From Candidatus Cloacimonadota bacterium (GTDB lineage: Bacteria; UBA4055): DNA of 64,000 bases. Every line of letters starts with the position of its first letter. Position 1 is the first letter of the stretch. Below the pieces are notes generated by a model. That model was not told the origin of the DNA. It was given only the letters and a program-made list of their open reading frames with translations, and did no database searches. Made by a program: the position numbers and the translations under genes. Where the stretch lies: assembly GCA_002742935.1 (NCBI GenBank), contig PDON01000060.1, positions 70,178-134,177 of the forward strand, written 5' to 3'. This document shows positions 1 through 64,000 of the stretch, piece after piece.

Positions 1-32
1 TCAGAGAAAGATTAAATAAGGGAGCTATTAAA

Positions 33-58
33 GAGAGAGTTTTTGCTCTCTCTTTTTG
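33..58 (+). terminator. rho-independent terminator-like hairpin: AGAGAGAG / CTCTCTCT stem, 5-nt loop, then T-run
   Basis: 8-bp perfect stem at 33-40 and 46-53 followed by TTTTT; seen directly in sequence. Confidence 0.45.
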
Positions 59-202
59 ATTAAATCCTAAACTTTTAAAAATATTTAATCATATTTGTTT
101 AGGTAATTAGATCTTTGATTTTTATATTGAATGAAAAGATTTTAAGTAAAAGCAATATTTATTAAAAAATCTTAAGTTTAAATTTTATAAGAAGTATTAA
201 AA

Positions 203-667
203 ATGAGATATTTTATAATAATATTTTTACTTTCAACAATATTAAGGTCGGAATTAAGCGACTCGGTTATTGCTCCCTCTCTATCCTTCATTATTCCGGG
301 AGGTGGTCAATTTTACAACAAGCAGTATATTAGGGGATCTATATACTCAGGTATTGAGCTAGCTTTCTTTTATGGTATATACTATTCGGTTGATAAGGTA
401 AACTACTACAGAGATCAGAAAAGTAATTTATCTCACGAAGATCCTCTTTATCAAGAAAAAAAACAGTTCTATAAAAGAAGAATAAAAAGATATAGGCGAG
501 AAAGAAATAATTATACATGGCTTACGGTTGCAACCGTTTTACTTTCTGCCGGAGATGCTTTTGTAACTACAAAATTTAAAGAGTTCTACAAAAGAGCAGG
601 AGATGGTAAAGGTATTGATATAAAAACTAGTTATAACGGTATAGCTCTTATCTATAACTTTAATTAG
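203..667 (+). CDS. hypothetical secreted/membrane protein (N-terminal signal-like hydrophobic segment, basic Tyr-rich middle)
   Basis: ORF of 154 aa with hydrophobic N-terminus; no recognisable catalytic motif. Confidence 0.35.
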   Translation: MRYFIIIFLLSTILRSELSDSVIAPSLSFIIPGGGQFYNKQYIRGSIYSGIELAFFYGIYYSVDKVNYYRDQKSNLSHEDPLYQEKKQFYKRRIKRYRRERNNYTWLTVATVLLSAGDAFVTTKFKEFYKRAGDGKGIDIKTSYNGIALIYNFN

Positions 668-753
668 ATTTATGATAAAGATATATCTGGAACTTTGCTA
701 AAAATGGGAGGAGTATTAGAGAAGTTACTCTCTAAATTGATAAACCAACTAGA

Positions 754-1488
754 TTAAAAGTAATCAATACTGCTAATACTACTTGACAGCTCTCTATTTA
801 CATTAATGTTTAGGTAAATAGATGATATTATCAAAACTAAAAATTCAACAAACAAAAGTATAGAAAATAAAAGATTAGGATACTCTAAAACCATTCCATT
901 TATATAGTTTATATACTCTATAAAAACATATATTTTATAAATATTGAGAGATAAAATAAAAATTATTATAAAAAGTATTGAAATAATAGTAGAACTTAAT
1001 TTAAACTTTTCTCTTAATATATTAGAGAAGTATATAAAAATTAAAGAACTCCCAATAAAAATATAACTAAAAATAGTATATATAAGAAATGGTACATCTA
1101 TATATGCATGTATATTTGTTAGATAGAACAACAAAGGCAAAACAGATACAGAATAAACAGCTATCCTTAAAATGGTATATGTAAGGATACCAGAAAGATA
1201 GTAATATAAACATTTTCTATTTGTTTTTAACAGAAAAATATATCTTTTCTCTCTGTTTATAGTTCTAAAAAGATAAATAGCAGGGGTAAGTAATATAAAA
1301 AATGAAGAGATGGCTATTATTCTACTTAAAATATTCACAGATTCAATAATTGAGACAGCACCTTTAAAAACATTCAAAAAAGCACCTAAAACAAAGAAAG
1401 AAGCTATTTCAATTACAAATATTAATAAATCTTTTTTAAAAAAAGATTTAATAGATCTAATTAAAGATGTTTTAAAAAATAGACCCAC
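754..1488 (-). CDS. polytopic membrane protein, probably the permease partner (ABC-2-like) of the adjacent ATPase-like gene
   Basis: 244 aa with about 6 hydrophobic helices; lies immediately downstream of the ABC ATPase-like ORF on the same strand. Confidence 0.4.
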   Translation of the reverse strand: MGLFFKTSLIRSIKSFFKKDLLIFVIEIASFFVLGAFLNVFKGAVSIIESVNILSRIIAISSFFILLTPAIYLFRTINREKRYIFLLKTNRKCLYYYLSGILTYTILRIAVYSVSVLPLLFYLTNIHAYIDVPFLIYTIFSYIFIGSSLIFIYFSNILREKFKLSSTIISILFIIIFILSLNIYKIYVFIEYINYINGMVLEYPNLLFSILLFVEFLVLIISSIYLNINVNRELSSSISSIDYF

Positions 1489-1551
1489 TATTTCACGCCC
1501 CTCCTCATAAAAACTAATATTAATTTTTTAGATAAAAGAGTAATTTAATCT

Positions 1552-2190
1552 CTAAACAGACTTACTAAGTGTATTACTGCTGTTTAAAATATATAAATCA
1601 TCAGATAACCCACTATAGTCTCCTAAACCATAGGTTGCTATAAGTATCATTGCTCCACTTTCCTTTAAAGATTCAACTATTTTTTTAAAAGGAAGATATA
1701 GATCACACGAAAAGTATAGTAGTGGCTCAAACATAACAATTACAGAATCTCTTATAATAACACTATTAAACAACCTTGTAAGATTTATAACAAGCGGTGT
1801 TAGGTTTTCTCTCTCCAACTTTAAATATCTGTTAAACTCAAAAAAAGATTCAAACCAAGACAAACGAGAGCTTATGACATTTTTATCAACACCTCTAAAT
1901 TTACCCTTATAATTAATATAATCTTTAATAGTTAAATATGGAGGATCAGGATAATTAACTGAATAGAAGCCAACCTTCTTTTTACGACTCGAAATTAAAA
2001 AATCTGAACTATTTAACAATATTTCTCCCTTTTTATGGGGTATAATTCCTGAAATTGTTAGAAGAAGAAGATCAATATCAGATTTTTGATCCGCTTTAAT
2101 AATAGAAATACTGCCTTTATGTAGATCTAAATTACCAAAATCAAGTTCTCTTTTATTGTGGGATATAACTAAATCTCTAAGTTGTAACAT
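1552..2190 (-). CDS. ABC ATPase-like protein with degenerate Walker A / signature motifs (probably non-catalytic)
   Basis: Overall ABC NBD layout (Walker-B-like VIVMFEPLL, D-loop region) but P-loop replaced by IKADQKSD and LSGGQ replaced by LSWFE. Confidence 0.4.
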   Translation of the reverse strand: MLQLRDLVISHNKRELDFGNLDLHKGSISIIKADQKSDIDLLLLTISGIIPHKKGEILLNSSDFLISSRKKKVGFYSVNYPDPPYLTIKDYINYKGKFRGVDKNVISSRLSWFESFFEFNRYLKLERENLTPLVINLTRLFNSVIIRDSVIVMFEPLLYFSCDLYLPFKKIVESLKESGAMILIATYGLGDYSGLSDDLYILNSSNTLSKSV

Positions 2191-2252
2191 AACGACCTAA
2201 ATATATTTTACTCTATAAGAAAATAACTTTATTTATTAAGTAAAAAGTTCTC

Positions 2253-2699
2253 CTAATCTCCATACTTATATCTGTTTAGAATTCTTCTATCCCTTTTTGT
2301 GGGTCTTCCTTTTCCTCTCATCTCTTTCAAATTTTTCTTATCCTGCTCTTCAATAATCTTCATTAGTTCAGACTTTTCTTTACTAACTTTAATCTCTTTT
2401 TCAATCTCCTCATACATCTCTCTGGCAATCTCAGCACTAACAGATTTTAAAGATAGCGATAAAACTTTATAATCATGATAAGTATTATCTCTTTTTACAG
2501 TAATAAGATCTCCCCTCTTTATCATTTTTGAAGGTTTAACTCTCTCATGATTAACCTTTACATGACCTTTTGCAACGTATTCAGCAGCTTTTTCTCTCTG
2601 TTTATAAAATCTTGTTATCTTTAGCCACTTATCCAATCTCATAGTATCAAGATCTGACACAAAAACTCCAAATATCATAATTAAACTATCAATTATCAA
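2253..2699 (-). CDS. hslR: ribosome-associated heat shock protein Hsp15 (S4 RNA-binding domain); true start probably the internal Met at 2642 (MRLDKWL...)
   Basis: RLDKWLxxxRFYKxR S4 motif, KPSK, and C-terminal RPxKRDRRxLxRYKYG all match E. coli Hsp15 as recalled. Confidence 0.65.
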   Translation of the reverse strand: MIIDSLIMIFGVFVSDLDTMRLDKWLKITRFYKQREKAAEYVAKGHVKVNHERVKPSKMIKRGDLITVKRDNTYHDYKVLSLSLKSVSAEIAREMYEEIEKEIKVSKEKSELMKIIEEQDKKNLKEMRGKGRPTKRDRRILNRYKYGD

Positions 2700-2726
2700 C
2701 CATACAATATAGTTAGATATAATAAA

Positions 2727-3752
2727 TTATCCAAAAACAGTAAAAAAAACATTCTTTATATGATCAATATTATCATCCTTAATCATATAATGGGTAACAA
2801 ACCTAATTTTATGCTTACCTACGGAAAATGAAAAAATCCCATTTTCAGAAAGAGTTTTAACAACATCTTCGGCTAACCTTTCCTCAGTATCTATGTAGAA
2901 AATATTGGTTTTAACAAGATCAAGATCCACAGAAAATCCGTTAATACTATCTACAAATTTGGCAATCTCTAAAGCTCTTCTATTATCATCTACAATAATC
3001 TTAGATATTTTCTTTAAGGAAACAATACCTGGTGCTGCAATCACACCCGCTTGTCTCATACCCCCTCCAAGAACCTTTCTTACCCTTCTTGCCTTTGTTA
3101 TAAACTCCTTACTCCCTACCAAAAGAGATCCTATAGGGGAACCAAGACCTTTTGAGAGACAGATCATTCCACTATCAACAAATTTAAAAACTTGATTCAA
3201 ATCAACATTTAAATATGATATAGCGTTAAATATTCTCGCACCATCTAAGTGTATATTTAAACCTTTACTCTTTGCAAGCTTGTACACTCTTTCCATATAT
3301 GAAAGCTCAAGAGGAGATCCGTTACATCTGTTATGGGTTGATTCCAAGCAGATTAGTTTAGTTTCGGGAAAGTGGATATTTTCATCTCTTAAGCTATTTT
3401 CTATATCATCAATATCTATTGTTCCATCTTCATAATTCTTTAACGGCTTTGGAATAAGAGATGCTATAGATGATATACCACCCTGTTCATAGTAGTAGAT
3501 ATGAGATTGATCCCCTAAAACAACCTCACTCCCCCTATTACAATGAACCATAAGAGCTATTAGATTTCCCATTGTTCCTGAACTAACCAAGAGAGCAGAC
3601 TCTTTACCTGTCATCTCTGATATAAGATTTTCAAGCTCTATAACACTCTTATCTTCACGAAAAACATCATCACCAAGTTTGGCATTAACTATAGCTTTTT
3701 TCATCTCATCTGTAGGAAGAGTAAAGGTATCACTTCTTAAATCTGTTATCAT
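2727..3752 (-). CDS. ltaE: low-specificity L-threonine aldolase (PLP-dependent)
   Basis: N-terminal DLRSDTFTxPT motif, GTMGN PLP-region, 341 aa typical for the family. Confidence 0.8.
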   Translation of the reverse strand: MITDLRSDTFTLPTDEMKKAIVNAKLGDDVFREDKSVIELENLISEMTGKESALLVSSGTMGNLIALMVHCNRGSEVVLGDQSHIYYYEQGGISSIASLIPKPLKNYEDGTIDIDDIENSLRDENIHFPETKLICLESTHNRCNGSPLELSYMERVYKLAKSKGLNIHLDGARIFNAISYLNVDLNQVFKFVDSGMICLSKGLGSPIGSLLVGSKEFITKARRVRKVLGGGMRQAGVIAAPGIVSLKKISKIIVDDNRRALEIAKFVDSINGFSVDLDLVKTNIFYIDTEERLAEDVVKTLSENGIFSFSVGKHKIRFVTHYMIKDDNIDHIKNVFFTVFG

Positions 3753-3849
3753 TTTATTACTCCAATATTGTTAGAACCTCTCAATATAAAAGAATAAAAC
3801 CTCCATTTTCGGAGGTTTTATACAAAAATCAAATATCATAAACTTATGA

Positions 3850-4764
3850 TTAACGCTTAGGAGTTGCTTTACTCTCAATCTGTCTATAATCTCTAATCTC
3901 ATGCTCATTTATAATATTGTCCCAGTTAAAGAATAGAAGATTTGTGTCTTTTGTTTTCCACATATTTCTAACAAGTTGAGAAGGAACATCAGCAGGAAGA
4001 TCAAGTTCTTGAACCCCTTTTTGTAAATAACCTGCATACTCAATATCATCTACAACAATACCAAAGAAAAGATCAGAGCTTGAATGACCGTACATAATAT
4101 GACCAAGATTAAGTACAACAACTCTTGTGTCATCATTAATTTTCAACTCCTCTCCCATCTCAGCATGAAGATTAATAACAGGTATTCTTCCGCCTCTTAC
4201 CTGTACTTGGTGTTTCATCATTCCTGTTCCTTGAGGATACTCTGTAAGCATCTCTTGATTAATCTTCATAACCTCTATAACAGAGTTCATGCTTTCAGCC
4301 CAGTAGATACCACAGATATTAAGTACAAGGTTAGCCAAAGGCTCTTTGAATGATCTGTCAGGATTGGTCATTGTAAGATTTTTTCTGAAAGTAGAAGGTT
4401 CTAAAATATTTTGGATAGACTCTCCGATCTTTCTAAGCTCATCTGAAAGAATATGTGCTTTACTATTATTAACTCTCTTAGCTTCCAAAAGAGCGTTGAT
4501 ACCTAGCAACCTTAAAAGAGAACCAATATTTTCCATTTGAGGCTCAACATCTTCTATAGCTTGATCTTCAAACTTAATCTTACCTAAAATATCTCTTTCA
4601 ATTGCAATAGAAAATTTTGTAGCCTCGTTTGCAATAGCTTTCACACCCCTGCCAAAAGGTCCTGCTTCAGTAGATGCAAGGTGAAGTTGTAAAACTATAT
4701 TGTTCATCATATTTACAATATTTTCCAATTTCCACGCTTTTTTTTCAAGAATAGATGCACTCAT
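3850..4764 (-). CDS. chemotaxis-like protein: short MCP-signalling-domain-like segment (GRGVKAIANEA) fused to a C-terminal CheW-like domain
   Basis: xGRGFAVVAxEV-like motif near N-terminus; C-terminal IPVINLxxxxG...VVVLNLG...GIVVDDI resembles the CheW fold consensus. Confidence 0.4.
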   Translation of the reverse strand: MSASILEKKAWKLENIVNMMNNIVLQLHLASTEAGPFGRGVKAIANEATKFSIAIERDILGKIKFEDQAIEDVEPQMENIGSLLRLLGINALLEAKRVNNSKAHILSDELRKIGESIQNILEPSTFRKNLTMTNPDRSFKEPLANLVLNICGIYWAESMNSVIEVMKINQEMLTEYPQGTGMMKHQVQVRGGRIPVINLHAEMGEELKINDDTRVVVLNLGHIMYGHSSSDLFFGIVVDDIEYAGYLQKGVQELDLPADVPSQLVRNMWKTKDTNLLFFNWDNIINEHEIRDYRQIESKATPKR

Positions 4765-4960
4765 CTTTTATCCCCTTCTATATTTTCTAATTTTAAAACA
4801 CTCTCTAGGTTTTCCTATGCTAATATATATAGAATAAGGAGTAATTACAAAATAAATATTGAAATTGATTGTTAATTTTGAATAAATATTGGTATATTTA
4901 AGTGTTAGTAATTTAAAAATTGGAACAATAGTATAAGAATAAGTTTAAGGATCTAACTTT

Positions 4961-6592
4961 ATGAAGACTATTTTTATAGTTTTATCTCTTTTTAACTGTT
5001 TATATTCCCAGATAATAATTAATGAAATTATGTTTAATCCTAATGGAAATGAATATCATACGGAATTTGTAGAGATATATAATAAAGGTAATAATCCCAT
5101 TGATTTAACAAATTTTACTATAGGAGACCAGGACGAGCAGGATAATATTTTACCTTATAATGAAAATTTCACAAACATACTACCTCCAATGAGTTATGGA
5201 ATTATACTTGATTCTTCATACGAGGAAAACTCAACATATTATGAAGATCTTATACCTACAGGAGTCTGCAGATTTGTTATAGATGACGGATCTTTTGGTA
5301 AGTATGGATTTTCCAACAGCGTTGAAGAAACTGTTATTTTAAAAGACAACAATAGCAATACTATAGATGAGGTAACTTACACAATTGATCAAAATCCGGG
5401 TTTTAGTGATGAGCGAATAATGATAGATCAAAACCTGTGGAGTAACTCTCTTTATGAAAGAGGAACGCCGGGTTTTAGAAATTCATCAACTCCGCTTGAT
5501 AGAGATCTTATGATTAAACCTATAGATAATCTAATTTATCTTGATGGAGAGGCTGGCTTTACTGTTTCTATTGAAAATAGAGGAGTTTCTGCTATAGAAC
5601 AATTTACTCTCACTGTAAAATTGGGATCAGAAGTTTTATACAGCGTAGACAACAGTTCTCCTTTAGCTCCAAATAGTGTAGTTGATTTTGAAATAGACCA
5701 ACTTAATTTAGATTATGGATACAATAAACTATCACTTATTCTTGAATGCGAAGATGATCTAAACCTTTCAAATAATCAAATCAATGTTGAAACTTTTAGA
5801 AAGTTTGGGAAAAGTAGCATAGTTTTGAATGAGTTTATGAAATCTCCAAGTGAAAACAGTTGTGAGTGGATAGAAATATACAACCTCTCTAACAATAGTT
5901 TTAATATAAAGTATTTATCTGTGGGAGATTTAACATCTCAAGTTGTAGTTAAAGACTCAGTAGAGTTAGAACCCAATGATTACTTTGTCTTTGCTAAAGA
6001 TTCTTCAATAATATCCTTTTATGGAGAGATTGAAAATATCATTATATCGAAACAATTCCCTGCTCTATCATCAGATGACAACCTAATTATTAAAGACCCG
6101 GAAAATGTAGTATTGGATAGCTTTTACTATAAGAATATTTGGAATGAAGAGTATGATAGATCTATTGAAAAAATAAACCCTAAGTTACAATCTCAAAGTA
6201 GTTCCTCTTGGGCAGTTTCAATAGAGAAAGGAACCCCATCTAAAAGAAACTCTGTTTATACGGAGATTGGTAATAATAGCAGTAAAAACAGTCTCAAACT
6301 AAAATCAAAAGTTATTACTCCAAATGGAGATGGGAAGAAAGATAATTTTATTATTGAGTATAATTTTGAAAAACCTTTTATAAATCTTTCAATTGACATT
6401 TTCAATATTAAGGGGCAGAAGATCCATACACTCTGTAAAGAGAGCTATCAAAATAGTAGTGGAACATATATATGGAATTGCAAAAGAAAAAACAGAAAAC
6501 TTAAATTGGGATCCTATCTAGCTTTCATAAAGGTGAAATCAGGAGATTTTGAAAAAGATTATAAAAAACCTTTCTATATTGGAAAAAAATAG
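4961..6592 (+). CDS. secreted protein with two lamin-tail domains (LTD) and a C-terminal CHU_C / T9SS type-B sorting domain
   Basis: Signal peptide; INEIMFNP...EFVEIYN and LNEFMKSP...EWIEIYN LTD motifs; C-terminal ITPNGDGKKDNF motif typical of the gliding-motility C-terminal domain. Confidence 0.6.
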   Translation: MKTIFIVLSLFNCLYSQIIINEIMFNPNGNEYHTEFVEIYNKGNNPIDLTNFTIGDQDEQDNILPYNENFTNILPPMSYGIILDSSYEENSTYYEDLIPTGVCRFVIDDGSFGKYGFSNSVEETVILKDNNSNTIDEVTYTIDQNPGFSDERIMIDQNLWSNSLYERGTPGFRNSSTPLDRDLMIKPIDNLIYLDGEAGFTVSIENRGVSAIEQFTLTVKLGSEVLYSVDNSSPLAPNSVVDFEIDQLNLDYGYNKLSLILECEDDLNLSNNQINVETFRKFGKSSIVLNEFMKSPSENSCEWIEIYNLSNNSFNIKYLSVGDLTSQVVVKDSVELEPNDYFVFAKDSSIISFYGEIENIIISKQFPALSSDDNLIIKDPENVVLDSFYYKNIWNEEYDRSIEKINPKLQSQSSSSWAVSIEKGTPSKRNSVYTEIGNNSSKNSLKLKSKVITPNGDGKKDNFIIEYNFEKPFINLSIDIFNIKGQKIHTLCKESYQNSSGTYIWNCKRKNRKLKLGSYLAFIKVKSGDFEKDYKKPFYIGKK

Positions 6593-6605
6593 TTACTACT
6601 TTGGG

Positions 6606-7628
6606 TTATTCCCTATCTTTCTTTATTTTATTAACTCTTATAGGAGGGAACTTTTTGGTATCACTTTCTCCCATATTAGAACTCCAACTTAAACTTTTTA
6701 CAACTGATCTCTTTCCTATATTTGTGAAAACAATCACTCCTGAGTATTGAGATCCTGCATTAACTCTTCTTCTAAGCATAACATTAGAGTATTTTTTATA
6801 AGCATTTCTATCAACCTTATGAATATTCCCCCTTGAATCTATCAACTCAAATTTTTCAGGATCAACAATCCTGTATCCACTTTCTCTGTTATCATAATAG
6901 TTAACATTAATAATAAGATCCCCACCATTTAGCCTTACACTTTCTATATCAAAACCTATACTTTTTTTTCTTTCTTTAAGAAACAGCCTATTGGAAATAA
7001 CCTTATTCCTTAAAGAGGATATCTTCCTTTTATTAAATTTCAGTTCCTCAGCATCTTCAAGATATTTTTCAACCTTATCTAGAAGATAATTATCTCCGCT
7101 ATCCAACCATAATTTAAAGTTTTTTTCTGCATCTCTATAGTAGATTTTTGCCGCTTCAACATCTACAGATTTAAGTATCTCTTCACCTTCAAGATAACCA
7201 AGAGCAATGGATCTTTTTATAAGTTCAACACCTTTGGAAGTAAAAAAGGAACTTTGAAAGTTGCTTCCATTTTTACCCTTTTTTATATAAGCCTCTCCAA
7301 TAATAGATAGATTTTTTGCATAAGTAAAATTTATCAGAGAATCATTATCCAAAGAGTAGATCATACCTTTATCAAGCATTCTCATTGCCTCTTCAACCCT
7401 GCCCATATCTACTTTCTCCTTGGCTTTCAGAAAATAGAGAGTAATAATATCTTTCCTAACCTCCTTATCTTCATAGTTATCCTCAAGTTGCTGCTTAGCC
7501 AGTTTTAAAGCAGTATCACAATCCCCTTTATCCATATAAGTTTTATAATTATCATTACAAGATATAATTATAAATAAAAAAGCTAATAACAAATATTTAA
7601 ACACCAAGATCTCCATATTTTTTCTCAC
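6606..7628 (-). CDS. hypothetical lipoprotein (lipobox IISC) with TPR-like N-terminal half
   Basis: Signal peptide ending in IISC-N; no catalytic motifs. Confidence 0.45.
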   Translation of the reverse strand: MRKNMEILVFKYLLLAFLFIIISCNDNYKTYMDKGDCDTALKLAKQQLEDNYEDKEVRKDIITLYFLKAKEKVDMGRVEEAMRMLDKGMIYSLDNDSLINFTYAKNLSIIGEAYIKKGKNGSNFQSSFFTSKGVELIKRSIALGYLEGEEILKSVDVEAAKIYYRDAEKNFKLWLDSGDNYLLDKVEKYLEDAEELKFNKRKISSLRNKVISNRLFLKERKKSIGFDIESVRLNGGDLIINVNYYDNRESGYRIVDPEKFELIDSRGNIHKVDRNAYKKYSNVMLRRRVNAGSQYSGVIVFTNIGKRSVVKSLSWSSNMGESDTKKFPPIRVNKIKKDRE

Positions 7629-7779
7629 CCTATAAAGATAGTAAATTTACCGTTTATAGGCTATTGAAAATTTTCAAACTATAATATTTGAAAAATATAT
7701 CTATTTAAGATATGATGAACTATTATTTTTGAATTTCATCTTTTATTAACTATTTTATTACTAAACAAGTAAATTTTAT

Positions 7780-8565
7780 GTGAAAGTTAGTGTTATGAAA
7801 GATCTTTTTGCGTTCAGATATCTGTTCAAAGGTGGAGGCTTCCTTTTAAAAAACAAGACTCTCTTCAAATATATCTTTTTGCAGATTATTACCGGGGTGA
7901 TCCTATTTTCTCTATTTTTTGTTCTAGCCACAACACATGGAGGAGGGATCTACGATAAATACTTCATATATCTAAAAAATGATCCAAGTATTTGGTACAA
8001 TATTCTCTACTACTTGGTGATGCCATTTTTTTTCTTAATTCTCTTTGGATTAGGAACGTATCTTACTTTTCTTGTAACTCAACTTGTGGTTTCACCAATA
8101 AATACACTATTAGCACAAAAAACGGCAAAATTATACAGAGGTTTTGATATTGAGGATAGTGGATCTTTCTTTAAAGGTTTGTTAAAAGATATTAGATATG
8201 AAATTGTTAAGTTTATTATCTTTTCACTTGTTTATATACTTCTCTTCTCTCTTATAATAATACCTGTTATTGGAGGAGTTCTATTTATTGTACTTTCAAC
8301 AATCTTCACAATATTTTCACTCTCTTTTGAGTTTATTGAAATCTCTATGGATAGAGAAAAAACTAGTGTAAGACACAGAATCTCACTTTTACTAAAGAGA
8401 CCATTTATGACTTTTAGTTATGGAGGTGGAATCTTTATTCTATTCGCTCTACCAATAATAGGTATAATATTCTACCCAATTGCCGTAATTGGAGCTACAT
8501 TACTCTACGAGGATAGGATATCCTCAGAAAATATTAATAAAAATAGTAGAAAAGAAATAAGTTAA
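7780..8565 (+). CDS. CysZ/EI24-family inner membrane protein
   Basis: Four TM segments; C-terminal PIAVIGATLLYED resembles CysZ PVAVCGATAMWVD. Confidence 0.5.
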   Translation: MKVSVMKDLFAFRYLFKGGGFLLKNKTLFKYIFLQIITGVILFSLFFVLATTHGGGIYDKYFIYLKNDPSIWYNILYYLVMPFFFLILFGLGTYLTFLVTQLVVSPINTLLAQKTAKLYRGFDIEDSGSFFKGLLKDIRYEIVKFIIFSLVYILLFSLIIIPVIGGVLFIVLSTIFTIFSLSFEFIEISMDREKTSVRHRISLLLKRPFMTFSYGGGIFILFALPIIGIIFYPIAVIGATLLYEDRISSENINKNSRKEIS

Positions 8566-8766
8566 ATACTAACAGATATATACTGATTCTAAATATTTAG
8601 ATCAGTATGAAACATTTCTATTTATACCTAGTATCATACTCATTAATGCGAATTGAAGATAAAATTTTGAAGGTTGCACAGATAAAAACAGTTAATAAAA
8701 GATAAATAATTGTAATAGTTTCCATAACAGCTGTTATCTAAATCTTTTAGAGAAGTAGGAGAAGAG

Positions 8767-10116
8767 ATGGGAAAGTTAAATATTGTAGCTATCATAGGGA
8801 GACCTAACATTGGCAAATCAACTTTATTTAATAGAATAACTAAAACCAAAACATCTATTGTTTCTGATCAAAGTGGGGTTACCAGAGATAGAATATATAG
8901 AAATGTTGATTGGAACAGTAGAAGATTTACTTTAGTTGATACAGGCGGGATGGTTCCTGATAGTGGTGATTATTTTGAAGAAAGAATTAGAGATCAAGCA
9001 CAGATTGCAGTTGATGAAGCGGATTCTATCATTTTTTTAATGGATGTTAAAACAGGGATTACAACAATAGATCATGATATTGCGAAATTCCTTAAAAGGT
9101 CTAACAAGAAGATAACCCTTGTTATAAATAAAGTGGATGATGAAAGATGGGAAAATGATTCTTACGAGTTTTATAGCTTAGGACTTGGAGACCCCATACC
9201 TATCTCTGCTATGAATGGCAGGAACATTGGTAATATGTTAGATATTGTTACAGAAGATTTTAAAACATTCGATTACAATGATGAAGTTGAAGAGGAGGAG
9301 GATGACGGAAAGTTAAAAATAGCCGTACTCGGAAGACCCAATGCCGGTAAATCTTCATTAGTCAATGCTTTTCTAAATCAAGATAAGATGATTGTATCAG
9401 ATATACCCGGAACTACCAGAGACTCCGTAGATTCCTTTATGAGATATAAGAAAAAAGAGGTTGTATTAATTGATACCGCAGGTTTAAGAAGAAAAACCAA
9501 GGTTAAGGATGATTTAGAATTCTACTCCACAGTTAGAACATTAAAAGCAATTGACAGGTGTGATGTTGCAATACTAATGGTTGATGTCGAGATAGGTTTA
9601 ACTACTCAAGATATTACAATCATTCAAGAAATAATATCTCAGCTAAAAGGTATTATTATTGCCGTAAACAAATGGGATACAGTTGAAGATAAACACTCCA
9701 AAATAGTTAAGGAGTATGAAGAAGCTTTAAGATATCACATTGAATGGATAAAATATGTTCCTATAAAATTTATATCAGTATTAGAAAAACAAAGATTGTA
9801 TAAACTTTTAGATCTTGCTATTGATATTAAAGATGAAAGAAGCAAAAAAATTCCTACAAATGTTTTAATGGACTATTTTGTTCCTATAATTAGGAAAACA
9901 CCTCCAGCTTCAATAATGGGTAGATTTGTTAAAATTACATTTATTTCTCAGGTTGCCGTAAACCCTCCTGTATTTGTTTTCTTTTGCAACTATCCGGAAG
10001 CTCTTAAAGATAATTACAAAAAATTTCTTGAAAGAAAACTTAGAGAAAAATTTAATTTCCAAGGCTTGCCTTTAAAAATTAAATTTAAAAGTAAGTATTC
10101 GGAGCAGGAGAAATAG
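8767..10116 (+). CDS. der: ribosome-biogenesis GTPase Der (EngA), two tandem GTPase domains plus KH-like C-terminus
   Basis: GRPNIGKST and GRPNAGKSS P-loops, two DTAG/DTGG motifs, NKVD/NKWD G4 motifs; preceded by AGGAG. Confidence 0.9.
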   Translation: MGKLNIVAIIGRPNIGKSTLFNRITKTKTSIVSDQSGVTRDRIYRNVDWNSRRFTLVDTGGMVPDSGDYFEERIRDQAQIAVDEADSIIFLMDVKTGITTIDHDIAKFLKRSNKKITLVINKVDDERWENDSYEFYSLGLGDPIPISAMNGRNIGNMLDIVTEDFKTFDYNDEVEEEEDDGKLKIAVLGRPNAGKSSLVNAFLNQDKMIVSDIPGTTRDSVDSFMRYKKKEVVLIDTAGLRRKTKVKDDLEFYSTVRTLKAIDRCDVAILMVDVEIGLTTQDITIIQEIISQLKGIIIAVNKWDTVEDKHSKIVKEYEEALRYHIEWIKYVPIKFISVLEKQRLYKLLDLAIDIKDERSKKIPTNVLMDYFVPIIRKTPPASIMGRFVKITFISQVAVNPPVFVFFCNYPEALKDNYKKFLERKLREKFNFQGLPLKIKFKSKYSEQEK

Positions 10117-10167
10117 AGTTTAATTAAAGTTAAATTATTAATTTTACAATTATTTAAGGAGAGAATT

Positions 10168-10752
10168 ATGTTACGAGTAGCGTTAACCCTTGTTTTTGTT
10201 GTATTCTCTTTCAGTTTCGGGAAAAATCCTGTAGCTGTTTTTAATACAACAAAAGGTGTAATAAAGGTTGAATTATGGCCGGAAATAGCACCAAAAACTG
10301 TTGAAAATTTTATTGGCTTGGCTGAAGGAACAAAGGAGTTTAAAGATCCAAAGAGTGGAAAAATGGTAAAAAGACCATTTTATGACGGGCTTATCTTTCA
10401 CAGAGTTATTCCAAACTTTATGATTCAAAGTGGTTGCCCTCTTGGTACAGGAACTGGAGGTCCGGGATACCAGTTTAAAGATGAGTTTTTAAAAGATAAA
10501 AAAGGAAACCTTTTAGCCAAAAATGATTACGGCTGTATCTCTATGGCAAATGCAGGTCCTAATACAAATGGATCTCAATTCTTCATTATTACTAAAGAAG
10601 GAGGAACTCCTTGGCTTAATGGAAAACATTCCGTTTTTGGCAAAGTTATTGAGGGTATGGATGTTGCCTTAGAAATCCAAAATGTAAAGAGAAACAGAAG
10701 AGATAAACCTCTTGAGCCTGTAGTTATAAAGACTCTAAAAATTGTTAGGTAA
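10168..10752 (+). CDS. peptidyl-prolyl cis-trans isomerase, cyclophilin type, with signal peptide
   Basis: Cyclophilin motifs FHRVIPNFMIQSGCPLGTGTGGPGY and SMANAGPNTNGSQFFI. Confidence 0.9.
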   Translation: MLRVALTLVFVVFSFSFGKNPVAVFNTTKGVIKVELWPEIAPKTVENFIGLAEGTKEFKDPKSGKMVKRPFYDGLIFHRVIPNFMIQSGCPLGTGTGGPGYQFKDEFLKDKKGNLLAKNDYGCISMANAGPNTNGSQFFIITKEGGTPWLNGKHSVFGKVIEGMDVALEIQNVKRNRRDKPLEPVVIKTLKIVR

Positions 10753-10757
10753 AAAAT

Positions 10758-11624
10758 ATGAAAATCATCAATGTAATGGTAATGTTTTTACTCCTATTTA
10801 TATTTTCTTGTAGTAAAGAGAACAGCAAAAAGGAAACAAAAACAGAAACAAAGAGTAATGAGGAAAAAATGAGCAAAGAAAACCCTATAGCTGTAATGAA
10901 AACAAATCATGGTATAATCAAGATAGAGTTATGGCCGGAAATAGCACCAAAAACAGTAGAAAACTTTATTGGTTTAGCTGAAGGAACAAAAGAGTTTACA
11001 GATCCAAAAAGTGGAAAAAAAACAAAGAGACCATTTTATGATGGACTTATTTTCCATAGAGTTATTAATGACTTTATGATTCAAGGAGGTTGTCCTCTTG
11101 GTACAGGAACCGGAGGTCCGGGATATCAGTTTGAGGATGAAACTATTGTCAAAGGTAGTGAAAAGGTTTTAAAAGGAGAAATTAAAAGTGAGTCTGATGC
11201 CTTTAAAGTCTATCAACAAATGATTATGCCTTACCTTTCTAAGAATAGTGATAATGATGAAATAAATGATATTGTAGCTGAGTGCCAAGCCACAAACAGT
11301 GGTAAACCTATAATGAAACATACTGTTGAGTATTTCAAAGAGCAAACAGGAAGTAACTTTGATATTATTTCAGATGGTAAAGTAAGAGCTAAGAATGATC
11401 TTGGTTGTATATCTATGGCAAATTCAGGTCCTAATACAAACGGATCTCAATTCTTTATTATTACAAAAGAGGGCGGTACTCCTTGGCTTGATGGAAAACA
11501 CACTGTTTTTGGTAAAGTTATTGAAGGTTTAGATGTTGCACTAGAGATTCAAAAAGTTAAAACAGGTCCCAATGACAGACCTATTCAAGATGTCGTTATT
11601 GAATCTGTTACTATTGAAAAATAG
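10758..11624 (+). CDS. cyclophilin-type PPIase paralog, lipoprotein (lipobox IFSC), with an approx 90-aa insertion inside the PPIase domain
   Basis: Same conserved motifs as the upstream paralog, split by an inserted segment; tandem duplicate. Confidence 0.85.
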   Translation: MKIINVMVMFLLLFIFSCSKENSKKETKTETKSNEEKMSKENPIAVMKTNHGIIKIELWPEIAPKTVENFIGLAEGTKEFTDPKSGKKTKRPFYDGLIFHRVINDFMIQGGCPLGTGTGGPGYQFEDETIVKGSEKVLKGEIKSESDAFKVYQQMIMPYLSKNSDNDEINDIVAECQATNSGKPIMKHTVEYFKEQTGSNFDIISDGKVRAKNDLGCISMANSGPNTNGSQFFIITKEGGTPWLDGKHTVFGKVIEGLDVALEIQKVKTGPNDRPIQDVVIESVTIEK

Positions 11625-11650
11625 TATCAAGAATATTTTCATATAATTTA

Positions 11651-11680
11651 AGAGGGGGTAATATTACCCCTTCTTAATTA
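11651..11680 (+). terminator. rho-independent terminator after the cyclophilin pair
   Basis: About 10-bp stem AGAGGGGGTA / TACCCCTTCT with ATAT loop, T-rich tail. Confidence 0.5.
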
Positions 11681-12165
11681 TAAAAAATATGATCTAACTC
11701 TCTATATTATACAGATGTTTGTTATAAAAATAACGATTAAAATCTATTTTTAGAAAAATGCCTCAAAAAAATAAAATTGTTTAAGAAAACAACAAACAAT
11801 CACACTAATCTCATATTACACATAATAGATTTCATTTGAACACAAAAACCCTTAAAAACATATCCTTAAATGATCAATAAACTAAATAAAAATAATCAAA
11901 ATTAACTATTGACAGATTTTGAATAGATTGATAGGTTCTATGCCAGTATTACTGAGTATCTTTTTTATATCAAAAAAAGATAGTTTTTATGACAAAAAAC
12001 AGGGTAATATTGATGGGGCTGTTTTATAGTGTTAAAAATTGAGATTGAGACTTAGTTTTAATACTAATCATTTTTATACTAGGATTAAAATCTCAATATA
12101 AGGATTATATTTACAGCGTTTAGGTTCATTTTAAAATTTATTAGAAAAGAGAATGGAGTAAAAGT

Positions 12166-13497
12166 ATGAAACATTTTAAGTACTCGTTGTTCCTTGGTTT
12201 TACTATTTTTGCAATAATGTTTGGTGCCGGAAATATTATCCTTCCTCCCATTGTAGGATATATTGCAGGAGATAAATACTTTGTTGGCATTATTGCTTTT
12301 ATTACCACAAGTGCAGGATTTGCGGCTTTGGGTGTTTGGTCTATGGCTCTTCAAAAAAATAACTTTTTGGATATTACCAAAAAGATCCACCCAAAAACTC
12401 ACCTTTACCTATTAAGTATGGTAGTTTTAATTTTAGGACCTCTCTTTGCTGCTCCTAGAACTTCAATAATAACAGGAGAGTTGTTTGTTTATGAGATTTT
12501 TGGAAGTAGTATTCTAGTTACTATTATTAGTTCCTTTATATTTTTCTTGATAACAGCTTTGGTACTACTTAGTAAGACAAATCTTGTTGATGTTATAGGA
12601 AAGTATTTAACACCGGCTTTAATTATTCTTTTACTTGTAATTATTGGTGGCTCTCTCATTGTAGATACAACATTTGTAGAATCTAGTATAACATCTACCG
12701 ATTCTTTTGTAAATGGACTAAAAACCGGATACTTTACTGTTGATGCTCTAGGATATGTTATTATTGCAACTATAAGCATTAAAACAATTTTAAGAGAAAC
12801 AACAATGAAGCATAATGACAAATTTAGAGTTTTAAATAGGAGTGTATTTATTGCACTATTCCTAATCTCTTTAGTATATCTTGGATTAGGCTACATGGGG
12901 GCTACTACTACATATGTGGCAAATGGCGTTGAACCTAGTGGTACAGATATATTAAGACATAATATATTCGCTATCTTTGGTAAATTTGGAAATATAATCT
13001 TTGGATTAAGTGTTGCACTGGCTTGTTTAACAACATCTATAGGATTGATAGTTAACGCTTCTAATTTCTTTGCAGTAAATACAAATACAGATCAAGATAA
13101 GTGGGTAATAGCATTCTCTATTATCTCATTTGTAATATCTCTATTCCCTCTTGGAAATATAACATCGTTTATAGGACCTGTACTTCTAATGTTAGTACCT
13201 CCTTCTATGTGTGTTGCTTTCTTGGGATACGTTAACAGAAAAATAAGAAGAAGAAGAACTTTGGTTGTTCCATTTGCTGTTAGTGTTATTATGGGTTTTT
13301 TAACTATGCTTGCAGAGTTTATACCTCAAGTAAAAAGTGTGGTTTCTACACTGCCTTGGGGTGAGTATGGTTTCTCATGGATTCCTGTAACTATAGCTGC
13401 TATTATCCTGATGATGGCTTATGAGATTTATACTGAAAATACATCTGTATATGAAGAGTACACAGAGGAGTATAAATCGTTAAAAGCAACAGATTAA
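12166..13497 (+). CDS. brnQ: branched-chain amino acid transport system II carrier (LIVCS family)
   Basis: N-terminal FGAGNIILPP motif characteristic of BrnQ, about 12 TM segments, 443 aa. Confidence 0.85.
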   Translation: MKHFKYSLFLGFTIFAIMFGAGNIILPPIVGYIAGDKYFVGIIAFITTSAGFAALGVWSMALQKNNFLDITKKIHPKTHLYLLSMVVLILGPLFAAPRTSIITGELFVYEIFGSSILVTIISSFIFFLITALVLLSKTNLVDVIGKYLTPALIILLLVIIGGSLIVDTTFVESSITSTDSFVNGLKTGYFTVDALGYVIIATISIKTILRETTMKHNDKFRVLNRSVFIALFLISLVYLGLGYMGATTTYVANGVEPSGTDILRHNIFAIFGKFGNIIFGLSVALACLTTSIGLIVNASNFFAVNTNTDQDKWVIAFSIISFVISLFPLGNITSFIGPVLLMLVPPSMCVAFLGYVNRKIRRRRTLVVPFAVSVIMGFLTMLAEFIPQVKSVVSTLPWGEYGFSWIPVTIAAIILMMAYEIYTENTSVYEEYTEEYKSLKATD

Positions 13498-13512
13498 CAA
13501 TTCTAAATATGT

Positions 13513-13542
13513 AAAAAAAGCCCCTAAATTGGGGCTTTTTTA
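13513..13542. terminator. bidirectional rho-independent terminator between brnQ (+) and the VOC gene (-)
   Basis: AAAAAAAGCCCC-TAAATT-GGGGCTTTTTT: A-run, 6-bp GC stem, T-run. Confidence 0.6.
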
Positions 13543-13546
13543 TTAT

Positions 13547-13900
13547 CTACTTTGAAATTCTCTCAAATAGACCATAAATATTACCATCAAAATCTTGGAT
13601 AAGGGAATGCCATCCTATGTTAGGGATCTCTGATTTAGGAAGTTTAATAATAAGCTTCTCCTCTTCAACTTTTTTAAGTACCTCATCAATAGAATCAACA
13701 GTAATATTAACTATTGGAGAGTACCCTGTTTGGATAGAATCAAGCTCAATCAGACCTATTCCTGCACCTTTTTCCGGTTGATAAGTTAGATATTTATCAC
13801 TCCACTTCTCAAACTTCCAACCAAAAATATTCTCTAGGTATGCACTTGTTTTTTTAACATCGGTTGTTTTCCACTCAACCCACTCAATTATATTTGGCAT
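13547..13900 (-). CDS. VOC (glyoxalase/bleomycin-resistance) family protein
   Basis: 117 aa, beta-alpha-beta-beta-beta-like pattern with conserved Glu/His positions; weak family-level call. Confidence 0.5.
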   Translation of the reverse strand: MPNIIEWVEWKTTDVKKTSAYLENIFGWKFEKWSDKYLTYQPEKGAGIGLIELDSIQTGYSPIVNITVDSIDEVLKKVEEEKLIIKLPKSEIPNIGWHSLIQDFDGNIYGLFERISK

Positions 13901-14041
13901 AAAACCTCCAAAATTTATATTTAAATATCTCTATAAATAATGAACCCTAACATTGATACTAAACTTATGATTGATAAAATAGAAGATAAAAAAATCAATA
14001 ATCAAAACAGAATAGTATTACACCTCTTTGGCGTATAACAA

Positions 14042-15040
14042 TTAATACTCATATTCCTCAATTAATGCAATTATTTTCTTCATATCTTCCGGAATATCAC
14101 ACTCAAATGATATATCTTTACCTGTAATAGGATGAACAAGGTCAAGTTTTCTGGCATGGAGTGCTTGCCTGTTTATTATGGAAAGCATTTCTCCCAACCT
14201 TTTCTCCTGATTCTTTGGTAGATTTAAAACTCTTAAATTTTCACCTCCATAGTAAGGATCTCCAAAAAGAGGATGTCCTATATGCTTCATATGTGTTCTA
14301 ATTTGATGAGTTCTACCTGTCTCTAAAAGAAATTTAACAATAGAAAACTTGTTGTACTCCTTAATAACCTCATAGTTGGTAATAGCTCTCTTACCCTCAA
14401 ACTCCGAAGGAATCATAACTCTTCTATCCCTCTGCCATCTTGTTAAAAGAGTATCTACCCTACCCCTCTTCTCCTTAAATTTACCCATACAGATCCCCAA
14501 ATACTCTCTTCGAGCTGTCTTCTTTGCAAATTGATCTGCCAACGGTTGATGAACAAGATCAGATTTAGCAACAACCATTAATCCTGTTGTATCTTTATCC
14601 AATCTATGAACAATACCGGGTCTAAGTTCTCCATTTACACTAGAAAGCTGATCTTTAAAATGGTACATAAGAGCATTTACTAAAGTTCCGTTTTTTACAC
14701 TTAAAGTTGGGTGAACTACCAACCCTGCTTGTTTATTAATTATAGCTAAATAGTTATCCTGAAACATAAAATCAATGGGTATATTTTCAGCCTCAATATT
14801 TATTTTTTCAGCTCTGGGAATCTTTATCTTAATCCTGTCACCGGGATTTATTTTATAGTTTGATTTAATATTTTTATCATTAACGGTAACCATATTCAAA
14901 TCAATGAGAGTTTGAATCTTATTTCTACTTATCCTCTTAACCTGACTAAATATATGTTTATCTATTCTAACCTTCTCTTTATTGGGTTCAACAACTAAAT
15001 CTACCTCCTCTATGAGGGGAAATTTAAGTGGATCATACAT
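14042..15040 (-). CDS. rluD: RluA-family 23S rRNA pseudouridine synthase (RluD-like) with N-terminal S4 domain
   Basis: HRLDKDTTGLMVVAKS catalytic Asp motif; 332 aa. Confidence 0.85.
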   Translation of the reverse strand: MYDPLKFPLIEEVDLVVEPNKEKVRIDKHIFSQVKRISRNKIQTLIDLNMVTVNDKNIKSNYKINPGDRIKIKIPRAEKINIEAENIPIDFMFQDNYLAIINKQAGLVVHPTLSVKNGTLVNALMYHFKDQLSSVNGELRPGIVHRLDKDTTGLMVVAKSDLVHQPLADQFAKKTARREYLGICMGKFKEKRGRVDTLLTRWQRDRRVMIPSEFEGKRAITNYEVIKEYNKFSIVKFLLETGRTHQIRTHMKHIGHPLFGDPYYGGENLRVLNLPKNQEKRLGEMLSIINRQALHARKLDLVHPITGKDISFECDIPEDMKKIIALIEEYEY

Positions 15041-15134
15041 AGGATCTCCTAAAACATTTAAGCATAAAATTATATTAAACCATTTATAAAATAGTAATTT
15101 TTACAGGATAAATAAAACTGCTCTATATTCAAAT

Positions 15135-16832
15135 CTACTTTATCAAAACCATCCTATTAACAGCTATGGTTTCACCTTTTGATCTTACTACGGAAAAATA
15201 GGTACCCGTTGCCAAAGATTTACCGTCAAAATTAAAACTATGAGTGCCCCTATTTAACTCTCCCTTATAAAGAGAAGTAACCTTTTGACCAAAATTATTA
15301 TAGATATCCAACGAAATATTTAAATCTTTTTCAAGATCAAGATTTATAGTGGTACTCGGATTAAAAGGGTTTGGATAGTTTGAGATTAAGTTTACACTGC
15401 TTAAAAGATTCTCATCTATTGATGATAGCATTGGAGCAATAAATACTCTTACATAAAATGTTCCCACCCAGCTACTTTCAATCTCATTTAAGTGTTTCCA
15501 CTCAAGTGTTTCATCATAATTGGGATTTGGATTATTTGGAAGATAATTTTCTAGAATAAGATTACCATAAAGATGATCGTTAGGATCATTTGCATTAACA
15601 TCTCTGGCAACATAGTTTGCTGAAGAGCTTATTACTACAGCATAGGAACTGTCTGGAGGGATCAAAAAATCTGATTCAATATCAACTAAAGCAGTATCAC
15701 CCATAGAAAAGCTATCAAAACTTCCTTGAAGATCACCATAAACTCCCGGATAGTAGATACTATCATTTTTAAGCTTTGTAACTCTCCACTCTAAGCTTGA
15801 TTCTCCATACTTTGCCAGTGTCTCTATCTTCTCAACCTTTACATACAAACTATCATTATGGAGTATAATTCCATATTTCCAATCGTGATATCCACAGCCA
15901 ACGGCATTATCAACACTATAGTTACTTCCATATTGTTGCCAACTCGGCTGTGTATTGATCCATTTGGTAGATCTATATATACCTCTAGATTCTATATTTT
16001 CGTAAACATTGTAGTAAGAAGTTATTTTAAACTTATACTCCGATGATATTATAGGTGTTTGATTAAGTATATAAACGGTACTATCAGGTTTGTTGATTGT
16101 AGCTTTTATTTTATACTCATCTGTTTGTTCATCATACAGGTAAATTTTATAACCCTTTAAGTTTGATCTATAGTTATAAACTGTTTTAAAAGCTGTTATA
16201 TCTCCTCTTCTCGTAACTAAATATTTTTTTCCACTATTTTGAGGAGGTTCCCACTCTAGCCTGATCCTATTGATCCCAAAATCATTAATAACATTAAATG
16301 ATGAAACTCCTAAAAAACCAAGAGAATCAAAAACATTGTATTTAACACCATCAAAATTTTCTAAATACTCTTTATAGATTAACTTTTTTTCAGAACTTAT
16401 AATAATAAAAAGAGGATAGTTCTGATCTTCCGAAAAGCTTGAAAATATACTTCCCAAATTTGGATCTATAGAGAGAAGAAAATCCAATCTATCATCTGTT
16501 TTATCTCTCCAACCTTCTCCATTTAGATCTTCGGGCGTATTAATATTTTTAACATAGGATACCATTCTTATATTTTTAGGAGATTTGTTAAAAACCGGAT
16601 ATATGGAATCATTAAAACTAAGAGAAATATTATAGGAAAGATCCTCCTCAGAGTTACAAAAAAGTATCATAAGGTTTTCGCCGCTAGCCGTTATCTCATC
16701 ATAGTTTATAGATTCAATATCACCCGATACTTTATAAGCATCAAATTGAAGATCTATATCTACACTATCCCCTAGTTCATAGACTCCAAAGAGTGAATTT
16801 ATAGCAATAAGCAGTATAAGTATATTTCTCAT
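15135..16832 (-). CDS. secreted protein with C-terminal T9SS type-A sorting domain
   Basis: Signal peptide; C-terminal about 80 aa (NYPNPFNP...YFSVVRSKGETIAVNRMVLIK) matches the Por-secretion CTD pattern. Confidence 0.55.
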   Translation of the reverse strand: MRNILILLIAINSLFGVYELGDSVDIDLQFDAYKVSGDIESINYDEITASGENLMILFCNSEEDLSYNISLSFNDSIYPVFNKSPKNIRMVSYVKNINTPEDLNGEGWRDKTDDRLDFLLSIDPNLGSIFSSFSEDQNYPLFIIISSEKKLIYKEYLENFDGVKYNVFDSLGFLGVSSFNVINDFGINRIRLEWEPPQNSGKKYLVTRRGDITAFKTVYNYRSNLKGYKIYLYDEQTDEYKIKATINKPDSTVYILNQTPIISSEYKFKITSYYNVYENIESRGIYRSTKWINTQPSWQQYGSNYSVDNAVGCGYHDWKYGIILHNDSLYVKVEKIETLAKYGESSLEWRVTKLKNDSIYYPGVYGDLQGSFDSFSMGDTALVDIESDFLIPPDSSYAVVISSSANYVARDVNANDPNDHLYGNLILENYLPNNPNPNYDETLEWKHLNEIESSWVGTFYVRVFIAPMLSSIDENLLSSVNLISNYPNPFNPSTTINLDLEKDLNISLDIYNNFGQKVTSLYKGELNRGTHSFNFDGKSLATGTYFSVVRSKGETIAVNRMVLIK

Positions 16833-17200
16833 TATCTTTCCCTTTTCTATTAAGTGAAAACAATATAAATAATTAAAAAGAGGGAATCTATCATTAATTT
16901 AAAAAAGTTTGGATAAAATTTATAGAGCAAAAAATACCCCCTTTTAAATTAAATTAGAAATAGCATATCCAAAATATTTTTGAGAAAAACCTGATTAAAA
17001 AGATATAGATATAACTTTATTATTGGCATAAGGCAATAAATTTTATATTTTATATTTATGTTTTACATAGTACTTATTTTAAAGGAGTATTTATGGGAAG
17101 TAAACCTGCAGGTTGTAGTAGACCTGATAGCGGACCTTTGAAAATAGAGTCTGCTGTAAAAAATAATCAATCATTACCAAACCCAGAAAAGGAGATTAAA

Positions 17201-17809
17201 ATGATTAGAGTAGGAAAAGAAGCTCCTGACTTTAAAGCTCCAGCTTTCCATAACGGAGAGTTTACGGAAGTTAAGTTGTCAGATTATAAAGGAAAATGGG
17301 TAGTACTTTGTTTCTATCCGGGAGATTTCACATTTGTTTGAGCTACAGAAGTGTCTGCAGTTGCAGCTCGTTACAAAGATTTCCAAGACCTTGGAGTTGA
17401 AGTTCTTTCAATAAGTGTTGACAGTATGTTTGTTCACAAAGTATGGAACGATAAAGAACTATCAAAAATGGTAGGTAGCGGAATTCCATTCCCTATGCTT
17501 TCTGACGGTGGTGGTAAAATTGGTGAAATTTATGGTGTTTATGATGAAGGTATAGGAGTAAACACTAGAGGAAGATTCCTTATTGACCCTGATGGTATTG
17601 TTCAAGGATTTGAGGTATTAACTCCTCCAGTTGGAAGAAATGTAGAGGAAACTCTTAGACAACTTAAAGCTTTCCAACATGTTAGAAAAGCAGGTGGAGC
17701 AGAAGCAACTCCTTCAGGATGGAAACCTGGCAAGAAAACATTAAAACCTGGTGTAAACCTAGTTGGTAAAGTTTGGGAAGAGTGGAAAACTGAAGAAGCT
17801 TTTGACTAA
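17201..17809 (+). CDS. selenocysteine-containing peroxiredoxin (AhpC/Prx family); in-frame TGA at 17339-17341 encodes Sec at the peroxidatic-Cys position ([13 protein letters not shown])
   Basis: Two adjacent same-frame ORFs (ends 17341, resumes 17342) together form a full-length Prx; TGA aligns with the conserved FTFVCPTE cysteine; GGAG RBS before ATG 17201 (alternative upstream ATG 17093 also has an RBS). Confidence 0.8.
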
Positions 17810-17822
17810 AATATCCAAAAAT

Positions 17823-17861
17823 CTAAAAAAAAAGGTCTCTAAAATTAGAGACCTTTTTTTA
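17823..17861. terminator. bidirectional rho-independent terminator between the Prx gene (+) and lpdA (-)
   Basis: A9 run, 8-bp stem AGGTCTCT / AGAGACCT, then T7. Confidence 0.7.
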
Positions 17862-17888
17862 TAATATATACTTATATAAAGTTGCATC

Positions 17889-19241
17889 CTATTTATGGAT
17901 AGGAGAATCAATAGCATCAAACCCCGCTTCCATAAACACCTCGGATATTGTAGGATGAGCATGAACAGTATTTGCAATATCATAAACAGTTGATTCAAGC
18001 TGCATATAAGCTGAGGCTTCCGATATCATATCTGTGGCATTGTGAGAGATTATTTGAACACCAAGTACCTCGCCATATTTCTTATCGGAGATAATTCTTA
18101 TAGCACCATCACTGGTTCCCTCTGTAAGAGCTTTTCCGTTTGCAGCTAAAGAGAACTCATTAATCTTATAATCAAGATTAAGATCTTTAACCTGCTGTTC
18201 AGTTTTACCAATTTGAGCCATTTCAGGAGTTGTATACATATTCATAGGATACTTTTCCATATTTAGCTCTTCATTAACACCATTTATACGATTAACAACA
18301 AAAAGTCCTTGAGCAGAAGCTATGTGAGCATAATAACTCTTACCATTCATATCTCCAATTGCATATATAGAATCATAAGGAGTTTTACAGTTCTCATCTG
18401 TTGAGATAAAATCATCCTCTACCTTAAGATTTATAGAAGATTTAGGAATAATAGCTTCTCTCCTCTGGGTGTTTAAAACCATATCACAACTTACAGTCTT
18501 ATCACCTATAACTAAAGAGTTATCTTCATACCTAATTGTAGAAAGATCTTTGTGATAGATAAGCTCAATTTTATCTTTCTTTAATACTTTTAACATAAAT
18601 GATGAAAGAAATTCATCAGCTCTTGGCATTATCTTATCTGCAGGAGCTACTAAAGTTACAGTTTTACCTATATGTCTAAAGAGTTGAGCCATCTCAATAG
18701 CAAGAGGAGTCTCTCCAAATACAACTATATTTTCAGGAATATCATCTTTTCCAAAAAGATCCTTAATCTCTACAACAACATCTTTAGGGATATTTTCAGG
18801 AACGGGCTTAGGAGAAGCTCCTGTTGCCAAAATTATATTCTTAGATTCAATTGTTCTATTGTTTACACTAACCTTATGCTCATCTAAAATTTCAGCTTCA
18901 CCTGTTATTATCTCAACATTATTTTTTTTCAGAAGAAACCCAATTCCGGTAGTAAGCTTTTTAACAATACCTGAAGCTCTCTTAGCTGCTTTTGCCCAAT
19001 CAAATCCTACACTCTTTTTATCAATACCCGTAATACCAAACTTCTTAGAATCATCTTTTATTCTTTTAAAAAGTTTTGCACTCTCAAGCATTGATTTTGA
19101 GGGTATACACCCCCAATTTAAGCACATACCACCAACATTCTCTTTTTCAATAATTGCAGTTTTTAAACCTAATTGTCCGGCTCTAATAGCGGATACATAT
19201 CCGGCAGGTCCTGCACCAATAATTACTATATCATAATCCAT
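17889..19241 (-). CDS. lpdA: dihydrolipoyl dehydrogenase (E3 component)
   Basis: GAGPAGY FAD motif, redox-active GGMCLNWGCIPSK disulfide motif, HAHPT C-terminal motif. Confidence 0.9.
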   Translation of the reverse strand: MDYDIVIIGAGPAGYVSAIRAGQLGLKTAIIEKENVGGMCLNWGCIPSKSMLESAKLFKRIKDDSKKFGITGIDKKSVGFDWAKAAKRASGIVKKLTTGIGFLLKKNNVEIITGEAEILDEHKVSVNNRTIESKNIILATGASPKPVPENIPKDVVVEIKDLFGKDDIPENIVVFGETPLAIEMAQLFRHIGKTVTLVAPADKIMPRADEFLSSFMLKVLKKDKIELIYHKDLSTIRYEDNSLVIGDKTVSCDMVLNTQRREAIIPKSSINLKVEDDFISTDENCKTPYDSIYAIGDMNGKSYYAHIASAQGLFVVNRINGVNEELNMEKYPMNMYTTPEMAQIGKTEQQVKDLNLDYKINEFSLAANGKALTEGTSDGAIRIISDKKYGEVLGVQIISHNATDMISEASAYMQLESTVYDIANTVHAHPTISEVFMEAGFDAIDSPIHK

Positions 19242-19259
19242 TATATTACCTCGAGTTTA

Positions 19260-20552
19260 TTAATCCATTATTAAAGCTACAGGAGATCCAAGATATTCCA
19301 TTATCTGATTTAGAAATCTTGTTACATCTCCACCATCAACAATTCTATGATCTACAGAAAGTGATAGCGGTAGTACAGAACCAACCTTCATCTCATCATC
19401 CTTAACAACAGGTTTCTTCAGTAGTTTTCCCACTCCCAGAATACCGGCTTGAGGATAGTTAATTACCGGAACAGCATGGATTCCACCAATGGCACCATAG
19501 TTTGTTATAGTGAAAGTTCCATCTGCCATATCCTCCATAGTAAGCTTCTTATCTCTAGATTTTTCAGCAAGTTCCATAACTTTTTGAGCAAGTTCAAAGA
19601 TAGAAAGTTTATCAACATCCTTTATAACCGGAACTACAAGCCCGTGCTCAGTATCTACTGCTATACCTATGTTGTAGTAGTTTTTATACATCATCTGACC
19701 CTTTTCAAGATCCATACTGCTATTTAAAGATCTAAACTTTTTTAGAGAAAGAGCGGTAGCTTTTAAGATAAAAGGCATATATGAAAGCTTTACACCTTTC
19801 TCTTTAAACTTCTCTTTAAACTGAGTTCTTACAGCTATAAGATCACTTATCTCAACCTCATCAAATACTGTCATATGAGCAGCTTTATGCTTTGATTCCA
19901 CCATATTTTTAGCAATGGCTTTTCTGATTTGAGTAAGTGGCTCAATATCAACTAGATTACCGGTAGGTTGCGAAGCAGTAGAAGTTTGAACACTTATTTG
20001 AGGAGATGAAGATCCATTTTTAGAAAACTCTAAAATATCCTTCTTTGTTACCCTTCCCATTGGTCCTGAGCCTTTAACCTCATTTATATCTATATGAAGA
20101 TCTTTTGCATAAGCCCTCGCAACAGGAGTTGCCAAACTTTTTCTTCTAACATCTTTTTTCTTATCAACTTCACCTTCCGGTGCCCCTTCATCACTTGCAG
20201 GAAGATATGCTCCACTACCGGCAACCTCTAGAGTTCCAACAACGCCTGCAGCTTCACCCTCATCAATAGGTTCTGTTGTAGTTCCTGATTCTTCAGAAGC
20301 TTCAGACTCTTCACCCTCTACCTCAATCTCAACAAGAGCATCACCAACATTAATGGTTTCACCCTCTTTACCAAAAACTTTTGCAATAACACCATTTTTA
20401 GGTGACGGTATATCTGTAGCTACCTTATCGGTCTCCATATTACAAAGAGGATCACCTACTTCAACTTTTTGACCTTTTTTGACAAACCATTGATTGATTG
20501 TACCTTCATCTAAACCTTCACCAATATCTGGAAATTTAAATATATATCTCAT
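19260..20552 (-). CDS. dihydrolipoamide acyltransferase (E2) of a 2-oxoacid dehydrogenase complex
   Basis: Lipoyl domain METDKV, Ala/Pro/Glu-rich linker, E3-binding domain, catalytic DHRIVDG motif. Confidence 0.9.
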   Translation of the reverse strand: MRYIFKFPDIGEGLDEGTINQWFVKKGQKVEVGDPLCNMETDKVATDIPSPKNGVIAKVFGKEGETINVGDALVEIEVEGEESEASEESGTTTEPIDEGEAAGVVGTLEVAGSGAYLPASDEGAPEGEVDKKKDVRRKSLATPVARAYAKDLHIDINEVKGSGPMGRVTKKDILEFSKNGSSSPQISVQTSTASQPTGNLVDIEPLTQIRKAIAKNMVESKHKAAHMTVFDEVEISDLIAVRTQFKEKFKEKGVKLSYMPFILKATALSLKKFRSLNSSMDLEKGQMMYKNYYNIGIAVDTEHGLVVPVIKDVDKLSIFELAQKVMELAEKSRDKKLTMEDMADGTFTITNYGAIGGIHAVPVINYPQAGILGVGKLLKKPVVKDDEMKVGSVLPLSLSVDHRIVDGGDVTRFLNQIMEYLGSPVALIMD

Positions 20553-21529
20553 TAGAACCTCACCGTTTTTTCAATTTCATAAAAGATCTTATCAGGAGTT
20601 TGCATATAGAAGTGTTCACCCTGTGGAAGAGGTGTAATCACATCAAATGCTGAAACCCTCTTAGGTGGAGCTTCTAGGTAAAGGAAAGCTTCCTCGTTCA
20701 CTATAGAGATAAGCTCAGCTCCGGTACCATATGTGGTATTATCCTCTGTAACAACAACAACTCTACCAGTCTTTTTAACAGATTCAACAATTGTCTCTTT
20801 ATCAATTGGGTAGATTGATCTAAGATCTATAAGTTCGGCAGAGATACCCGCTTCTTTAGCCATAACTAAGGCTTTCTGCACCTCTCTAATCATAGCTCCA
20901 AAAGCTATTACGGTAACATCATCACCTTTGGTTAATACTTTTGCCTTACCTAGAGGGATATTGTACTTCTCTTCCGGAACCTCTTGCTTGATTGCTCTAT
21001 ATATACGCTTTGGTTCAAAAAACATAACAGGATCGTCAGATTCTATTGCTGAAATAAGCATCCCTTTTGCATCGTATGGAGTAGAAGGTACAATAACCTT
21101 TAATCCCGGAATGTGACCAAATATTGCTTCCATACTTTCACTATGATGCTCAAGAGCATTAATACCACCGCCGTAAGGCATACGGATAACCATACCCATT
21201 TTAAATTGACCTCTAGATCTATTGTGCATTCTTGCAACATGACAAATAATTTGGTTAAATGCAGGATAAACAAATCCTGAAAACTGCATCTCAATAACAG
21301 GTTTAAGACCGGCAGCAGCCATACCAACAGCTGTACCAACAATACCGGACTCTGCTAAAGGAGAATCCCAAACTCTCTTTACTCCATACTTTTTTTGAAG
21401 GCCTTCGGTTACACGAAAAACACCACCCTCAACACCAACATCTTCACCAAATACCACAATATCTTTATCTTCAGCCATCTTGACATCAATCGCATCAGTG
21501 ATAGCATTTACCATATTCATAACTTTCAT
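20552..21529 (-). CDS. 2-oxoacid dehydrogenase E1 component beta subunit (transketolase-like)
   Basis: 325 aa, family-typical length and motifs; start overlaps the E2 stop by 1 nt. Confidence 0.85.
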   Translation of the reverse strand: MKVMNMVNAITDAIDVKMAEDKDIVVFGEDVGVEGGVFRVTEGLQKKYGVKRVWDSPLAESGIVGTAVGMAAAGLKPVIEMQFSGFVYPAFNQIICHVARMHNRSRGQFKMGMVIRMPYGGGINALEHHSESMEAIFGHIPGLKVIVPSTPYDAKGMLISAIESDDPVMFFEPKRIYRAIKQEVPEEKYNIPLGKAKVLTKGDDVTVIAFGAMIREVQKALVMAKEAGISAELIDLRSIYPIDKETIVESVKKTGRVVVVTEDNTTYGTGAELISIVNEEAFLYLEAPPKRVSAFDVITPLPQGEHFYMQTPDKIFYEIEKTVRF

Positions 21530-21579
21530 ATATTAATCCACTTTCAATTAAACTTAAAATTTACGGTTTCGAGATAAAT

Positions 21580-22695
21580 CTATTTTTTACCTCTGGATTC
21601 TCTCCATTTGAGAAATTTTTCATACTCAGCTTTCTGATCTAAGATATTTTGAGGAATATCTGTGAAGATGTATTTGAAAACATCGTCAAAATTGCATCCC
21701 TTATCCTTTTCAGCTTCACGAAAGATTCTATCAACCTCTTTCTTGTACTGAGCATTAATCTCCTCCTCTTTCTCATCTGACCATAAACCTTTATCAATCA
21801 AATAAGCTTTCAGCCTTTTTACAGGATCCTTCTCTTCCCACTCGCTCTCCTCCTCTTTTGTCCTGTACTTTGTAGGATCATCGGATGTAGTGTGAGGACC
21901 TTTCCTATAAGTCAAAGCTTCAATCAAAATAGGACCTTCACCCTTTAGAGAAGCCTCTTTAGCTTCATCTATAGCTTTATACATTGCAAAAAAATCGTTA
22001 CCATCAACTTTGATACCTTTTATTCCATAAGCCTCTGACTTCACAGCTATATTTTTTGAAGCTGTTTGAACACTGAATGGAACAGATATAGCATATTGAT
22101 TATTCTGAACAATGAAGATAACAGGAGCTTTCCATACTCCGGCAAAATTTAGAGCTTCATGAAAATCTCCCTCGGAAGTTCCACCATCCCCAACAAAAGC
22201 GTAGACTAAATTTTTCTCATCCTTATACTGCATAGCATAGCCTAAGCCCGCTGCATGAACAAGTTGAGACGCAATAGGGACAGATATAGGAAGAACCCTA
22301 TTTGCACCCTTAAACCTCGAACCCTCTTCATTACCCATATAGTATAGGAAGATCTCTTTTAAAGAAACACCTTTGGAAAGATAAACACCGAGCTCTCTAA
22401 AAGCAGGTACTAACCAATCTTCATTAGTAATATGAGCGGAAGTTGCAGAGTGGATACCTTCTTGACCATAATTTGGCGGATAGGTGTAGATTCTACCTTG
22501 CCTTTGGTAAGAAACTATCATAAGGTCAGCCATTCTCTCAAATAACATATCTTTGTAGGCTTTTAATACAACCTCATCATCAACCTTTGGGAAAAACTCC
22601 TCATTTATAACCTTACCATCGTTATCCATAACTTGGAAAAGGGCATCTTCAATTGGTTTGTATTTTTCAAATACACTATTCATTAATAACCTCAT
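21580..22695 (-). CDS. 2-oxoacid dehydrogenase E1 component alpha subunit (TPP-dependent)
   Basis: GDG(x)25-30N TPP-binding motif (VGDGGTSEGDFHEALNFAGVWKAPVIFIVQNNQYAIS). Confidence 0.85.
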   Translation of the reverse strand: MRLLMNSVFEKYKPIEDALFQVMDNDGKVINEEFFPKVDDEVVLKAYKDMLFERMADLMIVSYQRQGRIYTYPPNYGQEGIHSATSAHITNEDWLVPAFRELGVYLSKGVSLKEIFLYYMGNEEGSRFKGANRVLPISVPIASQLVHAAGLGYAMQYKDEKNLVYAFVGDGGTSEGDFHEALNFAGVWKAPVIFIVQNNQYAISVPFSVQTASKNIAVKSEAYGIKGIKVDGNDFFAMYKAIDEAKEASLKGEGPILIEALTYRKGPHTTSDDPTKYRTKEEESEWEEKDPVKRLKAYLIDKGLWSDEKEEEINAQYKKEVDRIFREAEKDKGCNFDDVFKYIFTDIPQNILDQKAEYEKFLKWRESRGKK

Positions 22696-23089
22696 CTATT
22701 TAATATCTATAAATTAATTTTGACTAAAATTCTTATTAAAGCCCACTTATTATAAATTTGGCAGAAAGATTTAATCTCCAATATATTAAGAATTAATTAA
22801 AATTTCCAATATGATTCTAATCATTATATAGCAGTATTAAGACTTAGTATCAATTTGTTGAAATAGAAACTCTTTTGTAGCATACCTAAAGAATAGTAAC
22901 CACGATTCAAATTAAAAATATTTTCTTAACTAAAAACTACTTAAAAAGAGAGAAATTAAATTCTTTTTTTTGAGATCTCTTCTATTACATAAACTGTATA
23001 GTTTTTATATCACAATATGTAAAAACATTGTATTTTAAAGACACATGCTAATTTATTAAATCAAAAAAAGCTTGCCTTTTCCACAGGTT

Positions 23090-24436
23090 CTACTCTCCCC
23101 TCCTCTTAATCAACTCCAAAGCAAAATCAAGAGCCTTTTTTGAAGGTACTTCATAATCAGGAATTGTTCCGTGAGTATCTTCATCTGTTGTACCATATTG
23201 ATAGAACTTTTTGAATGAAACATAATACCAAAGATCTGTATTTGGAAGTTTTTCACTAATTATATCCCCAAAACAAACGGCTAAACCACCTGTCTCTTCA
23301 CCTATAATTGTTCCCATTTTAAAATATTTAAATGCCCAAGTAAAACCAGCAGCTGAAGAAAATGTATAATGACTTTGGAGGAGATAAATATTTCCATTAA
23401 ATCTCAATGGATTCTCTCTTAACTCTATAAGATTCTTTGAGGAGTAAGTTTTAGTACCCTTATTTCTAACTTTAACTATTGTTTTACTAAATTGTCTAAA
23501 TGGAACTTTTGAAATATATTGAAAAAACTCATCTCCAAGTTGTGAGTTCCCTCCCCCATTATTTCTAACATCAATAATTAAATTTTTTATGTTTAGTTTT
23601 TTTATTTCAGTAAAAGTTGAGTCTAAAAAAAGTTTAAATTTATTTAAGTTATTAAATCGCCTAAAATCAATAGTTGCAATACTATTAAGTGTGTCTATTT
23701 CCAAAGTATAAAAAACTTTATTGTTTACTCTTTTAAGGTTCTTAGTTTTCTCAAACCTTTTTTTAAAAGATATACCTTTTAACGTTTTTTCATATATACT
23801 ATCTTCGTAAATATATTTTATTTTAAACTCTCTATCTCTAAATAAAGAATAAAGCAGATATGTAAATCTATAGCTTAAAACTTCAAATTTAAAAAAAGTT
23901 CTTTCTCCTTGTGCTTGAAGTAACATTTTATTAACAATCTTTTTACTCTCAACATCGTTAATACTAACTATCTTGGAGTTTAAAGGGATATTTTCTTTTG
24001 TATAATTTTTAGTAATAACTATTGAAGAATCTCTATTTTTTATCTCTATTTCAAATGGAAACATTAGTATACTGTTTTTATCAAAATTACTTATCTTTTT
24101 TAAATGACCAAAGGGAACTCCCATGCTTGTATGACCATCTTTAAGCTTTACAACTAAAGGATTTACTAATAGGTAAAAATCCAAAATATCAGTTGTATCA
24201 CTAATGGATTTTTTAATTTTTAAAATCTCCTCTTTTAGATCCTCTTCACTAATATTAGCAAAAATATTAGGATGGATCTCCTCTATACTCTTAAAGAGAA
24301 TATCAACATCCTCTTTTAGTTTATCTGCATGATCCATTGTAGCTTTATTCACAATATTCTTATTACTACAATTAAGAATAAACAGCATTCCTACAATACT
24401 AATAAAAACAAGAATAGAACTTTTTATCTTTAACAT
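23090..24436 (-). CDS. S41-family peptidase (C-terminal processing protease-like) lipoprotein
   Basis: Lipobox ILNCS; NGGGN and SSAAGFTW...GEETGG motifs of the S41 family. Confidence 0.65.
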   Translation of the reverse strand: MLKIKSSILVFISIVGMLFILNCSNKNIVNKATMDHADKLKEDVDILFKSIEEIHPNIFANISEEDLKEEILKIKKSISDTTDILDFYLLVNPLVVKLKDGHTSMGVPFGHLKKISNFDKNSILMFPFEIEIKNRDSSIVITKNYTKENIPLNSKIVSINDVESKKIVNKMLLQAQGERTFFKFEVLSYRFTYLLYSLFRDREFKIKYIYEDSIYEKTLKGISFKKRFEKTKNLKRVNNKVFYTLEIDTLNSIATIDFRRFNNLNKFKLFLDSTFTEIKKLNIKNLIIDVRNNGGGNSQLGDEFFQYISKVPFRQFSKTIVKVRNKGTKTYSSKNLIELRENPLRFNGNIYLLQSHYTFSSAAGFTWAFKYFKMGTIIGEETGGLAVCFGDIISEKLPNTDLWYYVSFKKFYQYGTTDEDTHGTIPDYEVPSKKALDFALELIKRRGE

Positions 24437-24647
24437 AAATCACCTTCTTTATAACTAACTATTGGAACTCTATTATATAGTACTAAAATATGGAGCTTTA
24501 ATCAATTATTAAATTTAATAGATAAGAGTATCCCTACGGTAGAGACGAAAGATAGGGTACAGAGTTTAAAAAACTTACTCCTCAGGAGTTTCAAAAGATG
24601 ATTTAGATGATAAGATCGATAAACTATTTTTATCATTAGGTTATGAA

Positions 24648-24851
24648 ATGAAAGAAGGGCAACTTGGAAATGGATCTTATGTAAAAGGGAATAGAACCTT
24701 AAGGATAATATTGGGATCATTTGCAAAGTATTTCAAATTTAATATTATTACTACCTTAAATTCAGATGAGGTTAGACTGGAAGTTAAAAAAGCCACTTCT
24801 GGAATGATCGGTGGTATTATTGGAGTTGGTCAAGTAAAAAAAAGAGTTTAA
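24648..24851 (+). CDS. small hypothetical protein with Gly-zipper-like C-terminus (GMIGGIIGVG); doubtful
   Basis: 67-aa ORF only; no RBS or homology evidence. Confidence 0.15.
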   Translation: MKEGQLGNGSYVKGNRTLRIILGSFAKYFKFNIITTLNSDEVRLEVKKATSGMIGGIIGVGQVKKRV

Positions 24852-24956
24852 ACAATTAGCACAACTACTCGAGACAATATAAATGACCAATACTATTTTG
24901 TATAAATAGGATTAGAAGGATAGACTCTCTGCCTATCCTTGAGATTGCCCTAAAAA

Positions 24957-25083
24957 CTCAGACTTTCGAGAAGCGAGTAGTACAAGGAATTGATTTTTTT
25001 ATGGGATTGAGCTTAGAGTTACTAGGCGATTTGAGCAGAGTAAACCGATGACGCAGTAATGCGAAGTTTATCGGAAGTCTGAG
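24957..25083 (+). mobile_element. MITE-like repeat copy 1 (127 bp) with 16-bp terminal inverted repeats CTCAGACTTTCGAGAA / TTATCGGAAGTCTGAG
   Basis: Four near-identical same-orientation copies in the window; ends are inverted repeats (14 of 16 matched); internal CCTAG-TAAAC-CTAGG hairpin. Confidence 0.7.
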
Positions 25084-25123
25084 GGTAGATTTGTATCTAC
25101 CCTGAGATTGCCCTTATATTCTA

Positions 25124-25567
25124 TTATACCCTATTATTAACAGCATCCTCAAAAGAACGCCATATAAGGGTTGCACATTTAACCCTCATAGGATACTCTT
25201 TAACACCTTCAAAAATCTTTAGTTTTCCAAGCTCATTTCTACATAGATCTTTATCATACTCATCATCCTCAGCAGTAAGAAGATTTATAAAATTATCCTT
25301 AAACTTACTCGCCTCAGCTATAGTTTTGTTCTTTATAGTAGTAGTCAAAAGAGATGCACTGGATTTAGAGATTGCACAACCAACACCCGTAAAACCTACC
25401 TCTAAAATCTTGTCATCTTCAATCTTTAGATATATCTCATAATCATCCCCACATAGAGGATTTTTCCCTCTTGAATAGTGGGTAAACTTATCAAGTTTAC
25501 CAAAATTCTTTGGAGATTTATTATGTTCTAGAATCATATCTTGATATAGCCTATTATCCATACCCAT
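25124..25567 (-). CDS. sufU: SUF-system Fe-S cluster assembly scaffold, SufU/NifU-like
   Basis: Conserved Cys positions (PLCGDD, GVGCAIS, KCATL) of the SufU/IscU family; last gene of the suf cluster. Confidence 0.8.
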   Translation of the reverse strand: MGMDNRLYQDMILEHNKSPKNFGKLDKFTHYSRGKNPLCGDDYEIYLKIEDDKILEVGFTGVGCAISKSSASLLTTTIKNKTIAEASKFKDNFINLLTAEDDEYDKDLCRNELGKLKIFEGVKEYPMRVKCATLIWRSFEDAVNNRV

Positions 25568-25731
25568 ATTTTTATCCTTTATAGTTTATATTAGTCATAC
25601 AACTTGAGTTAAATATAAAACAAATTTTGAGTTCACACATCATCTTACAATTAATGAGTAAGCAATGAAAAGTTTGATTCAATGTAAATGGTTTTAATCA
25701 CAAATATTTCTATTACCTAAAAAACCTACCA

Positions 25732-25859
25732 ATCAGAGCTTTGAGAAACGAGCAGTACAAGGAATTGATTTTTTATGCGATCCATAGCCTAGTAAACCTA
25801 GGTGATTTGAGTATAAAAAAATGAGGACGCAGAAATACGAAGTTTATCGAAAGTCTGAT
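25732..25859 (+). mobile_element. MITE-like repeat copy 2, inserted between sufS and sufU; its last base overlaps the sufS stop codon
   Basis: Same 127-bp family; right TIR TTATCGAAAGTCTGA runs directly into TTA (the TAA stop of sufS on the minus strand). Confidence 0.7.
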
Positions 25860-27088
25860 TACATCATTATCTCTTTTACTTTGTGCAAACCACAAACAAA
25901 TCTATCAATATCATAGTAAGTATTGGCAAAAGATATGGAAATCCTTGCTGTTGCAGGAACCTCCAAAACCTCCATAAGAGGTTGTGCACAATGATGACCT
26001 ACCCTTATACAAACCCTCTCTTGATCCATAATAGTCCCTATATCGTGAGGATGAACACCATCTATAGTAAATGAGACTAAGGATGCTCTCTTTTCAGGAT
26101 CTCCTACAATCTTTACAAACCCCAGTTCTCTAATTTTTTCTAAAGTATATTCAAGAAGATCATCCTCTATTTTCCCAATAATATCAAAACCGATATCCTT
26201 TATAAATTGAAGAGCTTCTCCAAGCCCAATTATTTCAGCAATAGGTGGAGTTCCGGCTTCAAACTTCTCTGGAATAGGAGCAAATGTAGAATCTCTAAAG
26301 CTAACAAACTCAATCATTGATCCACCTGTTTGATATGGTGGCATAGCCTCCAAAAACTCCTTTTTTCCATAGAGTACCCCAATACCTGTTGGCCCATACA
26401 TCTTATGTCCTGAGAAGAGCATAAAATCTATATTCATCTTCTGAACATCAATAGGGATATGGGATATTGATTGAGCTGCATCTAAAACCATTATTGCATT
26501 GTGTTTTTTAGCAATAGCTGAAATTTTTTCAATAGGGTTTACACAACCAATAACATTTGATATATGTATCACAGAAACAAGAGCAGTTCGCTCATCTATA
26601 AGTGTAGCATATTTATGAAGATCAAGCTCCCCATTTTTAGTTATAGGGATAACTCTTATCTCTATATTTTTCTCTTTAGAAATTGTTTGCCAAGGGAGAA
26701 TATTCGCATGATGCTCCATCTGTGTAAGAACAATATTATCGCCCTCTTTAATAAAAGATCTCGAAAGTGAGTAAGCTAAAAGGTTAAAACCCTCTGTTGT
26801 TCCTTTTGTAAAGATTATCTGCTCTTTACTCTCAGCATTAATAAAATCTTTAAACCTTCTTCTAATCCTGTTTACATTTTCTGTAGCTCTATATGACAGG
26901 TCATAAACCCCTCTGTGAACTGTAGCGTTCTCACTTCTATAAAACCTTGAAATTCTATCTATAACTCTATCGGGTTTTGGCGATGTTGCAGCATTATCAA
27001 GATAGATGATAGGATCATTCTCCTTTAATCCATTTAGCAAAGAGAACTCTCTTCTAATTATATCGTGATTCATAACTACTCCTACCAA
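25859..27088 (-). CDS. sufS: cysteine desulfurase SufS (class V aminotransferase fold)
   Basis: PLP Lys motif SGHKMYGPTGIGVLYG; catalytic Cys region RVGHHCAQP; 409 aa. Confidence 0.9.
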   Translation of the reverse strand: MVGVVMNHDIIRREFSLLNGLKENDPIIYLDNAATSPKPDRVIDRISRFYRSENATVHRGVYDLSYRATENVNRIRRRFKDFINAESKEQIIFTKGTTEGFNLLAYSLSRSFIKEGDNIVLTQMEHHANILPWQTISKEKNIEIRVIPITKNGELDLHKYATLIDERTALVSVIHISNVIGCVNPIEKISAIAKKHNAIMVLDAAQSISHIPIDVQKMNIDFMLFSGHKMYGPTGIGVLYGKKEFLEAMPPYQTGGSMIEFVSFRDSTFAPIPEKFEAGTPPIAEIIGLGEALQFIKDIGFDIIGKIEDDLLEYTLEKIRELGFVKIVGDPEKRASLVSFTIDGVHPHDIGTIMDQERVCIRVGHHCAQPLMEVLEVPATARISISFANTYYDIDRFVCGLHKVKEIMM

Positions 27089-28239
27089 TTGCTTATTTTA
27101 TTTTCAATATAGTTTGTATATTTCTCTTTAACAGAGTTTATAGGAATCTTATCTAAAACCTCTCCAGCAAATCCATTTATAAGAATAGATCTTGCAAGAT
27201 TTTCATTAAATCCTCTACTTTTTAGATAGTGGATTTTTTCAATATCCAACTCCCCATTATTTGATCCGTGATTACAAACTACATCATCATTATAGATTTT
27301 AAGTTGAGGTCTTGCATAAGCTTTAGCATCATCTGAAAGGATAAGATTTCCATTCATCTGATCTGATTCTGTTCCTGAACTACCTTTAAACACATGAACT
27401 AAACCATCAAAACTTGTTTTAGATCTTCCCAAAAGGATATTTTTGAAAAGTTGTTTTCCTGTACAATTTTTACTCTTATGCTCAATTCTAACAAGATTGT
27501 GGGATTCCATACCATCTTCACAGAAAGAGAGACCATAGAGGGAGTATGAACTATCCTCATCATTAAATCTTATAGTTACATCATTTCTGCTGTATTTTGA
27601 CACTGAATTTAGTAAAAATCCATTAAACTCACTTCTGTTACCAAGTTCTACAACAGAGTTGATCAACCTTATAGACCCCTTATCACTTGCTCCATCAAAT
27701 ATAAGATTGCACTTTCCTCCATCCTCAATATCGATAAGTAGACTCAAATTTAAAAACTCTCTACTTAAATTGTTATGGAGAAGAATAGTAAGATCTGATC
27801 CTTTTTTAATCTTGAAAACAACTAGAGAGTCCATCTCCATATCCATAAAAAACTCTAAGGTTTCACTCTTTTTATAGATATCGAAGATATATAAGTTTTC
27901 AGAACTTGTTATGTTGTAACTATTAAAAGGGTTGTTTGTATTGCTATGGATCTTAGAGTGTATAGATTCTAAATCCTCACTACTAACTTGACCACCTTTT
28001 TTACACTCTAAACCAAAATCTCTAAAGTTTCCATTTTTAAAACTTATATGCTTTTTATCTACATCTTGATCTTTATCTATATTTATAACTATTGGGCTAA
28101 ACTTACTAATATCAGAGTATCTCCACTCCTCAGATCTCCTAGTTGGAAACTTATCCTTAAAACTACCGCTGATATCTCTAGCAGTTTTACTCCTATCCAA
28201 AAGTTTTGGATCACTATATTTATCTATTAAATTTAACAT
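27082..28239 (-). CDS. sufD: Fe-S cluster assembly protein SufD
   Basis: 385 aa, beta-helix-type repeat region, position between sufC and sufS; overlaps sufS start by 7 nt. Confidence 0.7.
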   Translation of the reverse strand: MLNLIDKYSDPKLLDRSKTARDISGSFKDKFPTRRSEEWRYSDISKFSPIVINIDKDQDVDKKHISFKNGNFRDFGLECKKGGQVSSEDLESIHSKIHSNTNNPFNSYNITSSENLYIFDIYKKSETLEFFMDMEMDSLVVFKIKKGSDLTILLHNNLSREFLNLSLLIDIEDGGKCNLIFDGASDKGSIRLINSVVELGNRSEFNGFLLNSVSKYSRNDVTIRFNDEDSSYSLYGLSFCEDGMESHNLVRIEHKSKNCTGKQLFKNILLGRSKTSFDGLVHVFKGSSGTESDQMNGNLILSDDAKAYARPQLKIYNDDVVCNHGSNNGELDIEKIHYLKSRGFNENLARSILINGFAGEVLDKIPINSVKEKYTNYIENKISNW

Positions 28240-28418
28240 TATTACCTCTTTTAAAAAGACTACCTATCAACTTTGTACTTCTAGATTTAATTAAATTTTT
28301 TGTTGCTAATCTTCCAATTATAAGATCTGCTATTAAAATCTAACTCGCCTTGAACTACTCGTTTTTTTTAAGTCCTAACTTTTCAACAATACCTTTTAAA
28401 TAACTAATCAATAATTTT

Positions 28419-29156
28419 CTACTTTATACTATCGTAACCACTCTCCTCCAACTCAAGAGCGAGGAATTTATCGCCAGATTTAATTATTTTACCACCACTC
28501 AAAACATGAATATGATCTGGGACAATAAAATTTAGTAGTCTTTGGTAATGGGTAATAAGAAGAAAGCTATTTTCACTATTTTTCAATCTATTAACAGCAG
28601 ATGCTACTATCTTTAAGGCATCTATATCCAATCCAGAATCAACCTCATCAAGAATAGATAACTTTGGTTCTAATACAGCCATTTGAAGCATCTCATTTCT
28701 CTTTTTTTCCCCACCGGAAAACCCATGATTTACTGCCCTTTCCAAATACTCCTTATCCATACTAACAATAGATAGCTTCTCCTCTAAATACTCATCAAAA
28801 TCATAAGGATCTAAAAGCTCTTTACCCAAGTATTTCATCTTTGCGTTATATGCCATACGAAGAAATGATCCGTTATTAACCCCTGGTATCTCGACAGGGT
28901 ATTGGAATGAAAGAAAGATGCCTTCATTTGCTCTAGTATCTACATCCATATCTATAATTGATTTTCCCTCATATAGAATATCTCCACTTGTAACCTCAAC
29001 AGAAGGATCTCCAGTAATAACTTTTGATAGTGTCGATTTACCAGAACCATTAGGACCCATTATAGCATGAGTTTCCCCCTTATTTATGGTTAAGTTGATA
29101 CCTTTTAAAATCTCTTTTCCACCTATAGTTGCATATAAATTTTTTATCTCTAACAT
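28419..29156 (-). CDS. sufC: Fe-S cluster assembly ATPase SufC
   Basis: Walker [10 protein letters not shown], signature FSGGEKKR, Walker [12 protein letters not shown]-loop ITHY. Confidence 0.9.
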
Positions 29157-29168
29157 TTTTTCTATCTC

Positions 29169-30623
29169 CTATCCAACTGTGTTTTCTAATCTTACATTAA
29201 GTAGTTGTGTCGCTTCTACAGCAAACTCTGTAGGCAACTCTCTAAAAACATCTTTACAAAATCCATTTACTATAGTAGAAAGAGCAACCTCTTGATCTAT
29301 CCCTCTCTGTTGGAAGTATTGTAATTGTTCATCTGTAACTTTTAAGGTTGAAGCTTCATGCCCAATGTGTGAACTACTATTTTCAACCTCTATATATGGG
29401 AATGTATGAGCACCACACTTCTCCCCAATGAGCATTGAATCACATTGGGTAAAGTTTTCACTATTTGTTGCACCCTTATTTATCCTAACCTTACCTCTAT
29501 AGGTAGCTTCACTTTTACCTGCTGAGATAGATTTTGAGATAATACTAGATTTAGTATTTTTCCCTACATGAATCATCTTTGAGCCTGTATCAGCTAGTTG
29601 ATGATTTGTTGTAAGTGCTACTGAGAAAAACTCACCAATAGAGTTATCTCCCAAAAGAACACAGCTAGGGTATTTCCATGTTATAGCAGATCCTGTTTCA
29701 ACCTGAGTCCATGAAACCTTTGAATTTTTACCTAAACATTTTGCTCTCTTAGTAACAAAATTATAGATACCACCCTTACCAGTTTCAGGATCACCTGCAT
29801 ACCAATTTTGAACTGTTGAATATTTGATCTCAGCATCATCTAATACCACAATCTCTACAACTGCTGCATGGAGTTGGTTTGTATCAAATCTCGGAGCTGT
29901 ACACCCTTCGAGATATGAAGCATAAGCACCCTCTTCTGCTACTATCAAGGTCCTTTCAAATTGACCTGAATCTTGAGTGTTTATCCTAAAATAACTGGAA
30001 AGATCCATAGGACTCTTTACACCTTTAGGGATAAAAACAAAGGATCCATCTGTAAATACAGCAGAGTTTAAAGCAGCAAAGAAGTTATCACTCGGAGGAA
30101 CTACAGTTCCCATATATTTCTTTACCAGTTCCGGATAATCTTTCATAGCTTCTGAGATAGAACAAAAGATAACACCAGCATCTAAAAGCTGTTTTTTAAA
30201 TGTTGTCGCAACACTTACAGAATCAAAGATAGCATCAACAGCAATGGGCTTTTTCTCCTCAACACCTGCTAAAGCTTTCTGCTCATGTAGTGGAATACCG
30301 AGCTTCTCATAGGTCTCCAAGATCTCCGGAGAAACATCATCCAAACTCTCAAACTTCTTTTTAGGAGCAGCGTAGTAGTGAATATCTTGATAATCTATTT
30401 TTTGATAATTAAAATTAGCCCACTCCGGCTCTTTCATTTTTTTCCAATTTTCAAAAGCTTTTAATCTAAACTCCAACATCCATTCAGGTTCTTCCTTATT
30501 CTGTGAAATCATCCTTATGGTGTTTTCATCTAAACCTTTAGGAGCAACCTCTTGATCTGTATCGGTAACAAACCCATGCTCATACTCTCTATCTATATAA
30601 TTTTTTATATCTTTATCTGACAT
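29169..30623 (-). CDS. sufB: Fe-S cluster assembly protein SufB
   Basis: 484 aa with SufB-characteristic C-terminal region and conserved Cys; first gene of the operon. Confidence 0.85.
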
Positions 30624-31259
30624 AATCCCTCTATCAAAATTTATTTCTGTTTCCCAAATTAGAAACTCTATATTTTAAGTTCCACTAAAAAGTAGCTATT
30701 AAACAATAACTTTCATATGATTATAGGGGTAAAGAAATATATTGTTTCGCTTCCTCATTAACATGGATGGAAAAAGCGAATTAATACTTGTAAAACTTAT
30801 AATAAATAATATTTACAAAAAAGAAACGGTTGGAATATTTTTTTATAAATTGAGTTTAGTTTATTATTTGATGATAATTAATATGGAAAGAGAGGGGTTT
30901 ATAAAAATACCAAATTTCAGTAATACCTTGCATTAAAGTCATGTGCCTCTAAAAGTTTTAATGTAAAAATCTTTTTAAAGTAAAACATAATGTTTTCAAA
31001 TGAGATCTATAAAAAATTTGTAGTTTATATAAGAGAAAGAGGCAATGAAAACAGAATATAACATCTCTATCATCATTAGTTAAAAAGTGTTTCTATCACT
31101 TACCTTGTGTAAACTTTGCTTTTTTGGATATCTTTTGTTGATCCTATAACTATCATTTTTTTAATAACATGAATTCGACATAACTACTTATCTAGTCTGT
31201 CACATAATAAATAGAATGCTGCATACAAATATATTGATCAGCTTTCCTCCCCTCAAAAA

Positions 31260-31385
31260 TTCAGACTTTTTAGAAGAAAATAGTACAAAGAGCCATTTTT
31301 TATGCGATTTGAACCTAGTAAACCTAGTTGACTTGAACAGAAAAAATCGATGACGCAGTAATGCGAAGTTTATCGGAAGTCTGGG
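31260..31385 (+). mobile_element. MITE-like repeat copy 3 (126 bp), just downstream (minus-strand sense) of the AAA-ATPase gene
   Basis: Same family; TIRs TTCAGACTTTTTAGAA / TTATCGGAAGTCTGGG. Confidence 0.65.
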
Positions 31386-31548
31386 GGTACATCGTTAATA
31401 GAGGTTTTCTTTAGATCCTTCCTTGGTGGGGAGATACATATTTTAGGAATTATGATGAAATTGATTACTATCATAATGTTATAATTGAATCCTTAGGCTT
31501 AATTATTACATAAGACAACCTATTGTTTTCATACCGAACTCAGGTTAA

Positions 31549-33081
31549 CTATCTAAACTTTTCCCATTCAAAACTACTTATATTCTTCTTCTCTTCATCA
31601 AAGTTTATTCCCACTAAATAGATATCGCTCTCTTCGCTAAGAAACTTCTCATAATATCTATTCTCTTTAATTTGGGAGATAGCATTTTCATTACCAACTT
31701 TAAACTCAAAAATGTATCTGTGGTTGTTTACAAGCAAACTCATATCCAACCTTCCCATATTTGTACTCTCCTCTACACTTATAGGAAACCCAAGAGAAGC
31801 GAGATAGGAGTAGATTACACTAGAATAAAAACCTTCATAAATATTAATGTTGTTCTTAACATAGTTTTGGTAAGGAAGAGAAGCAAATAATGAGATTAAG
31901 CTTGATTTAAAATCTTCCAATTTTGCATCAAATAGAGAGTATAGAGTTTTATTTTTATTAACCTGAGTATTGGCTACATTCAAAAGCATCATTTTCAAAA
32001 CAGATCTATTTAGACTTTGCTTAATCTCTTTATTTGGCATTTTTAGACTATATAGAATTTCATCAGCAGGGTTTATATATCTTTTTTTAACAGTTAGATA
32101 TCCACTCTGAAAAAGTAGAGCTTCTAAATTGATATTTTCAATTTCAAAAGAGTTTAAAATCTCTTCCCCAACAACTATATTTTCGAGGTTTGGAAGATAG
32201 TAGTTATTCTTTTTGATAAGATCTATTAAAAATGAAGGGTTCCCTGTCTCAAACCAATAGTTTTTATAAGTTAAATTTCCTCTTATAAAGAGTAGAATAT
32301 CAAAAGGGTTATAAACCTTATCTTTTAAAAAGTAGTATCCATTGTACCACTCTTTTAACTTTTCTAAATCAACACCTTGTAATAACGGTTTAAAAGCTGT
32401 TTCTATATCGCTATGGGTGTAACCACAGATATTACCAAAATTATTATTTAAAGTTATATCCTCAAGATTGTTTAATCCTGAAAAAATAGAAACTTTTGAA
32501 AACTTACTTACTCCGGTTAAGAATACAAACTTGAGGTATTTATCCGACCTTTTTAATATTTCATAAAAAGCTTTTAAGCTCTTCTTTGCATATTCTCTCA
32601 TTACTGGTTCTGTAATATTATCTAAGATAGGCTTATCATACTCATCAACCAAAACAACAACTTTTTGGTTATATTTTTCATAGGTTTTTTGAATCAGTTC
32701 TGATAGTTTGTTGGGAATGTCTAAATTATCATCAACATTTACCTTTAGAGCTTCAATATTTTTTTTTAAAATATAGTTAAAAACTCCATCTATACCCTCC
32801 TTTGTTGAAAGATTACCTGCAAAACTGATATGTATTACAGGAAACTTTTGACTAAAATCGTATCTTTTTTCAATATATAGACCCTTAAAATACTCTTTTT
32901 TACCTTCAAAAATAGACTTTAAAGTATCTAAAAATAGAGATTTCCCAAATCTTCTAGGACGAGAAAGAAATACATATTTATATGAATTTATCAGTTCCCA
33001 AGCCTCTTTGGTTTTATCGACATAGATATAATTATCCTCTCTAATTTCACTAAATGTTTGTATTCCAATTGGTAGCTTCAT
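31549..33081 (-). CDS. AAA-ATPase-like N-terminal domain plus PD-(D/E)XK nuclease-like C-terminal domain protein (paralog 1 of 3)
   Basis: N-terminal YVDKT...LSRPRRFGKSL motif shared with the 49457 and 51332 genes; C-terminal D...E.K nuclease-like motif (LDMSLL...IFEFK). Confidence 0.7.
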   Translation of the reverse strand: MKLPIGIQTFSEIREDNYIYVDKTKEAWELINSYKYVFLSRPRRFGKSLFLDTLKSIFEGKKEYFKGLYIEKRYDFSQKFPVIHISFAGNLSTKEGIDGVFNYILKKNIEALKVNVDDNLDIPNKLSELIQKTYEKYNQKVVVLVDEYDKPILDNITEPVMREYAKKSLKAFYEILKRSDKYLKFVFLTGVSKFSKVSIFSGLNNLEDITLNNNFGNICGYTHSDIETAFKPLLQGVDLEKLKEWYNGYYFLKDKVYNPFDILLFIRGNLTYKNYWFETGNPSFLIDLIKKNNYYLPNLENIVVGEEILNSFEIENINLEALLFQSGYLTVKKRYINPADEILYSLKMPNKEIKQSLNRSVLKMMLLNVANTQVNKNKTLYSLFDAKLEDFKSSLISLFASLPYQNYVKNNINIYEGFYSSVIYSYLASLGFPISVEESTNMGRLDMSLLVNNHRYIFEFKVGNENAISQIKENRYYEKFLSEESDIYLVGINFDEEKKNISSFEWEKFR

Positions 33082-33682
33082 TCTCTTTCCTTGTGTGACA
33101 TACCTTTAGATTATATTATAACCAATTTTGATTTGAAAATGAAATGATAAATATGATTCTGACTTAGCTTATTATAGGGTTTACTGAAAAAGCCCACATT
33201 ATACCATTTACTTTTGATTTAGATTTACCCATATTGTAAAAAGTTCCAACAGAAAGAAGAAAAAAAATTATTTTCATAAAGAGAAACTCCTCTAATCTTT
33301 TATTCTATATACAGATAACTCTTGATTTTTAACATAAATCCTATCCCCTATAATTTTCACTTGCGACAAAGGATTGAAAAAATCACGAATTTTACCTATA
33401 TCAAAAATCTATGGTATTGATAAACCTATTATCCCTAAAAACATCAACTAAAAATCTATTCTTATTATTTTCATCTCTATTGAAAGATCTTTTCTTATCA
33501 TAAAAAAACATAACATGACAACCATTTATAAAATTAAAAGTCTCATAAGTATAAAAAATTTTCAAATCTTATTTTGAAAAAGTTAGTTAAATTAAAAAAA
33601 TCTATTATTTTGATTATTTTTTAGATTGAACAGATTAAATGAAACTATGAAGGTATAACAAACAAACTTAGGCTTTAAAAAT

Positions 33683-36600
33683 ATGAAATTAGTTGATATA
33701 TCTATAAAGAGAAAAGTTACAATAACTATGTTTACACTGGCAGTTATCCTATTTGGTTCTGTCTCATTTTCAAGATTAAAATTAAATCTTTTACCGGAAC
33801 TTTCATATCCAACTCTAACCATAAGAACCGAATACCCCGGAGCTGCACCTTCTGAAGTGGAAAACCTTCTTTCGGAGCCTCTTGAGGAAACCTTAGGTGT
33901 TGTTAAAAACGTTAGAAAAATAAGTTCTGTTTCAAGAGCTGAACAAAGTGATGTTACCATAGAGTTTGCTTGGGGAACCAACATGGATTTTGCCGGCTTG
34001 GAGGTTAGAGAAAAGATTGATCAACTAAATCTACCAAAAGATGTTAAGAGACCATCTATTCTAAGGTATGATCCTGCTTTAGAACCTATTATGAGATTTG
34101 GATTTTATACAGAGAATAATGAAAAAATCTCTATTGAAAATTTAAGAATCTTTGCAGACGAGGAACTTAAAAAGGATCTTGAAGTTATAAACGGTGTGGC
34201 TTCCGTTAAGATTAGTGGAGGGCTTGAAGAACAGATTCATGTTCTAATAGATCAAGGCAAACTTTCAAGACTAAATCTAAATATATCTGCTATTTCCAAT
34301 AGATTAAATGTTGAGAATATAAACTATTCAGGTGGTAAACTTGAAGAGGGAACAACCCAACTTTTGGTGAGAACTGTAAATGAGTTTAAAACCCTCGAAG
34401 ATATAGAAAATCTTGTACTTGGTAAGTTTGGTGGTAAAACTGTTTATCTTAGAGATGTTGCCAAGATAAGAAAGAGTTATAAGGAAAGATCTGCTGTTAC
34501 CAGAATGGAAGGTAAAGAGAGTATTGAGATTGCTATATATAAAGAGGGGGATGCAAACACCGTTTCTGTTGCCAAAGATATAAATAAAAGTATAGAGAAA
34601 ATTAAAAAAAAGCTTCCTAAACACTCTATTCTTACCAATGTATACAATCAAAGTACATTTATTGAAAACTCTATCAATGAGGTTATAAAGTCAGGAATGA
34701 TTGGTGGTATTTTAGCAGTATTCGTTCTCTACTTCTTCCTTAAGAATTTTTGGATAACCATTATTACATCATTCTCAATACCTGTATCCGTAATTGCAAC
34801 ATTTAATCTAATGTACAGTAACAATATAACTCTAAATATTATGTCTTTAGGTGGTATTACCTTAGGTATTGGTATGCTCTTAGATAACTCTATTGTTGTA
34901 CTTGAAAATATATCCCGATACAGAGAAAAAGGAAGCTCCAACATAGAATCAGCAAGAAAAGGAACATCACAAGTTGGTATGGCAGTTACAGCCTCTACTC
35001 TAACCACTATTGCTGTGTTTTTCCCTTTAATCTTTGTAGAAGGTATTGCAGGTCAACTCTTTAAAGATCAAGCAATGACAGTTACATTCTCTCTACTTGC
35101 ATCACTTATTGTAGCTCTTACACTTATTCCAATGTTAGCATCAATTCAAAGAAAAAGAGAGAATTATATCGAGTTTGAAGAGGAGCTTACACCTTCAAAA
35201 AGTGAAAAACCTGAACCTACAAATAGGTTTTACAAGATCTATAAGTATAGTTTAAAACCCATTGTTTTTATTGTAGGTTTTATCCTGAAAAAAATCTACA
35301 TAGTTATTTTCAATCTTTTACCATACTACCTGTTTAGATTTTTTAAAATAGTTTTTGTTTATTGTAGCAAACTACTCTCTTTAACCGTATCACCTTTTGT
35401 AAAGATATTTGATATATTCTACTCTTATATAGAAAAGATATACCCTAAAATTGTAAGATTTGCTCTTGGAAATAATATTTTGGTTCTATTTATTGCCATT
35501 ACTCTTTTTATTTTATCCATAAATATTATTCCTACTCTTGGTATGGAGCTTATCCCAAAGCTTACACAGGGTGAGTTTAAAGCTGAAATAAAGATGCCTG
35601 TTGGTACGCCTCTTGTCAAAACAGATAAGGTTTTAAAGAGTATTCAGGATAAATTTAAATCACACCCCTACCTTTCTACCGTTTACTCCGTAGCAGGAAC
35701 GGGTAACAGACTTTCCTCAAACTCCGGTGGAGGAGATGATATTGGAGAGGTAAATTTTGTTATAAAAAAGAGTTATTTCTCAAAGGAGAAGGAGATAATG
35801 GATAGTTTAAGAGTGTTCTTTTCAACTATCCCGGGTATGAGTTATAAATTTTCTACTCCTACTCTATTCTCATTTAAAACACCTCTAGAGGTTGAGATTA
35901 GCGGATACAATCTTAAAAAGATAGAGAGAGCTAATAAAAAAATTGTATCTCTTATGGAAAAAGATGGACTCTACACCGATATAAAAACAACTGTTGAGAG
36001 GGGTCAACCTGAAATTCAGATCTATTTTGACAGAGACAGAGCTGCTGCACTTGGAATAAAAATTGAATCTGCAGCAAGAAGAATTACCGATAAACTTAAA
36101 GGAGATCTTGCAACTAAATTTTCCAAAGGCGATAGAAAAATTGATATTTTGGTTAAAGCAAACCGTTTAGATTTTAGATCTGTTGATGATATAAAAAATA
36201 CAATAATAAACCCTGAAAGCAGAAATCCTATTACTCTTAAATCTATATCAAATATTGTAGTTAATGATGCACCGGGTGAGATAAGAAGAGGTAATCAGCA
36301 GAGAGTTGCCATTATCTCATCAGATATTACCGGAGGAGATCTTGGATTCGCAGCAAAACATCTTGAAGAGAAAATAGGAAAACTCTCTTTAGATGATGGC
36401 ATTGTTGTAAGTATTACAGGACAAAATGAGGAGATGGAGCTTAGTTTTAGATCCTTAAAGTTTACACTTATTATGGCAATATTTTTGGTTTACTTAGTTA
36501 TGGCATCACAATTTGAATCATTTATTCACCCTTTTGTTATTTTGCTTACAATACCTTTAGCTATGATTGGAGCTGTATTTGCCCTCTATATTACCGGATA

Positions 36601-36952
36601 CTCCATAAGTGTTGTGGTGTTTATTGGAGCAATCTTACTTGCCGGTATTGTTGTTAATAATGCCATTGTACTCATTGACCTAATAAATCAACTTAGAAGT
36701 GAGGGTATGGAGAAACTTGAAGCTATAGTTGAAGGAGGACGTTTAAGACTAAGATCTATACTTATGACAACTTTAACCACAACTTTAGGACTCTTACCTC
36801 TTGCCATTGGTATTGGTGAAGGTTCTGAGCTTAGAGCTCCTATGGCAATCACAGTTGTTGGAGGATTGACTGTTTCAACACTTTTAACCCTTGTTGTTAT
36901 ACCTGTTGTATATAAACTTCTTGATAGAAAAAAGTTTGTAGAGGAGAGATAG
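33683..36952 (+). CDS. RND-family efflux permease (AcrB/HAE1-like), 12 TM with two large periplasmic loops and a cytoplasmic insertion
   Basis: 1089 aa; N-terminal MxxxSIKRxVTxxM motif and conserved TM4/TM10 regions of RND transporters. Confidence 0.9.
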   Translation: MKLVDISIKRKVTITMFTLAVILFGSVSFSRLKLNLLPELSYPTLTIRTEYPGAAPSEVENLLSEPLEETLGVVKNVRKISSVSRAEQSDVTIEFAWGTNMDFAGLEVREKIDQLNLPKDVKRPSILRYDPALEPIMRFGFYTENNEKISIENLRIFADEELKKDLEVINGVASVKISGGLEEQIHVLIDQGKLSRLNLNISAISNRLNVENINYSGGKLEEGTTQLLVRTVNEFKTLEDIENLVLGKFGGKTVYLRDVAKIRKSYKERSAVTRMEGKESIEIAIYKEGDANTVSVAKDINKSIEKIKKKLPKHSILTNVYNQSTFIENSINEVIKSGMIGGILAVFVLYFFLKNFWITIITSFSIPVSVIATFNLMYSNNITLNIMSLGGITLGIGMLLDNSIVVLENISRYREKGSSNIESARKGTSQVGMAVTASTLTTIAVFFPLIFVEGIAGQLFKDQAMTVTFSLLASLIVALTLIPMLASIQRKRENYIEFEEELTPSKSEKPEPTNRFYKIYKYSLKPIVFIVGFILKKIYIVIFNLLPYYLFRFFKIVFVYCSKLLSLTVSPFVKIFDIFYSYIEKIYPKIVRFALGNNILVLFIAITLFILSINIIPTLGMELIPKLTQGEFKAEIKMPVGTPLVKTDKVLKSIQDKFKSHPYLSTVYSVAGTGNRLSSNSGGGDDIGEVNFVIKKSYFSKEKEIMDSLRVFFSTIPGMSYKFSTPTLFSFKTPLEVEISGYNLKKIERANKKIVSLMEKDGLYTDIKTTVERGQPEIQIYFDRDRAAALGIKIESAARRITDKLKGDLATKFSKGDRKIDILVKANRLDFRSVDDIKNTIINPESRNPITLKSISNIVVNDAPGEIRRGNQQRVAIISSDITGGDLGFAAKHLEEKIGKLSLDDGIVVSITGQNEEMELSFRSLKFTLIMAIFLVYLVMASQFESFIHPFVILLTIPLAMIGAVFALYITGYSISVVVFIGAILLAGIVVNNAIVLIDLINQLRSEGMEKLEAIVEGGRLRLRSILMTTLTTTLGLLPLAIGIGEGSELRAPMAITVVGGLTVSTLLTLVVIPVVYKLLDRKKFVEER

Positions 36953-36953
36953 A

Positions 36954-39900
36954 ATGAAACTTACAGAGCTCTCTATAAAAAGACCTGTAACAACAATGAT
37001 GATACTTCTCTCCTTTGTTGTTGTTGGGTATATCTCTTTTTCAAGATTGCCTATGGAGTTTTTCCCAGCACTTGATGTTCCTTTTGTAGGTGTATATATC
37101 CCCTATCCAAACTCCACTCCTGAAGAGGTTGAGAAGGAGATAACAAGACCTGTTGAAGAGGTTCTGGCTATGATAAGTGGAGTAAATAAAATAAAATCAA
37201 ACTCTTCTCAAAATAGTGCTTGGGTAGAACTCCACTTCAATTGGGGGGAAGATTCAGATATAAAAGCTTTAGAAACCAGAGAGAAGTTGGACGGAATTAA
37301 GCATCTTCTTCCTGATGATATGGAAAGATTTTTTGTATTTAAGTTTAACACCTCTGATATGCCTGTTTTACAGATAAGAGTTTCAAGCAACAGAGATATC
37401 TCCAATAGCTATGAACTTCTCCAAAGAAATCTTAAGAGACCTTTGGAGAGACTTAACGGTGTTGCAGAGGTTGATATGTATGGGGTTGAGAAAAAGGAGA
37501 TTAAAATAGAGGTAAACCCTGACAGATTAATAGCCCACTCAATTACTACAAATGATCTTATTAATGTTTTAATGAGGAGTGATTTTTCTATCTCTAACGG
37601 AGAGCTGAACACAGGCTCTTCATCAATTATGGTAAGATCTATGAGTAAAATTAAAGGTGTTGATGATCTTAAAAATCTAAAAATAAACAACTCCGGTCTT
37701 CTTTTGAGCAATATTGCAGAGGTTAGCTATACAGCTCCCAAAAGGGATTATGGAAGACACTTAAACGGGAAATATGCTGTAGGACTTTCCATAAAAAAAA
37801 GTTCTGAAGCCAATACAATAAATGTAACAAATAGAATTTTAGATGAGATAGAGAAGATAAAAAAAAGTCCTGAAATGGAAGGTATAAATGTTTATCTCAT
37901 GGAAAATCAGGGTGAAGGTATAAAATCTTCTCTAAAAGAGTTGTTAAACTCAGGTCTTTTGGGTGGTTTTTTTGCTCTTCTCATTCTATACTTTTTCCTT
38001 AGATCTTTTTCAAATACTCTTATTGTTATACTTTCAGTCCCCTTCTCAATGCTCATTACAGGTGTTGTTATGTACTTTATGGATATAAGTTTAAATGTTC
38101 TTTCAATGATGGGACTTATGCTTGCTGTTGGTATGCTTGTAGATAATGGTGTTGTTACAATGGAAAGTATCCATAAACACCAAAGAGAGCTTAAAGACAG
38201 AAAAAAATCTGCAGTTTTAGGAACCGGTAAAATAGCTTTGGCAATTACGGCCGGAACAATAACTTCAGTAATCGTATTTCTTCCAAACATAATAAATGAT
38301 AGCAGTGTAATAAGTATATACTTAAAGTATGTAGGAGTTCCCCTTGTAATTGCTCTTTTAGCTTCCCTTGCTATATCTCTTACAGCTATTCCTGTTTTAA
38401 CAACGGTGTTTAACGGTAATCTAGAGGAGAAAAAGAACCAAATTATTGAAAATTTCAAAAAAAGATACCTTAAAATACTCACTTGGCTCTTGGATCATCA
38501 CAAGGGATCAATATTTATAATTTTAGCTACTCTTTTCAGTATAGGCATACCTGTTTCCTTTGTTAAAAGTGGAGAGGGTTCAGCAATGGGTAGAAAGATG
38601 AGACTTTTCTACAATATAAATGGAGAATATAAGATTGAAAGAGTGGTTGAAGAGGTTGAAGAGATTGAAAAATATCTACTTAAAAATAGCGATAAATTTG
38701 AGATTGAGGATCTGTACACCTATTACAATACGGGAGAAGCTAAATCAGTACTTTTACTTAAGAAAGAGGGTAGTGGTAAAACCACTGAAGAGTTGATGGA
38801 GCTTATAAAGAAGGATCTTCCTAAAATCTCTATAGGGAATCCGGCATTTGAGTGGAAAACTGCTAGAGATGATGATGTGTTAAGGGTTAGATTAACCGGA
38901 AAATCCAGTAAAAAACTAATAGATCTTTCGGAAGATATAGTAAAATACCTTTCCAATATTGAAGGGCTTACAGATCTTCACAGTGAGGCCTCATCCGGAG
39001 ATAAAGAGATTATGGTTGTAGTTGACAGAATAAAGGCCGGTAATTACGGATTCTCAACAGCTGAGATTGCAAGAACCATATCATCCTCTATGAGAGGGAC
39101 AACAATTAACAAGCTTAAAACAGATGATGGTGAAATTGATATCTCTCTAAAGTTTAGGGAGGAGGATAGAAGAGATTTGGAGGATCTTAAAGAGATACCA
39201 CTTAAAAATAGAGACGGAAAGATATTTAAGCTTAAAAACTTGGCAAACTTTAAATACACCAGAGGTCCCGGTGTTATAAGAAGAGATAATAGAGAAACAT
39301 CTATTGGAATCCAGATTGGTGTTGATGGAATAACAAAGGAGGAGTCAAGACCAATTATTGAATCAGCAATGGAGAGGATAAAGCTTCCTTTAGGTTACAA
39401 GTGGGACTTTGGCTGGAGCTTTCAAAATTGGGATATGGGAATTGAAACATTAAAGTTTAATCTTTTATTGGCTCTAGTTCTAATATATTTTGTTATGGCA
39501 GCTCTGTTTGAATCATTTATCTTGCCAATCTCTATATGGAGCTCAATAATTTTTGCTGTCATTGGGGTTTACTGGTCATTTCTATTAACAGGAACAACAT
39601 TTTCCTTTATGGCTTGGATTGGTGTACTTATTTTAGTTGGTGTTGTGGTTAATAACGGAATTGTTTTGATTGAGTATATAAATAATCTGATTGAAGAGGG
39701 GTATAGTAGAAAAGATGCCGTATTAAAAGCAGGATCTGAAAGGTTTAGACCTATACTTATGACAGCAGGAACAACAATTCTTTCAATGCTTCCTCTGTGT
39801 ATGGTAACTACCCAGATTGGTGGTAATGGACCTCCATACTATCCAATGGCGAGAGCAATTGTAGGTGGTTTATTCTTTTCAACAACGGTAACTTTACTTA

Positions 39901-39977
39901 TATTGCCCTCTATATACATCATACTTGATGATATTAGAAATAAGTATTTGAAAATAATTACTAAAGCTTTAAGATAA
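36954..39977 (+). CDS. second RND-family efflux permease, tandem with the first (heteromeric MdtBC-like pair?)
   Basis: 1007 aa, same RND architecture; start 2 nt after the previous stop. Confidence 0.9.
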   Translation: MKLTELSIKRPVTTMMILLSFVVVGYISFSRLPMEFFPALDVPFVGVYIPYPNSTPEEVEKEITRPVEEVLAMISGVNKIKSNSSQNSAWVELHFNWGEDSDIKALETREKLDGIKHLLPDDMERFFVFKFNTSDMPVLQIRVSSNRDISNSYELLQRNLKRPLERLNGVAEVDMYGVEKKEIKIEVNPDRLIAHSITTNDLINVLMRSDFSISNGELNTGSSSIMVRSMSKIKGVDDLKNLKINNSGLLLSNIAEVSYTAPKRDYGRHLNGKYAVGLSIKKSSEANTINVTNRILDEIEKIKKSPEMEGINVYLMENQGEGIKSSLKELLNSGLLGGFFALLILYFFLRSFSNTLIVILSVPFSMLITGVVMYFMDISLNVLSMMGLMLAVGMLVDNGVVTMESIHKHQRELKDRKKSAVLGTGKIALAITAGTITSVIVFLPNIINDSSVISIYLKYVGVPLVIALLASLAISLTAIPVLTTVFNGNLEEKKNQIIENFKKRYLKILTWLLDHHKGSIFIILATLFSIGIPVSFVKSGEGSAMGRKMRLFYNINGEYKIERVVEEVEEIEKYLLKNSDKFEIEDLYTYYNTGEAKSVLLLKKEGSGKTTEELMELIKKDLPKISIGNPAFEWKTARDDDVLRVRLTGKSSKKLIDLSEDIVKYLSNIEGLTDLHSEASSGDKEIMVVVDRIKAGNYGFSTAEIARTISSSMRGTTINKLKTDDGEIDISLKFREEDRRDLEDLKEIPLKNRDGKIFKLKNLANFKYTRGPGVIRRDNRETSIGIQIGVDGITKEESRPIIESAMERIKLPLGYKWDFGWSFQNWDMGIETLKFNLLLALVLIYFVMAALFESFILPISIWSSIIFAVIGVYWSFLLTGTTFSFMAWIGVLILVGVVVNNGIVLIEYINNLIEEGYSRKDAVLKAGSERFRPILMTAGTTILSMLPLCMVTTQIGGNGPPYYPMARAIVGGLFFSTTVTLLILPSIYIILDDIRNKYLKIITKALR

Positions 39978-39988
39978 TCGGAGTTTTT

Positions 39989-41269
39989 ATGAAAAAAGTT
40001 TTTTTTATGATTCTAATAGTAGTAGCTGCTGCTTTTGGAAAAGATTACACCTTAAAAGAGTGCGTAGATATTGCTCTTAAAAACAATTTAAATCTTATGA
40101 AATCGAAGCTTGATAAAAGGTTGGCGGAACTTGACTTAAAATCCGTAAAATCCTCCTTTCTGGGAATAAGAGGGGCTTATGACGGAGAGATCTTTTTCAG
40201 TAAGAGTAAATTTAGCAATTTTGATGATAACCTTAACGATTATAATTATACCGATAGTGATGATTTTACCAATAGGTTATCTCTAAGTATAACAGCCAAT
40301 CTTTCACTGCCTCTCATTGATAGGTATAAAAGCTCCAGTTTAGGTATAGAATATGCCGAAAACAACCTTGAAAGTGTGAGAGATAATTTAATCTACTCTG
40401 TTACAACATCATTCTATAATTGTATCTTGGCTCGTGAGGATATAAATGTTCAAAAGGAGAATATTAAATATAATCAAACTCAATATGATGAGACTAAGCT
40501 TAGATATGATCTTGGCAGTTTAACAAAGTCTGAACTTTTGCAGGCAGAGGTAAATCTTTCAACGGCAAGATTAAATATTATCAACTCCGAGAAGAGATAT
40601 GAGATAGTGGTTCAGAACTTGATAAATCTTCTAAATATAGATGAGAGCTATAAGCAATTTAATCCTGTTTATGAGATCCCCCAAAAAGTTACAATTGAAA
40701 ATTTAGACCTTGAAAAGCTTATTGAGATTGGTCTTAAAAATAGAATAGATGTAAAGAACGCAGAGCTCTCTCTAGAGCAGAATAGCCTATTGTACGATAT
40801 TGAGTTTGACGGAATATTTCCCTCTGTTTCTGCAAGTTTCAACAACTCCTACTCAACTTCAAATGACAAAGAAACTCAAAGTTTAGACCACATATTATCG
40901 GCAACTCTTAATTGGGATCTAACATTTGAAGATTTTAATAGAATGGATAAGCAAAAAGTTTCATTAAAAAAGAGTGAGCTTAGTTATAAGCAAATAATAA
41001 GCAACGCAAAGAATGAGATTACTAAAACATATCTGGAGCTTATTCAGCAAAAAGAGAACTTAGACAGGGTAGGGAAACATGTTGAACTAGCTAAAGAAAA
41101 TTTGGATCTTGCAAACGAGATGTTTAGGTTTGGAAACAAAACTATAACAGATAGAATTAAGGCTATGAACGATTACATTCAAAGTAAATATAGAGAGATT
41201 CAAGCGAGATATGAATATATTACATCTTTGGCGAAACTTAGGAACAGTATAAATATTGATAGTTTCTAA
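39989..41269 (+). CDS. TolC-like outer membrane efflux channel
   Basis: Signal peptide; two repeated coiled-coil/beta-barrel halves; 426 aa; directly follows the RND genes. Confidence 0.75.
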   Translation: MKKVFFMILIVVAAAFGKDYTLKECVDIALKNNLNLMKSKLDKRLAELDLKSVKSSFLGIRGAYDGEIFFSKSKFSNFDDNLNDYNYTDSDDFTNRLSLSITANLSLPLIDRYKSSSLGIEYAENNLESVRDNLIYSVTTSFYNCILAREDINVQKENIKYNQTQYDETKLRYDLGSLTKSELLQAEVNLSTARLNIINSEKRYEIVVQNLINLLNIDESYKQFNPVYEIPQKVTIENLDLEKLIEIGLKNRIDVKNAELSLEQNSLLYDIEFDGIFPSVSASFNNSYSTSNDKETQSLDHILSATLNWDLTFEDFNRMDKQKVSLKKSELSYKQIISNAKNEITKTYLELIQQKENLDRVGKHVELAKENLDLANEMFRFGNKTITDRIKAMNDYIQSKYREIQARYEYITSLAKLRNSINIDSF

Positions 41270-41554
41270 TACTTGGTTTTAGCTTGAAAATTGTATAGAG
41301 AGGAAATTTTCCCTTTAGAGGACTTTAATAATAGTTTTGATTGATGATAGAGAATGTTTAGAAACCATTCTCTATCTAGGATCTAAAACAATTTTAGTAT
41401 ACCTTTTCTCTTCAAAAGCATTAAAACTTTTTCTTTTTATACTCAAAATAGTTTGATAAATAATTAGAAATAGATTACTTTATCCTTTTGGAAATAAAGA
41501 TTGCTCTATTTATGTTCAATCTATTATTTGATTCTAAAACGGGAAGGTTTATAG

Positions 41555-42650
41555 ATGGAAGATATTAAATTACTAATACCTGATCTGGTTGAGAGATTTA
41601 ATAATCTCAGGAGGTCTCTTTGATCTTGAAAAGATCTCAAATGAGATAAAATCTTTGGAAGAGGATACAATGGAGGAGGGTTTCTATAATGATAGAAGCC
41701 ATTCTGAAAAAGTTTTTAATGAGCTAAATCGCAGAAAATATTGGATTGAAAAAATATCACTTCTTGATGAACTTAAGGAGGAGATTGATCTTATTCTTGA
41801 AATGATTGAGGAGGATCCTGATTCTATTGATAATGAACTTGAGACCGTTTTTAAAAAATTTAGTTCTACTTTAGATGAGGTTGAGCTTAAGTCTATGCTT
41901 AGTGGAGAGGAGGATAAGAGGAATGCTATCTTTACTATCCATGCAGGATCAGGTGGAACAGATGCTCAAGATTGGGCTCACATGCTCCTTAGACTATATA
42001 AAAGATTTTTTGATAAAATGGATTTTAAATATTCTGAAGTTGATTATTTGGCAGGAGATTTAATAGGGACTAAATCTGTTACATTTGAGGTTAGTGGTAA
42101 TTACCCTTACGGATTTCTAAAATCTGAACATGGAGTTCACAGGCTAATAAGACTTTCACCCTTTGATACTCAACATAAAAGACACACCTCTTTTGCTTCA
42201 ATTTCCGTTATGCCAGTTGCAGATGATGTTGAAATAGATCTTGATCTTAACGATTTAAGAATTGATACCTATAGAGCATCGGGAGCCGGTGGTCAACATG
42301 TAAATAAAACAGATTCTGCCGTTAGAATTACCCATATACCTACAAATACGGTTGTTCAATCCCAAGCCCAGAGATCTCAAGTTGTTAATAAGGAGTATGC
42401 TTTAAAAGTTTTAAAAGCAAAACTTTATCAAATGAAACTTGAGGAGGAAAAGAAGAAGTGGAGTGATATTGGAGGAGAGAAACTTGATATTTCTTGGGGT
42501 TCTCAAATAAGAACCTATACCTTTCACCCTTACAATATGGTAAAGGATCATAGAACAAACTATGACACTTCAAACACTCAATCCGTAATGGATGGAGAGA
42601 TAGAGGATTTTATAAAGGAGTACCTTCACAAGTTTGGTAAAAAGTATTAA
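41555..42650 (+). CDS. prfB: peptide chain release factor 2 with programmed +1 frameshift (frame 0: 41555-41620, ends CTT TGA; frame +1: 41622-42650)
   Basis: Internal SD-like AGGAGG, then TCT CTT TGA T; upstream frame encodes MEDIKLLIPDLVERFNNLRRSL; downstream frame has the SPF motif and GGQHVNKTDSAVR (GGQ motif). Confidence 0.85.
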
Positions 42651-42681
42651 TTTTAATTGAAAAAAATTAGGAGATAGAGAT

Positions 42682-43182
42682 ATGTTAAACGAAAGATTTA
42701 TAGGTATGATTACCTCAGTTTCTGCTGCACTTAAAAGCGTGAAACTTCCAGATGGATCAAAGATAAAGCAGGGAATCTTTAAAATTAAACTTGAAAGTGC
42801 AGATATTGATTACAAAAGTATAGCTTCTTTCAATCCAAATATTTCAGCAACCCTTTTAAATATTCAACCAATACCTTTCAAATCTGTAAACTTTGGAGAG
42901 CAACTGGTTCAAAACATGATGGTTAGTTTCTTCTGTGAAGAGGAGGAAGATATTGAGGAAAAATCGGCTGAAAATCTAATTGGTGGTGAGAGTGATGCTG
43001 ATTTTGGGGATATAGCAATAACAAATCTTTCTGTAGCTATTAAGGAAAATATCCCAATTTATACATTTTTTCTAGAAATACCTATGCTCTATGATGGAAA
43101 GTTTCTGTTCAAAAATCTTAAAAAGAAAATTAGTTTTGAATTTGCAGATATGACTAAAAAAGAGATTAGAGAAGAGGAGTAG
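42682..43182 (+). CDS. hypothetical acidic protein
   Basis: 166-aa ORF with RBS GGAGATAGAG upstream; no recognisable motifs. Confidence 0.4.
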   Translation: MLNERFIGMITSVSAALKSVKLPDGSKIKQGIFKIKLESADIDYKSIASFNPNISATLLNIQPIPFKSVNFGEQLVQNMMVSFFCEEEEDIEEKSAENLIGGESDADFGDIAITNLSVAIKENIPIYTFFLEIPMLYDGKFLFKNLKKKISFEFADMTKKEIREEE

Positions 43183-43190
43183 AGCAGTAG

Positions 43191-45131
43191 ATGGTTACAA
43201 TTGCTGAACTTTCTCACTCATTTGCCGATAGAGTTTTGTATGATGTTGTTAATCTTTTCTTTAAGAATAGAGCAAGAGCAGGTATTGTTGGAGCAAATGG
43301 TAGCGGGAAAACAACTCTTTTAAAAATAATCAGTGGAGAGTTTGATCCCGACAAGTGTAAAATTACCATTAGTGGCAAAAAAAGTATAGGTATGCTTTCT
43401 CAGGATATTGTGGATCTTGAACCTATATCTATGCTCCAATATTTTAAGGATGAAACCAATATTTCATTTCTGGAAAAGAGACTTAGAGAGCTTGAAAACA
43501 AACTAAATAATAGTGGTGATAATACTAATGTTTTAAAGGAGTTTGAAGAGATAACTCAACAGTATGAATTTTATGAAGGTTATAGTTTTGAATCTCTTTG
43601 TGGTAGAATAATTAAAGGTTTAGGGTTTAAAAATGATGACCTTTACAAAAAATGTGATCAGTTTTCCGGTGGAATGAAAACAAGAATAGGTCTTGCTCTT
43701 CTTCTTCTTAAAAAACCTGATATCATGCTTTTAGATGAGCCTACAAACCACCTTGACACCGAAAGTATGGAATGGCTTGAATCCTACCTTAAAGATTATC
43801 ATGGAACTATAATAACAGTTTCCCACGATATTAGATTTTTGGATAAGGTTACAAACGAAACCTATGAAATATTTAATAAAACCATAACAAAATATTCCGG
43901 TAATTACACATACTATAAGAAAGAGAAAGAGAAAAAGCTTGAACTTCTAAAAAAAGAGTATGAATCTCAAGCGAGAGAGATTAAGAGACTTGAGGATTTT
44001 ATTGAAAGGTTCAGATACAAAGCTTCCAAAGCAAGCCAAGTTCAAAGTAGAATAAAGATGCTTGAAAAGTTTAAGGAGATTAAGCTTGAGAGTAGTGAAA
44101 AATCTGTTAAGATAAAATTTGCTCACAAAACACAAAGTGGGAACTCTGTCGTTGAGCTGAAAAACATATCTCATAGTTATGGAGAAAAAACTGTTCTTGA
44201 AAATGTAAATCTCCAATTTTTTAGAGGGGAAAAGATAGCAATTGTTGGTGTTAACGGAGCAGGTAAATCTACACTTTCAGCTATAATTTCAAAAAGTTTA
44301 GATCAAACATCAGGCAGTGTTGAGTATGGTTATAATGTAAAGCCGGCTTATTTTTCTCAGTCATCTTCAGATACCCTAAATAAGGAAAACTCTATTTTAG
44401 AGGAGATAAACACAGTTAAGCATGATTACGATGATGTAGGGATAAGATCTCTTCTAGGTGCCTTTCTGTTTTCAGGAGATGATATTTATAAAAAAATAAA
44501 GGTTCTTTCAGGTGGCGAAAGATCTAGAGTTGCTCTTATCAAAATTTTAATGAACGATACCAACTTTCTTATCTTAGATGAGCCTACAAATCATCTGGAC
44601 AGATCTACTAAAGATATCTTCCAAAAAGCTCTTTTAGAGTATGAAGGTACAATAATGATAGTTTCCCATGACAGATATTTTTTGGATAATCTTGTAGATA
44701 AGGTTATTGAAGTTAAAAATAACTCTGTAAAGGAGTATACGGGGGATTACTCATACTTTGTATGGAAAAGAGAGCAGGAAACAAATAGCAATATAGAAGA
44801 GACAGCAACAGTTGTTTCAACATCCCAAAAGGAGAGTTCCAAAGGTTTTAAAAGTAAAGAACAGAGAAGATTGGAGGCTGAAAAGCGTAAAGAAAATGCT
44901 CAAAAAACTAAAGGTCTTAAAAAAGAGCTTTCTGAGGTTGAATCTCTTATTGAAAAATATGAAGAGGAAAAAAGTAGTACTGAATCTCTTTTATGTTCCG
45001 AAGAGGTTTTAACTGATAGCCAAAAAATAGTATCTCTAAATATTAGGTTAAAGGAACTTAACGAACTCATTGAAACCAATATGGAAAAATGGGAAGAGAT
45101 AACTATGGCGATAGAGGAAATTTTAGGGTAA
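43191..45131 (+). CDS. ABC-F family ATPase (two NBDs, no TM domains, coiled-coil C-terminal tail; Uup/YheS-like)
   Basis: Two Walker A (GANGSGKTT, GVNGAGKST), two signatures (FSGGMKTR, LSGGERSR), two Walker B; Lys/Glu-rich C-terminus. Confidence 0.85.
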   Translation: MVTIAELSHSFADRVLYDVVNLFFKNRARAGIVGANGSGKTTLLKIISGEFDPDKCKITISGKKSIGMLSQDIVDLEPISMLQYFKDETNISFLEKRLRELENKLNNSGDNTNVLKEFEEITQQYEFYEGYSFESLCGRIIKGLGFKNDDLYKKCDQFSGGMKTRIGLALLLLKKPDIMLLDEPTNHLDTESMEWLESYLKDYHGTIITVSHDIRFLDKVTNETYEIFNKTITKYSGNYTYYKKEKEKKLELLKKEYESQAREIKRLEDFIERFRYKASKASQVQSRIKMLEKFKEIKLESSEKSVKIKFAHKTQSGNSVVELKNISHSYGEKTVLENVNLQFFRGEKIAIVGVNGAGKSTLSAIISKSLDQTSGSVEYGYNVKPAYFSQSSSDTLNKENSILEEINTVKHDYDDVGIRSLLGAFLFSGDDIYKKIKVLSGGERSRVALIKILMNDTNFLILDEPTNHLDRSTKDIFQKALLEYEGTIMIVSHDRYFLDNLVDKVIEVKNNSVKEYTGDYSYFVWKREQETNSNIEETATVVSTSQKESSKGFKSKEQRRLEAEKRKENAQKTKGLKKELSEVESLIEKYEEEKSSTESLLCSEEVLTDSQKIVSLNIRLKELNELIETNMEKWEEITMAIEEILG

Positions 45132-45274
45132 AATTATAGCATTCTTAAAATAGATAGTATCTACTGAAAGAATAGATCTTATTCCATTTAGCCTAAGTGG
45201 AACATAACTATTTATCTACTATTTAGCATAACAAATAGAAGACAACATAAAACTTTATTGATCAGTCCTAAAAA

Positions 45275-45401
45275 GTCAGGCTGTCTAGAAACGAGTAGTA
45301 CAAGGAATTGATTTTTTATGTGATAGGAGCCTAGTAAACCTAGGTAACTTGAGTATAAAAAAGCGATAACGAAGTAATACGAAGCTTATCGGAAGTCTGA
45401 G
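45275..45401 (+). mobile_element. MITE-like repeat copy 4 (127 bp), about 70 nt downstream of the ridA stop
   Basis: Same family; followed by GGGCAGA-ACACAAGA-TCTGCCC hairpin. Confidence 0.65.
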
Positions 45402-45470
45402 GGCAGAACACAAGATCTGCCCCTACGATATACTCTCGATCAGTTTAATATTTTAACGGCATAATACCAA

Positions 45471-45851
45471 CTACCCCTTAACGGCAATAGTCTCAATCTC
45501 AACCATTACTCCGAGAGGAAGTTTTGCAACTTGGTATGCGGCTCTTGCAGGAGAGTTCTCTGCATAACATTTACCGTAAACCTCATTCATAGCAGCAAAG
45601 TTGTCCATATTATCAATAAGACAAGTAGATTTAACAACATCAGCAAATGTATAACCCGCTTCTTTAAGAATAGCTTCAATATTTTTCATAACCATCTCAG
45701 TTTGCTCAGTTACTCCACCCTCAACAATCTTACCGGTTTTAGGATCTACAGGGATCTGTCCTGAGATATAAAGAGTTCCGTTAACTTCTACAGCTTGGGA
45801 GTATGGACCAATTGCCTTTGGAGCATTTTCGGTAAAAATAATCTTTTTCAT
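45471..45851 (-). CDS. ridA: RidA/YjgF-family reactive enamine/imine deaminase
   Basis: 126 aa; FTENAPKAIGPYSQA and C-terminal PARAAYQVAKLPLGVMVEIE motifs typical of RidA. Confidence 0.85.
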   Translation of the reverse strand: MKKIIFTENAPKAIGPYSQAVEVNGTLYISGQIPVDPKTGKIVEGGVTEQTEMVMKNIEAILKEAGYTFADVVKSTCLIDNMDNFAAMNEVYGKCYAENSPARAAYQVAKLPLGVMVEIETIAVKG

Positions 45852-45951
45852 TTTATCTTCCTTTTTATAGTTTATGTTGTATAAAACAACCTTTTTGTTA
45901 AATATTAGGATCTAAATATAGATAAAAATCCTAATTAAAATCTAATAAGAT

Positions 45952-48015
45952 CTACTTTTTAATTCTAATCCTTGCATCAACGGCGGTTACATGAGTTGAG
46001 GTACCGAGAAGTGGATTTAGATCAAGTTCCATAATCTCCGGAGCAGATTCCAATAGAGAAGAAAGTCTTGTAACAGTATCTACAAACATCTCTTGGTTTA
46101 TACCCTCTTGACCTCTAACACCTTCAATAATCTTATAGCTCTTTAGAGATTTAATCATCTTTTGAGCTTCACACTTGCTTACAGGAACAAGAGCAGCACT
46201 TGTATCTTTTAGAACCTCAATAAAGATTCCTCCCATTCCGCAAAGAACCATATGACCAAACTTCTCATCATAGTTAGCTCCGGCAAACAGTTCAGTACCT
46301 GAAAGCATAGGTTGTATTAAGATTCCGGTTGTATCTGTAATCTTCATCATTCTATTAAACTCATCTTTAACCTGACCTTCACTCTTTACATTAAGAACAA
46401 CACCACCAACATCGCTCTTATGAACAGGTCCTACAACCTTCATAACAAGAGGATATCCAAACTCATTTGCAGTATCGACAGCATCTTTTTCAGAATTAAC
46501 AACTCTTTCCCCTACTCTCTTGATTCCGGCAGCATCTAAAAGTGCTTGGATCTCTTGTGGCGGAAGATATCCGTCACTAATATTTGAGCTTTCAATAATC
46601 TCTCTAATTTTATTGTGGTCAACTTTAGCAGTTTCAGGATTCTCCTCAGGTTTACTACTATTCCAGACTCTTGAAAGAGCATTACCAAATACAACCTCAT
46701 CAGGGAAGTTTATTCTACCCTTATTTAGGAAGAACTCAACCTCTCTACCTGCTGTAATAAGGGAAGGTAAAATAGGATAGATAGGTTTTTTTGCTGTTCT
46801 CATCTTTTGATCTAAAACTTCATATGCGTCAAAAATCTCAAACAGACCCGGAGTTCCAAAAACTACAGCCATACCATCAATATTGTCAAACTTTTGATCA
46901 CAATAATCTATAATTGTACCAAGTTGCTCTGCAGTACCTGTAGCCAAGAAATCTATAGGATTTCCAACAGCTGACCCGGGGAAAAGTTTTGTTAAAAGCT
47001 CATCAGCTAATTCACCCTCTATGTGAGGAACTTCCATTCCACCATTTGAAAGAGCATCAGTAAGCATTACAGCAGGACCTCCGGCATGAGTAATAACAGC
47101 AATATTTTTACCTTTTAACTCTTTGTGCATAAATATAGAGGCAACAGTTGTAAGATCCTGTCTTCCGTAACATCTTACAATACCTGCTTTCTTAAATAGA
47201 GCGTCAACAGCTTTATCAGGGCTTGCTAATGCACCGGTATGTGAAGATGCGGCTCTTGAACCGGCTTCTGAAGATCCGGATTTAACAGCAGCAATCTTAC
47301 ACCCTTTACTAACGAGAGATTTTGCATGCTTTAAAAGCAGTTCAGGTTTATCAATATTTTCAACATAAAGTATTTTAACTCTTGATGATTTTTCAGGATC
47401 AAAAGTTTCATCCCAATATTTAACAACCTCTTCAATACCCATTTGAGCCGAGTTACCTACAGAGTAAATGGAAGCGAATTTAAGTCCGTTAGGTATAGCA
47501 GATTCTAAAATAAATACAGCTGTTGCACCTGAACCTGAAGCAAAATCACAACCAAATGGATCAAGAGTAGGAACAGGCTTTGTAAATGTTCCATTGTAGT
47601 AAGGGGTTAAAAGACCAATACAGTTAGGACCTATTAAAGAGCCACCAACACTATTAATGGTAGCTACCATCTTATCCTCGAGAACCTTACCCTCTTCACT
47701 GGACTCACTAAAACCGGCAGTTAAAACAATATAACCTTTAGTTGATCTTTTGTGAGCAAGGAAATCTACTGTGTCCGGAACAAATTTAGCAGGAATAGAG
47801 ATAATTGCTGTATCAACTTTTGGAGGAAGCTCCTCTATAGATTTGAAACATTTTATACCTTGTACTTCATCCTCTTTAGGGTTTACAATGTAAATATCAC
47901 CCTTAAATCCGCAGTTTTTTAGATTTACTACAACTGTTCCACCGGGTTTATTAGTATCGTTTGATCCTCCAATTACAACAATTGATGAGGGGTTTATCAG
48001 TTCCTTGGCTATCAT
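45952..48015 (-). CDS. ADP-forming acyl-CoA synthetase, fused alpha-beta (CoA-binding, succinyl-CoA-synthetase-like and ATP-grasp domains)
   Basis: 687 aa; N-terminal SIVVIGGS...KPGG CoA-binding motif, ATP-grasp C-terminal part, overall NDP-forming acetyl-CoA synthetase layout. Confidence 0.75.
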   Translation of the reverse strand: MIAKELINPSSIVVIGGSNDTNKPGGTVVVNLKNCGFKGDIYIVNPKEDEVQGIKCFKSIEELPPKVDTAIISIPAKFVPDTVDFLAHKRSTKGYIVLTAGFSESSEEGKVLEDKMVATINSVGGSLIGPNCIGLLTPYYNGTFTKPVPTLDPFGCDFASGSGATAVFILESAIPNGLKFASIYSVGNSAQMGIEEVVKYWDETFDPEKSSRVKILYVENIDKPELLLKHAKSLVSKGCKIAAVKSGSSEAGSRAASSHTGALASPDKAVDALFKKAGIVRCYGRQDLTTVASIFMHKELKGKNIAVITHAGGPAVMLTDALSNGGMEVPHIEGELADELLTKLFPGSAVGNPIDFLATGTAEQLGTIIDYCDQKFDNIDGMAVVFGTPGLFEIFDAYEVLDQKMRTAKKPIYPILPSLITAGREVEFFLNKGRINFPDEVVFGNALSRVWNSSKPEENPETAKVDHNKIREIIESSNISDGYLPPQEIQALLDAAGIKRVGERVVNSEKDAVDTANEFGYPLVMKVVGPVHKSDVGGVVLNVKSEGQVKDEFNRMMKITDTTGILIQPMLSGTELFAGANYDEKFGHMVLCGMGGIFIEVLKDTSAALVPVSKCEAQKMIKSLKSYKIIEGVRGQEGINQEMFVDTVTRLSSLLESAPEIMELDLNPLLGTSTHVTAVDARIRIKK

Positions 48016-48255
48016 AGCTTCTCCATTTATATTTTAATATAAAGTTTATAGTTTAGTATCTTTCCTTTTAACTAAGAATGTCTAACTCTTAGAATTAAAA
48101 AACCTATACTAAACCATAATAAAATAAAGAATTAACTAAAATCCAAAATAATAGTTAAAAAACTATAGTTATATTTTAGGCCTACTGAAAAATGTTAAGA
48201 ATAATTTAACAGATTATATAGGTATATTTAAAGTTTTGAACTTTTACAGTAAAAC

Positions 48256-49389
48256 CTAGCTATAGAACTCTACTATTTTTTGGGATATATACTCAATCTC
48301 ACTTTGTTTAAGTTCATAGTACATAGGTAAACGGATTAGTGTATTTGAGTACCTGTCACAATTTTTTAATGCTCTCCCATCATGCTTTGATTTAAAGTAT
48401 TCGCTACTATGTAAAGATTGATAGTGAAAAACAGCTAGAATATTATTGGATTTTAAAAATTTTAGCAAGCTATCTCTTTCGTTGATATTTTTACATACCA
48501 AATAGAACATATGTCCATTATTTGTTGCGTAATCGGGGATATCACCTAGCTTTGTTTTACCATTTATTTCAAGAGAGGATAACCCTTCATAATACCTATT
48601 CCAGTTTTCAATCCTCTTACTCTGAATATTCTTCATTGATTCCAATTGAGCGTATAGATAAGCCGCAATAATATCGGAAGGTAAAAATGATGATCCTATA
48701 TCAACCCAACCATATTTATCAACTTCGCCTCTAAAAAATTTTTGTCTATTTGTTCCCTTTTCCCAAATAACCTCAGCTCTTTCTATAAATTTTTCATCAT
48801 TTATAAATAGTGCTCCACCTTCGCCGGAAATAATATTTTTAGTTTCATGAAAAGAGAGGGTTCCCAAATGACCAATGGTTCCTAATGGTTTCCCTTTGTA
48901 ATAGGAATCAATAGCTTGGGCAGCATCCTCAACAACAAAAAGATTATACTTATCTGCCAACTCCATTATCTTATCCATATCACAAGAAACACCTGCATAA
49001 TGAACGGGAACAATAGCTTTTGTTTTATCTGTGATTAAACTTTCAATCTTATCAGCATCAATATTAGGATTGTTATCGCAACTGTCAGCAAATATAATTT
49101 TAGCACCTCTAAGAGCAAAGGCATTAGCAGTGGAAACAAAGGTGTATGATGGTATAATTACCTCATCACCCAATTTTATATCAAGAAGTATTGCAGCCAT
49201 CTCTAAAGCATCAGAACAACTGGTTGTCAAAAGGACTTTTTTTATACTATATCTCTCTTCAAAAAAGGAGTGACACTTTTTGGTAAAGTATCCATTTCCA
49301 GCTATATGGGATTGCTTATACACAGCTTCATACATATAATGAGCTTCTTTACCGGTTAAATGAGGTTTATTAAATGATATCTTATTCAT
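48256..49389 (-). CDS. DegT/DnrJ/EryC1/StrS-family PLP-dependent sugar 4-aminotransferase (WecE/ArnB-like)
   Basis: N-terminal FNKPHLTGKEAHYMYEAV...GYFTKKC resembles the WecE N-terminus; 377 aa. Confidence 0.75.
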   Translation of the reverse strand: MNKISFNKPHLTGKEAHYMYEAVYKQSHIAGNGYFTKKCHSFFEERYSIKKVLLTTSCSDALEMAAILLDIKLGDEVIIPSYTFVSTANAFALRGAKIIFADSCDNNPNIDADKIESLITDKTKAIVPVHYAGVSCDMDKIMELADKYNLFVVEDAAQAIDSYYKGKPLGTIGHLGTLSFHETKNIISGEGGALFINDEKFIERAEVIWEKGTNRQKFFRGEVDKYGWVDIGSSFLPSDIIAAYLYAQLESMKNIQSKRIENWNRYYEGLSSLEINGKTKLGDIPDYATNNGHMFYLVCKNINERDSLLKFLKSNNILAVFHYQSLHSSEYFKSKHDGRALKNCDRYSNTLIRLPMYYELKQSEIEYISQKIVEFYS

Positions 49390-49456
49390 GATTATACTCT
49401 TTATTAGTTATTGTTATCTTTACCTATCTTTTAGAATTTCCTTTTAGTTTTAGGGC

Positions 49457-51034
49457 TTACTCCTCTTTTAAAATCTCCTCTAAGCTAACCACCTCATGAT
49501 CCTTCACATTCCTATCCTTTTCATTAAAAGCTATACCCATACAGACAACTTTTTTCTTATCATTCAAGTATGGTTCATAATATTTTTTACTCTTTATCTG
49601 TTCAATAGCAGATTTTGCACTATTCATCTTAAATTCCATTACATAGATAAAATCTCCAACCTTTACAACAGCATCAATTACACCATTATTGGTCTTTTGC
49701 TCTACATCAATATTTATGCCCATAAATTTTAGAGCTAAATAGATAATTGTATGGTAATAACTTTCATACTTTCCGGTTCCGAGATTGTTTGGAATATCAG
49801 CAAAAATAGATCTAAGGGTTAATATAAAGGCTCTAATATCATTTTTTTCTAAAGAGGATACTAAATCCTGTATTTTTTGAGAATAATAGCCACTTTCAAT
49901 TCCTGCAAATTCAGCCCCTAAAAGCAGATAAAAAGATTGTTTTACCTCCATATTAGGATATCCTATTTTGTAAGATATAGAAAAATTATTTGGATCCATC
50001 ATCTTCTCTTTAATAGTGAGATAGCCTGTTTGAAAGAGAAGAACACTCATGTTTATATTTTCTAGATTATAGGAGTCTAAAGCTGATTCAGGAACATTTA
50101 TAAGATCATCATAATCTCTAACATTAATGCCCTTCTCTTTTATAAGCTTTATTAAAAAGGTCGCAGTTCCTGTTTTAAACCAAAAGTTTTTAAACTCTCT
50201 ATACCATAGAAGACTTAAAACAGAATACGGGTTATAGATAGAACTCTTAATATCCCAAGAGTAGCCATTATACCATAGTTTGACTACCTCTATTAGCCGT
50301 TTTCTATTAATACCATACTTCTCTTCAATAGTTTTTAGATAATCTCCATAATTATCTATAATCTCTTTTTCTGTATAGCCTGCTATCTCTGCATAATTTT
50401 CATCAATTGTAATATCTGTTAAATTATTGAGTTCACTAAAAAATGATACTCTACTAAACTTTGAGACCCCTGTTATAAAAAGTAGTTTTATATGATTATC
50501 TAAATCTTTAATTACAGAGTAAAATTGTTTCAATATCTCTCTATTTTTTTCAGCTGTTTCTAAATTGGTAATATAATCAATTATCGGCTTATCATACTCA
50601 TCTATTAAAATTGCAACAGGCTTTTCTTTACTTAGTTTTATTATTAGTTCTCTAAATTTTTCAGAAAATATTTCTGAGCTGTCAAAAATAACATTATTAT
50701 CTTTAGCAATACTATTAAGTTCTTTCTCTATAGCTTCTTTCAAATCTAAAGAGTTATAGGGTAAATTTGCAAAACTGATCTTTATAACCGGAAACTTTTC
50801 CTCAAAATTCCACTTATTATATATCCAAGTTCCTTCAAAAAGTTCTTTATTTCCATTAAAGAGTTCTTTCATTGTATTTACTAGGAGAGATTTCCCAAAT
50901 CTTCGTGGACGGGAAAGGAAGTAGTATTTTCCTGTTGAAATAAGTTTATTGATAGTTTTTGTTTTATCTACATAAACACAATTATCTCTTCTGAGTGTTG
51001 AGAGTTCTTGATATCCTAAGCCTAGTTTTTTCAT
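49457..51034 (-). CDS. AAA-ATPase-like plus PD-(D/E)XK domain protein (paralog 2)
   Basis: About 65% identity to the 51332 gene over the N-terminus; shared YVDKT / LSRPRRFGKSL motifs; C-terminal IDAVVK...IMEFK nuclease-like motif. Confidence 0.7.
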   Translation of the reverse strand: MKKLGLGYQELSTLRRDNCVYVDKTKTINKLISTGKYYFLSRPRRFGKSLLVNTMKELFNGNKELFEGTWIYNKWNFEEKFPVIKISFANLPYNSLDLKEAIEKELNSIAKDNNVIFDSSEIFSEKFRELIIKLSKEKPVAILIDEYDKPIIDYITNLETAEKNREILKQFYSVIKDLDNHIKLLFITGVSKFSRVSFFSELNNLTDITIDENYAEIAGYTEKEIIDNYGDYLKTIEEKYGINRKRLIEVVKLWYNGYSWDIKSSIYNPYSVLSLLWYREFKNFWFKTGTATFLIKLIKEKGINVRDYDDLINVPESALDSYNLENINMSVLLFQTGYLTIKEKMMDPNNFSISYKIGYPNMEVKQSFYLLLGAEFAGIESGYYSQKIQDLVSSLEKNDIRAFILTLRSIFADIPNNLGTGKYESYYHTIIYLALKFMGINIDVEQKTNNGVIDAVVKVGDFIYVMEFKMNSAKSAIEQIKSKKYYEPYLNDKKKVVCMGIAFNEKDRNVKDHEVVSLEEILKEE

Positions 51035-51331
51035 GATAAAATCCTATCAAAATTATTTCTATAATATTCTTTTTCTATATTTGGTCTTGATGTATTAAGG
51101 TATCTCATTATTACTCCCAAAAATAGTTCTATTTCTATTTAAGTACAGTATAAGTCATTTTTAGTAAAAATAAAATTAATATGATTAATTTGATAGTTTT
51201 GCTCTTAGGGAAGCAGATAAGATCTTTTAAAGATCTAAATTTCCCCAAATATTATTACTCAAATCATGTTTTAAACAACTAACCCTAAATAAAAACACTA
51301 CAAAAATTTCTAAATTTAGAATTGAACCTTT

Positions 51332-52903
51332 TTATAGTAATTCCATCTCTTCTACACTTGCTACTTCATAGCCTTTAACATTTCTATCATCTGAATCAAA
51401 AGCAACTCCAAGACAAATAATATCTCTTTCGTCATCCAAATATCGTTCATAATACTTTTTCTCTTTAATCTGTTTTAGAGCAGCCTTTGCATTACTCATC
51501 TTAAACTCCATTATATAAATATAATCTTTAGTTTTTACGACCGCATCAATTCGCCCATGATTGGTATTAACCTCCACATCAATCTGAACTCCTATAAACT
51601 TTAGAGCTAAATAAAGAACGGTATGGTAATAACTCTCTTTTTGATTGCTAGCAAGATTATTTGAAATATCTGCAAAAAGAACCCTAATACTTTTGATAAA
51701 ATCTTCAATTTTATTTTTTTTGAGAGCAATCATTAACCTATTAACCGTATCAGAATATTTCAAATTATGAAGTCCGGCAAATTCCGCTCCCAAGAAAAGG
51801 TAGAGAGAAGATCTTACTTCCATATTGGGATAACCCATTTGAAACGAAACAAACTCCTCATCCCTAATATATTCTTTAATGGTTAAATATCCGGTTTGAA
51901 ACAAAAGAACAGAGGTATCAATATTAGAAATTTCGTAAGAATCTAAAACGCTTCTAGAAATATTTATTTGATTATCATACTCTTTAACATCAATATCTTT
52001 TTCTTTAATTAGCTTGGTTAAAAATGTAGGAGTTCCGGATTTAAACCAAAAATTTTCAAATTCCAAAGAGTTAAAAAGATTTAAAACAGAATAAGGATTA
52101 TAAACAAAATTTTTAGCATCCCAAGAGTATCCATTGTACCAAAATTTTATTCTTTCTAATAATCTTTTTCTATCCCAATTATACTCTTCTTCGAGTTCAA
52201 TCAAATAATTTTCATAATTATCTATAATCTCCTCTTCTGTATATCCTGTAATATTAACATATTTTCTATTAATGGTAATATCTGTTAAATTATTAAGTTC
52301 TGAAAAAATTGAAACCCTACTAAATTTAGAAACTCCCGTGATAAACAAAAATCTAATATGAGCATCTAAATTTTTAAGGACAGAGTAGAAATTTTTCATA
52401 ATTTGTCTATTCTTTTCCGCTGTGTCTCGTGATTTTTCATCAATATAATCTATAATTGGTTTATCGTACTCATCTATCAAAATTGCAACAGGATTTTTTT
52501 TGCTAAGTTTTATTATTAGTTCTTGAAATTTTTCTTTTACAGTTATAGTTTCAAGCTTAACTTTGTGATTTTTTGCTATATCCTCTAGATTTTCTCGAAG
52601 AACAATATCTAAGCCCCTATTTGCATAATCTAAACTCGCCATACAAATCTTAATTATAGGAAATGTTTCAGCAAAATTATATTTATCCTCTATCCAAGTA
52701 TCTTTAAAAAGCTCTTTATTTCCTTGAAAAATTTCTTTAATAGTGTTTAGAAGTAAAGATTTTCCAAATCTTCTTGGGCGAGATAGGAAACAATAAGTTT
52801 CATTATTGATTAGTTCATAAATATACTCTGTTTTATCAACATAAACACAGTTTCTTTTTCTAAGCATTGATAACTCTTGAGTTCCAAGTCCAAGTTTTTT
52901 CAT
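51332..52903 (-). CDS. AAA-ATPase-like plus PD-(D/E)XK domain protein (paralog 3, tandem with paralog 2)
   Basis: As above. Confidence 0.7.
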   Translation of the reverse strand: MKKLGLGTQELSMLRKRNCVYVDKTEYIYELINNETYCFLSRPRRFGKSLLLNTIKEIFQGNKELFKDTWIEDKYNFAETFPIIKICMASLDYANRGLDIVLRENLEDIAKNHKVKLETITVKEKFQELIIKLSKKNPVAILIDEYDKPIIDYIDEKSRDTAEKNRQIMKNFYSVLKNLDAHIRFLFITGVSKFSRVSIFSELNNLTDITINRKYVNITGYTEEEIIDNYENYLIELEEEYNWDRKRLLERIKFWYNGYSWDAKNFVYNPYSVLNLFNSLEFENFWFKSGTPTFLTKLIKEKDIDVKEYDNQINISRSVLDSYEISNIDTSVLLFQTGYLTIKEYIRDEEFVSFQMGYPNMEVRSSLYLFLGAEFAGLHNLKYSDTVNRLMIALKKNKIEDFIKSIRVLFADISNNLASNQKESYYHTVLYLALKFIGVQIDVEVNTNHGRIDAVVKTKDYIYIMEFKMSNAKAALKQIKEKKYYERYLDDERDIICLGVAFDSDDRNVKGYEVASVEEMELL

Positions 52904-53088
52904 GATAATCTTCTCCTATTAGAATCATTTTATCTTATGTATAAAATAAAATAATTTTTTGTTAAAGGGAAAATAAAATTAGTTTGATAGTCTAAATTAG
53001 AGTATCAACTTTGATTCTTCTATAAGAGTTAGTAATAGTTTCATTGATTTTAGTCACCATCTTTAATAAGAGTGATATTTTTTAAAAC

Positions 53089-53439
53089 CTACATATTAAA
53101 TACAACAACTCCAATTACAATTATAAGTGTACTTAACAACTGATTTTTAGAAAAACTCTCTTTTAAAATAAAATAGGATAAAAAATTTACCACTACAAAG
53201 GTAAATGGTAAAAATATCACTCCATACTTTACATCTAAATATCTATAAACATATAAATTTAATAAAGTAACCACTAGCATAAGGAAATATCCTAGTATTG
53301 TAAACTTATTTAGATATATTGAAAGTTTTGAGTTTTGTTTGCTACTTCCTTTTTTTAGAAGTAGTTGGGCAAAACCTGTAAGCAAAACTCCAAGATAGCC
53401 TAAAATAATTAACATAAAATGAAAATTTGACCCAATCAT
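53089..53439 (-). CDS. small 4-TM SMR/EamA-like membrane protein, ArnE/ArnF-like flippase subunit
   Basis: 116 aa, 4 TM; C-terminal half resembles ArnE (GVIFLPFTFVVVNFLSYFILKESFS vs [27 protein letters not shown]); 4-nt overlap with the partner gene. Confidence 0.55.
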   Translation of the reverse strand: MIGSNFHFMLIILGYLGVLLTGFAQLLLKKGSSKQNSKLSIYLNKFTILGYFLMLVVTLLNLYVYRYLDVKYGVIFLPFTFVVVNFLSYFILKESFSKNQLLSTLIIVIGVVVFNM

Positions 53440-53807
53440 TTCAACCTTTCCTTTATATTCCCTTCTTCTCCCGAACTTAGAAGAAGTAGAACACCTAATA
53501 AAATAATAATAGTACCAACTATATTATTTGTTGATATCGTTTCTCCATAGAAAAAGTATCCTGAAAAAAGTACAACGGGATAGATTAAAGACATAAACAT
53601 ATAGGAGTAGGAAAGTTTAAAATATTTTAAAGCTAATTGCCAAAATATAGCTTGGAGAAAAAGTAAGAAAAGAACTGATAAATAGTAAACATTTGTTGAT
53701 ACTTCATAGAGAGTATATTCTTCCATTGATATAGAAGCCTTTTTTCCAACTATAATAGCTAAAGATTGGAATAGAAAAGAGAGGAATATAAAGAGATATT
53801 TAAACAT
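53436..53807 (-). CDS. small 4-TM SMR/EamA-like membrane protein, second ArnE/ArnF-like subunit
   Basis: 123 aa, 4 TM, paired with the previous gene as in arnE-arnF. Confidence 0.55.
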   Translation of the reverse strand: MFKYLFIFLSFLFQSLAIIVGKKASISMEEYTLYEVSTNVYYLSVLFLLFLQAIFWQLALKYFKLSYSYMFMSLIYPVVLFSGYFFYGETISTNNIVGTIIILLGVLLLLSSGEEGNIKERLK

Positions 53808-53812
53808 AATTT

Positions 53813-54508
53813 TTATTCTATAACTTTATAATACCAAAAAGATACAGAGTTGACCTTAAATCCATTTCTAATATAAAAGTTTTGAGCTTTAATGTTTGTT
53901 CCTTGGGTAGAAACGAATAATTTAGCAACATCATTCTCAATTAGTTTTTCCATTAGCATATTAATAAGAATTGAAGCAAATCCTTTATTACTAAATTTTG
54001 GATTAGAACCAACAAGTCCAATAGTGGCTATATCCTTTTCAATTTTAACAGTAATAAAAGAGCAAATATTTTTATCTTGACTTAAAACTAAACAGAAATC
54101 ATCAAATGTTCCTAGTACCGCTTTTTTTATCCAGGTACTATAAAGTTTTTCTGAATCATGTTTAGAAAAAGGCTTATGATTATATCTTGATTTTTTATAA
54201 ATTATCTTAGTGAAGTTTTGTAGAGTTTCAATATCACTAATATCAGCTTTTCTTATTCTTAGATTGGGATCTAATTTAATTTTTTGTTTTATACTTTTAG
54301 TTAAATTTTTATAAAAAGTAATATTTAATTCTACAAATTTAAAGTCAAGATATTCAAGCATTGATATTCTGTCTATATAGCTAATATCTACAGAAGATTG
54401 AATCAGATCAAACATATGTTCCTCTTCTACCTGGAATCTAGAAGAGGCATCAAAATCGCCAATTTTCATAGAAAAAAACTCAGAATCCCACACCAGTTTT
54501 TTAATCAT
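53813..54508 (-). CDS. wecD: GNAT-family sugar N-acetyltransferase, WecD-like (dTDP-4-amino-4,6-dideoxyhexose N-acetyltransferase)
   Basis: KLYSTWIKKAVLGTFDDFCLVL matches E. coli WecD [22 protein letters not shown] as recalled; C-terminal GNAT motifs; 231 aa vs 224 aa. Confidence 0.65.
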   Translation of the reverse strand: MIKKLVWDSEFFSMKIGDFDASSRFQVEEEHMFDLIQSSVDISYIDRISMLEYLDFKFVELNITFYKNLTKSIKQKIKLDPNLRIRKADISDIETLQNFTKIIYKKSRYNHKPFSKHDSEKLYSTWIKKAVLGTFDDFCLVLSQDKNICSFITVKIEKDIATIGLVGSNPKFSNKGFASILINMLMEKLIENDVAKLFVSTQGTNIKAQNFYIRNGFKVNSVSFWYYKVIE

Positions 54509-55436
54509 TTAATCTTTCCTTTACAATATATAAAGGTCTCTTTTTTACTTGCTCAAAAATTTTACCAACATATATTCCCACTACACCAAGTGTCATTATT
54601 ATAAGTCCTGAAAGTAGCCATACAGAAGCAATTAAACTAGACCAACCCTCTACAGGTGTTTTATAGATATAATATCTTAGTACAATATAAAACACATATA
54701 TGAATGATAAAAAGGATATACTTATACCCATACTAACAATAATTTTAAGAGGCTTATCTGTAAAACTCAAAAAAGAATCAAGGGCTAATTTTAATAGTTT
54801 TCTAAATGTATAGCTTGTTTTTCCATGTTGACGAGAAGAATGTTTAACATCAATAGATACTCTTTTGAATCCAACGTACTGTACCATTACAGGGAAATAT
54901 CTTATGGAATCATTTAAAGAGCATATACTATTTATCACTTTCCTACTATATATGCCAAAGTTTGCAATTTTCTCATCTTGCTTAGTTTCAGTTAAAAAAC
55001 TAAGAGTTTTATAAAATATGAAAGAAGATACTTTTTTCAAGTAGCTATCATGTCTAATAGTTCGTTGACCTAATACAGAATCATAACCTTCCAAAGCCTT
55101 ATTATACATCTTCTCTATCTCTTCCGGCTGATCTTGAAGATCTCCATCCATAACCACAACCCAGTTTCCCGAAGAGTAGTCTAAGCCTGCTGTAATAGCA
55201 TAATGTTGACCAAAATTTCTTGAAAGGTTTATGCCAATAACTTTTTTATCTCTACTTACTAAATTATAAATTACACTCCAATCATTTTCCGGACTTGCAT
55301 CGTTTACTAAAATTATTTCGAAAGAGGGTACTATTTTTTCTAAGGTATCAACAAGCCTTCTATAAAGTTCTTCCAAGCTTTGCTCACATTTATAGCAAGG
55401 AACTACTACAGATATTTCAGGATTATTATTTTTCAT
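54501..55436 (-). CDS. GT2 polyprenyl-phosphate glycosyltransferase (ArnC/GtrB/DPM1-like) with two C-terminal TM helices
   Basis: SVVVPCYKCEQSL...ILVNDASPEN...NFGQHYAITAGL...VMDGDLQDQPEEI closely parallels ArnC motifs (DxD = DGD). Confidence 0.85.
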   Translation of the reverse strand: MKNNNPEISVVVPCYKCEQSLEELYRRLVDTLEKIVPSFEIILVNDASPENDWSVIYNLVSRDKKVIGINLSRNFGQHYAITAGLDYSSGNWVVVMDGDLQDQPEEIEKMYNKALEGYDSVLGQRTIRHDSYLKKVSSFIFYKTLSFLTETKQDEKIANFGIYSRKVINSICSLNDSIRYFPVMVQYVGFKRVSIDVKHSSRQHGKTSYTFRKLLKLALDSFLSFTDKPLKIIVSMGISISFLSFIYVFYIVLRYYIYKTPVEGWSSLIASVWLLSGLIIMTLGVVGIYVGKIFEQVKKRPLYIVKERLND

Positions 55437-55626
55437 TGTTTTTTATTGAGAATTAAAGGTAATATTTCAATCTAGCTTATTTAAAATTATAACTACACCC
55501 ACAAATAGATTATAATTAATAATTTTTTGTTTCACAAGATCAAATATTTAATAGCTTTACCAATTAGATTTAATCTATACAATCTTAACTAGAATCTACT
55601 GGAAATTCTTCGTCTTTAAGAGATTT

Positions 55627-56505
55627 TTAATTATCTATAGATGAAGTTTTATACTTTTTTGATGCAACCACAGTAAAACCACTAGCACAATTTTTTGCCA
55701 ACTTGTTATGTTTTAAAATAATATCAAGAAACTTTACAGGAAATGTAATAACCATGAGAACTATATAAATTACAGAATAGAGAGGTCTATAACCAAATGA
55801 TAGTACTACAGCAATATAATCTTGTAGTATCCAAAGTAACCCGGAAGTAGGCCCTCCTGCAGTGTAAAGATTTTCAATATTATATTCCTTAAATAAGATT
55901 TTCATACCCTCATATGTTCTTCTACTATAATCATAAGGACTTGCATGAAAGCCTTGCATAAAAGGGAAAAAACAGATAATCTTGCCTCCCGGTTTTAAGA
56001 TTCTATAAAACTCTTTAACAACTTTTTCTGGGTTAGTCACATGCTCCAATACTGCTATATTTATTATATTATCCACACTATTATCTTTTATGGGAATATT
56101 ATCAATATCACAACTCATATCTACATTATCATAAGGGAAAATATCTACATTTGAAACATTATCAGAAACATTACTGTTCCCACTTCCAAAATTTATAGAC
56201 ACTTTATTTATTCCATTAACATTTTCATCTATAAATTTTTTCAAATAATTATCGGGACAAACAGGGCTTATAACATTAATTAAAAAAGAGTATAATTTAT
56301 GATACTTCTTAAAAAAATATTTTAACTTATCTAAGCTATCACTTATCTCAGATTCTTCAAAATATTTAAATAGTATCTTATTATTAGATATTTCTATCTT
56401 TGCCTTACACTCATTACAAGATATACTAGTCGGGTTTTCCGTAAAGGATCCCCCACACTTAGTACACTTCAATATTTCAATTTCAATATTTCTACCCATT
56501 ATCAA
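55627..56505 (-). CDS. class I SAM-dependent methyltransferase with N-terminal Cys4 zinc-ribbon
   Basis: CTKCGG...CNEC ribbon; methyltransferase motifs (INFGSG; VLEHV...PGGKIICFFP). Confidence 0.6.
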   Translation of the reverse strand: MIMGRNIEIEILKCTKCGGSFTENPTSISCNECKAKIEISNNKILFKYFEESEISDSLDKLKYFFKKYHKLYSFLINVISPVCPDNYLKKFIDENVNGINKVSINFGSGNSNVSDNVSNVDIFPYDNVDMSCDIDNIPIKDNSVDNIINIAVLEHVTNPEKVVKEFYRILKPGGKIICFFPFMQGFHASPYDYSRRTYEGMKILFKEYNIENLYTAGGPTSGLLWILQDYIAVVLSFGYRPLYSVIYIVLMVITFPVKFLDIILKHNKLAKNCASGFTVVASKKYKTSSIDN

Positions 56506-58588
56506 TTACCTTTTCTAATTTGAAAACTTGAAACATACTATTTTCAAAAACTAAATTATAACTCTTATCTTTCATCCAAAATCTCAAATAATCCTCTTTT
56601 CTTAAATATCCTAACCAAACTTTATCTTTTTTCTTATAACTTTCATCAGCTAAAGGCCAATTAGGATTTCTGGTAAATTTAGATGAAAAAACAATGTATA
56701 CAGGTTTTTTCTTTTGGCTATTTTTATCAAACTCCTTTCTAAAAGATGTAAAAGTCAAGCAATCATGCCAAGGATTATTTGTTATACAATTAATTTCAGT
56801 TAAATAGTAAAACATAGGGATCCAACCTATAAAAACACCCGGTGTATTATTTCGTTCATAATTTTCTTTCTCAAAAAACCTTAGGAAATCATCTACAACT
56901 TCTACTCTTTGAGGAAAAGTGTGTATTCCATATAGTCCTTTTGCACTAAACATATTAATTAATAGCGACCTATCTGACAAATCTCTATGGGAATTATTAT
57001 AGTTTTTAGGATTCAAAGATGAGAAAACTATAAAAGAGACTACTATTATTGTAAAATAGCTAAAATTAAGAGTAATATTTTTATTTACTGTATATTTTCT
57101 TTCATCTACAAGTATTGCTAAAGGTATTGAAAGTAGTAGTAAGGCTGACCCCGCTCTACAAATAATATTGAAAGAGAGTAGAGATCCCGGGAAAGAGAAA
57201 AGGGCAAGCATAGTTGTAACTATTATTAACTTTTTAACACCATCCTTAATACTATGCAGAATTAAAACATAAAACAGTGAAACCAAAATTAATATAGAAA
57301 CTAGAAACTCTAAATTTATTTCAAGATTATAATGTGATAAAAAGTATATAAAAAATGTAGATATAAATGAAAAAACAGACCTAGTAACAATACCACTTAT
57401 CTTTGAAGTAATAATCCAAAGGATTACTGTAAAAAAGAATATATACGGTATTGATCTATGTATTAGTTTCCATAAATTAGTAAAATAGATTTTAAATAGC
57501 TTAGATACAACATAATTATCATTTTCGGATTTATAAATAGGATCACACCTTAAGCTATCCTGTTTTAATGAGTCGGTTAAATAGAAAAAGGAATCAGAAC
57601 TTATATTTCCAACAGATGAAGACTCTTTATCTTTTTTGAAATTAATAATTTGGTCATAAACTTTATGGTACTCATCACTTTTAATCTCTGGCTTACTTAA
57701 GTTTTCTTTTACATATGTAAAGTAAGGATTTATGCTATTTAATTGAAACATTATTAAAAAAGCTAAACCAAAACTTAAAAGATAACCCAAATAGATGTTT
57801 CCTAAGGTTTTAACAGGCTTTTTATTATTCTTAGAATCAAGAGCAAAAATAACAAGTGGCAAAATTAATATAGGTATATAATTAAATTTTAAAAATATAC
57901 AAAATCCCCAAAAAAAGCCAGCTACAATTTCAGCTTTTATTTTAGAAGGGTACTTAAGAAAGAAATAGAAGCCAATAATGGAGAAAAGATATGGTAAATT
58001 ATCATAATTAACTGAAAGATAGTAGTTGTACTGTATGAAAAAGAATATCATAAAGTAAAATATAAAAAAATGGGTTAATTTCTTGAAGTAGATTTCATAT
58101 ATTTTATAAGAAAACATTATTATCATTGAAACAACAATCACATAACCAACTCTTCCCCATAAAACAGAAGGAGTATTTATAATTTTTAACCATAATCCAT
58201 ATATAAAACTTGTACCAATTAGAAAATCACTATTTTCATAAGTTGTATTAGTCAGTAATCCCCATGCCTTTGATAGATGGAAACCTGTATCCGTAACATC
58301 AAATGTTTTAAAAATTCTTTGAAATGTATATACAATTGTTGTCACATAAAGTATAATTTTTCTATTTTTGTCTATAAACTCTTTGGGAGTAACTTTTGAA
58401 AAAGCAAATAAAAAAAATGGAATGGAGCCAAATATGTACAACAAGAACTCAATGTAAAAGAAAGAGTAATCACTATAGCCAAAATTGTTTAAAATTTTAT
58501 CTTGGGATAGGGTTAAGAATTGTATTGGAGATTTAATTATCAAAACTAAAAAAACTATTATAAGCAATACGAGTTTGATGTATTTCAT
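56492..58588 (-). CDS. large polytopic membrane protein with C-terminal soluble domain; candidate GT-C-fold glycosyltransferase (ArnT/PMT/TfpW-like) or, alternatively, Wzy_C-type oligosaccharyltransferase
   Basis: 698 aa; about 12-14 TM segments in the first 520 aa, acidic motif (FDVTDTG) in the first extracytoplasmic loop; about 180-aa C-terminal domain; immediately downstream of the pilin gene. Confidence 0.45.
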   Translation of the reverse strand: MKYIKLVLLIIVFLVLIIKSPIQFLTLSQDKILNNFGYSDYSFFYIEFLLYIFGSIPFFLFAFSKVTPKEFIDKNRKIILYVTTIVYTFQRIFKTFDVTDTGFHLSKAWGLLTNTTYENSDFLIGTSFIYGLWLKIINTPSVLWGRVGYVIVVSMIIMFSYKIYEIYFKKLTHFFIFYFMIFFFIQYNYYLSVNYDNLPYLFSIIGFYFFLKYPSKIKAEIVAGFFWGFCIFLKFNYIPILILPLVIFALDSKNNKKPVKTLGNIYLGYLLSFGLAFLIMFQLNSINPYFTYVKENLSKPEIKSDEYHKVYDQIINFKKDKESSSVGNISSDSFFYLTDSLKQDSLRCDPIYKSENDNYVVSKLFKIYFTNLWKLIHRSIPYIFFFTVILWIITSKISGIVTRSVFSFISTFFIYFLSHYNLEINLEFLVSILILVSLFYVLILHSIKDGVKKLIIVTTMLALFSFPGSLLSFNIICRAGSALLLLSIPLAILVDERKYTVNKNITLNFSYFTIIVVSFIVFSSLNPKNYNNSHRDLSDRSLLINMFSAKGLYGIHTFPQRVEVVDDFLRFFEKENYERNNTPGVFIGWIPMFYYLTEINCITNNPWHDCLTFTSFRKEFDKNSQKKKPVYIVFSSKFTRNPNWPLADESYKKKDKVWLGYLRKEDYLRFWMKDKSYNLVFENSMFQVFKLEKVIDNG

Positions 58589-58602
58589 ATATTTGACCTT
58601 TT

Positions 58603-58632
58603 TAAATAAAAAAAGCCAATCCGAGGATTGGC
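58603..58632 (-). terminator. rho-independent terminator directly after the pilin gene (minus strand)
   Basis: On the minus strand: GCCAATCC-TC-GGATTGGC hairpin followed by T7. Confidence 0.65.
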
Positions 58633-58654
58633 CTTATGTTAAAAACAGCTTTTG

Positions 58655-59002
58655 TTAGAATGCAGTACTCTGTGCAGATACGCCTGTACCTGATCTAGTA
58701 GGTGTAACAGTAATAACACCAGTTTGATTATCACCATTCAAGCTAACAGATATAGAGCTTATTTGAGCATTAGCCACACCTGTTGTCCAAGCTTTTAAAC
58801 CTTGAACACTAGCTTCTGTAATATCTCCCTTTGAAGCAACTAAAGCAGCTGCTTCAGCAGCTACAGTTGCAGCCATATTTTGAGCAACTTGCATTGCTGC
58901 ATCATCAATATATTTTTGATATGCAGGAACCGCTACAGCAGCCAGGATAGCTACGATCACAGCCACAACCATTACCTCAATTAAAGTAAAACCTTTTTTC
59001 AT
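58655..59002 (-). CDS. type IVa pilin (prepilin with class III signal peptide)
   Basis: MKKGFTLIEVMVV N-terminus (Gly-1, Phe+1, Glu+5); 115 aa; Ala-rich N-terminal helix; Ser/Thr-rich C-terminal half, no Cys; GGAGGAAG RBS; locally GC-enriched. Confidence 0.8.
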   Translation of the reverse strand: MKKGFTLIEVMVVAVIVAILAAVAVPAYQKYIDDAAMQVAQNMAATVAAEAAALVASKGDITEASVQGLKAWTTGVANAQISSISVSLNGDNQTGVITVTPTRSGTGVSAQSTAF

Positions 59003-59569
59003 TTCTCTCTTCCTCCATTTTAAATTGTTGTTCGCCCAAAACGGGCACAGTTTACTTAAACAATCGCATAGGACTATGCAATCAATAATAATTATGACAA
59101 ACTAGGAGTAAACTGCGTACTTAACTTTTTAAGTATACATTATATTACCCCCGACATAATTAATATCATATTTTTTTATACCCTTGTCAAGCTCTTTATT
59201 TTTACTTTTGGGAATACATTTTTCAGCTAAAATGGAAGTTGTGAAACTACTATAAATTATAAACACAATTCCTCTTTGTTATTTTTTATTTATTGTTTTT
59301 ATTTTTAATAAAACTATTTAGATAGGATACAGTACTGTATTATACTTTAATCTAAAACACTTTTATGTTATAAGCAACTTATTATAGAATTTTTTTTAAA
59401 TAAATTATACAAACATTCCTATTTTCATAACTAAAATTCCACTGTAGGTGATTTTCCTTCAAAATTCCTATTCCAGAACTAACCAAAGTTTTGCAATTTA
59501 ACCTGAGTTCGATATAAAACAAATACCTATTTTATGTAATAATTAAAATTAGAAATATATCCTGTGTGT

Positions 59570-59640
59570 GTACCCTGAGGTTCTCGAAGGGTATAACTAT
59601 ATGATTATAGTTTTCGTTCCCTTCGAGAGCCTCAGGGTAC
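59570..59640. repeat. 22-bp GC-rich inverted repeat (GTACCCTGAGGTTCTCGAAGGG / CCCTTCGAGAGCCTCAGGGTAC) with a nested 7-bp AT palindrome in the 27-nt loop
   Basis: Arms pair at 22 of 22 positions on the + strand (one G-U wobble); sits in an otherwise AT-rich intergenic region. Confidence 0.7.
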
Positions 59641-59722
59641 TCTCTTTTCTATGGATATCTATACTTATTACATTAAATATTAGTTAAATGCTTATGTCGA
59701 ACTCAGATTTTTTCAATAAATC

Positions 59723-61168
59723 CTAAATATCCGCAACACTAAAACCCATTTTAAGCAAACTATTTGACTTAACTATCTCCAAAAGTTTTTCATTATCTAT
59801 ATAGTTAAAATGTTTATTGGCATCTATAATGGAAGAGTTGTTTCTCTTCATATAAAATGAAAGTTCACTACTCTTTTTATACCCTATGTAAGGAACCAAA
59901 GCAGTAGCTATACCGGTTTTGTATAAAATATCCTCATTTCTACTCTCAATTGTTAAGCCCATAAAAATATTACTCTTTATTGTTGAAACAGAAGATATCA
60001 TTAGATCAAGAGAGTTGAGTAAGGCATCCCCTATGATTGGAATATAGGGATTTAGTTCCAAGCACCCCTTAGCGGCAAGTTCTGAAATCATTGAATCGTT
60101 GGCAAAAACTTTAGCAGAACAACTTACAACATATTCAGGTATTACAGGGTTAACCTTACCCGGCATAATTGAGCTTCCGGTTTGTTTTTCAGGTATGGAA
60201 AGAGAGCTCTTTACAAGATCACTGCTTAAAAGTCTCAAATCAGAAACCATCTTTTCCAAATTCACCGAAAGTGATTTAAGTATAGCATGAACCTCGACAA
60301 AGGTATCTAAGTTGGATGTAGTATCACTCATATTTTCAGATCTTGAAAGAGGAAGATTCAGCTCGCTTTTAAGATTGTTGATAACCTCTAAAATAACAAA
60401 TCTTGGAATGGCTAATCCCGTACCTATGGCTCCACCTCCCAAATTTAGAACCTTAATTCTTTCAAAACATTTTGAAACCCTCCACCAATCTCTTGAAAGG
60501 GCGTTGTTATAGGAAGAAAAGAGCTTTCCGTAAGATGTGGGAACAGCCTCCTGCATTTGGGTATGACCCATTCTCATTATATCCCTATACCTATTTTCAA
60601 GCTTTTCACCCTCAAATCTAAGATCGTTTATTCCACTCTCCAAAATTGAAAGTTTTCTCATTATAGCAATCTTTAATGCAGAGGGGATAACATCATTTGT
60701 CGATTGGAAAATATTTGCGTCATTTACGGGGTCAATCTTTTCATAATCACCATAATTAAACCCCAGAATCTCTAAAGATCTATTGGCAATAATCTCATTA
60801 ACATTCATATTTATACTTGTACCGGCTCCACCGGAGATAGCAGGAACTATGAAATCATCAAAATATTTACCTAAGCTTATCTCTTCACTAGCCTGAATCA
60901 TAGAGTTTAAACAACTATTGGACGGTATGGATATTTTAAGGTCTAAGTTGGGATATTTTTTATCAATGGCACTCTTAAACTTTAGAACGGTTCTGTAGAA
61001 ACTTCTCTTCACATCACCAATTGCCCTGTACCAAGATATTGAAAATAGATGATTATTGGGGAAATTACTCTTTGCTCTAAGGGAGTGGATACCATATTTT
61101 CTATCCCTTTCTACCTCTAGCTCTCCTAAAAAATCTTTCTCAACCCTAAACTTCTCCATTATCATCAC
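59723..61168 (-). CDS. aspartate ammonia-lyase / class II fumarase family lyase
   Basis: GSSIMPGKVNPVIPE signature (GSxxMxxKxN) and N-terminal EKDFLGELEV...YGIHSLRAKSNF. Confidence 0.7.
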   Translation of the reverse strand: MMIMEKFRVEKDFLGELEVERDRKYGIHSLRAKSNFPNNHLFSISWYRAIGDVKRSFYRTVLKFKSAIDKKYPNLDLKISIPSNSCLNSMIQASEEISLGKYFDDFIVPAISGGAGTSINMNVNEIIANRSLEILGFNYGDYEKIDPVNDANIFQSTNDVIPSALKIAIMRKLSILESGINDLRFEGEKLENRYRDIMRMGHTQMQEAVPTSYGKLFSSYNNALSRDWWRVSKCFERIKVLNLGGGAIGTGLAIPRFVILEVINNLKSELNLPLSRSENMSDTTSNLDTFVEVHAILKSLSVNLEKMVSDLRLLSSDLVKSSLSIPEKQTGSSIMPGKVNPVIPEYVVSCSAKVFANDSMISELAAKGCLELNPYIPIIGDALLNSLDLMISSVSTIKSNIFMGLTIESRNEDILYKTGIATALVPYIGYKKSSELSFYMKRNNSSIIDANKHFNYIDNEKLLEIVKSNSLLKMGFSVADI

Positions 61169-62549
61169 CTAAAATTAGTTCAACTTTTTCACTCTCTAAG
61201 CTCTCAACAGATCTTAGCTTCCTGTTTATCTGATTAACCCTTGTCGATCTCAAACTATCCAATGTTTTTTCAGCACTATTGAGCTGTCTGTAAGCTTTAT
61301 CCAAAATATCCGTAAACTTGAGAAACTCTGATTTAACTGCTGAAAGCAACTCCCATACCTCGCTCGATCTCTTCTGTACTGCAACAGTTTTAAAACCCAT
61401 TCTTAGACTATTTAAGAAAGCAGTTAGGGTTGTGGGCCCTGTAATAGATATTTTAAACCTTTTTTGAAGGTCCTCAACAACTCCCGGTATTGATAAAACC
61501 TCTCCGTATAAACTCTCTACAGGAAGAAACATTATAGCAAAATCTGTAGAGTGTGGAGGGTGGATATATTTAGAGCTTATATCTTTTGCCGAATTGTAGA
61601 TAGAACTGATAAGCTCCTTATACCTCGACTCAATCTCCTCCTTATCTCCAACCTCTCTGGCTTCTAAAAGGAGATTATACTTATCTAAAGGGAATTTTGA
61701 ATCTATTGGTAATAGAACACTCTTTTCATCATGACCGGGCATTACAATAGCAAACTCAACACTATTTCCGGAGAGGGGATCAATCTTACAATTGGATATA
61801 TATTGATCGGGAGAAAAGATCTGTTCTAAGATAGCTCCCAATTGCAACTCCCCCAAAATACCTCTTGTTTTAACACCGGATAAAACCTTTTTAAGATCTC
61901 CTACCCCTCTGGCAAGGGTTTGCATCTCCCCCAGCCCCTTATGAACCTGTTCCAATCTACTACTAACTATATTAAAAGATTCTCCAAGTCTCTTCTCAAG
62001 AGTAGCATGGAGTTTATCATCTACTATGGATCTAATTTCATTAAGTTTTTCACTATTTCCTTTAGCAAGAGTTGAAAGCTGTTTTTCAACTGTTTCCAAA
62101 ATATCTTTTTGATACTTTTCCGTTGACTCGTTCAGTAGCTTATATCTCTCCACTAAATCAAAAAAATTTACCTTTATAGCTTCCACAATTTTATTGTTTT
62201 GATTCTCACTTTTAAGAAAAAAGGATTCCGAAAAAAGATTAATATATTTGGAGATTTCACTACTTAATTTACCAATGGTTTCGGAAAAAGATCCCATTTG
62301 ATTATCTATTTTTAAGTTGATACCTTTGTCTATTTCAGAGATTTTATTGTTAAGATAGAGCTTGGTATCATAAATATTTTCATTTAATTTTAAACTCTCC
62401 TCTAATAATCTCTTCATCCTATTCTCAATATCCTTTTCTAACTCTTTACTCTCTTTCCCTCTTCTAATAACCACAAAAACAAGAACAATGAGAACCAAAA
62501 AGATTAAAAGATTGAATGTTAATAACACTATTTCCATACTACTTTGCAA
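61146..62549 (-). CDS. rmuC: DNA recombination protein RmuC-like (N-terminal TM, long coiled coil, C-terminal RmuC-like domain)
   Basis: 467 aa with the N-TM plus coiled-coil plus conserved C-terminal arrangement; family-level call from architecture. Confidence 0.5.
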   Translation of the reverse strand: MQSSMEIVLLTFNLLIFLVLIVLVFVVIRRGKESKELEKDIENRMKRLLEESLKLNENIYDTKLYLNNKISEIDKGINLKIDNQMGSFSETIGKLSSEISKYINLFSESFFLKSENQNNKIVEAIKVNFFDLVERYKLLNESTEKYQKDILETVEKQLSTLAKGNSEKLNEIRSIVDDKLHATLEKRLGESFNIVSSRLEQVHKGLGEMQTLARGVGDLKKVLSGVKTRGILGELQLGAILEQIFSPDQYISNCKIDPLSGNSVEFAIVMPGHDEKSVLLPIDSKFPLDKYNLLLEAREVGDKEEIESRYKELISSIYNSAKDISSKYIHPPHSTDFAIMFLPVESLYGEVLSIPGVVEDLQKRFKISITGPTTLTAFLNSLRMGFKTVAVQKRSSEVWELLSAVKSEFLKFTDILDKAYRQLNSAEKTLDSLRSTRVNQINRKLRSVESLESEKVELILGDDNGEV

Positions 62550-63081
62550 TATCCAAAATCTCCTCTATACTATCCATAAAATAATCATATCCGTTATAAT
62601 CTTCTCTACTTATCTTACCGTAACCTGTTCCCACTAAAACAGTGGTTAGCTTAGAGCTTTTACCCGCCTCAATATCTGAAACCTTATCACCAACAAAAAA
62701 TGATCCCTCTCTCTCTATTCCATACTTTTTTATCATATCCTCAATAAGTTTATTTTTAGGTTTTCTACAATCACAAACCAAAGAGTACTCTTTAATTTTA
62801 CCTTTGGGATGGTGAGGACAGTATAAGATCTCTTCAAACTCAAAGCCATGATTTTTTACTTCAGTTTTTATAAATGAATTAAGTTTTAAAAGATCCTTTT
62901 CTTTAAAGTAACCTCTAGCAATGCCACTCTGATTGGAGATTATAAAAAGTTTATAACCTCTCACAAACAACTCCTCTAAAGTTGATAAAACCCCCTTTTC
63001 AAATTGAAAATCCTCTATCTTATAGAGATAATCTTTCTCCTTATTTATAGTGCCGTCTCTATCCAAAAATATAGCTTTCAT
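62539..63081 (-). CDS. gmhB: HAD-IIIA phosphatase, D-glycero-D-manno-heptose-1,7-bisphosphate 7-phosphatase-like
   Basis: FLDRDGTIN motif I, ISNQSG motif II, CxHHP...CxCRKP zinc site, GDKVSD motif IV. Confidence 0.75.
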   Translation of the reverse strand: MKAIFLDRDGTINKEKDYLYKIEDFQFEKGVLSTLEELFVRGYKLFIISNQSGIARGYFKEKDLLKLNSFIKTEVKNHGFEFEEILYCPHHPKGKIKEYSLVCDCRKPKNKLIEDMIKKYGIEREGSFFVGDKVSDIEAGKSSKLTTVLVGTGYGKISREDYNGYDYFMDSIEEILDIAK

Positions 63082-63394
63082 TACTTACCCCCTTTTAAAT
63101 CCAGATTTCTATTTTGAGGAAAAATATTTAAAATATCAGCAAGCATTATAATAAGTTTTTTGTAGAACATAAAACAAATTTAGCTAAAAGATTTCAACTA
63201 AAAATATTACCCAAAAATATAGATTTTACCAACAATTTTAAACAATAATTACATATCAATTTCAATTTAACAAGAAAAAGAGAGAAAATTGATAATTTTA
63301 TTTTGTTTATTGATCTTTCCTTTGTAATTTATATATAATGTGTATTACAAATAACAAAGTTTTTTGGTCTAATAATCATTAATTGGAGTGAACA

Positions 63395-63973
63395 ATGGGA
63401 AAAGAGAAAAAAGATGAAGAAAAAAAATTTGAAGAGGAAAAAACGTTTGAAACAAAAATTGAGGAGAACGACTCTTTAGAGGAAGAGACTATTAAAGAAG
63501 AGTTTGAAAATTTGGAAGAAGAGCTATCTGATGAGCCTGAAAAGAAAGAATCTGAAGATATTCAAGAGGAGATAGTAGTAGGAATAAAAGAGGAAACCGA
63601 GGAAGAGAAAAAAATTGAGGAGGAAAAAGAGGATTCCTCAGATTGTGAGTTTGAAGAAAAAGAAAAAAGTTGGTTGGATAAAGTTAAAGAGTTTGAATTA
63701 GATACTAAAATAGGATTGGTATTAGCTATAATCATAGCCTTAGCTGCTCTTATCAATATTCAATGGATTAACTATACTTGGTGGCTAATGATACTATTAA
63801 GCGGTTTTGCTATTAGAAACCTTTACAAACAAAAAGTTGAACTTGAAGAAGAGAAGCCTTTTGAAGCGAGAGTATCAAATATAGCTTTTCTTGCTTTAAT
63901 AGTTATTTTAATTATAAGAGACCTTATGATTACTTCAAGAATCTCTGAATTTATGGATATATTTAAAAGCTAA
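63395..63973 (+). CDS. Glu/Lys-rich acidic protein with two C-terminal TM helices
   Basis: 192-aa ORF, low-complexity acidic N-terminal 100 aa; hypothetical. Confidence 0.35.
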   Translation: MGKEKKDEEKKFEEEKTFETKIEENDSLEEETIKEEFENLEEELSDEPEKKESEDIQEEIVVGIKEETEEEKKIEEEKEDSSDCEFEEKEKSWLDKVKEFELDTKIGLVLAIIIALAALINIQWINYTWWLMILLSGFAIRNLYKQKVELEEEKPFEARVSNIAFLALIVILIIRDLMITSRISEFMDIFKS

Positions 63974-64000
63974 TATGTTACCTCTTTTGACCTTTCTTAC

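Follow-up and report, generated by a model that had tools for sequence, protein, structure and literature searches.

The window, by which is meant the whole 64-kb stretch of Cloacimonadota DNA that was analysed, carries on its forward strand two open reading frames of the same phase at 17093-17341 (82 amino acids) and 17351-17809 (152 amino acids, with a GTG start), and all that parts them is a TGA at 17339-17341 and three codons. Read through this TGA, the pair gives a protein of 238 amino acids that ends at the TAA at 17807-17809, and the full-length frame (17093-17809, 238 codons including the candidate selenocysteine codon 83) is referred to here as prxU. In the read-through translation the TGA directly follows PGDFTFV and occupies the peroxidatic position of the P-x3-T-x2-C motif, which is residue 83 of the full-length protein and residue 47 in the numbering of a shorter form. 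A preliminary description of this DNA had noted two same-frame open reading frames parted only by a TGA and had placed that codon at the peroxidatic cysteine; both observations are borne out. A contig assembled independently from a different sequencing run (locus L001, Logan SRR6011893) has this TGA as well, which rules out sequencing error as its source. The prxU frames are the sole pair split by a sense-frame TGA in the 64-kb window, and also in 20 kb of flanking DNA, so the split is more than a chance arrangement.

Downstream of prxU a bidirectional intrinsic terminator (17827-17860, a stem of 15 bp between an A run and a T run) separates the gene from the convergent lpd, and weak terminator-like Rfam matches occur only at 17820-17865. 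The lpd gene (lipoamide dehydrogenase, 17889-19241) is followed by genes for the E2 and E1 components of a 2-oxoacid dehydrogenase complex (19260-22695). On the upstream side an AT-rich inverted repeat, TTATTG-N8-CAATAA, is seen by eye at 17020-17039, about 55-75 nt ahead of the long start of prxU, and might serve as the operator of a regulator that responds to peroxide. In two related loci of the Cys type, with cysteine in place of the TGA (L163:1084-1308 and L166:1083-1308), a gene for a Fur-family regulator (PF01475, possibly PerR) lies immediately downstream, which fits a peroxide-stress regulon; no Fur-family gene stands beside prxU in the window. Elsewhere in the window, three paralogous frames of 510-525 amino acids on the minus strand (31549-33081, 49457-51034 and 51332-52903) share the N-terminal sequences M-K-K-L-G-L-G-x-Q-E-L-S...Y-V-D-K-T and F-L-S-R-P-R-R-F-G-K-S-L and probably belong to a multi-copy ATPase/nuclease-like family.

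PrxU family membership and conserved residues

The read-through protein scores 408.1 bits against the equivalog model NF040737 (peroxi_PrxU, cut-off 270) with C entered at residue 83 and 402.5 bits with X, and the match spans profile positions 2-232 of 233. An end-to-end score above the cut-off is thus combined with a TGA in the P-x3-T-x2-[UC] motif, where members of the family have TGA or Cys. The AhpC equivalog TIGR03137 gives 198 bits against a cut-off of 272, which is below threshold, and the C-terminal EVCP resolving cysteine is missing, so the protein does not belong with the typical 2-Cys Prx/AhpC enzymes. The Pfam domains found are AhpC-TSA and a 1-cysPrx_C tail, and homologues of about 238 amino acids are 60-72% identical. 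Peroxiredoxins with a T-x-x-U motif belong to those prokaryotic selenoprotein families that are listed as verified by experiment (PMC13188914, PMC9312934), and the founding case, from Eubacterium acidaminophilum, is a PrxU labelled with 75Se (Sohling et al. 2001, cited in the same two papers).

The closest solved structures are those of typical 2-Cys peroxiredoxins, with human Prx2 matching at E = 8e-51 over residues 38-222. The EVCPAGW segment of human Prx2 aligns with EATPSGW, which places Thr206 (17708-17710) at the position of the C-terminal resolving cysteine and agrees with the earlier remark that this residue is absent. Another difference is Cys73 (codon 17309-17311, in the sequence VLCFYPGDF), which is invariant in the PrxU family and is located where typical Prx2 has a phenylalanine. 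Every residue that is invariant in the family is kept in the window protein on both sides of the TGA, and this intactness argues against a pseudogene.

Gene callers list the two frames apart, here and in many databases, which is the form the locus would have if it held two independent small genes of 82 and 152 amino acids. Such an arrangement would divide a thioredoxin-fold domain in its middle, exactly at the catalytic residue, and would require the second frame to start at a GTG that lies inside the downstream hairpin described below and lacks a Shine-Dalgarno sequence, whereas the full-length read fits one profile from end to end. Two separate genes can for practical purposes be dismissed, and the locus is treated in what follows as a single prxU gene.

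The TGA codon in relatives and in this genome

Related loci were fetched from species-representative genomes (80 loci) and from metagenomes (80 loci), all with 65-75% identity to the window protein. The genome loci come from Desulfobacterota, Fibrobacterota, KSB1, Spirochaetota, Calditrichota and Clostridia, and further from Nitrospirota (Thermodesulfovibrio), Planctomycetota (Pirellulales), Anaerolineae and others. The codon at the Sec83 position is TGA in 160/160 of these loci (80/80 from genomes and 80/80 from metagenomes), and judged by this distribution the TGA is ancestral and not a mutation. A nonsense mutation specific to this lineage is ruled out by the same count.

At the protein level, the residue at this position among the best 120 protein clusters is given as Trp in 103, as Gly in one and as Cys in 14. 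One of the Trp-containing database proteins was traced to its DNA, where the codon is TGA, and the Trp and Gly entries are taken as gene-caller artefacts of translation tables 4 and 25 on the basis of that one checked case. With 104 TGA clusters against 14 Cys clusters among the top 120, the position is by its pattern of substitution a classical Sec/Cys pair. In public protein sets (clusters P0001-P0164) PrxU appears as fragments of 80-150 amino acids named peroxiredoxin or hypothetical protein, and other entries are full-length with Trp or Gly at the Sec codon, the callers having switched to tables 4 or 25. With PrxU genes split or mistranslated in this way, the selenoproteomes of uncultured anaerobes are under-counted.

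The meaning of UGA in this genome can be read from the release factor 2 gene prfB (ATG 41555 to 42650), which has a programmed +1 frameshift site of the classical kind, AGG AGG TCT CTT TGA T, at 41609-41624. The short frame from ATG 41555 stops at AGG AGG TCT CTT TGA and the +1 frame continues (DLEKIS...); the list of open reading frames holds the downstream part of prfB only, beginning at a spurious TTG at 41589. The retention of a UGA frameshift site by prfB indicates that UGA is a true stop codon here. A search of the genes of the window for another sense-frame TGA found none, and in combination with the RF2 frameshift site this rules out a code 4/25 reassignment.

The use of TGA as a stop is nevertheless sparse, as none of the 57 open reading frames of at least 150 amino acids in 84 kb (the window and its flanks) ends in TGA, with TAA closing 31 and TAG 26, despite the TGA trinucleotide being as frequent as TAG. 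The sole TGA stop seen is in an ATGA overlap at 53436-53439. According to a 2026 survey, a tRNA-Trp(CCA) that is prone to UGA read-through and has an anticodon stem of 4 bp is prominent in Cloacimonadota (PMC13092985). Such a leaky tRNA-Trp could explain the avoidance of TGA stops in this DNA; a weaker possibility is that the lineage may avoid UGA stops genome-wide owing to leaky UGA decoding. If UGA is leaky, the competition of Sec insertion with termination would change.

These features bear directly on an alternative in which the UGA of prxU is read by a near-cognate or suppressor tRNA, for example tRNA-Trp(CCA), or is reassigned, so that residue 83 would be Trp or Gly. The absence of TGA ends among the 57 frames, the read-through-prone tRNA-Trp reported in the phylum (PMC13092985) and the W or G entered by automatic callers in homologues are all compatible with such decoding, but an enzyme with either residue at the peroxidatic position would be inactive, and Cys is the sole natural alternative found at this codon. 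Together with the RF2 gene and its UGA-dependent frameshift site, the lack of an in-frame TGA in any other gene and a conserved, covarying hairpin downstream of the UGA that would be left with no role make decoding as Trp or Gly very improbable and favour selenocysteine.

Across 84 kb, made up of the window and 10 kb of each flank, there is no tRNA gene, tRNA-Sec included, and selA, selB and selD are not recognisable either (from translations of the open reading frames and Pfam labels of the flank genes), so we infer the use of selenocysteine by this Cloacimonadota genome rather than reading it from a sel locus. A "Cloacimonetes type" tRNASec has been described at the level of the phylum (PMC5330540).

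The hairpin downstream of the UGA

Positions in the hairpin are numbered with the U of the UGA as +1. The relatives that bear the TGA have a 7-bp stem, formed by +14 to +20 with +25 to +31 and capped by a 4-nt loop, and RNAalifold predicts this stem unguided. In an alignment of 81 sequences 98.9% of the cells of the stem are paired and 106 cells are changed on both sides; 0/500 shuffles match its covariation values, and controls in which the 3' partner was slid pair at 40-67%. The double changes (for example UCU/GCA, UCA/GCU, UCG/GCC and UCC/GCG) occur at the wobble positions of Ser and Ala codons. Two loop sequences occur, AGUU (91 relatives) and GGUC (68), and no other is seen, so that RGUY describes 159/159 TGA relatives, and the first and last bases of the loop covary at 100%. 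Of six Cys-type homologues of nearly the same amino acid sequence, five retain just 2-4 pairs of the stem, and this loss in most of the Cys forms means that the hairpin goes with the UGA and not with the peptide sequence. The features by which a SECIS element is recognised are found together here: a stem-loop roughly 10-40 nt 3' to the codon with conserved apical G/U, compensatory changes and specificity to the UGA-bearing forms. The comparison yields a covariation-supported consensus for the PrxU SECIS, UCNGC-RGUY-GCN'GA at +16 to +29. Rfam searches at gathering thresholds on the whole window and in E-value mode on 17000-17900 gave no match to a SECIS family.

The SECIS of Escherichia coli fdhF, the sequence of which was confirmed against 5,419 E. 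coli genomes, has a minimal upper stem-loop UGCA-GGUC-UGCA with a bulged U17. The PrxU element resembles it in its small size, in its place directly behind the UGA and in a loop of 4 nt that exposes G-U, and the fdhF loop GGUC is identical to that of 68/159 PrxU relatives. The two differ in the placement of the loop G-U, which is at +22/+23 in PrxU and at +23/+24 in fdhF, and in the stem, which in the PrxU relatives is a continuous 7 bp without a bulge.

The window's own copy of the element is a predicted hairpin at 17351-17369 on the forward strand, defined by the minimum free energy structure of the 42 nt after the UGA and by the family covariation. Its core stem CUGC/GCAG (17355-17358 with 17363-17366) carries the loop AGUU (17359-17362) with G-U at +22/+23, and is extended by a bulged U (17354), a G17353-C17367 pair, a U.U mismatch and a G17351-C17369 pair. 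This copy has the same topology as the fdhF element, an upper stem of 4 bp being followed by a bulged U and G-C pairing; its loop is AGUU where fdhF has GGUC. Where the family has AVAEKY the window has AVAARY, and this replacement of Glu by Ala reduces the in-register stem to four pairs; at -2.3 kcal/mol compared with a mean of -8.9, it has the lowest stability among the 160 elements examined. Closer relatives sharing AARY were sought in a metagenome scan, which yielded nothing above about 75% identity. Folding of the single sequence around the TGA gives z-scores of about 0, which are not significant, and a minimum free energy structure that pairs the UGA itself. In a 105-nt free-mRNA context the probability of the core stem is 0.03, and it rises to 0.97, similar to the relatives, when everything 5' of +13 is left out of the fold to mimic an mRNA whose UGA is occupied by a ribosome.

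The preliminary description had pointed to a hairpin CTGC-AGTT-GCAG at 17355-17366, which is present, and had called it a weak SECIS candidate. The weakness stands, as this is a weakened variant, but the hairpin is not a generic one, being the core of a SECIS that is conserved and covaries across the family. From its sequence and that of its relatives the window SECIS is probably functional, though its weakness is the main internal caveat.

That weakness, the lowest stem stability among the 160 relatives, is also what would be expected of a relic, in which the Sec machinery has been lost and the UGA terminates translation, leaving a young pseudogene or a fragment of 82 amino acids only. The absence of sel genes and tRNA-Sec from the 84 kb points the same way. 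Against decay of this kind, the 152 codons after the TGA are intact with all invariant family residues kept, the SECIS still has its core and its AGUU loop, and three other TGA-bearing relatives (L021, L057 and L160) tolerate a mismatch of this type, Glu to Ala or Val. A lineage that gives up Sec will normally change to Cys at this codon, as seen in 14 clusters, and the phylum is known to have tRNASec (PMC5330540). A relic is on balance quite unlikely, and a functional selenocysteine codon is preferred.

A conserved SECIS is also compatible with SECIS/SelB recoding in which Cys rather than Sec is inserted by a cysteine-charged tRNASec-like tRNA. A tRNA of this kind has been proposed for some anaerobes. 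Nothing at prxU speaks for it directly. The protein on which the family was founded is a selenoprotein labelled with 75Se (Sohling et al. 2001, cited in PMC13188914 and PMC9312934), and the tRNASec type of the phylum is described as such (PMC5330540), so that insertion of Cys is considered highly unlikely.

The region 17093-17809 is thus very probably a single PrxU gene in which the UGA at 17339-17341 encodes the peroxidatic selenocysteine by means of SECIS and SelB. The proposal that a Sec-recoded AhpC/Prx protein is split here into two open reading frames is supported by the match to the PrxU equivalog, by the TGA in all 160 relatives, with Cys in a minority of homologues, and by the covariation of the SECIS.

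Start sites, catalytic cycle and known systems

The long form starts at ATG 17093 with the Shine-Dalgarno sequence AAGGAG (17082-17087) ahead of it. Seven or eight codons ahead of an invariant cysteine, an equivalent start preceded by a Shine-Dalgarno sequence is present in 151/160 loci. This cysteine, Cys8 in the window protein (codon 17114-17116), lies in the N-terminal motif G-C-S-R-P (17111-17125; consensus GCARPTGGPVGE) and is invariant in 99 long forms; the motif G-C-x-R-P is found in 156/160 loci, in 131 of them as GCARP. The motif of the arm as a whole reads M-x6-G-C-A-R-P-T-G-G-P-V-G-E, and its first and second codon positions are nearly invariant while the third positions have an entropy of about 1.9 bits, a freedom which indicates that the region is conserved as protein and not as RNA. 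The NF040737 profile includes the arm, which adds about 16 bits to the score.

A probable second start, internal to the frame at ATG 17201-17203 (Met37) and with a second AAGGAG at 17189-17194, would give the canonical form of 202 amino acids. At this internal codon 157/160 loci have ATG, and in 156/160 the coding sequence itself holds an SD-like AAGGAGG at -15 to -9. Glu codons at this internal site are GAG in 70% of cases compared with 39% in the rest of the gene, an enrichment for which the Fisher p of 4e-21 is inflated by the relatedness of the sequences. Cys-type members also carry the internal ATG and SD-like features. It had been noted that ATG 17201 and ATG 17093 each have a ribosome-binding site, and AAGGAG does precede both; the accompanying preference for ATG 17201 does not hold, since both starts with their Shine-Dalgarno sequences are conserved in the family, and the 36-residue extension that had seemed odd is instead a family hallmark, conserved, translated and with an invariant cysteine. 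The conservation of two initiation sites suggests that a long isoform bearing the arm and a short isoform may both be made. Purified E. acidaminophilum PrxU is reportedly a protein of 203 amino acids with Sec47, which fits use of the internal start in that organism, and Sec47 of the window protein in short-form numbering presumably corresponds to it. The published description of the 203-residue protein is not known to include a long form with the N-terminal Cys arm.

The AlphaFold (AF2) model of a Cys-form homologue (P0065) has a core with pLDDT above 90 and residues 7-36 of the arm below 50. The arm is predicted to be disordered, which is compatible with a flexible arm, the model giving no contact information.

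From established knowledge of bacterial systems we infer the following scheme for Sec insertion and the peroxiredoxin cycle. Once a ribosome has reached the UGA, the message beyond about +13 would fold into the hairpin 17351-17369, its AGUU loop exposing G-U, and the apical G-U would recruit SelB.GTP.Sec-tRNASec so that Sec is inserted in competition with RF2-dependent termination. The selenolate of Sec would reduce peroxide and be converted to selenenic acid, which would probably be resolved by a thiol, the best candidate being Cys8 on the flexible N-terminal arm and the alternative Cys73, either of which may stand in for the lost C-terminal resolving cysteine. Thioredoxin, to which the NCBIfam name and the literature point as the likely reductant, would reduce the resulting bond and regenerate PrxU. 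A more specific arrangement, possible but rather doubtful, is that the dual starts give a long form in which Cys8 acts as a tethered resolving thiol that forms a selenenylsulfide with Sec and a short form that acts as a '1-Sec' enzyme. If this were true, the N-terminal arm would replace the lost C-terminal resolving cysteine of the 2-Cys peroxiredoxins.

What was found is right, but it is nothing out of the ordinary: the gene, although unannotated, is a routine addition to a family of selenocysteine-containing peroxiredoxins that was established by experiment in 2001 and has a curated NCBIfam model. The novelty is low: PrxU is added to a Cloacimonadota genome and the understanding of Sec recoding is unchanged. 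Its main value lies in annotation, prxU being split in the source MAG. Beyond the routine are the family-wide dual start with an N-terminal cysteine, the unusually weak fdhF-like SECIS and the near-absence of TGA stops, and the N-terminal Cys arm and dual starts provide leads to the recycling of a Sec-peroxiredoxin that lacks the C-terminal resolving cysteine.

The PrxU of E. acidaminophilum (Peptoclostridium; Sohling et al. 2001, Biol Chem 382:979; NF040737) belongs to the same equivalog as the window protein, and the two share the T-x-x-U motif (FTFVU) and the lack of a C-terminal resolving cysteine. The window PrxU shares about 60-70% identity with other members, and it differs in its Cloacimonadota host and in a SECIS weakened by the Glu-to-Ala substitution, and the NCBIfam PrxU profile covers the long form with the N-terminal Cys arm. 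The typical 2-Cys peroxiredoxins (human Prx2 and bacterial AhpC) have the same predicted fold and the same context of the catalytic motif. Compared with these enzymes, the window protein would have Sec in place of the peroxidatic cysteine, and it has Thr in place of the C-terminal resolving cysteine, the additional invariant Cys73 and an N-terminal arm of 36 amino acids with Cys8.

Follow-up and report, generated by a model that had tools for sequence, protein, structure and literature searches.

MITE insertions typically carry target duplications of 2-10 bp (PMC11602168). Repeats of the ERIC, Correia, and RUP types are co-transcribed to give long RNA hairpins, with orientation-dependent effects on mRNA processing or stability (PMC10969869). 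SPRITE, a terminator-like repeat of pneumococcus, is more frequent at the 3' ends of genes and between convergent genes (PMC3049150). In Pseudomonas putida, ssr9, a module of the IS110-family element ISPpu9, rides a recombinase into palindromic intergenic REP sequences (PMC12288879). IS1630 of Mycoplasma fermentans, which belongs to the IS30 family, targets inverted repeats and duplicates them, with reported target duplications of 19-26 bp; those of strain M64 are 16, 23, 25, and 26 bp and accompany only four of seven copies (PMC2853133, PMC3317919).

The window analyzed here, a 64,000-nt stretch of DNA from an uncultured Cloacimonadota host, carries a non-coding, hairpin-forming repeat element of ~141-143 bp. 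An earlier note had placed four copies at 24957-25083, 25732-25859, 31260-31385, and 45275-45401, and all four are present there. A 20-mer from the right end of the element matches the window four times at ≤3 mismatches, and shuffled sequences are expected to give 0.01 matches. The four copies are pairwise 77-86% identical over the shared core (BLAST) and 68-74% identical over the full 144-nt alignment. The unit length of 126-128 bp proposed in the earlier note is too short, with a left boundary that stops 17 nt early. When the copies are aligned together with their flanks, the extra left part is seen to consist of a 12-nt terminus, (T)TGAGRTTGCCYT, and then an A5 tract, both outside the left inverted repeat. 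On the right, conservation stops at ...GGAAGTCTG (...GTCTG). The A5 tract is unchanged in 13 of 13 copies, while the adjoining left terminus varies.

The 16-bp inverted repeats near the ends, CTCAGACTTTCGAGAA and the reverse complement CTCAGACTTCCGATAA, match at 14 of 16 positions, and the whole core (~127 bp) folds into one long imperfect hairpin, as the earlier note had predicted. In two copies (L042a and L045b) the inverted repeats co-vary: a left T>G change accompanies a right A>C change, and G>T accompanies C>A. The reported lack of a conserved ORF also holds. Peptides read from the internal ATG have 0-16 codons and differ in each of the four copies; over the whole family they have 0-31 codons, and none is conserved between copies.

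Additional copies were found outside the window. Ten kilobases past each window end were examined, and a sixth regional copy lies there, at L038:11926-12067. Metagenome contigs were scanned with a gapped pattern made from the columns that are invariant in the first five copies. One stringent scan returned only six stretches (PDWJ01 and PDWI01), which hold eight more distinct copies and lend no support to the hundreds of genome-wide copies predicted in the earlier note. Other repeats of the window recur in the PDWJ01 and PDWI01 contigs at 98-99% identity, and we infer from these sequences that the contigs come from the same population or a very close one. In total, 13 distinct full copies (four in the window, one at L038, and eight in L041-L046) and one decayed copy are known, and they are 68-91% identical. 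All full copies, the decayed copy, and the remnants described below are intergenic, and they lie on several contigs. A covariance model, R1, was built from the 13 copies and run over the window and the related loci.

The limits of the element are fixed exactly by two unrelated loci, because the duplications at both stop precisely at identical element boundaries. In L044, a 143-nt element at 11703-11845 is flanked by a perfect 23-bp duplication, AGGGGTAAATAAATTACCCCTTT, at 11680-11702 and 11846-11868. In L043, a 141-nt element at 208-348 is flanked by a perfect 17-bp duplication, AAAAATCCTAGATTTTT, at 191-207 and 349-365. Each duplicated stretch is a complete hairpin plus T residues. The left inverted repeat sits 17 nt inside the end that these duplications set. 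The reconstructed pre-insertion site of L044 reads A6-hairpin-T3, and its other strand has a good terminator layout directly after the valyl-tRNA synthetase gene. The search for target-site duplications that the earlier note had recommended thus gave perfect cases in 2 of 13 copies (17 and 23 bp), with none clear at the other 11.

Further evidence of movement comes from comparisons between loci. In a related species (L031; SufS 73% identical), sufS and sufU overlap by 4 nt, whereas in the window they are separated by a 297-nt spacer that contains a copy of the element. The L038 copy interrupts another repeat, termed Rep-B, of which a paralogue in L041 is uninterrupted; this comparison shows no long duplication. 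Decay products are also found, as solo termini and remnant clusters at window positions 25103-25114 and at L045:8359-8425. These copies, flanking duplications, nested insertion, and unrelated neighbors bear out the earlier description of a dispersed, non-coding, hairpin-forming, MITE-like family. The repeat also leaves a mark on assemblies. A Logan contig from SRR6011892 (L030, 5565 nt) starts and ends inside copies, the third window copy at its positions 1-186 and the second at 5477-5565, so the repeat limits short-read assembly of this organism.

The remnants at L045:8359-8425 lie upstream of a 198-aa ORF and comprise two left termini followed by an oppositely oriented 29-nt left-end fragment. 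One of these termini, TTGAGATTGTTGAAAAAA, is a rare variant that otherwise occurs only in the L044 copy.

The first window copy (w1) occupies 24940-25081 on the plus strand (model R1, 144.6 bits). Its left terminus, TGAGATTGCCCT, is at 24940-24951, the A5 tract is at 24952-24956, and the left inverted repeat is at 24957-24972. An apical hairpin, GCTTAG-AGTTA-CTAGGC, is at 25011-25027, and the right inverted repeat ends ...GGAAGTCTG at 25081. A hairpin, GGATAGACTCTCTGCCTATCC, lies directly left of w1 at 24918-24938 (-9.8 kcal/mol). Another, AGGGTAGAT-TTGT-ATCTACCCT, abuts the right end at 25082-25103 (-13.3 kcal/mol), 20 nt past the sufU stop on the minus strand; we interpret it as the targeted terminator-type hairpin. 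The two flanking hairpins are alike in shape, and their stem difference is compensated (GGATAG/CTATCC on the left, GGGTAG/CTACCC on the right); the alignment of the flanks gives p ~0.05. They may, speculatively, be an old and diverged target duplication.

A second TGAGATTGCCCT, identical to 24940-24951, is found at 25103-25114 on the plus strand, and similar remnants occur at L045:8359-8425. The presence of this sequence on both sides of w1 was considered as a target duplication. This was rejected, because other copies have the same sequence as their own left terminus. We interpret the solo terminus instead as the remnant of a second, truncated insertion.

The second copy (w2) lies in the 297-nt sufS-sufU spacer at 25713-25857 (plus strand, 124 bits), and its right end is 1 nt from the sufS stop codon (25859-25861). 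It carries a 7-nt insertion, CCTACCA, between the A tract and the base of the hairpin. The third copy (w3), at 31243-31383 (plus strand, 123.8 bits), has a variant left terminus, TTTCCTCCCCTCAAAAA. It lies 165 nt after the stop of a gene with AAA-ATPase_like and PDDEXK_9 domains and ~620 nt upstream of sufB. The fourth copy (w4), at 45258-45399 (plus strand, 148.1 bits), is located between convergent ABC-F (stop at 45131) and RidA-family (stop at 45471) genes. Its left arm has a "GCTGTCTAG" variant of the inverted repeat, and the right arm lacks a matching change. A hairpin, GGGCAGA-ACACAAGA-TCTGCCC, abuts its right end at 45400-45423 (-12.4 kcal/mol). A 64-nt stretch directly left of w3 (31178-31241, plus strand) is shared only with w4 (45202-45265, plus strand) at 78% identity. 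This stretch may be a left arm particular to one subfamily, or else a separate small repeat.

A decayed fifth copy is present in the sufC-sufD spacer at 28254-28395, on the minus strand (23.5 bits, E 0.03). Its local alignment score is 88, compared with 44.8 ± 5.3 for shuffled sequences. The claim that all copies have the same orientation thus applies to the four intact window copies, which are all on the plus strand, and fails for this one.

The abutting hairpins are far more frequent than expected. In 5 of 12 loci, the right end of the element lies no more than 1 nt from the start of a hairpin of ≤ -10 kcal/mol. Of 3000 intergenic positions drawn at random from the window as a control, 17 (0.6%) had such a hairpin (p ~4e-9). 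Several copies also have a hairpin that ends just before the left terminus.

Hairpin targeting would also account for a preference for gene ends. All four intact window copies lie downstream of minus-strand genes, as the earlier note had described, and these genes encode a NifU_N/SufU-type protein, SufS, a protein with AAA-ATPase_like and PDDEXK_9 domains, and a RidA-family protein. Stops of the SufU-type, AAA-ATPase_like/PDDEXK_9, and RidA-family genes are at 25124, 31549, and 45471, respectively. In 9 of the 11 copies that are informative, the right end of the element points toward the 3' end of a gene running in the opposite direction; 5 of 12 copies lie between convergent genes, where orientation is uninformative. 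Within co-directional spacers the rule holds in four of five cases and is broken by the decayed sufC-sufD copy. The orientation rule drawn in the earlier note is thereby upheld for those four spacers, but not for the copy at 28254-28395, for L043, or for L045b. The L043/L046 copy lies between divergent genes. Overall, the orientation preference is weakly significant and only suggestive. Neighboring genes are unrelated housekeeping genes (including those for ValRS, HU, MutS, an MFS transporter, a TPR protein, an ABC-F protein, and RidA), and no transposase was found among the neighbors of the copies.

The family is a real, lineage-restricted MITE with two notable features, namely hairpin-spanning duplications and a strand-biased fold. 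Bacterial MITEs are smaller than ~800 bp and have terminal inverted repeats of at least 10-15 bp; the element here has ~141-143 bp, 16-bp inverted repeats, and target duplications at two copies, and it is dispersed in intergenic regions and devoid of a conserved ORF. A caveat to this assignment is the position of the left inverted repeat, 17 nt inside the end, an offset that simple MITEs do not usually have. Because of the flanking duplications, the abutting hairpins, and the sufS-sufU overlap in the relative, we consider it probable that the family is a non-autonomous transposable element (a bacterial MITE) that targets terminator-like hairpins. An autonomous element or transposase gene with the same ends was absent from the window and from ~170 kb of related loci. 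Since the element encodes no protein, a transposase made elsewhere in the genome presumably moves it.

We propose that such an element would insert beside terminator-type hairpins so that its right end meets the hairpin at its 5' base. The whole hairpin would be duplicated in the process, as the two clearest cases suggest, yielding target duplications of 17 and 23 bp. Copies would accumulate at the 3' ends of genes because terminators lie there. The most likely mobilizer would be a hairpin-recognizing DDE transposase of the IS1630 type, and the assignment to an IS30-like enzyme is tentative.

IS1630 is the only precedent that we found for duplications spanning a hairpin. As reported for IS1630, the duplications made by the Cloacimonadota element are long and variable (17 and 23 bp), comprise a whole hairpin with its inverted repeat, and accompany only some copies. 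However, IS1630 is an autonomous element of 1.2-1.4 kb with a transposase gene and 27-bp terminal repeats, whereas the element here is ~143 bp, non-coding, and has a subterminal left repeat; the two were compared by description. The proposed connection to IS30 elements is one shared property described in the literature, and not one of sequence. If hairpin-duplicating insertion is confirmed, the family would be a miniature counterpart of the rare behavior of IS1630.

The closest functional analogue is SPRITE, and homology to it is not expected. Both are small, AT-rich, non-coding interspersed repeats in which a stem is followed by a U-rich tract, and for neither is a parent IS known. However, SPRITE has an 18-bp duplex, terminal repeats consisting only of AAAA/TTTT, and no established target duplication (PMC3049150). 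In contrast, the element here has a 127-bp hairpin, 16-bp repeats, and long duplications, and resides in an unrelated phylum.

ERIC, Correia, and RUP elements are likewise ~100-200 bp with terminal inverted repeats, and ERIC is also ~127 bp. Unlike those of MITEs of this type, the duplications here (17 and 23 bp) are atypically long. No similarity to ERIC primer sequences, the Correia left end, or Tn3-type ends was detected, in what is a weak test. The ssr9 module is similar in being small and non-coding and, as proposed for the element here, it uses the recombinase of another element and enters palindromes. However, it inserts at one specific AG in a conserved REP, lacks a long duplication and terminal inverted repeats, and is a promoter-bearing small-RNA gene. 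These likenesses are ones of analogy, and we do not claim homology of the Cloacimonadota family to IS1630, SPRITE, ERIC/Correia/RUP, or ssr9. An integron attC-like site was also considered. Sites of the attC type bear RYYYAAC/GTTRRRY boxes. The ends of the element are without such boxes, and this candidate was rejected.

The arrangement of the element on the strand of the upstream genes suggests what it might do after insertion. On this strand, ~95 structured nucleotides are enclosed by a closing stem of ~12-16 bp, and in 12 of 13 copies T5 comes no more than 1-2 nt after the stem. This T5 (A5 on the top strand) is the most conserved part of the left end. The resulting hairpin-U5 layout looks like an intrinsic terminator; however, a simple terminator scan made no call at the element sites. 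Copies are probably co-transcribed with upstream genes, and the element probably replaces or reinforces the displaced terminator and may stabilize the upstream mRNA. A role in 3' UTRs, mRNA stability, or termination is therefore plausible as judged from the layout, whereas a terminator role in particular is better regarded as possible than as expected. If hairpin-duplicating insertion is confirmed, the family would be a natural case of a mobile element that copies and replaces terminators, with a bearing on the evolution of 3' UTRs and operon-internal attenuation. For most purposes, the family is one more lineage-specific MITE family.

The second notable feature, which the earlier note does not mention, concerns the top strand, which is the plus strand in the window and is opposite to the upstream genes. 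It is the better-folding strand of every one of the 13 copies, with mean values of -37.6 versus -24.3 kcal/mol as RNA and -16.6 versus -11.5 kcal/mol as DNA. The decayed copy shows the same bias: the strand that corresponds to the top strand has the more stable fold (-26.2 versus -11.4 kcal/mol). The consensus structure of the top strand has 42 pairs, in which 92.3% of cells are paired and six pairs are changed on both sides; its covariation score is matched by only 2 of 500 shuffles. The 42-pair stem contains 58 G.T cells but only 13 A.C cells. G.T is the majority state at three stem positions and is present in at least three copies at eight, whereas A.C never occurs in more than two copies. 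When variable stem positions are counted instead, G.T and A.C are nearly equal (12 versus 11). The signal of asymmetry lies in the G.T states, which have persisted or already existed in source copies, as against A.C states that occur as singletons.

As a source of the excess of G.T, background mutation bias is rejected because the local GC skew of the plus strand is -0.13 to -0.24 (20-32 kb), compared with +0.35 for the top strand of the element. The bias in folding fits neither a purely double-stranded DNA transposon nor an RNA role on the gene strand. It may point to a stage at which the top strand is active in single-stranded form, and this keeps explanations based on single-stranded DNA or on an RNA module alive.

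In one such explanation the element is a strand-specific folded unit (RNA or single-stranded DNA), which would home to terminator hairpins through a mechanism undescribed for miniature elements. We consider this unlikely. If it were true, the unit would copy a whole hairpin and deliver its own hairpin-U5, and would thus be a mobile terminator or 3'-UTR cassette. That mechanism would then have left its mark in the better folding of the top strand and in the subterminal left repeat, neither of which would be accidental.

The element might alternatively derive from a single-strand DNA transposon, either a palindrome-associated derivative of the IS200/IS605 type or a REP-like one, moved by a Y1/HUH transposase. 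The top strand would then fold as a DNA hairpin during transposition and insert beside hairpins that are exposed in single-stranded DNA. The strand-asymmetric fold of all 13 copies, which is retained with DNA parameters, is as expected, and so are the G.T mismatches at intermediate or high frequency at eight stem positions, with A.C at none. The single orientation common to the intact window copies and L038, the tight association of copies with hairpins, and the asymmetric left end, with 17 nt outside the hairpin, would also be accommodated. However, such families are without target duplications and terminal inverted repeats, and duplications of 17 and 23 bp are seen here. Moreover, no conserved tetra- or pentanucleotide is found at the left junction, and the junctions have no more than a T-rich or CC(T) end in common. 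At none of the loci examined was a Y1 transposase gene found. GC skew suggests that the top strand of the window copies is off the strand expected to be single-stranded in replication, a weak indication in that skew here follows gene direction. We therefore give this origin a low probability. Elements of the IS200/IS605 and REP/RAYT families have a fixed short target motif at the left junction and a separate subterminal hairpin at either end. Membership in these families themselves was rejected, given the inverted repeats, the long duplications, and the lack of a fixed left motif.

It is also improbable, and decidedly so, that each copy is a gene or module for a small structured RNA transcribed from the top strand, whether antisense to the 3' ends of genes or otherwise regulatory, and hitchhikes on a transposase. 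The consensus pairing and covariation of the top strand, the excess of G.U over A.C, and a stem that is kept while the apical loops vary are properties that a structured RNA would have. However, the two arms of a palindromic MITE share descent from a single repeat, which produces the same statistics of pairing, and by stem positions the G.T and A.C variants are almost equal. The ssr9 module of ISPpu9 provides a precedent for a mobile small-RNA module that targets palindromes (PMC12288879), yet insertion of the IS110 type makes no long duplications. In addition, the copies lack a conserved promoter-like sequence at the left end and a consistent terminator at the right end, and at E values up to 10 they have no Rfam match above chance level.

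Spread of a host terminator or 3'-UTR module by duplication and recombination, and not by transposition, would explain the invariant hairpin-T5 layout, the location of copies at gene ends, and the presence of four of six regional copies in or beside suf, but it is highly improbable given the exact flanking duplications with identical boundaries at two unrelated loci, the dispersal of copies beside unrelated genes on different contigs, and the solo termini and nested insertions.

Searches beyond these loci are consistent with a transposable element confined to one lineage. A 19-mer, GAAGYTTATCGRAAGTCTG, was searched against 185,579 species genomes, from which the source genome is evidently absent. 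The 28 loci returned (L001-L028) were rejected as chance matches: each is a lone match in an unrelated taxon, none extends past 19-29 nt, and by our estimate ~17 should occur by chance. A scan of viral contigs gave only four chance matches, and a blastn search with the consensus against plasmids and phages gave nothing. Rfam 15 had no match at gathering score over the whole window; at E values up to 10, only chance-level matches appeared, in two copies (12-20 bits, E 1.3-6.2). Neither a sigma-70 nor a Bacteroidota-type promoter is convincingly matched by the left terminus. A search of the literature gave no description of MITEs or interspersed repeats in Cloacimonadota. The window's SufS is 100% identical to a protein assigned to a Candidatus Cloacimonadota MAG (GCA_002748965.1). 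The nearest other relative of SufS in a collection of 5.8 billion proteins is 73% identical and the next is 53% identical, so the lineage is sparsely sampled. The G+C content is 31%. Cloacimonadota are uncultured, and the family explains intergenic breaks in assemblies of this organism.

Four of six copies in the ~84 kb examined adjoin or lie in sufBCDSU. They are located upstream of sufB, in the sufC-sufD spacer, in the sufS-sufU spacer, and after sufU. This concentration could reflect chance, a hot spot, or regulatory use. The family explains the long spacers of the suf operon in this organism. The relative with 73% identical SufS gives a weak model R1 match in its own sufC-sufD spacer (38 bits; alignment z ~3.7). 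A long hairpin of ~120 nt, in the opposite orientation, occupies L031:3743-3864 in that spacer. The intact copy w2 lies inside the operon, upstream of sufU, which is still to be transcribed, and its A tract is shifted 7 nt from the stem. This single case fits selection against termination at that site.

Two other repeat families occur in these loci. Rep-B is an intergenic family of ~300 nt with several small hairpins; its members are 87-93% identical and often adjoin the element. They are located at L038:11809-11916, L038:12072-12240, L041:169-484, L042:3823-3894, and L045:1352-1414, and the L038 copy of the element sits inside one of them. The "empty" paralogue in L041 has its own 32-nt insert, TCTTCTTTTTTGTCTGAAAAAGAAGCAAAAGC, at L041:277-315, with AAAAGC repeats on both sides. 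This insert forms a hairpin whose loop, GTCTG, is the same as the right end of the element, which is probably a coincidence. Rep-C is a ~210-nt palindrome at window positions 59500-59709, within a 720-nt spacer (59003-59722). Partial copies that are 79-99% identical occur at window positions 31499-31561, L042:1-102, and L038:12274-12307, and one of the partial copies overlaps the 3' end of the AAA-ATPase gene beside w3.

This AAA-ATPase gene is one of three paralogous genes of 510-525 aa that lie on the minus strand within 22 kb (31549-33081, 49457-51034, and 51332-52903). Two were scanned, and both carry AAA-ATPase_like (PF09820) and PDDEXK_9 (PF08011) domains. Two of the paralogues form a tandem pair with ~72% nucleotide identity. 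The expansion hints at a selfish or defense-related gene family. Elsewhere in the window, at 10223-11560, the adjacent ORFs 10168-10752 (a cyclophilin-type Pro_isomerase by Pfam) and 10758-11624 share segments that are 83-84% identical in nucleotide sequence, and this pair looks like a recent tandem duplication.

Follow-up and report, generated by a model that had tools for sequence, protein, structure and literature searches.

The window (the whole 64-kb stretch of DNA that was analysed, from an uncultured Cloacimonadota bacterium) carries, on its minus strand, a small prepilin gene followed by genes for a large membrane enzyme, a methyltransferase, a polyprenyl-phosphate-type glycosyltransferase, an acetyltransferase and two small membrane proteins, and then, beyond two unrelated genes, a sugar aminotransferase. 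Open reading frames were found at the minus-strand coordinates given in the first-pass annotation of this DNA, and the family affinities stated there were confirmed. The features are as follows:

59162..59190 (-): best sigma-70-like promoter match, 5' of the pilin gene (TTGACA-17-GATATT, 10 of 12 positions; a consensus match only)
58655..59002 (-): small prepilin gene, 115 aa; proposed glycosylation acceptor
58612..58635 (-): intrinsic terminator or attenuator in the gap between the pilin and glycosylation genes (10-bp stem plus T-run)
56492..58588 (-): polytopic glycosyltransferase of predicted GT-C fold, 698 aa, unnamed family (AF2 model and conservation)
55627..56505 (-): class I SAM methyltransferase (Methyltransf_11, E = 5.6e-13)
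54501..55436 (-): GtrB/ArnC-type polyprenyl-phosphate GT2 with two C-terminal TM helices (Glycos_transf_2, 1.3e-28)
53813..54508 (-): WecD-like two-domain GNAT (NF008212, 161.9 bits over the full length; cut-off 219)
53436..53807 (-): EamA/SMR-like half-transporter, first of a pair, 123 aa (EamA, 2.9e-5)
53089..53439 (-): EamA/SMR-like 4-TM half-transporter, second of the pair, 116 aa (EamA, 2e-7, 31.8 bits; cut-off 28.2)
51332-52903 and 49457-51034 (-): two tandem AAA-ATPase_like plus PDDEXK_9 genes (Pfam)
48256..49389 (-): WecE-type dTDP-4-keto-6-deoxyglucose 4-aminotransferase (NF008687, 569 bits; cut-off 375)

The pilin gene and its flanking signals

The prepilin scored 33.5 bits with Pfam N_methyl (cut-off 21.2) and 35 with TIGR02532 (cut-off 16.3), and has a class III signal (MKKG/FTLIE) in which the leader MKKG precedes a mature N-terminus FTLIEV. 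The protein is unusually small. It had been described as a type IVa pilin; the pilin assignment holds, but the IVa designation is unproven, as the mature protein has 111 residues and no disulfide, and neither pilus machinery nor a prepilin peptidase was found in the 64-kb window. The description of its C-terminal half as Ser/Thr-rich and Cys-free was accurate: the last 55 residues contain 17 Ser/Thr and lack Cys. The pilin is homologous over its full length to the pilins that precede GT-C homologues in five other loci (L002, L005, L006, L007 and L008), and a serine near its C-terminus (Ser112) is invariant across the six cassette-linked pilins compared (window, L002 and L005-L008), at a distance of 16 residues from the C-terminus in L002 and of 3-6 in the other five. 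Ser112 is a candidate for the modified residue.

The terminator that follows the gene consists of a 10-bp stem (AAGGCCAATC/GATTGGCTTT) and U7, and folds at -14.3 kcal/mol (z = -3.38), a stability reached by 0 of 200 shuffles; the strong terminator noted at first pass is therefore real by this measure, and it suggests that the pilin is a highly expressed major subunit. The sigma-70-like match upstream is weak evidence for a promoter, because this AT-rich region does not hold significantly more such sites than expected (58 vs 45 ± 7).

The 698-aa membrane enzyme

The 698-aa protein had no match of its own in Pfam, NCBIfam or PDB sequences, and a profile search found no Wzy_C domain in it. The profile comparison suggested at first pass thus bore fruit only among homologues, two of five of which matched PMT_2, the sole Pfam family that homologues matched. 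Structure prediction, on the other hand, agreed with the "GT-C-like" label: the AF2 model (pLDDT 88.4, pTM 0.91) predicts a GT-C fold, and its top structural matches include ArnT, ALG mannosyltransferases and Aft/Emb arabinosyltransferases as well as yeast Pmt4 and Pmt1/2. The C-terminal domain of the model is alpha/beta, and the enzyme has no YX6PFX7P proline motif and no TPR domain. The 698-aa start was preferred over the 649-aa call of NCBI because homologues align from residue 2.

The family comprises 775 representatives at E <= 1e-3. Across 40 of its sequences, D100, G102, W133, G468 and P645 are invariant, and D97, T99, R146, R535 and D536 are nearly so. The acidic motif D97-x-x-D100 (DVTD) stands at the start of the first periplasmic loop, its periplasmic placement being predicted from helix order and the positive-inside rule.

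Proposed genes for lipid loading, flipping and sugar synthesis

The GT2 matched known structures over its full length, including the TM helices at 232-250 and 268-286 (GtrB 5ekp, 1.2e-62; ArnC, 4.4e-46), as expected from its earlier description as ArnC/GtrB-like. Its best NCBIfam match was PgfS, at 229 bits against an equivalog cut-off of 500, followed by ArnC at 183 bits, also below the equivalog cut-off; scores with the WecD and ArnE/F models were likewise under the curated cut-offs. Orthologues that are 50-57% identical adjoin the GT-C gene in L001, L007, L008, L009, L010 and L011. A dTDP donor would be used by this enzyme; GtrB/ArnC-type enzymes are known to act on UDP- or GDP-linked sugars and are not known to use dTDP donors.

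The aminotransferase passed a second curated model as well (TIGR02379, 526 bits; cut-off 435) and matched E. coli WecE 4piw at 1.3e-123; the NCBIfam cut-offs point specifically to Fuc4NAc as the most likely sugar. The GNAT also deserved its WecD-like label, matching E. coli WecD 2fs5 at 6.8e-10 and, below cut-off, the dTDP-4-amino-4,6-dideoxy-D-galactose acyltransferase model NF008212; we propose that it is an NDP-4-amino-4,6-dideoxyhexose N-acetyltransferase. L012 and L014/15 likewise have a GNAT gene at this position. The two EamA proteins, which overlap by 4 nt, had both been called ArnE/ArnF-like. This stood for the first, if weakly (ArnF, 26 bits, cut-off 99; ArnE, E = 0.0026), but the second, with four hydrophobic segments, matched only Pfam EamA. 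Homologues of the first occur in L001, L007 and L008 and of the second in L001, and the pair is proposed to form the ArnE/ArnF-like subunits of a lipid-linked sugar flippase.

The methyltransferase, whose gene shares its first 14 nt with the end of the GT-C gene, has an N-terminal CxxC...CxxC zinc ribbon and one C-terminal hydrophobic segment (231-249). It is absent from the homologous loci except for a weak match in L009, and is therefore a variable accessory gene; it is probably a tailoring enzyme that methylates the glycan.

The cassette is interrupted by the two AAA-ATPase_like/PDDEXK_9 genes, a tandem duplicate (62% mutual identity; 40% to a third copy at 31549-33081) that is outside the glycosylation logic. 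They are missing from every homologous cassette, which is in keeping with their earlier description as inserted. Owing to this interruption, WecE may be transcribed separately; however, since orthologues 54% identical to it lie within the cassettes of L007 and L008, it belongs to the module, as had been claimed. The 3.6 kb of unrelated genes between flippase and WecE, the GC content of the island, which is lower than that of its flanks, and the lack of rmlA/rmlB in the window could also indicate a decaying remnant in which the insertion has uncoupled WecE and no product is made without rmlA/rmlB. This is very improbable, because none of the nine ORFs is broken or shortened by comparison with homologues, WecE retains its 54% identity to in-cassette orthologues, and RmlA/RmlB are commonly encoded elsewhere.

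Pilin linkage in relatives

Of 13 distinct loci with a GT-C family member, 8 have a same-strand pilin gene directly upstream of it (window, L002/3, L005, L006, L007, L008, L012 and L017/18), and two more (L013 and L014/15) have a pilin within two genes. GT-C identities across the eight loci with a directly upstream pilin are about 24-45%, and the named sources include Cloacimonadota, whose genomes reportedly carry type IV pilus genes (bioRxiv 10.1101/2021.10.08.463351), and Desulfobacter/Desulfobacterium. In three genomes of the latter (L006, L007 and L008), the pilin-GT-C pair lies within a PilQ-AAA22-PilB-PilC cluster, with a sigma54 activator in L007 and L008 and downstream minor pilins in L007. 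Orthologues of GT2, WecE and EamA travel with the GT-C gene, and tailoring genes differ among loci (GNAT, ATP-grasp, radical SAM, aldehyde dehydrogenase, LuxC/LuxE). In the reverse test, two sampled small-pilin homologues also adjoined GT-C plus GT2 modules. The linkage of pilin, GT-C, GT2, flippase and aminotransferase is thus conserved, and comparative genomics yielded the pilin/cassette co-occurrence, with pilins rather than LPS/lipid A genes, that the first-pass annotation had anticipated.

The GT-C family is not exclusively pilin-linked, as three close homologues (L004, L009 and L010) and a distant one in a Wzz/GT4 polysaccharide cluster (L019) have no pilin nearby. Together with the structural matches to ArnT, ALG and Aft/Emb enzymes, the resemblance of the GT2 to ArnC and of the flippase to ArnE/F, and a GmhB-like HAD phosphatase 3.5 kb away, these loci would suit an ArnT/GtrV-like transferase in which the same three-component machinery modifies lipid A/LPS core, O-antigen, capsule or another envelope glycan, the pilin gene being a neighbour only through island structure or co-regulation. 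Such an acceptor is unlikely, however, given a pilin adjacency that spans at least two phyla, is far above chance for a class making up <1% of genes, and in Desulfobacter places the genes between the major and minor pilins of a pilus cluster. Moreover, no LPS/lipid A genes flank any pilin-linked cassette, Arn-specific models scored far under cut-off, and neither ArnA nor ArnD was found in family scans of the cassette genes and larger window ORFs.

Adjacency to a pilin could also arise if the GT-C enzyme were a general periplasmic protein O-glycosyltransferase (PMT- or Pgf-like) with many Ser/Thr-rich secreted substrates, of which the pilin is the most abundant. The Pmt structures among its matches, PMT_2 among its homologues and the PgfS match of the GT2 fit this, as PgfS belongs to a streptococcal protein-glycosylation system and streptococcal GtrB/GT-C systems glycosylate several Ser/Thr-rich proteins (PMC11092751). 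We regard this as rather unlikely, since so close and recurrent an association with a single small pilin family, and the pilin-terminator-GT-C order, comparable to pilA-tfpW and pilA-tfpO, fit a dedicated enzyme, though one that may have further substrates.

It is quite unlikely that the "pilin" is an orphan or a pseudopilin of type II secretion or another non-pilus type IV filament, with glycosylation serving a secretion machine: the linked secretin passes the PilQ cut-off (333 vs 284 bits) and fails that of GspD (231 vs 351), an MshE-type c-di-GMP motif is present in the linked ATPase, the order of sigma54 activator and then pilin matches that of pilR-pilA, and the strong terminator points to a major subunit. 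However, NCBIfam scores of the pilins are split among the PpdD, GspG, GspH and ComGC models, all under cut-off (PpdD, GspG and GspH being the best for the window pilin), the linked ATPase and platform protein score nearly equally on PilB/GspE and PilC/GspF models, the AAA_22 protein resembles ExeA/MshM, and no machinery adjoins the window pilin.

Proposed pathway

Altogether, we consider it probable that the locus is a pilin O-glycosylation island that uses a three-component lipid-monophosphate route. The checks proposed at first pass that were run came out in favour of pilin glycosylation, and the new evidence is the recurrent pilin link of the GT-C family. As this unnamed family adjoins pilin genes in several other anaerobes, the pilus is most likely decorated with an unusual amino sugar, the pilin most likely being O-glycosylated with an N-acetyl-4-amino-4,6-dideoxyhexose via undecaprenyl phosphate. 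In the cytoplasm, WecE would aminate dTDP-4-keto-6-deoxyglucose supplied by RmlA/RmlB encoded elsewhere, and the GNAT would N-acetylate the product to dTDP-4-acetamido-4,6-dideoxyhexose, most likely Fuc4NAc. The GT2 would then load the single sugar onto undecaprenyl phosphate, and the 4-TM EamA pair would flip it to the periplasmic face, as ArnE/ArnF do. The GT-C enzyme, acting through its D97-x-x-D100 motif in the first periplasmic loop, would move the sugar to Ser/Thr of the pilin, either ahead of pilus assembly or while it proceeds. Methylation of the sugar is probably the task of the membrane-anchored methyltransferase, and the terminator after the pilin gene may keep the enzymes at much lower levels than the pilin.

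Comparison with known systems

In the pilA-tfpW system of P. aeruginosa group IV (Pa5196/PA7), the GT-C gene likewise lies directly 3' of the major pilin gene; TfpW O-glycosylates pilin Ser/Thr from a polyprenyl-monophosphate sugar of cytoplasmic origin, for which a small membrane protein, either GtrA-like or, as back-up, ArnE/F, serves as flippase (bioRxiv 10.1101/2020.04.19.049825). TfpW differs in its C-terminal TPR domain, loop-1 DDX and YX6PFX7P motif, where the present enzyme has an alpha/beta C-terminal domain, DVTD and no proline motif. TfpW transfers D-arabinofuranose, which derives from PRPP, is formed on the lipid by DprE1/DprE2-type enzymes and is polymerised; the sugar proposed here is a 4-acetamido-4,6-dideoxyhexose that would come from an NDP precursor and be placed on the lipid by a GtrB/ArnC-type GT2. 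The TfpW hosts are Gammaproteobacteria rather than Cloacimonadota and Desulfobacterota. The parallel with pilA-tfpW and pilA-tfpO drawn at first pass applies to gene placement but probably not to kinship; by analogy, the 698-aa enzyme most likely works like TfpW while standing outside the TfpW family.

The GtrA/GtrB/GtrV, CsbB/GtcA/YfhO and ArnC/ArnEF/ArnT systems share the same logic and protein classes: a GT2 synthase that ends in TM helices works with a small multi-TM flippase and a GT-C enzyme (PMC11127046). The acceptors established for them are O-antigen, teichoic acids and lipid A, whereas a pilin is the putative acceptor here. The present GT-C is in none of the named families, the donor would come from the dTDP-Fuc4NAc branch (WecE/WecD) and not be UDP-Glc, UDP-GlcNAc or UDP-Ara4FN, and the cassette has no deformylase or deacetylase step. 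Streptococcal PgfS-PgfM1-PgfE-PgfM2 and actinobacterial/eukaryotic PMT also combine Ser/Thr O-glycosylation, a lipid-monophosphate sugar and a GT-C enzyme (PMC11092751), and are echoed in the GT2 and fold matches; however, the PgfS score is far under its cut-off, the window GT-C has no sequence-level match to PMT, and the hosts here are diderm, with a putative pilin substrate and a different predicted sugar.

The proposed sugar synthesis resembles the Fuc4NAc branch of enterobacterial common antigen (RmlA/RmlB/WecE/WecD), as the aminotransferase clears both curated WecE cut-offs and the two-domain architecture of WecD recurs in the GNAT. In contrast, WecF, WzxE, WzyE and WecA were not found in the scanned cassette genes and larger window ORFs, and the sugar is proposed to go to a GtrB/ArnC-type synthase, not to a cytoplasmic Und-PP-trisaccharide assembly line. 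TfpO/PilO and PglL, which have a Wzy_C domain and use undecaprenyl-diphosphate oligosaccharides, differ from the present enzyme with its predicted GT-C fold, and the 698-aa protein was rejected as a TfpO relative. Their acceptor is nevertheless a pilin, as is proposed here, and tfpO lies directly after pilA and its product modifies a C-terminal Ser, comparable to the invariant near-C-terminal Ser described here.

Gene content of the pilin-linked cassette

The cassette genes all lie on the minus strand, and the open reading frames were found exactly in the order that the first-pass annotation had described. The features considered here are as follows.

58655-59002, minus: pilin gene
58635-58612, minus: terminator, a 10-bp GC-containing hairpin followed by U7
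56492-58588, minus: gene of the 698-aa GT-C-fold protein
55627-56505, minus: class I SAM methyltransferase that carries a zinc ribbon and, at its C-terminus, a hydrophobic segment; the start overlaps the GT-C stop
54501-55436, minus: GT2 glycosyltransferase
53813-54508, minus: WecD-like GNAT with a two-domain product; overlaps the GT2 gene by 8 nt
53436-53807, minus: first EamA half-transporter, 123 aa, three hydrophobic segments
53089-53439, minus: second EamA half-transporter, overlapping the first, 116 aa, four hydrophobic segments
49457-52903, minus: tandem pair of AAA-ATPase_like + PDDEXK_9 genes, 62% identical in amino acids, splitting the glycosylation cassette
48256-49389, minus: WecE aminotransferase
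31549-33081: third AAA-ATPase_like + PDDEXK_9 copy, 40% identical, 18 kb away

The GT-C gene is thus encoded together with a GT2 gene and candidate flippase genes of the three-component type. The NCBI proteins CR982_05810 and CR982_05815, from a metagenome-assembled genome (141,637-bp contig), match the 698-aa protein and the pilin at 100% identity, and the 698-aa protein is recorded there as a "hypothetical protein".

The 698-aa protein adopts a GT-C fold

The large membrane protein had been described as GT-C-like, and structure prediction followed by fold comparison confirmed this assignment. An earlier AF2 model from a 5-sequence alignment was mediocre (pLDDT 64.5), with Foldseek matches that were already to GT-C proteins (TM ~0.35), and it was replaced by an AlphaFold model from a 40-sequence alignment (pLDDT 88.4, pTM 0.91), in which the fold of the membrane multi-helix module resembles solved GT-C enzymes. 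Most of the GT-C structures matched are users of polyprenyl-monophosphate sugars. A transporter was considered and rejected, the MFS/POT matches having a Foldseek probability of at most 0.25 and a TM of at most 0.12. The last ~170 residues (527-698) form a mixed alpha/beta domain in the model (strands 583-587, 631-635, 677-682 and 686-691), in which H534-R535-D536, R561 and W644-P645 are conserved.

In the 40-sequence alignment D100 is invariant and D97 nearly so; in the AF2 model both come just after helix 68-92, where a loop with two short helices (100-112 and 124-137) begins. GT-C enzymes characteristically carry their catalytic acid at this point of the first long extracytoplasmic loop. 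Because the loop preceding the motif (62-77) is rich in Lys and Arg, the positive-inside rule would place D97/D100 in the periplasm.

In the profile search that had been suggested for this protein, two of five close homologues touch Pfam PMT_2 (best 9.6e-9), but the window protein itself has no Pfam or NCBIfam match, even at E <= 10. When the family profile was compared with PDB sequences nothing significant was found, the best match (E = 0.16) being an unrelated designed membrane-protein binder. By sequence, the 698-aa protein does not belong to the named GT-C families (Pfam PMT, PMT_2, YfhO and the like). An exhaustive profile search recovered 775 cluster representatives of its own family at E <= 1e-3 (50% clustering). 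The deposited NCBI version is 649 aa long and starts 49 codons downstream; since all homologues align from residue 2, and keep K2 and P21, the 698-aa start is the better one, and the first TM helix is probably absent from the deposited protein.

Proposed sugar synthesis, lipid loading and flipping

The GT2 protein had been called ArnC/GtrB-like, and its match is full-length: residues 3-307 align to residues 23-328 of GtrB (5ekp; 1.2e-62), the ArnC match is 4.4e-46, and the alignment takes in the two C-terminal hydrophobic TM helices. Orthologues of this synthase (50-57% identity) have been kept beside the GT-C gene in six other loci (L001, L007, L008, L009, L010 and L011), from which we infer that the 698-aa enzyme draws on a polyprenyl-phosphate-linked donor.

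The aminotransferase, of the DegT family, passes the cut-offs of both WecE models (NF008687, 569 vs 375 bits; TIGR02379, 526 vs 435) and matches E. coli WecE (4piw) at 1.3e-123, in agreement with its annotation. For the GNAT, the WecD-like alignment extends over the full length, but the score of 161.9 bits against NF008212 (WecD) falls below the cut-off of 219, as does that against TIGR02382 (96.8 vs 195); the E. coli WecD structure 2fs5 is matched at 6.8e-10. The first EamA protein has a weak match to ArnF (26 bits, cut-off 99) and to ArnE (E = 0.0026), and the second has no NCBIfam match; the pair is proposed as a predicted flippase for the lipid-linked sugar. Family scans of the cassette genes and of the window's larger ORFs revealed neither rmlA nor rmlB; the homologous cassette of L002 carries an NTP_transferase gene and a 4,6-dehydratase-like gene.

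The Arn lipid A pathway itself was ruled out by the models and by gene context. ArnB and ArnC score far below their cut-offs (196 vs 631 and 183 vs 529 bits), there is no ArnT match, and neither ArnA nor ArnD turned up when the cassette genes and larger window ORFs were scanned for families. Family scans of the larger ORFs likewise detected no LPS or lipid A genes in the window.

The pilin and its terminator

The pilin carries a canonical class III signal, MKKG followed by FTLIEVMVVAVIVAILAAVAVPAY (the junction reading MKKG/FTLIEV), with a short basic leader, Gly-1, Phe+1, Glu+5 and a hydrophobic alpha1-N, and it scores above the cut-offs of Pfam N_methyl and TIGR02532. The mature protein has 111 residues, with 17 Ser/Thr among the last 55. 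The signal is that of a type IV pilin, but the C-terminal disulfide-bonded D-region that marks type IVa is absent: there is no Cys in the mature pilin of the window, nor in the homologous pilins compared.

A strong terminator had been predicted after the pilin gene, and the 66-nt spacer between the pilin and GT-C genes does contain one, with a folding energy of -14.3 kcal/mol (z = -3.4, more exactly -3.38) that none of 200 shuffles equalled. Because Desulfobacter loci carry a sigma54 activator, a sigma54 promoter was sought upstream of the window's pilin gene, and inspection by eye detected no TGGCAC-N5-TTGC-like site there.

A perfect 22-nt inverted repeat (GTACCCTGAGGnTCTCGAAGGG; 59570-59640), with arms 27 nt apart, is also present upstream of the pilin gene, in a 720-bp AT-rich spacer and just downstream of a lyase gene. 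It is the sole copy within the window, where none is expected by chance, and could terminate transcription in both directions or bind a protein.

GT-C genes of this family are linked to pilins in other genomes

Neighbourhoods of GT-C family members were compared in 13 distinct loci; the genome scan gave four loci and the metagenome scan one, and most contexts were obtained by exact-protein look-ups. The GT-C gene lies directly downstream of a pilin-like gene, on the same strand, in the window and seven other loci, and thus has the placement that had been likened to pilA-tfpW. In two more loci (L013 and L014/L015) a pilin gene is divergent and at most two genes away, so that the co-occurrence that had been put forward as a check is indeed seen among relatives.

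Loci other than the window with a pilin gene directly upstream of the GT-C gene (identity to the 698-aa protein where given)
L002/L003: GT-C 39% identical
L005: GT-C 45% identical
L006, Desulfobacter vibrioformis DSM 8776: GT-C 42% identical; pilin gene at 9147-9524, GT-C gene at 9959-12088
L007, uncultured Desulfobacter
L008, Desulfobacterium
L012: GT-C 40% identical
L017/L018: GT-C from a distant clade

L006, L007 and L008 place the pilin-GT-C pair in a pilus cluster. Upstream of the pair are genes for a secretin of the PilQ subfamily (333 bits against a cut-off of 284), an AAA_22 ATPase, an ATPase of the PilB/GspE type that carries an MshE-type c-di-GMP motif, and a PilC/GspF platform protein; the clusters of L007 and L008 include a sigma54 activator, and in L007 three minor-pilin genes follow the cassette. 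A less likely alternative is that the "pilin" is a pseudopilin and not a pilus subunit. In the window, family scans of the cassette genes and larger ORFs found no pilus machinery (PilB/C/D/Q); against the alternative stands the secretin of the PilQ subfamily. Type IV pili are reported to be encoded in Cloacimonadota (bioRxiv 10.1101/2021.10.08.463351).

The GT-C enzyme could also have an acceptor other than pilin. No pilin was seen near the GT-C gene in L004, L009 or L010, nor in the distant L019, where the homologue sits in a Wzz/GT4 polysaccharide cluster, while L001, L011 and L016 end too near the GT-C gene to show whether a pilin is present. The linkage to pilins inside pilus clusters argues more strongly against a non-pilin acceptor than against the other alternatives. 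A further, less likely alternative would be a broad-spectrum protein glycosylase. The cassette-linked pilins are mutually homologous over their full length and share an invariant Ser near the C-terminus. The reading as pilin glycosylation, drawn here from genes and models, is supported by this independent comparative evidence.

The other core genes recur as well, with small EamA genes in L001, L007, L008 and L012, GNATs in L012 and L014/15, DegT genes in L002 and L014/15, and WecE orthologues (54% identity) in L007 and L008. The tailoring genes vary by locus: a methyltransferase and an acetyltransferase in the window, and ATP-grasp genes in L001 and L010. Around the same core, L007 (13066-18452) has radical SAM, aldehyde dehydrogenase and ATP-grasp genes, and L006 (12107-14402) has those of a LuxE acyl-protein synthetase and a LuxC reductase, which suggests that different N-acyl groups are placed on the 4-amino sugar.

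Several further arrangements were observed. Two GT-C family paralogues stand in tandem, followed by a GT2 gene and with no pilin in view, in L009 (7894-11992) and L011 (3-3180), and in L014/15 and L017/18 the family member is paired with a second, PMT_2-type GT-C of 555-564 aa; one lipid-linked donor may be common to several transferases at these loci. In a reverse search, two sampled small-pilin homologues, P0160 (Delongbacteria) and P0167, adjoin modules of GT-C (PMT_2), GT2 and LPG_synthase_TM. Small-pilin homologues lie beside large membrane proteins of 575 and 631 aa in L020 (556-8497) and L022 (7941-13918), from Delongbacteria and another lineage; these proteins have no Pfam match and are not recognised by the HMM of the 698-aa family. 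The two loci contain genes for PMT_2-type GT-C, GT2 and LPG_synthase_TM proteins as well, and may represent further, different pilin-glycosylation modules. In L006 the PilB/GspE-type ATPase gene (6137-7845) is split into two overlapping frames at ~7222, with halves 82% and 89% identical to the matching halves of the intact L007 protein; the split is a frameshift or a draft-sequence error, and would matter for any piliation test with this strain.

The cassette is interrupted by AAA-ATPase genes

The two AAA-ATPase/PDDEXK_9 genes were rejected as pathway members, being a tandem duplicate of a multi-copy family that is missing from all homologous cassettes. WecE orthologues are found inside other cassettes, and the WecE gene of the window therefore belongs to the cassette, the AAA-ATPase genes being an interruption. 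A cassette in decay would be another, unlikely explanation; against this can be set open reading frames that are intact and full-length relative to their homologues, and a WecE protein with 54% identity to the orthologues inside other cassettes. Flanking repeats, which would point to the insertion or the island being a mobile element, were looked for, and the gene duplication itself was the only repeat detected. The GC content of the cassette (53000-58000) is 25-30%, compared to ~31% overall and 37-38% in the flanking regions (46-48 kb and 60-62 kb), and this low value relative to the neighbouring housekeeping genes would fit an island acquired horizontally.

Proposed pathway and comparison with known systems

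We propose that the pilin is O-glycosylated with an N-acetyl-4-amino-4,6-dideoxyhexose delivered from undecaprenyl phosphate. WecE and the WecD-like enzyme would make a dTDP-4-acetamido-4,6-dideoxyhexose (Fuc4NAc by NCBIfam cut-offs), starting from a 4-keto intermediate for which RmlA/RmlB, encoded elsewhere, would be the source; the GtrB/ArnC-type GT2 would load the sugar on undecaprenyl phosphate, the EamA pair would flip it to the periplasmic face, and the 698-aa GT-C enzyme would pass it to Ser/Thr residues of the pilin. The methyltransferase would tailor the sugar, and the terminator after the pilin gene would set a high ratio of pilin to enzymes. The linkage and identities of the genes are shown by the analysis; the acceptor, the sugar, the use of a dTDP donor, the target of methylation and the modified sites are inferred from them.

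In the pilA-tfpW system of P. aeruginosa group IV a GT-C gene likewise follows pilA, the donor is a polyprenyl-P-sugar and the flippase is a small protein, donor and flippase being putative in the window; ArnE/F can substitute as flippase in that system (bioRxiv 10.1101/2020.04.19.049825). The described features of TfpW nevertheless set the 698-aa protein apart from it: TfpW has a C-terminal periplasmic TPR domain, whereas the 698-aa protein has an alpha/beta domain and no TPR Pfam match, and TfpW has the motifs DDX in loop 1 and YX6PFX7P in loop 4, whereas the 698-aa protein has DVTD and neither YX6PFX7P nor YX6PX5P by regular-expression search. TfpW is linked to a D-Araf pathway (PRPP-polyprenyl-P transferase, DprE1, DprE2), of which no gene was found among the scanned cassette genes, the larger window ORFs or the genes scanned in homologous cassettes; the window has an NDP-amino-sugar pathway instead. 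The TfpO/PilO/PglL type was rejected, as neither the 698-aa protein nor its homologues match Wzy_C and the fold is GT-C. Three-component systems (GtrABV, CsbB-GtcA-YfhO and Arn; PMC11127046) and streptococcal PgfS/GT-C protein glycosylation (PMC11092751) have the architecture proposed here, but differ in GT-C family, sugar source and presumed acceptor. The open-access literature held no relevant account of a GtrB/ArnC + GT-C pilin system or of Fuc4NAc on pilins; papers available by subscription only were outside the scope of the search.

Pilin glycosylation governs pilus assembly, adhesion, immune recognition and phage resistance. To our knowledge, it is well established for just two types of enzyme, the Wzy_C oligosaccharyltransferases (TfpO/PglL) and a single GT-C enzyme, TfpW, which as far as we know is confined to a few Proteobacteria. 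The system described here is apparently a second GT-C lineage dedicated to pilins, fed with an NDP-amino-sugar by a GtrB/ArnC + ArnE/F-type route and surrounded by modular tailoring genes. If this is correct, two unrelated GT-C lineages have converged on pilins, a lipid-monophosphate route of the GtrB/ArnC + ArnE/F type takes in a dTDP-derived amino sugar, which would widen the known donor range of such synthases, and swappable tailoring genes surround a constant core. This would be no conceptual surprise, given that TfpW and the three-component systems are already known.

A broader version is advanced tentatively, at odds that we judge to be somewhat against it: the 698-aa protein would found a phylogenetically broad, previously unnamed family of GT-C O-glycosyltransferases that anaerobes (Cloacimonadota, Desulfobacterota and relatives) devote to their pilins. 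The donors of these enzymes would be single N-acylated 4-amino-4,6-dideoxyhexoses on undecaprenyl phosphate, made by the first GtrB/ArnC-type synthase to use a dTDP-sugar. Alongside the family, hypervariable tailoring cassettes (acetyl, methyl, ATP-grasp amino-acyl, radical-SAM and LuxC/LuxE acyl) would vary the pilus surface, with phages or grazing as the probable selective force. E. coli makes dTDP-Fuc4NAc natively and a cultured host is available in Desulfobacter vibrioformis DSM 8776, and the predicted pilin glycosylation is therefore directly testable. The system is a solid lead for bacterial glycobiology and, if read correctly, could provide a new tool for site-specific protein glycoengineering.

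Other genes in the window

The other larger ORFs include 2-oxoacid dehydrogenase genes, Suf genes, AcrB-type efflux pumps, RF-1, an ABC-F protein, an ADP-forming acetyl-CoA synthetase, RidA, a fumarase/aspartase-class lyase and RmuC, and the remainder of those scanned have housekeeping or unrelated functions or no family. The gene of a GmhB-like HAD phosphatase (62539-63081; HAD_2/PNK3P matches) lies 3.5 kb upstream of the pilin gene and overlaps that of RmuC; apart from the cassette it is the one gene nearby that might be sugar-related, and a tie to the cassette is doubtful. Two secreted proteins (4961-6592 and 15135-16832) have, at their C-termini, sorting domains for type IX secretion (CHU_C, Por_Secre_tail), and the organism therefore probably has a T9SS.
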